Assembly: GCA_003971905.1 (NCBI GenBank)
Contig: RSEE01000036.1
Coordinates: 620,001 to 644,416 of the forward strand
Length of the DNA stretch: 24,416 nucleotides
Reading direction: 5' to 3'
From: Moniliella sp. 'wahieum'
Lineage: Eukaryota
Of this stretch, positions 1 through 24,416 are shown in pieces. Made by a program: the position numbers and the translations under genes. Position 1 is the stretch's first letter. Each line of letters begins with the position of its first letter. Under the pieces are notes generated by a model. That model was not told the origin of the DNA and ran no database searches. It saw only the letters and a program-made list of their open reading frames with translations.

Positions 1-300
1 AGTGGTGCCCACTCGAGACTCTCGTCGCCCCTCCCTCCTCTCTCTGGCAACAACCGGAACGAGCCTCGCCTCTTCCTCCCGCTCTTCCGCCCCCTCTCCC
101 TCGCTGGTGTGTCTGGGCCTCTGACGCAGTAGACCAGGACCCTCCTTCACTGGGCCCCTCCCATTCCGGCCGCGTCGCTCCGCCGCCAAACGCAGACGCC
201 GCTCCTCCCAACTTTCCGGCGGTTTACGTCACGCCGCGTCTTCGGAGAGCCTTCATTCGTCCCCGACGAAAAGCATCAGCCGCTCGCTTGGCGCCGGACC

Positions 301-2154
301 CCCCCCATCTCGCCCCCTCGTACCTCGGCTGCAGGGTTGTCAGCTTCAATCGGATCAGCCCAGACGTCCCACTCGGCTAGGAGACGCAACGTCTTTGTTG
401 ATCGCTTCATCCCCACTCGCCACGGTGACGACTTGCACGACGCTTACCATCTCTTGGACGACCATCCCGCGTCTCCTACCTACGGAAAAAAGGTCTGCCC
501 CGTTGATACGGATGCGCAAAAGGGTGTGTACCACTTTCCTTCTGGTTTGGGCTAGATACTGACAGAGCTGCGACAGCGGAAGCCTCCCAAGCTTTCTCTT
601 CGGTTCTCGGGACCGAGCTCTTTGGAGATACCGCCTCGGGTGCTGCGGCACGAGCTTACGTGCTCAATGGCAGGACCAACAGCACCAGCCTTGACCCTAC
701 TGATCGGCCTACCTCCCCTGGGCCATCAAACTCCAGTGGCGCTCCCTCTGTGCCTGCCCGTTCCCCCCGCACACCCGGGAAACGAAACCTGCTGGTTTAT
801 TCCCCTTCGGGCAAAGCCAGCCGCTCCTTCCAAGCGCCAGGGCTAGGCTCAACACCCACCTCAGGCGAGGGCCTGTTTGGTTTGGGCGACGCGTCCAGAG
901 AAGACACCAGCTTCTCCATCGACTCACCTCTGCATCAATCCTATTCGACCTCGCCTGTCAAGGTCGAGTCGCAACGCCTGCTTCTCGGTCCCAGGAGGGC
1001 ACCGAGGGTGCTGCCCAAGGTGCCCTTCAAAGTTCTCGATGCACCGTATTTGGCTGATGACTTCTACCTCAACCTGGTAGATTGGTCGAGTCAAAATACA
1101 CTCGGTGTTGGCTTGGGTTCGTGTGTCTATCTCTGGTCAGCCAAGAACAGCGCCATCACAGCGCTTTGTGATCTCAAGAACCAGCAAGATAAAGTTACCT
1201 CACTTTCTTGGACTGGACGTGGGTCCCACATTGCCGTTGGGACAGATCGGGGGCAAGTCCAGATTTGGGATACGGACCATTGCCGCCTAGTTCGTACCAT
1301 GTCCGGCCACACTTCGCGCGTTGGCGCCTTGGCCTGGAACGAGCACGTTGTCACATCTGGCTCGCGGGATCAGAGTATCATACACTGGGACGTCCGTGTC
1401 CCCGATCCCGCCATCCAAACATTGACCGCCCATCGACAAGAAGTGTGTGGCCTGCGCTGGAACACGGAGCTGAACCAACTCGTCTCGGGCGGCAACGATA
1501 ATCGGGTGTACGTCTGGGACGGCATGCGCGCCGACCCGCTGTGGAGGTTCAATGAGCATCGTGCGGCTGTCAAGGCGGTGGCTTGGTCGCCCCATCAGGC
1601 TGGCTTGCTCGCTTCCGGGGGCGGTGGTACAGCGATAAACGACTGTGCTTTTGGAACACGTTGACGGGGGAACGGGTTGGGTCGGTACATACGGGCTCGC
1701 AGGTGTGCAACGTGGCGTGGAGCAAGACGGCCAACGAGGTGGTGTCGACGCATGGCTTTTCCGGCGGGCGGTGCAAAACCAGATCATGGTGTGGAGGTAC
1801 ACCAACCCGCACTCGCACAACCCCATTGGCATCCATGCCTCCGCCAGCCAGGCATGGGGCGGGATGAACGCCGCGGCCAGCACCTCCTCGCTCTTGTCCC
1901 ACTCCTCTCCCTCGGCCGACGTGCTCGGTGGCGACGACGCAGATGCGGGCGGGATGGTGCTGCAGCCGATGGCTACGTTGACCGGCCACACCATGCGCGT
2001 TCTCTATCTCGCCATGTCCCCGGATGGCGATACGATTGTGACCGGCGCAGGGGACGAGACGCTGCGGTTCTGGGACCTCAACGCGCCGTCGCGCCGAGCA
2101 ATCGAGAAGCGGGCGCAGAGCACAACGCTCAACCCTTTTGCGCGCCTGCGGTAG
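301..2154 (+). CDS. CDH1: APC/C co-activator Cdh1/Fzr1/Srw1-family WD40 protein; 5' end not resolved (start probably upstream of 301 or outside the window); intron 524-576; apparent frameshifts near 1633 and 1768
   Basis: C-box DRFIPTR at 400-420. After the intron: EASQAFSSVLGTELFG, then PKVPFKVLDAPYLADDFYLNLVDWS, WD40 repeats (GHTSRVGALAWN, AHRQEVCGLRW, EHRAAVKAVAWSPHQAGLLASGGG, TGSQVCNVAWSK, NEVVSTHGFS, GHTMRVLYLAMSPDGDTIVTGAGDETLRFW), ending FARLR-stop at 2154. FKVLDAP and RVLYL favour Cdh1 over Cdc20. The conserved sequence hops between ORFs 660-1664, 1583-1867 and 1645-2154. Confidence 0.93.
524..576 (+). other. Spliceosomal intron in the CDH1-like gene (53 nt)
   Basis: Donor G|GTGTGT at 524, branch-like TACTGAC near 558-563, acceptor CAG ending at 576. 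Splicing joins ...DAQK-A-EASQAFSSVL in the frame of ORF 660-1664. Confidence 0.8.
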
Positions 2155-3128
2155 AGCAAGTCAGGCGAGGAGGGGCACTGCTGGGGTAGGGGGTATGGAT
2201 TGTGGCCAGGCACGCGGGTGCCTAGTGTGGGTGTGTACGCTGTGGAAGGGGCGGGAATGCTGCGCCTGCTGCGCCTCGACTCTGCCGAGAATCCATTGTA
2301 CAGTGTAGCAACTCAGAAATCGTCCGTCCGGGACAGCCATCGCATGATCATCAAGGCGGCCTGACGCCTGAGACGGGACAGGCGGAGCCAACGGCGACGC
2401 GTGCTGGCCTCGCGCGTGCCCACCACCACGACTGCTGCTCATCCTCCAACCCTCCAGCCACAGCTGGGTGGCTCTGGGACGAAAGGAGGCCGACTTGAGG
2501 CATGGTAGACGAGTGTTTATGTTAGCACAACGATAGTGTTCTCCCCATCGGCCGTAGGGGGAGCAGTCTGCGTCCAGGCAGAACAAGTGACGGTACGCGC
2601 GCTGGACGCTGGCAATTGCGTGCGCCCGCGGCTGCTGAAAGGACTTGGAGAAGTTGGCCTCTCCTCCGCCTTATAGAACGCGGGGGGGTTCGAACAGGGC
2701 GCCGTCTCGAACGGCTGGGAAGGCAGTACTCGTGGTGTTGCTACTTAGTACTTAACACTTGTTGGCCTACTTTCCTCGCCACCCTTCTCCCCTTCCTCTC
2801 TGTTTCGCTCGACGCGATGCTTGAATCAATATTCAATGCTCGCTGGGTCGTTCCAGCGATTATAATCGTGGACACATCCCGCAGGGGAGCAGTGTGTACC
2901 CTGCCGGCGACCGGAGATGGAAGTGTGAAGCCGGCGGGGAAACTGGATGCCTGTGGATGGAATGTCGCACACTGCCCCCGTCCCCCGTCCCCCGCCCCCC
3001 CCGGGCTGGTCTGTGCGCCTCGGCGAGGCGCGGCGTACAAAAGCGCGACCACAGCCGATCCCCTGCACGGACATCTCACCACCTTCGCCGCCGCCCGCCC
3101 TTCGTCCGTACTCGCACCACCGCCCCTA

Positions 3129-3441
3129 ATGTCCCAAAAGTCGTACTCGGACAACCGTGGGCAGTCCTACACCTACACTGGCTCCGGCACCAACAGCCAG
3201 GGCAACCACTATTGCTCGCGCGACTACGGCGCAGGCACGGCCAACAGCTACCACTACTCGAACTGTGTGTCGATTCATTCTCGTCTCTTCCCTTGCTTCT
3301 CAGCGTGCTAACCCAGCAGCAGCCAACGGAAGTTACTATTACGCCAACTCGGACGGAAGTACCTACTACAACAATGGATCGGGGCAGTCCACCTACACCT
3401 CGTCCAACGGGTACTCGGTTAGCAAGTCAGACAGCAAGTGA
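3129..3441 (+). CDS. Small (~84 aa) Tyr/Ser/Asn/Gly-rich uncharacterised fungal protein; exons 3129-3264 and 3323-3441
   Basis: ATG at 3129 gives MSQKSYSDNRGQSYTYTGSGTNSQGNHYCSRDYGAGTANSYHYSN. Intron 3265-3322 has a GTGTGT donor, GCTAAC branch point and CAG acceptor. Exon 2 continues SNGSYYYANSDGSTYYNNGSGQSTYTSSNGYSVSKSDSK-stop. Composition and YxY/NxG motifs run on across the splice. It resembles a family of small fungal hypothetical proteins (recognition from memory, not a search). Confidence 0.82.
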
Positions 3442-4189
3442 GAAGCGCTGTTGCGACTGGGGCCCAAGGCCCCATCCCTAAATCCTCTCCTTCTGGCGCC
3501 GTTTGCCTACCAGCAAGGGTCGTACGAAACCGGCTATGAATAGCGCTCCTAGACAAAACGCGTTGGGTGTGTTTTGATTTGTAGCACATGTGCTGATGAT
3601 CGGGCAGACACCTTCGTATCGTGGTAGAGATGACCTGCTGGTGGCGGTCAATGTTAGTAGGATACCTCCTCGAAAAGGAGGAGAAATAACAGGACCGCAA
3701 CCACGAGGGTTTCTGGCGTTCGGTTAAAGCCGATGCGATGAAAGGCTTTCTGCCTAAACTGTCGAGCCTTAGTTCATCATCTTTTCATCTACTCATAACT
3801 GACACTGTGAAGATCTTCGCGACGACACTTTGCAATATGTCTTTCGATGAAAGGTTTGAAGTCCTGAAGGGCCTGAGTCGAGGGAGATGCAATCACACTA
3901 GCGGTGGTGGTGATATAAGCAAACCAGCAACGCCTACAGAGGAACATCAAGCAGCCAATCGCCACCAGGGGGGGCTAGGCTGCGGAACAAGGAAAACAGA
4001 AGCGAGAAAACAACTGAACTTCTAAGCCTGCCACGGAGGGACTGAAAGGGCGTTGGCCAAAACACACGAGCCACCCGCGGTGGCTCAACACTTTTCCCCG
4101 GGCCAAAGGACCAAAAGAAATCCGGAGGCCAAAATACGGTAAGAAAGAACCATCAGTCGAGAAGAACTGGGAGCTAAATCGAATCGCAA

Positions 4190-4689
4190 AGAAGTAGAAA
4201 GGAGTTTGGGTATAGCCCAACAGGTTTGGTGAGCTACAACCAGGGAGATCATGATGAAGAGAGCTGGTGAATCACAAGCTTGTCGCGATATGGATGCGTT
4301 CTCGAACCTCCTACGTGATACCACACTCGGGATAAGGGCGACTCCAGCGGAAGGGCAAGCAGGCCGTGCTGGTGGGCAAAAACACGATCCATATGAAGAC
4401 GCTGTTGGAACCAGACTCAACCAGGGCAAAAGAAGGGAGATCGGAGCTGGGGACGGGGACGCGGACGAAGAACCACAGGGCGCAAATGAACAAGGACTGC
4501 GAAAGATCCTGAAGAAGGCCGCCTGTATGGGGCCGATGGCTGCCTCAGACAGAACCAGCCGTGGAAGATTTGGCCTGGCGAGCCGGGGGCGGACCGTCAA
4601 GCGGGCAGTGTGTTTTGGGCAATGCGGTGGTCACGGGTGCCGCAAAAGTAGCAGGATCCTTTCACGCTCTATGCTCCCGATGCCGCGCT
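4190..4689 (-). pseudogene. Degenerate Ty3/gypsy gag zinc-knuckle and aspartic protease relic (older element; left boundary approximate)
   Basis: Minus strand 4653-4605 reads CYFCGTRDHRIAQ-[7 extra nt]-CP, a disrupted CX2CX4HX4C. 4430-4392 reads FALVESGSNSVFI (protease ALVDSG motif with D->E), followed after a frameshift by MDRVFAHQHGLLALPLESPL. Multiple stops and frameshifts. Confidence 0.7.
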
Positions 4690-4870
4690 TGTCACAGTCG
4701 GGGCTAAGGCGAGGGAGACCAGGATCGGACTAGGCCAAGGGGTGTAGCAATCGTTCGTGGGGAAGAAGCAAGAACAGAGGACATGGTGCGAAGTGGAAGG
4801 AACAGGGAAGGAGCGAGACGCTCGAGACGAAGGAATTGGAAATGGGAGCGAGATCAGCCAAACTATGACA
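4690..4870 (-). mobile_element. 3' LTR (181 bp) of the chromovirus
   Basis: Termini are TGTCATAGT (minus strand, from 4870) and TGTCACAGT (plus strand, from 4690), an 8/9 inverted repeat with TG...CA ends. The LTR follows the polypurine tract directly. Confidence 0.78.
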
Positions 4871-4883
4871 TTGCCCCCTTTCA
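4871..4883 (-). other. Polypurine tract (PPT) of the chromovirus
   Basis: Minus strand TGAAAGGGGGCAA, overlapping the pol stop codon and immediately followed by the LTR start TGTCA. Confidence 0.8.
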
Positions 4884-5874
4884 GACCTCATCTCCCGGGC
4901 GGCGACGAAGGCGAGAGAGGGCGAGTCGGCGGGCATGGGAGACAGGCTTATCGGGGTAGAGGGCGTGGAAACGAACCACTGGCTCGGCGTCATGAGACAT
5001 GTCCGCAGCGGGTACCCACTCCCTCTCGTGGACAGGATAGCCCCGGAAGTGAACAAAGTACTCAATGCGGCCTCCACGACCCTTGCGGCGAGAGTCGAGG
5101 ACATGCTCGACCTCGTGATGAACCGCACCATCATCAGCAAACTCGGGGAGAGGAGGCGGGGGCTCGATCAAGCGGGCAGGGACCACGTCACCAGGGGTGT
5201 AGGCTCGCAAGCGGGACACATGGAACACGTCATGGAGGTGTAGGTAGTCGGGGAGGCGGACCTGGTACGCGGCGCGGCCCACGGCGCGGACAATGGGAAA
5301 GGGGCCGAGGTAGCGATAGTCCAGGCCGTCAGAAGGCCTGGCTGGACACATACCCGTCCCGACGGACCAAAACAGGCTGGCCAGCAGTGAAGGAAGCCGC
5401 CTCGGTGCGCTGCTGATCGGCATAATGCTTGTAGCGTTCTTGGGCCGCGGCGAGCGTGCGGCGGGCCACCGCCTGGGCCGAACGCAAATCCTCCAGATAT
5501 GACGCAGCATCGGGCACGGGCGAAGTGGAGGGCTCCAACTCCCCCGGGGGAGTAACCATAGGTGAGGACAAAGGGGGACTGGTGGGTGCTCGAGTGGGAG
5601 GACGAGTTGTAGGCGAATTCGGCCGTGGGGAGGAGATCGAACCAGTTGGACTGCTGCTCGTCGAGGTAGCAGCGGAGGTACTGTTCGAGGATCTGGTTGA
5701 GTCGCTCAGTCTGGCCGTCCGTCTGGGGGTGGTACGCGGTGCTGAGGCTCGACTTGATGCCCAAGTCGGCACACAAGGCTTGCCAGAAGTGGCTTGTGAA
5801 GGTCGGTCCCCGATCACTCACCAGATCCCGGGGAACGCCATGGTAGCGAAAGACCTGGTGTACAAACTGGCGCG
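4881..5874 (-). mobile_element. Ty3/gypsy chromovirus pol 3' fragment: integrase core, GPF/Y module and chromodomain; truncated at 5874; two frameshifts (~5545 and ~5340)
   Basis: FRYHGVPRDLVSDRGPTFTSHFW, STAYHPQTDGQTERLNQILEQYLR and AEFAYNSS...SPF (rve core); YLGPFPIV...YQVRLP...HDVFHVSRLRAY (GPF/Y module); HEVEHVLDSRR...YFVHFRGYPVHEREWVP (chromodomain). Pieces lie in ORFs 5168-5887, 5329-5817 and 4881-5510. Confidence 0.95.
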
Positions 5875-6643
5875 TGTTACGGGCCATGTCGGATCCGACC
5901 AGATCTGACCTTCAAGCCGAGGCCCGTCTGCTCTATCTGATCAAAGAGCTCGCTCCCAAGTCTTTTTCCAAGTCCACCATGCGGCTGGCGCAAATGCCAG
6001 CCGACGTCCAAGTCTACGTACTCAGCGACAATAGTCGCTTCCGCCTCAGTTGATTGAGGACCCCAGTTTCGTCGCTCCCAGCTTTCCGTTGCTCCCCGTT
6101 TTCCCTTGCGACCTCGCGACGCTAGTCGCCCCGTGCTTGTTGATCCTCTTCGCCTCCTGCCCACTTCTCGCCAATCGATTCAGTACAGGCAACTCCTCCC
6201 GCTCTTAGTCGCCTTTCTACTCCCGGCTTAGATCGCAAGCCCTCGTCCTCAGTCCTCAGTACTCCTAGTTCCCCCAGCCCGCGTGAGCCTTCCTCGTGCC
6301 ACGCTCGGTCCAGCCCAGTTAAGCCGCGTGTGATCTGGTTCTTCGCCACGCCGCTCCCTCAGTCCAACCCCAGTTCAGCAGCGTTGGTCCTCCGCTGCCT
6401 TCCACCTTCCCCGAATCACGAGGCTTCAGACACGCTACTGCCGCCCAAGCCGGTGTTAAGCAGCCTTGCCACACTTGCAGCGCCTCTGCTATACGCCGAG
6501 AGGCCTCTCCTTGTCCCTAGCTCCGCAGCGGACACACCAATCAGCTCAAGCGCGTAACTACCGTGAGTCGTCCTTCCGTTTAATAAGGGATTGTACCCCA
6601 ATACTTGGGTGAGCCTCCTAGCGGGGCCCGCCCGTGACTTACA
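5875..6643. mobile_element. Second LTR-like sequence (~765 bp) interrupting the integrase; right end at 6638/6639 or 6643; orientation unresolved
   Basis: Integrase homology stops abruptly at TGTTACGGGC (5875). The far end reads GCCCGTGAC-TTACA (6630-6643): GCCCGTGACT is an 8/10 inverted match to the left end, and TTACA offers an alternative CA terminus. AATAA lies ~55 nt before the right end on the plus strand. No partner LTR or second target-site duplication is visible in the window. Confidence 0.6.
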
Positions 6644-9600
6644 AGGGCATGCCCCCCCCCATTCAGGGTTGAGACAACTTTTGACTGGCAGACCGGGGGA
6701 GTGAGTTTTTTTGAATAGCCCCAGGCCGTAGCTTTCCAACGATCCCACTCTCACTCCGATCTGACGCCTGGTCTTGCGTCGCGTGGGCACCCTAGCGTAG
6801 CCCTACCGATAGTACCCAGGGTGGATGTGACCATGCCAACTTGGGGTCTCATCCGTTCCAGCCCCCACTTCCCACAGCAGTAGTCCCAGTCCAGGAGATG
6901 ACCTGGGGCTATTCAGATCCAGGATCACCTTGTAGAATCTAGTACCTGTCATAGGAGGGACGTGGGTGACAGGCATCACCGGTCACCGTACATCGTTGAG
7001 TGAACATCACCCTTCAACCCCGACGGTGACTGAATCGAAGTACCTTGGTGTGTAGAGCTGGGTCAGGAGAAGCGATAGCACCGGTCCGGATCTCGATCCG
7101 ACCAATACTGACCGAGTACCATCCGTGGAAAGTCTGACCGGTGACATCACCCTCTACTCGACCTGCAGGGCTCAAACCTCGACCTATTCCAGATCTGTTT
7201 CGTGCAGCCTCTAGTCCTGACCGAGGTCTAGAGGCTCTGGTAGTTTCATTCCGGTCGGACCAATATTGACGGACCGAGGTGGAGTTGAACCTGGGGTACG
7301 ACCTGATACTTACAAGGGCATGCCCACCCCACCCATTCAGGGTTGAGACAACTTTTGACTGGCAGACCGGGGGAGTGAGTTTTTTGAATAGCCCCAGGCC
7401 GTAGCTTTCCAACGATCCCACTCTCACTCCGATCTGACGCCTGGTCTTGCGTCGCGTGGCACCCTAGCGTAGCCCTACCGATAGTACCCAGGGTGGATGT
7501 GACCATGCCAACTTGGGGTCTCATCCGTTCCAGCCCCCACTTCCCACAGCAGTAGTCCAGTCCAGGAGATGACCTGGGGCTATTCAGATCCAGGATCACC
7601 TTGTAGAATCTAGTACCTGTCATAGGAGGGACGTGGGTGACAGGCATCACCGGTCACCGTACATCGTTGAGTGAACATCACCCTTCAACCCCGACCCCTG
7701 GACTGAATCGAAGTACCTTGGTGTGTAGAGCTGGGTCAGGAGAAGCGATAGCACCGGTCCGGATCTCGATCCGACCAATACTGACCGAGTACCATCCGTG
7801 GAAAGTCTGACCGGTGACATCACCCTCTACTCGACCTGCAGGGCTCAAACCTCGACCTATTCCAGATCTGTTTCGTGCAGCCTCTAGTCCTGACCGAGGT
7901 CTAGAGGCTCTGGTAGTTTCATTCCGGTCGGACCAATATTGACGGACCGAGGTGGAGTTGAACCTGGGGTACGACTGATACTTACAAGGGCATGCCCACC
8001 CCACCCATTCAGGGTTGAGACAACTTTTGACTGGCAGACCGGGGGAGTGAGTTTTTTTGAATAGCCCCAGGCCGTAGCTTTCCAACGATCCCACTCTCAC
8101 TCTCACGATCTGACGCCTGGTCTTGCGTCGCGTGGGCACCCTAGCGTAGCCCTACCGATAGTACCCAGGGTGGATGTGACCATGCCAACTTGGGTCTCAT
8201 CCGTTCCAGCCCCCACTTCCCACAGCAGTAGTCCCAGTCCAGGAGATGACCTGGGGCTATTCAGATCCAGGATCACCTTGTAGAATCTAGTACCTGTCAT
8301 AGGAGGGACGTGGGTGACAGGCATCACCGGTCACCGTACATCGTTGAGTGAACATCACCCTTCAACCCCGACCCCTGGACTGAATCGAAGTACCTTGGTG
8401 TGTAGAGCTGGGTCAGGAGAAGCGATAGCACCGGTCCGGATCTCGATCCGACCAATACTGACCGAGTACCATCGTGGAAAGTCTGACCGGTGACATCACC
8501 CTCTACTCGACCTGCAGGGCTCAAACCTCGACCTATTCCAGATCTGTTTCGTGCAGCCTCTAGTCCTGACCGAGGTCTAGAGGCTCTGGTAGTTTCATTC
8601 CGGTCGGACCAATATTGACGGACCGAGGGGAGTTGAACCTGGGGTACGACCTTACTTACAGGGCATGCCCACCCACCCATTCAGGGTTGAGACAACTTTG
8701 ACTGGCAGACCGGGGGAGTGAGTTTTTTGAATAGCCCCAGGCCGTAGCTTTCCAACGATCCCACTCTCACTCCGATCTGACGCCTGTCTTGCGTCGCGTG
8801 GGCACCCTAGCGTAGCCCTACCGATAGTACCCAGGGTGGATGTGACCATGCCAACTTGGGGTCTCATCCGTTCCAGCCCCCACTTCCCACAGCAGTAGTC
8901 CCAGTCCAGGAGATGACCTGGGGCTATTCAATCCAGGATCACCTTGTAGAATCTAGTACCTGTCATAGGAGGGACGTGGGTGACAGGCATCACCGGTCAC
9001 CGTACATCGTTGAGTGAACATCACCCTTCAACCCCGACCCCTGGACTGAATCGAAGTACCTTGGTGTGTAGAGCTGGGTCAGGAGAAGCGATGCACCGGT
9101 CCGGATCTCGATCCGACCAATACTGACCGAGTACCATCCGTGGAAAGTCTGACCGGTGACATCACCCTCTACTCGACCTGCAGGGCTCAACCTCGACCTA
9201 TTCCAGATCTGTTTCGTGCAGCCTCTAGTCCTGACCGAGGTCTAGAGGCTCTGGTAGTTTCATTCCGGTCGGACCAATATTGACGGACCGAGGTGGAGTT
9301 GAACCTGGGTACGACCTGATACTTACAAGGGCATGCCCACCCCACCCATTCAGGGTTGAGACAACTTTTGACTGGCAGACCGGGGGAGTGAGTTTTTTTG
9401 AATAGCCCCAGGCCGTAGCTTTCCAACGATCCCACTCTCACTCCGATCTGACGCCTGGTCTTGCGTCGCGTGGGCACCCTAGCGTAGCCCTACCGATAGT
9501 ACCCAGGGTGGATGTGACCATGCCAACTTGGGGTCTCATCCGTTCCAGCCCCCACTTCCCACAGCAGTAGTCCCAGTCCAGGAGATGACCTGGGGCTATT

Positions 9601-12600
9601 CAGATCCAGGATCACCTTGTAGAATCTAGTACCTGTCATAGGAGGGACGTGGGTGACAGGCATCACCGGTCACCGTACATCGTTGAGTGAACATCACCCT
9701 TCAACCCCGACCCCTGGACTGAATCGAAGTACCTTGTGTGTAGAGCTGGGTCAGGAGAAGCGATAGCACCGGTCCGGATCTCGATCCGACCAATACTGAC
9801 CGAGTACCATCCGTGGAAAGTCTGACCGGTGACATCACCCTCTACTCGACCTGCAGGGCTCAAACCTCGACCTATTCCAGATCTGTTTCGTGCAGCCTCT
9901 AGTCCTGACCGAGGTCTAGAGGCTCTGGTAGTTTCATTCCGGTCGGACCAATATTGACGGACCGAGGTGGAGTTGAACCTGGGGTACGACCTGATACTTA
10001 CAAGGGCATGCCCACCCCACCCATTCAGGGTTGAGACAACTTTTGACTGGCAGACCGGGGGAGTGAGTTTTTTGAATAGCCCCAGGCCGTAGCTTTCCAA
10101 CGATCCCACTCTCACTCCGATCTGACGCCTGGTCTTGCGTCGCGTGGGCACCCTAGCGTAGCCCTACCGATAGTACCCAGGGTGGATGTGACCATGCCAA
10201 CTTGGGGTCTCATCCGTTCCAGCCCCCACTTCCCACAGCAGTAGTCCCAGTCCAGGAGATGACCTGGGCTATTCAGATCCAGGATCACCTTGTAGAATCT
10301 AGTACCTGTCATAGGAGGGACGTGGGTGACAGGCATCACCGGTCACCGTACATCGTTGAGTGAACATCACCCTTCAACCCCGACCCCTGGACTGAATCGA
10401 AGTACCTTGGTGTGTAGAGCTGGGTCAGGAGAAGCGATAGCACCGGTCCGGATCTCGATCCGACCAATACTGACCGAGTACCATCCGTGGAAAGTCTGAC
10501 GGTGACATCACTCTCGACCTGCAGGGCTCAAACCCGACCTATTCCAGATCTGTTTCGTGAGCCTCTAGTCCTGACCGAGGTATGAGGCTCTGGGTAGTTT
10601 CATTACGGTCGGACCAATATTGACGGACCGAGGTGGAGTTGAACTGGGGTACGACCTGATACTTACAAGGGATGCCCACCCCACCCATTCAGGGTTGAGA
10701 CAACTTTTGACTGGCAGACCGGGGGAGTGAGTTTTTTTGAATAGCCCCAGGCCGTAGCTTTCCAACGATCCCACTCTCACTCCGATCTGACGCCTGGTCT
10801 TGCGTCGCGTGGGCACCCTAGCGTAGCCCTACCGATAGTACCCAGGGTGGATGTGACCATGCCAACTTGGGGTCTCATCCGTTCCAGCCCCCACTTCCCA
10901 CAGCAGTTAGTCCCAGTCCAGGAGATGACCTGGGGCTATTCAGATCCAGGATCACCTTGTAGAATCTAGTACCTGTCATAGGAGGGACGTGGGTGACAGG
11001 CATCACCGGTCACCGTACATCGTTGAGTGAACATCACCCTTCAAACCCCGACCCCTGGACTGAATCGAAGTACCTTGATGTGTAGAGCTGGGTCAGGAGA
11101 AGCGATAGCACCGGTCCGGATCTCGATCCGACCAATACTGACCGAGTACCATCCGTGGAAAGTCTGACCGGTGACATCACCCTCTACTCGACCTGCAGGG
11201 CTCAAACCTCGACCTATTCCAGATCTGTTTCGTGCAGCCTCTAGTCCTGACCGAGGTCTAGAGGCTCTGGTAGTTCATTCCGGTCGGACCAATATTGACG
11301 GACCGAGGTGGAGTTGAACCTGGGGTACGACCTGATACTTACAAGGGCATGCCCACCCCACCCATTCAGGGTTGAGACAACTTTTGACTGGCAGACGGGG
11401 GAGTGAGTTTTTTTGAATAGCCCCAGGCCGTAGCTTTCCAACGATCCCACTCTCACTCCGATCTGACGCCTGGTCTTGCGTCGCGTGGGCACCCTAGCGT
11501 AGCCCTACCGATAGTACCCAGGGTGGATGTGACCATGCCAACTTGGGGTCTCATCCGTTCCAGCCCCCACTTCCCACAGCAGTAGTCCCAGTCCAGGAGA
11601 TGACCTGGGGCTATTCAGATCCAGGATCACCTTGTAGAATCTAGTACCTGTCATAGGAGGGACGTGGGTGACAGGCATCACCGGTCACCGTACATCGTTG
11701 AGTGAACATCACCCTTCAACCCCGACCCCTGGACTGAATCGAAGTACCTTGGTGTGTAGAGCTGGGTCAGGAGAAGCGATAGCACCGGTCCGGATCTCGA
11801 TCCGACCAATACTGACCGAGTACCATCCGTGGAAAGTCTGACCGGTGACATCCCTCTACTCGACCTGCAGGGCTCAAACCTCGACCTATTCCAGATCTGT
11901 TTCGTGCAGCCTCTAGTCCTGACCGAGGTCTAGAGGCTCTGGTAGTTTCATTCCGGTCGGACCAATATTGACGGACCGAGGTGGAGTTGAACCTGGGGTA
12001 CGACCTGATACAAGGGCATGCCCACCCCACCCATTCAGGGTTGAGACAACTTTTGACTGGCAGACCGGGGGAGTGAGTTTTTTGAATAGCCCCAGGCCGT
12101 AGCTTTCCAACGATCCCACTCTCACTCCGATCTGACGCCTGGTCTTGCGTCGCGTGGGCACCCTAGCGTAGCCCTACCGATAGTACCCAGGGTGGATGTG
12201 ACCATGCCAACTTGGGGTCTCATCCGTTCCAGCCCCCACTTCCCACAGCAGTAGTCCCAGTCCAGGAGATGACCTGGGGCTATTCAGATCCAGGATCACC
12301 TTGTAGAATCTAGTACCTGTCATAGGAGGGACGTGGGTGACAGGCATCACCGGTCACCGTACATCGTTGAGTGAACATCACCCTTCAACCCCGACCCTGG
12401 ACTGATCGAAAAGTACCTTGGTGTGTAGAGCTGGGTCAGGAGAAGCGATAGCACCGGTCCGGATCTCGATCCGACCAATACTGACCGAGTACCATCCGTG
12501 GAAAGTCTGACCGGTGACATCACCCTCTACTCGACCTGCAGGGCTCAAACCTCGACCTATTCCAGATCTGTTTCGTGCAGCCTCTAGTCCTGACCGAGGT

Positions 12601-15600
12601 CTAGAGGCTCTGGTAGTTTCATTCCGGTCGGACCAATATTGACGGACCGAGGTGGAGTTGAACCTGGGGTACGACCTGATACTTACAAGGGCATGCCCAC
12701 CCCACCCATTCAGGGTTGAGACAACTTTTGACTGGCAGACCGGGGGAGTGAGTTTTTTTGAATAGCCCCAGGCCGTAGCTTTCCAACGATCCCACTCTCA
12801 CTCCGATCTGACGCCTGGTCTTGCGTCGCGTGGGCACCCTAGCGTAGCCCTACCGATAGTACCCAGGGTGGATGTGACCATGCCAACTTGGGGTCTCATC
12901 CGTTCCAGCCCCCACTTCCCACAGCAGTAGTCCCAGTCCAGGAGATGACCTGGGGCTATTCAGATCCAGGATCACCTTGTAGAATCTAGTACCTGTCATA
13001 GGAGGGACGTGGGTGACAGGCATCACCGGTCACCGTACATCGTTGAGTGAACATCACCCTTCAACCCCGACCCCTGGACTGAATCGAAGTACCTTGGTGT
13101 GTAGAGCTGGGTCAGGAGAAGCGATAGCACCGGTCCGGATCTCGATCCGACCAATACTGACCGAGTACCATCCGTGGAAAGTCTGACCGGTGACATCACC
13201 CTCTACTCGACCTGCAGGGCTCAAACCTCGACCTATTCCAGATCTGTTTCGTGCAGCCTCTAGTCCTGACCGAGGTCTAGAGGCTCTGGTAGTTTCATTC
13301 CGGTCGGACCAATATTGACGGACCGAGGTGGAGTTGAACCTGGGGTACGACCTGATACTTACAAGGGCATGCCCACCCCACCCATTCAGGGTTGAGACAA
13401 CTTTTGACTGGCAGACCGGGGGAGTGAGTTTTTTGAATAGCCCCAGGCCGTAGCTTTCCAACGATCCCACTCTCACTCCGATCTGACGCCTGGTCTGTCG
13501 CGTGGGCACCCTAGCGTAGCCCTACCGATAGTACCCAGGGTGGATGTGACCATGCCAACTTGGGGTCTCATCCGTTCCAGCCCCCACTTCCCACAGCAGT
13601 AGTCCCAGTCCAGGAGATGACCTGGGGCTATTCAGATCCAGGATCACCTTGTAGAATCTAGTACCTGTCATAGGAGGGACGGGGTGACAGGCATCACCGG
13701 TCACCGTACATCGTTGAGTGAACATCACCCTTCAACCCCGACCCCTGGACTGAATCGAAGTACCTTGGTGTGTAGAGCTGGGTCAGGAGAAGCGATAGCA
13801 CCGGTCCGGATCTCGATCCGACCAATACTGACCGAGTACCATCCGTGGAAAGTCTGACCGGTGACATCACCCTCTACTCGACCTGCAGGGCTCAAACCTC
13901 GACCTATTCCAGATCTGTTTCGTGCAGCCTCTAGTCCTGACCGAGGTCTAGAGGCTCTGGTAGTTTCATTCCGGTCGGACCAATATTGACGGACCGAGGT
14001 GGAGTTGAACCTGGGGTACGACCTGATACTTACAAGGGCATGCCCACCCCACCCATTCAGGGTTGAGACAAACTTTTGACTGGCAGACCGGGGGAGTGAG
14101 TTTTTTTGAATAGCCCCAGGCCGTAGCTTTCCAACGATCCCACTCTCACTCCGATCTGACGCCTGGTCTTGCGTCGCGTGGGCACCCTAGCGTAGCCTAC
14201 GATAGTACCCAGGGTGGATGTGACCATGCCAACTTGGGGTCTCATCCGTTCCAGCCCCCACTTCCCACAGCAGTAGTCCCAGTCCAGGAGATGACCTGGG
14301 GCTATTCAGATCCAGGATCACCTTGTAGAATCTAGTACCTGTCATAGGAGGGACGTGGGTGACAGGCATCACCGGTCACCGTACATCGTTGAGTGAACAT
14401 CACCCTTCAACCCCGACCCCTGGACTGAATCGAAGTACTTGGTGTGTAGAGCTGGGTCAGGAGAAGCGATAGCACCGGTCCGGATCTCGATCCGACCAAT
14501 ACTGACCGAGTACCATCCGTGGAAAGTCTGACCGGTGACATCACCCTCTACTCGACCTGCAGGGCTCAAACCTCGACCTATTCCAGATCTGTTTCGTGCA
14601 GCCTCTAGTCCTGACCGAGGTCTAGAGGCTCTGGTAGTTTCATTCCGGTCGGACCAATATTGACGGACCGAGGTGGAGTTGAACCTGGGGTACGACCTGA
14701 TACTTACAAGGGCATGCCCACCCCACCCATTCAGGGTTGAGACAACTTTTGACTGGCAGACCGGGGGAGTGAGTTTTTTTGAATAGCCCCAGGCCGTAGC
14801 TTTCCAACGATCCCACTCTCACTCCGATCTGACGCCTGGTCTTGCGTCGCGTGGGCACCCTAGCGTAGCCTACCGATAGTACCCAGGGTGGATGTGACCA
14901 TGCCAACTTGGGGTCTCATCCGTTCCAGCCCCCACTTCCCACAGCAGTCCCAGTCCAGGAGATGACCTGGGGCTATTCAGATCCAGGATCACCTTGTAGA
15001 ATCTAGTACCTGTCATAGGAGGGACGTGGGTGACAGGCATCACCGGTCACCGTACATCGTTGAGTGAACATCACCCTTCAACCCCGACCCCTGGACTGAA
15101 TCGAAGTACCTTGGTGTGTAGAGCTGGGTCAGGAGAAGCGATAGCACCGGTCCGGATCTCGATCCGACCAATACTGACCGAGTACCATCCGTGGAAAGTC
15201 TGACCGGTGACATCACCCTCTACTCGACCTGCAGGGCTCAAACCTCGACCTATTCCAGATCTGTTTCGTGCAGCCTCTAGTCTGACCGAGGTCTAGAGGC
15301 TCTGGTAGTTCATTCCGGTCGGACCAATATTGACGGACCGAGGTGGAGTGAACCTGGGGTACGACCTGATACTTACAAGGGCATGCCCACCCCACCCATT
15401 CAGGGTTGAACAACTTTGACTGGCAGACCGGGGGAGTGAGTTTTTTGAATAGCCCCAGGCCGTAGCTTTCAACGATCCCATCTCACTCCGATCTGACGCC
15501 TGGCTTGCGTCGCGTGGGCACCCTAGCGTAGCCCTAGAGAGTAGCCCAGGGTGGATGTGACCATGCCAAGTGGGGTCTCATCCGTTCCAGCCCCCACTTC

Positions 15601-18141
15601 CCACAGCAGTAGTCCCAGTCCAGGAGATGACCTGGGGCTATTCAGATCCAGGATCACCTTGTAGAATCTAGTACCTGTCATAGGAGGGACGTGGGTGACA
15701 GGCATCACCGGTCACCGTACATCGTTGAGTGAACATCACCCTTCAACCCCGACCCCTGGACTGAATCGAAGTACCTTGGTGTGTAGAGCTGGGTCAGGAG
15801 AAGCGATAGCACCGGTCCGGATCTCGATCCGACCAATACTGACCGAGTACCATCCGTGGAAAGTCTGACCGGTGACATCACCCTCTACTCGACCTGCAGG
15901 GCTCAAACCTCGACCTATTCCAGATCTGTTTCGTGCAGCCTCTAGTCCTGACCGAGGTCTAGAGGCTCTGGTAGTTTCATTCCGGTCGGACCAATATTGA
16001 CGGACCGAGGTGGAGTTGAACCTGGGGTACGACCTGATACTTACAAGGGCATGCCCACCCCACCCATTCAGGGTTGAGACAACTTTTGACTGGCAGACCG
16101 GGGGAGTGAGTTTTTTTGAATAGCCCCAGGCCGTAGCTTTCCAACGATCCCACTCTCACTCCGATCTGACGCCTGGTCTTGCGTCGCGTGGGCACCCTAG
16201 CGTAGCCCTACCGATAGTACCCAGGGTGGATGTGACCATGCCAACTTGGGGTCTCATCCGTTCCAGCCCCCACTTCCCACAGCAGTAGTCCCAGTCCAGG
16301 AGATGACCTGGGGCTATTCAGATCCAGGATCACCTTGTAGAATCTAGTACCTGTCATAGGAGGGACGTGGGTGACAGGCATCACCGGTCACCGTACATCG
16401 TTGAGTGAACATCACCCTTCAACCCCGACCCCTGGACTGAATCGAAGTACCTTGGTGTGTAGAGCTGGGTCAGGAGCGATAGCACCGGTCCGGATCTCGA
16501 TCCGACCAATACTGACCGAGTACCATCCGTGGAAAGTCTGACCGGTGACATCACCCTCTACTCGACCTGCAGGGCTCAAACCTCGACCTATTCCAGATCT
16601 GTTTCGTGCAGCCTCTAGTCCTGACCGAGGTCTAGAGGCTCTGGTAGTTTCATTCCGGTCGGACCAATATTGACGGACCGAGGTGGAGTTGAACCTGGGG
16701 TACGACCTGATACTTACAAGGGCATGCCCACCCCACCCATTCAGGGTTGAGACAACTTTTGACTGGCAGACCGGGGGAGTGAGTTTTTTTGAATAGCCCC
16801 AGGCCGTAGCTTTCCAACGATCCCACTCTCACTCCGATCTGACGCCTGGTCTTGCGTCGCGTGGGCACCCTAGCGTAGCCCTACCGATAGTACCCAGGGT
16901 GGATGTGACCATGCCAACTTGGGGTCTCATCCGTTCCAGCCCCCACTTCCCACAGCAGTAGTCCCAGTCCAGGAGATGACCTGGGGCTATTCAGATCCAG
17001 GATCACCTTGTAGAATCTAGTACCTGTCATAGGAGGGACGTGGGTGACAGGCATCACCGGTCACCGTACATCGTTGAGTGAACATCACCCTTCAACCCCG
17101 ACCCCTGGACTGAATCGAAGTACCTTGGTGTGTAGAGCTGGGTCAGGAGAAGCGATAGCACCGGTCCGGATCTCGATCCGACCAATACTGACCGAGTACC
17201 ATCCGTGGAAAGTCTGACCGGTGACATCACCCTCTACTCGACCTGCAGGGCTCAAACCTCGACCTATTCCAGATCTGTTTCGTGCAGCCTCTAGTCCTGA
17301 CCGAGGTCTAGAGGCTCTGGTAGTTTCATTCCGGTCGGACCAATATTGACGGACCGAGGTGGAGTTGAACCTGGGGTACGACCTGATACTTACAAGGGCA
17401 TGCCCACCCCACCCATTCAGGGTTGAGACAACTTTTGACTGGCAGACCGGGGGAGTGAGTTTTTTTGAATAGCCCCAGGCCGTAGCTTTCCAACGATCCC
17501 ACTCTCACTCCGATCTGACGCCTGGTCTTGCGTCGCGTGGGCACCCTAGCGTAGCCCTACCGATAGTACCCAGGGTGGATGTGACCATGCCAACTTGGGG
17601 TCTCATCCGTTCCAGCCCCCACTTCCCACAGCAGTAGTCCCAGTCCAGGAGATGACCTGGGGCTATTCAGATCCAGGATCACCTTGTAGAATCTAGTACC
17701 TGTCATAGGAGGGACGTGGGTGACAGGCATCACCGGTCACCGTACATCGTTGAGTGAACATCACCCTTCAACCCCGACCCCTGGACTGAATCGAAGTACC
17801 TTGGTGTGTAGAGCTGGGTCAGGAGAAGCGATAGCACCGGTCCGGATCTCGATCCGACCAATACTGACCGAGTACCATCCGTGGAAAGTCTGACCGGTGA
17901 CATCACCCTCTACTCGACCTGCAGGGCTCAAACCTCGACCTATTCCAGATCTGTTTCGTGCAGCCTCTAGTCCTGACCGAGGTCTAGAGGCTCTGGTAGT
18001 TTCATTCCGGTCGGACCAATATTGACGGACCGAGGTGGAGTTGAACCTGGGGTACGACCTGATACTTACAAGGGCATGCCCACCCCACCCATTCAGGGTT
18101 GAGACAACTTTTGACTGGCAGACCGGGGGAGTGAGTTTTTT

Positions 18142-18345
18142 TGAATAGCCCCAGGCCGTAGCTTTCCAACGATCCCACTCTCACTCCGATCTGACGCCTG
18201 GTCTTGCGTCGCGTGGGCACCCTAGCGTAGCCCTACCGATAGTACCCAGGGTGGATGTGACCATGCCAACTTGGGGTCTCATCCGTTCCAGCCCCCACTT
18301 CCCACAGCAGTAGTCCCAGTCCAGGAGATGACCTGGGGCTATTCA
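18142..18345. repeat. Perfect 14-bp inverted repeat delimiting a 204-bp sub-element in each monomer (coordinates for one representative copy)
   Basis: TGAATAGCCCCAGG (18142-18155) and CCTGGGGCTATTCA (18332-18345). Confidence 0.95.
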
Positions 18346-18637
18346 GATCCAGGATCACCTTGTAGAATCTAGTACCTGTCATAGGAGGGACGTGGGTGAC
18401 AGGCATCACCGGTCACCGTACATCGTTGAGTGAACATCACCCTTCAACCCCGACCCCTGGACTGAATCGAAGTACCTTGGTGTGTAGAGCTGGGTCAGGA
18501 GAAGCGATAGCACCGGTCCGGATCTCGATCCGACCAATACTGACCGAGTACCATCCGTGGAAAGTCTGACCGGTGACATCACCCTCTACTCGACCTGCAG
18601 GGCTCAAACCTCGACCTATTCCAGATCTGTTTCGTGC

Positions 18638-18668
18638 AGCCTCTAGTCCTGACCGAGGTCTAGAGGCT
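18638..18668. repeat. Hairpin in each monomer: 13-bp stem with one mismatch, 5-nt loop (representative copy)
   Basis: AGCCTCTAGTCCT-GACCG-AGGTCTAGAGGCT. Confidence 0.92.
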
Positions 18669-21600
18669 CTGGTAGTTTCATTCCGGTCGGACCAATATTG
18701 ACGGACCGAGGTGGAGTTGAACCTGGGGTACGACCTGATACTTACAAGGGCATGCCCACCCCACCCATTCAGGGTTGAGACAACTTTTGACTGGCAGACC
18801 GGGGGAGTGAGTTTTTTTGAATAGCCCCAGGCCGTAGCTTTCCAACGATCCCACTCTCACTCCGATCTGACGCCTGGTCTTGCGTCGCGTGGGCACCCTA
18901 GCGTAGCCCTACCGATAGTACCCAGGGTGGATGTGACCATGCCAACTTGGGGTCTCATCCGTTCCAGCCCCCACTTCCCACAGCAGTAGTCCCAGTCCAG
19001 GAGATGACCTGGGGCTATTCAGATCCAGGATCACCTTGTAGAATCTAGTACCTGTCATAGGAGGGACGTGGGTGACAGGCATCACCGGTCACCGTACATC
19101 GTTGAGTGAACATCACCCTTCAACCCCGACCCCTGGACTGAATCGAAGTACCTTGGTGTGTAGAGCTGGGTCAGGAGAAGCGATAGCACCGGTCCGGATC
19201 TCGATCCGACCAATACTGACCGAGTACCATCCGTGGAAAGTCTGACCGGTGACATCACCCTCTACTCGACCTGCAGGGCTCAAACCTCGACCTATTCCAG
19301 ATCTGTTTCGTGCAGCCTCTAGTCCTGACCGAGGTCTAGAGGCTCTGGTAGTTTCATTCCGGTCGGACCAATATTGACGGACCGAGGTGGAGTTGAACCT
19401 GGGGTACGACCTGATACTTACAAGGGCATGCCCACCCCACCCATTCAGGGTTGAGACAACTTTTGACTGGCAGACCGGGGGAGTGAGTTTTTTTGAATAG
19501 CCCCAGGCCGTAGCTTTCCAACGATCCCACTCTCACTCCGATCTGACGCCTGGTCTTGCGTCGCGTGGGCACCCTAGCGTAGCCCTACCGATAGTACCCA
19601 GGGTGGATGTGACCATGCCAACTTGGGGTCTCATCCGTTCCAGCCCCCACTTCCCACAGCAGTAGTCCCAGTCCAGGAGATGACCTGGGGCTATTCAGAT
19701 CCAGGATCACCTTGTAGAATCTAGTACCTGTCATAGGAGGGACGTGGGTGACAGGCATCACCGGTCACCGTACATCGTTGAGTGAACATCACCCTTCAAC
19801 CCCGACCCCTGGACTGAATCGAAGTACCTTGGTGTGTAGAGCTGGGTCAGGAGAAGCGATAGCACCGGTCCGGATCTCGATCCGACCAATACTGACCGAG
19901 TACCATCCGTGGAAAGTCTGACCGGTGACATCACCCTCTCGACCTGCAGGGCTCAAACCTCGACCTATTCCAGATCTGTTTCGTGCAGCCTCTAGTCCTG
20001 ACCGAGGTCTAGAGGCTCTGGTAGTTTCATTCCGGTCGGACCAATATTGACGGACCGAGGTGGAGTTGAACCTGGGGTACGACCTGATACTTACAAGGGC
20101 ATGCCCACCCCACCCATTCAGGGTTGAGACAACTTTTGACTGGCAGACCGGGGGAGTGAGTTTTTTTGAATAGCCCCAGGCCGTAGCTTTCCAACGATCC
20201 CACTCTCACTCCGATCTGACGCCTGGTCTTGCGTCGCGTGGGCACCCTAGCGTAGCCCTACCGATAGTACCCAGGGTGGATGTGACCATGCCAACTTGGG
20301 GTCTCATCCGTTCCAGCCCCCACTTCCCACAGCAGTAGTCCCAGTCCAAGATGACCTGGGGCTATTCAGATCCAGGATCACCTTGTAGAATCTAGTACCT
20401 GTCATAGGAGGGACGTGGGTGACAGGCATCACCGGTCACCGTACATCGTTGAGTGAACATCACCCTTCAACCCCGACCCCTGGACTGAATCGAAGTACCT
20501 TGGTGTGTAGAGCTGGGTCAGGAGAAGCGATAGCACCGGTCCGGATCTCGATCCGACCAATACTGACCGAGTACCATCCGTGGAAAGTCTGACCGGTGAC
20601 ATCACCCTCTACTCGACCTGCAGGGCTCAAACCTCGACCTATTCCAGATCTGTTTCGTGCAGCCTCTAGTCCTGACCGAGGTCTAGAGGCTCTGGTAGTT
20701 TCATTCCGGTCGGACCAATATTGACGGACCGAGGTGGAGTTGAACCTGGGGTACGACCTGATACTTACAAGGGCATGCCCACCCCACCCATTCAGGGTTG
20801 AGACAACTTTTGACTGGCAGACCGGGGGAGTGAGTTTTTTTGAATAGCCCCAGGCCGTAGCTTTCCAACGATCCCACTCTCACTCCGATCTGACGCCTGG
20901 TCTTGCGTCGCGTGGGCACCCTAGCGTAGCCCTACCGATAGTACCCAGGGTGGATGTGACCATGCCAACTTGGGGTCTCATCCGTTCCAGCCCCCACTTC
21001 CCACAGCAGTAGTCCCAGTCCAGGAGATGACCTGGGGCTATTCAGATCCAGGATCACCTTGTAGAATCTAGTACCTGTCATAGGAGGGACGTGGGTGACA
21101 GGCATCACCGGTCACCGTACATCGTTGAGTGAACATCACCCTTCAACCCCGACCCCTGGACTGAATCGAAGTACCTTGGTGTGTGAGCTGGGTCAGGAGA
21201 AGCGATAGCACCGGTCCGGATCTCGATCCGACCAATACTGACCGAGTACCATCCGTGGAAAGTCTGACCGGTGACATCACCCTCTACTCGACCTGCAGGG
21301 CTCAAACCTCGACCTATTCCAGATCTGTTTCGTGCAGCCTCTAGTCCTGACCGAGGTCTAGAGGCTCTGGTAGTTTCATTCCGGTCGGACCAATATTGAC
21401 GGACCGAGGTGGAGTTGAACCTGGGGTACGACCTGATACTTACAAGGGCATGCCCACCCCACCCATTCAGGGTTGAGACAACTTTTGACTGGCAGACCGG
21501 GGGAGTGAGTTTTTTTGAATAGCCCCAGGCCGTAGCTTTCCAACGATCCCACTCTCACTCCGATCTGACGCCTGGTCTTGCGTCGCGTGGGCACCCTAGC

Positions 21601-24416
21601 GTAGCCCTACCGATAGTACCCAGGTGGATGTGACCATGCCAACTTGGGTCTCATCCGTTCCAGCCCCCACTTCCCACAGCAGTAGTCCCAGTCCAGGAGA
21701 TGACCTGGGGCTATTCAGATCCAGGATCACCTTGTAGAATCTAGTACCTGTCATAGGAGGGACGTGGGTGACAGGCATCACCGGTCACCGTACATCGTTG
21801 AGTGAACATCACCCTTCCCCCGACCCCTGGACTGAATCGAAGTACCTTGGTGTGTAGAGCTGGGTCAGGAGAAGCGATAGCACCGGTCCGGATCTCGATC
21901 CGACCAATACTGACCGAGTACCATCCGTGGAAAGTCTGACCGGTGACATCACCTCACTCTACGACCTGCAGGCTCAAACCTCGACCTATTCCAGATCTGT
22001 TTCGTGCAGCCTCTAGTCCTGACCGAGGTCTAGAGGCTCTGGTAGTTTCATTCCGGTCGGACCAATATTGACGGACCGAGGTGGAGTTGAACCTGGGGTA
22101 CGACCTGATACTTACAAGGGCATGCCCACCCCACCCATTCAGGGTTGAGACAACTTTGACTGGCAGACCGGGGGAGTGAGTTTTTTTGAATAGCCCCAGG
22201 CCGTAGCTTTCCAACGATCCCACTCTCACTCCGATCTGACGCCTGGTCTTGCGTCGCGTGGGCACCCTAGCGTAGCCCTACCGATAGTACCCAGGGTGGA
22301 TGTGACCATGCCAACTTGGGGTCTCATCCGTTCCAGCCCCCACTTCCCACAGCAGTAGTCCCAGTCCAGGAGATGACCTGGGGCTATTCAGATCCAGGAT
22401 CACCTTGTAGAATCTAGTACCTGTCATAGGAGGGACGTGGGTGACAGGCATCACCGGTCACCGTACATCGTTGAGTGAACATCACCCTTCAACCCACCCC
22501 GACCCCTGGACTGAATCGAAGTACCTTGGTGTGTAGAGCTGGGTCAGGAGAAGCGATAGCACCGGTCCGGATCTCGATCCGACCAATACTGACCGATACC
22601 ATCCGTGGAAAGTCTGACCGGTGACATCACCCTCTACTCGACCTGCAGGGCTCAAACCTCGACCTATTCCAGATCTGTTTCGTGCAGCCTCTAGTCCTGA
22701 CCGAGGTCTAGAGGCTCTGGTAGTTTCATTCCGGTCGGACCAATATTGACGGACCGAGGTGGAGTTGAACCTGGGGTACGACCTGATACTTACAAGGGCA
22801 TGCCCACCCCACCCATTCAGGGTTGAGACAACTTTTGACTGGCAGACCGGGGGAGTGAGTTTTTTTGAATAGCCCCAGGCCGTAGCTTTCCAACGATCCC
22901 ACTCTCACTCCGATCTGACGCCTGGTCTTGCGTCGCGTGGGCACCCTAGCGTAGCCCTACCGATAGTACCCAGGGTGGATGTGACCATGCCAACTTGGGG
23001 TCTCATCCGTTCCAGCCCCCACTTCCCACAGCAGTAGTCCCAGTCCAGGAGATGACCTGGGGCTATTCAGATCCAGGATCACCTTGTAGAATCTAGTACC
23101 TGTCATAGGAGGGACGTGGGTGACAGGCATCACCGGTCACCGTACATCGTTGAGTGAACATCACCCTTCAACCCCGACCCCTGGACTGAATCGAAGTACC
23201 TTGGTGTGTAGAGCTGGGTCAGGAGAAGCGATAGCACCGGTCCGGATCTCGATCCGACCAATACTGACCGAGTACCATCCGTGGAAAGTCTGACCGGTGA
23301 CATCACCCTCTACTCGACCTGCAGGGCTCAAACCTCGACCTATTCCAGATCTGTTTCGTGCAGCCTCTAGTCCTGACCGAGGTCTAGAGGCTCTGGTAGT
23401 TTCATTCCGGTCGGACCAATATTGACGGACCGAGGTGGAGTTGAACCTGGGGTACGACCTGATACTTACAAGGGCATGCCCACCCCACCCATTCAGGGTT
23501 GAGACAACTTTTGACTGGCAGACCGGGGGAGTGAGTTTTTTTGAATAGCCCCAGGCCGTAGCTTTCCAACGATCCCACTCTCACTCCGATCTGACGCCTG
23601 GTCTTGCGTCGCGTGGGCACCCTAGCGTAGCCCTACCGATAGTAACCCAGGGTGGATGTGACCATGCCAACTTGGGGTCTCATCCGTTCCAGCCCCCACT
23701 TCCCACAGCATAGTCCCAGTCCAGGAGATGACCTGGGGCTATTCAGATCCAGGATCACCTTGTAGAATCTAGTACCTGTCATAGGAGGGACGTGGGTGAC
23801 AGGCATCACCGGTCACCGTACATCGTTGAGTGAACATCACACCTTCAACCACACCCCCCGACCCCTGGACTGAATCGAAGTACCTTTGTGTAGAGCTGGG
23901 TCAGGAGAAGCGATAGCCACCGGCCGGATCTCGATCCGACAATACTGACCGAGTACCATCCGTGGAAAGTCTGACCGGTGACATCACCCTCTACTCGACC
24001 TGCAGGGCTCAAACCTCGACCTATTCCAGATCTGTTTCGTTGCAGCCTCTAGTCCTGACCGAGGTCTAGAGGCTCTGGTAGTTTCATTCCGGTCGGACCA
24101 TAATTGACGGACCGAGGTGGAGTTGAACCTGGGGTACGACCTGATACAAGGGCATGCCACCCCACCCATTCAGGGTTGAGACAACTTTTGACTGGCAGAC
24201 CGGGGGAGTGAGTTTTTTGAAGCCCCCGGCCGTAGCTTTCCAACGATCCCACTCTCACTCCGATCTGACGCCTGGTCTTGCGTCGCGTGGCACCCTAGCG
24301 TAGCCCTACCGATAGTACCCAGGGTGGATGTGACCATGCAACTTGGGGTCTCATCCGTTCCAGCCCCCACTTCCCACAGCAGTAGTCCCAGTCCAGGAGA
24401 TGACCTGGGGCTATTC

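Follow-up and report, generated by a model that had tools for sequence, protein, structure and literature searches.

How does a long, homogeneous satellite come to begin at the very edge of what looks like a retrotransposon terminal repeat, in a fungal genome? The 24,416-nucleotide stretch of Moniliella sp. 'wahieum' DNA analysed here (the window) raises this question, since a tandem array of 676-bp monomers sets out from the end of an LTR-like unit, itself lying against the cut integrase gene of a resident Ty3/gypsy chromovirus (Table 1). The making of satellites from tandem repeats of LTR elements is documented in plants and has hardly been described in fungi. In the following we present the anatomy of the array and of the unit that it adjoins, and weigh the possibility that the satellite was born in place against other explanations of the same arrangement.

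Table 1. Positions of the features of the locus within the window
Feature	Position	Strand	Remarks
Cdh1/Fizzy-related (CDC20-family WD40) gene	379..2151	+	Pfam PF24807, E 8.6e-80; two frame changes, no intron room
Ty3/gypsy chromovirus 3' LTR, 181 bp	4690..4870	-	Minus strand reads TGTCATAG...CTGTGACA
Chromovirus polypurine tract (PPT)	4871..4882	-	GAAAGGGGGCAA on minus strand; abuts LTR and overlaps pol stop codon (ORF end 4881)
Chromovirus integrase, C-terminal part	4881..5874	-	Last half of rve, SH3_Tf2-1, chromodomain; cut at 5874/5875
LTR-like unit, 769 bp	5875..6643	.	Ends TGTTAC...TTACA; inverted match GTTACGGGC/GTCACGGGC; non-coding
17-bp mini tandem repeat, 2.9 copies	6062..6109	.	Tandem Repeats Finder; inside LTR-like unit
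ACTTACA	6637..6643	.	Only letters common to the end of the LTR-like unit and every monomer end; candidate short direct repeat
Satellite array	6638..24416	.	26 full 676-bp monomers and a 274-bp partial one; runs past window end
First (edge) monomer	6638..7308	.	Two multi-base differences from all other copies

Results

The array

From 6637/6638 to the end of the window the array spans 17,780 bp, with a consensus monomer of 676 bp. Anchor matches number 27, from 6638 to 24143, at a spacing of 665-678 bp, and an 18-nt junction word, ACTTACAAGGGCATGCCC, has 23 exact occurrences, the first at 6637, against none in 100 shuffles. These counts bear out the preliminary description of the locus, which had reported a homogeneous 676-bp satellite of more than 17.7 kb starting at 6637. 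The two junction strings that it had compared are both there: the left edge of the array (6630-6648) reads ..GCCCGTGAC followed by TTACAAGGG, and the joins between monomers read ..CCTGATAC followed by the same TTACAAGGG. Also present in every monomer is the G-rich tract that it had placed on the minus strand (GGGTGGGGTGGG, then 8 nt, then TGTAAG); in the first copy the tract is a run of nine G. As in satellites, the monomers are arranged head to tail and contiguously over more than 10 kb, in this one assembly. The array is missing from the output of Tandem Repeats Finder because the longest period that the program handles is 500.

Pairwise identity among the monomers averages 98.0% with gaps counted, and 6 of the 26 are identical to the consensus. 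The departures of these 26 monomers from the consensus consist of 9 substitutions and 88 indel events (73 deletions and 15 insertions). Frameshifts of a like kind affect the conserved Cdh1/Fizzy gene at the left of the window: when the proteins P0001, P0002 and P0005 are aligned to it by tblastn, the matches fall in frames 1/3/2/1 at 84-90% identity, P0001 being an uninterrupted 398-aa ORF. At one such place, near 1771, a base is missing from a G run. The excess of indels over substitutions, together with the frameshifts in a conserved gene, indicates that the visible variation is mostly long-read consensus error. On this account the true copies would be ~99.9% or more alike, and the array is probably more homogeneous than it appears.

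Identity is flat over lags of 1 to 7 monomers, and there is therefore no higher-order pattern; self-comparison and the lag analysis between them rule out internal sub-repeats and a higher-order repeat. RIP-type mutation was considered and rejected as well (indices 0.90 and 0.94). Two copies stand apart. In the edge monomer, C9 replaces CCCACCCCACCC at 6654, and at 7025 four bases are lost and two gained. The last full monomer is the poorest copy, with ~95% identity to the others.

Coding content of the monomer

The longest stop-free frame in the monomer amounts to 139 aa and has no protein relatives at E<=0.001. Pfam gave no matches in the array (17.7 kb), where no integrase-like ORF was found either, and an exact-sequence look-up of eight ORFs from the window, one of them crossing the junction, found none of the eight. 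With no ORF of note, RNA family or special fold (see Discussion), the monomer seems to be without a product; being non-coding and no known RNA gene, it has the character of a satellite repeat. A Helitron-type reading, prompted by a CT-rich end with a hairpin close to it (17286-17316), was also considered and set aside for want of the defining termini.

The LTR-like unit

Comparison with other sequencing runs supports the view that 5875-6643 is a discrete insert. The runs compared were X1, a food metagenome (0.12 of words), and X2 and X3 from the same study, which have next to none. X1 contains an uninterrupted, near-identical copy of the integrase (record 7), with 2 other letters in 236 followed by 364 unlike letters; by eye, the latter appear to carry on the integrase reading frame. 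Because this copy continues past 5872-5874 with letters unlike those of the window, the integrase of the window must be truly interrupted where the TG of the unit begins. At the other end of the chromovirus fragment, two X1 contigs match from exactly 4690 rightwards, whereas leftwards they are unlike the window and unlike each other, which marks the edge of the 3' LTR. The integrase part itself matches PF00665 (profile positions 50-102 of 102), PF24626 and PF00385.

The preliminary description had called the unit an LTR. Three properties speak for this: the interruption of the integrase at TG, the TG...CA ends that the unit shares with LTRs, and its short terminal inverted repeats, which match at 8/9 positions (p ~0.04 against random 20-mer pairs, a modest value). 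On the other side, the two direct copies typical of LTRs are not found in the window, self-comparison of 1-6643 and comparison with the monomer having revealed no second copy of the unit, and no TGG-type primer-binding site (PBS) was seen after 6643 in a by-eye reading. A Pfam search of 13 frames covering 2161-4730 and the unit produced no real matches. As for the tract described as resembling a PPT or LTR start, the minus strand of every monomer does have a G tract, which in 25 of 26 copies contains an interrupting T; 8 nt separate it from the boundary of the unit, against 0-3 nt between the PPT of the resident gypsy element and its own LTR. That 5875-6643 is an LTR is likely but unproven, an interpretation and not an observation. 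It is where the array begins that sets the right boundary of this putative LTR.

On the left the unit is preceded by GCGCG, a candidate target-site duplication (TSD). The bases that follow it on the right are AGGGC, and the possibility of a solo LTR with a TSD was discarded for that reason. The claim that neither GCGCG nor the upstream part of the integrase follows the unit is thus confirmed, the array being devoid of any integrase-like ORF. Since there is no target-site copy and no remainder of the integrase beyond the unit, the array sits where the internal domain of the element would be, as the preliminary description had proposed.

The unit and the monomer overlap by exactly 7 nt. At a random join, seven or more bases would match with a probability of 4^-7, or ~6e-5, and the overlap suggests that the array may have arisen in place through a short direct repeat. 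A longer homology between the end of the unit and that of the monomer was examined and not retained, p ranging from 0.05 to 0.95 with the length compared.

Occurrence in other samples

A 191-bp contig from an independent sample can be aligned to 6894-7082 with 2 gaps and 14 letters that differ, and over 7017-7032 it agrees with the consensus of the array and not with the first copy. Its presence in such a sample implies that the monomer is not a laboratory sequence. No contig from X1-X3 spans 5875 or 6637; these runs leave 1-4689 almost uncovered, so that blanks in them are not evidence. A 35-bp piece of the LTR-like unit, with 5 differences, occurs in 3.3-kb contigs in X1-X3 and was taken as unrelated. 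In scans for exact words, which pass over diverged relatives, a 22-nt word of the monomer had no occurrence in JGI metagenome contigs, IMG/VR or GTDB genome contigs, and 22-nt and 23-nt words of the LTR-like unit had none in metagenome and genome contigs.

Discussion

The reading that we tentatively put forward, granting it a little less than an even chance as a whole, is that the array is genuine and very young satellite DNA whose source, multiplied in place, was the ~670 bp of non-coding DNA next to the inner edge of one terminal repeat of an LTR-type element, itself inserted in the chromovirus integrase. One could envision the following course of events. An LTR-like element would have entered the gypsy integrase at 5875; the interruption is observed, and the identity of the intruder as an LTR element is what we infer. 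The DNA might then have been duplicated in tandem for the first time, through slippage or unequal exchange between two ACTTACA words that stood 676 bp from each other, at the repeat edge and in the DNA adjoining it, as the 7-nt overlap would lead one to expect. From one copy, the array would have grown to at least 26, in an expansion that the homogeneity of the copies suggests was fast and recent. Unequal sister-chromatid exchange could have carried it; alternatively, a circle could have been excised, copied by the rolling-circle route and reinserted through homology. After the expansion the copies would have remained identical save for assembly errors, the edge copy retaining its private changes. 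The preliminary description had envisaged the capture of a concatemer made from a circle. This has become less likely with the finding of two multi-base differences in the first monomer.

Among the alternatives, it is very improbable that the array consists of tandem functional-RNA genes of the 5S, snRNA or tRNA type, or derives from a retrozyme- or viroid-like circular RNA with self-cleaving ribozymes. Plant retrozymes belong to a size class of 600-1000 nt and are linked with LTRs. The size class of the monomer and its link with an LTR-like unit resemble theirs, and the minus strand folds slightly better than its shuffles (z-score -2.18). However, Rfam 15, with the hammerhead, HDV, twister, 5S and snRNA models included in the search, yielded no matches at E<=1 on either strand of 5800-9400 (3.6 kb), the tRNA search returned no tRNAs, the z-score of the plus strand is -0.35, and a rod-like structure is absent. 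The monomer thus shows neither the ribozyme motifs nor the compact fold of retrozyme- and viroid-like RNAs, and this explanation can be considered largely refuted already. A more serious objection to birth in place, though one we still judge unlikely, is that the satellite is real and has no causal tie to 5875-6643: the block would be debris of a retrotransposon or of something else at a repeat-rich, possibly pericentromeric edge, the array would be independent of it, and the TG..CA ends would be a coincidence. The unit is in keeping with this in being single-copy in the window and without a match in the exact-word scans, in lacking a PBS, a TSD and a second LTR in the window, and in the p of only ~0.04 for its inverted repeats. 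Chromodomain-bearing gypsy elements favour heterochromatin, and one of them adjoins the block. The monomer-like contig, moreover, comes from a sample with no real match to the unit, an absence that is not evidence given the poor cover. What argues against independence is that on its left the block breaks cleanly into the integrase exactly at TG, that a 7-nt share with the monomer end is expected of an in-place duplication and not of an incoming array, and that the rest of the integrase is not found beyond the block, the missing gypsy DNA having given way to block and array together.

It is improbable, finally, that an artefact of assembly or library preparation produced the array or its junction, whether as a chimeric join of a chromosomal read to a concatemer (such as rolling-circle amplified small circular DNA) or as a badly mis-sized array ending a short, poorly polished long-read contig. 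Such an origin would account for a window whose length is odd and which ends inside the array, as might a whole short contig, for the predominance of indel errors in the array and in the conserved gene, and for the low identity of the last full monomer, which fits coverage falling at a contig end. Apart from such errors the copies are identical, like those of a concatemer, and no record from X1-X3, runs that barely cover the unique region, spans 6637. A concatemer of one circle, on the other hand, would not have a first monomer that differs at two multi-base sites, and related monomer sequence is found in the independent sample. The join, too, coincides with a natural terminus of the TG..CA unit, the opposite terminus of which is established independently. 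Assemblers are not known to make 26 tandem copies unless there are reads that contain them.

If verified, at least 18 kb of identical 676-bp units would mean that fungi can make such arrays. The junction at which the satellite was born would still be readable, in the 7-nt direct repeat at the LTR edge and the single divergent edge copy, and would offer a clean example, open to dating, of how the formation of a satellite begins. An LTR-seeded satellite, if true, would counter the current impression that fungi are without satellite architectures. We are doubtful about the stronger claim that this is the first clear case of a long homogeneous fungal satellite seeded by an LTR retroelement, which would make the host a basidiomycete that generates and maintains tens of kilobases of satellite in a possibly pericentromeric region of nested chromoviruses. 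On that claim, copies so nearly identical would speak for a burst of very recent date, such as the rolling-circle amplification of a 676-bp circle followed by its re-entry at the source. Should verification fail, the array would instead caution against trusting contigs that end in arrays when a long-read assembly is unpolished.

Relation to known systems

The adjacency of a retroelement terminal repeat and a tandem array recalls TRIM elements such as Cassandra, as well as the TE-dimer-derived satellites reportedly described by McGurk and Barbash in 2018. In TRIM/Cassandra arrays, however, the LTR alternates with the internal part, whereas the array described here does not contain the 769-bp unit (5875-6636 has no similarity to the monomer). 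A Cassandra- or TRIM-type tandem, the comparison drawn in the preliminary description, is excluded by this.

Another parallel can be drawn with tandem duplication at microhomologies followed by unequal exchange or by rolling-circle copying of extrachromosomal circular DNA (eccDNA). The locus has a 7-nt direct repeat at the boundary between flank and array, and it combines extremely homogeneous interior copies with a divergent edge copy. Formation of eccDNA from plant satellites is reported (PMC2543021). Compared with those systems, the mechanism proposed here is deduced from anatomy alone.

In fungi, centromeres and repeat regions are described as clusters of retrotransposons (bioRxiv 10.64898/2026.09.17.752431; for Cryptococcus, PMC5866544). 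The present locus resembles these clusters, as there portrayed, in its nested Ty3/gypsy sequence and in the chromodomain integrase beside the array. It differs from the repeat regions covered in that survey, which comprises 49 fungi (32 of them basidiomycetes) and reports no satellite architectures (bioRxiv 10.64898/2026.09.17.752431), in having a long satellite and in the presence of a conserved gene only ~2.5 kb from the gypsy fragment. The host is a Ustilaginomycotina-like fungus, and in the open-access literature searched we found no paper on a long satellite in Ustilaginomycotina or any other basidiomycete.

A precedent for the seeding of satellites by LTR elements is offered by the plant Ogre/Tat elements, in which short tandem repeats beside the 3' LTR expand into satellites (Vondrak et al. 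2019, PMC7004042; Macas et al. 2009 cited there). Unlike these, the array described here resides in a fungal host, has no gag-pol domains on its side of the unit and is not accompanied by known dispersed elements with short arrays. Its monomer is long (676 bp) and without sub-repeats, and the likeness is one of LTR adjacency that does not imply a 3' UTR. Within those bounds there is a resemblance: in both, a non-coding tandem repeat lies directly beside an LTR or LTR-like unit, in the place of the untranslated internal region, and in both the array has grown far beyond retrotransposable size in a region of nested gypsy elements.

Results

The 676-bp array running from an LTR-like edge, as reported in the preliminary description, was confirmed: an anchor search located 27 monomer starts between 6638 and 24143, spaced 665-678 bp apart, with a consensus length of 676 bp, and the array is still continuing where the window stops. 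An 18-nt junction word has 23 exact occurrences, the first at 6637, and none in 100 shuffles; direct reading of the sequence found every string quoted in that description at the positions given. From 7 kb onward, G+C stays at about 55-56% up to the window end. The array is absent from the Tandem Repeats Finder output because the longest period of that tool is 500.

Features of the window and their coordinates
Feature	Coordinates	Strand	Description	Source
Cdh1/Fizzy-related gene	379-2151		two frame changes, at 1598-1631 and 1771-1783; too little space for an intron	
Chromovirus LTR	4870-4690	minus	181 bp, unusually short; TGTCATAG...CTGTGACA	
Chromovirus polypurine tract	4882-4871	minus	clear; directly before LTR	
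Ty3/gypsy chromovirus coding part	5874 to 4881	minus	C-terminal half of integrase core, SH3_Tf2-1 domain, chromodomain	
Mini tandem repeat in LTR-like unit	6062-6109		17-bp CCCAGCTTTCCGTTGCT, 2.9 copies	Tandem Repeats Finder
Satellite array	6638 to window end		26 full monomers and a 274-bp partial copy, 17,780 bp	anchor search

Mean pairwise identity of the monomers is 98.0% with gaps counted (range 92.6-100), and six of the 26 full copies match the consensus exactly. Monomers one to seven positions apart are all equally alike; therefore, there is no higher-order repeat. Differences from the consensus comprise 9 substitutions, 73 deletion events and 15 insertion events. Almost every one is confined to a single copy, and about half fall in homopolymer runs. 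Substitutions dominate natural divergence; this deletion-heavy variation is the profile of an unpolished long-read consensus. The poorest full monomer is the last one (about 95% identity), as expected near a contig end. The frame changes of the Cdh1/Fizzy gene likewise look like 1-bp losses in short runs, that is, assembly indel errors: one stems from a G run near 1771 that is a base short, and the protein of a relative (P0001, 84-90% identical) is a single uninterrupted 398-aa ORF over the matching stretch. Such errors in a conserved gene call for caution with any ORF of the contig. Since the same type of defect affects the array and unique DNA, the true array is close to a series of identical copies, with substitutions at most about 0.05%. 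The best named relatives of the Cdh1 fragment are all Ustilaginomycotina (Tilletiaria, 63%; Violaceomyces, 60%; Parajaminaea, Acaromyces, Malassezia and Meira); a further relative is 87% identical.

The monomer is plain non-coding satellite DNA. On its plus strand every frame is shorter than 70 aa (the longest on the minus strand is 139 aa), and it has no Pfam match, no relative in a large protein collection, no sub-repeat and no RIP signature. Its sole notable hairpin, at 17286-17316 and recurring in every monomer, has 13-nt arms, 92% complementary, and a 5-nt loop; a 14-nt perfect inverted pair lies at 16790-16803 and 16980-16993, 176 nt apart. Elsewhere, the monomer was traced only in a 191-bp contig from X1, a public food-metagenome run; this contig departs from the first copy by 14 letters and 2 gaps. 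Neither the monomer nor the LTR-like unit beside it turned up when JGI metagenomes, IMG/VR and GTDB genomes were scanned for exact words.

On its left, the array adjoins a nested retroelement structure. X1 contigs carry copies of the resident chromovirus at about 99% identity; each contig shows 0-2 differences and the flanks vary, so the family looks young and mobile. Two of these contigs match the window from exactly 4690 and, left of it, resemble neither the window nor each other, which places the end of the chromovirus at 4690. A 600-bp X1 contig agrees with 5637-5872 apart from 2 differences, then continues with 364 letters unlike the window. Its alignment was halted by one mismatch at 5873; allowing for this, the flank is CTGGCG(C/T)G and foreign DNA begins with TG at 5875. 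Read by eye, the 364 letters carry the integrase frame onward; the integrase is therefore truly interrupted at 5874/5875, and the break reported earlier is real. Between the Cdh1 gene and the chromovirus end, 2161-4689 (about 2.5 kb) has long open frames on both strands and no Pfam match; the plus strand of 4001-5000 is strongly enriched in purines (AT skew 0.32, GC skew 0.19).

The 769-bp unit between integrase and array (5875-6643) is probably an LTR, as had been proposed. Its left edge is set independently by the integrase break and its right edge by the array start; it begins with TG and finishes with CA, and close to its two ends the sequence forms an inverted match of 8/9 (p about 0.04 versus random 20-mer pairs). 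The proposal is weakened by the presence of only one copy in the window, by a right flank (AGGGC) that does not repeat the left (GCGCG), and by the lack, by eye, of a TGG-type primer-binding site after the unit. The mismatched flanks led us to reject a solo LTR with a target-site duplication. A minus-strand G-rich tract lies 8 nt from the boundary, T-interrupted in every copy except the first, unlike the chromovirus polypurine tract, which abuts its own LTR. Either the array is the interior of an LTR-type element, or its replacement, or a rearrangement removed the remainder. The unit is non-coding, with a C-rich plus strand (GC skew -0.2), and has one AATAAA-like word on each strand, which favors neither orientation. 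A 35-bp stretch of it, 6376-6410, has a counterpart with 5 differences in 3.3-kb contigs from each of the three food-metagenome runs, always at the same place; this is probably a match to an unrelated organism that arose by chance or through low complexity.

Discussion

The unit end and every monomer end have exactly ACTTACA (6637-6643) in common. By arithmetic, a random join would show seven matching bases with a probability of about 6e-5; further left, the two ends are not significantly similar (p 0.05-0.95 across 16-100 nt). An overlap of this kind is what a first tandem duplication between two short direct repeats classically leaves behind, which argues that the array was born at its present spot and not brought in. 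Two multi-base sites set the first monomer apart from the other 25. At the second, the related X1 contig sides with the array consensus and not with the first monomer; therefore, the changes of the edge copy are private and escaped homogenization. Rapid expansion of an interior copy would fit an edge copy of this kind.

A very young satellite that formed in place, with the inner edge of an LTR-type repeat as its seed, is the most likely reading, tentative as it is. The earlier interpretation thus finds partial support. A real satellite with a merely coincidental neighboring block is less likely: the join of unit and monomer carries the seven-base overlap. An assembly or concatemer artefact is less likely still. 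The join at 6637 and the array length come from one assembly, and none of the contigs compared from other samples spans the junction; against a simple concatemer of one circle, accidentally joined, stand the private changes of the first monomer. An array of functional RNAs (retrozyme-like or RNA genes) is very improbable: no Rfam family was found at E<=1 over 5800-9400 on both strands, the monomer has no tRNA, and its RNA folds no better than shuffles (z -0.35, plus; -2.18, minus).

The comparison with TRIM/Cassandra-type tandems made previously fails and was rejected, the unit being unrelated to the monomer: in those tandems the LTR lies inside the repeat, whereas here the LTR-like unit lies outside it. 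A 2026 preprint that surveyed 49 fungal species, 32 of them basidiomycetes, says that it observed no satellite architectures (bioRxiv 10.64898/2026.09.17.752431), and the open-access literature searched yielded no account of a long satellite in Ustilaginomycotina. In outline, the Moniliella array resembles the Ogre-derived satellites of plants. In Lathyrus, 9 of 11 satellites trace back to short tandem arrays that Ogre elements carry in their 3' untranslated region and that expand occasionally, mostly in centromeric regions (PMC7004042). The Moniliella array differs in being without gag-pol and in having a fungal host; for these reasons, and because there are no known dispersed short arrays and neither orientation is favored, membership of the Ogre type is not claimed. 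Set beside the plant satellites, the weight of this case lies in its host group and in a birth junction that can still be read.
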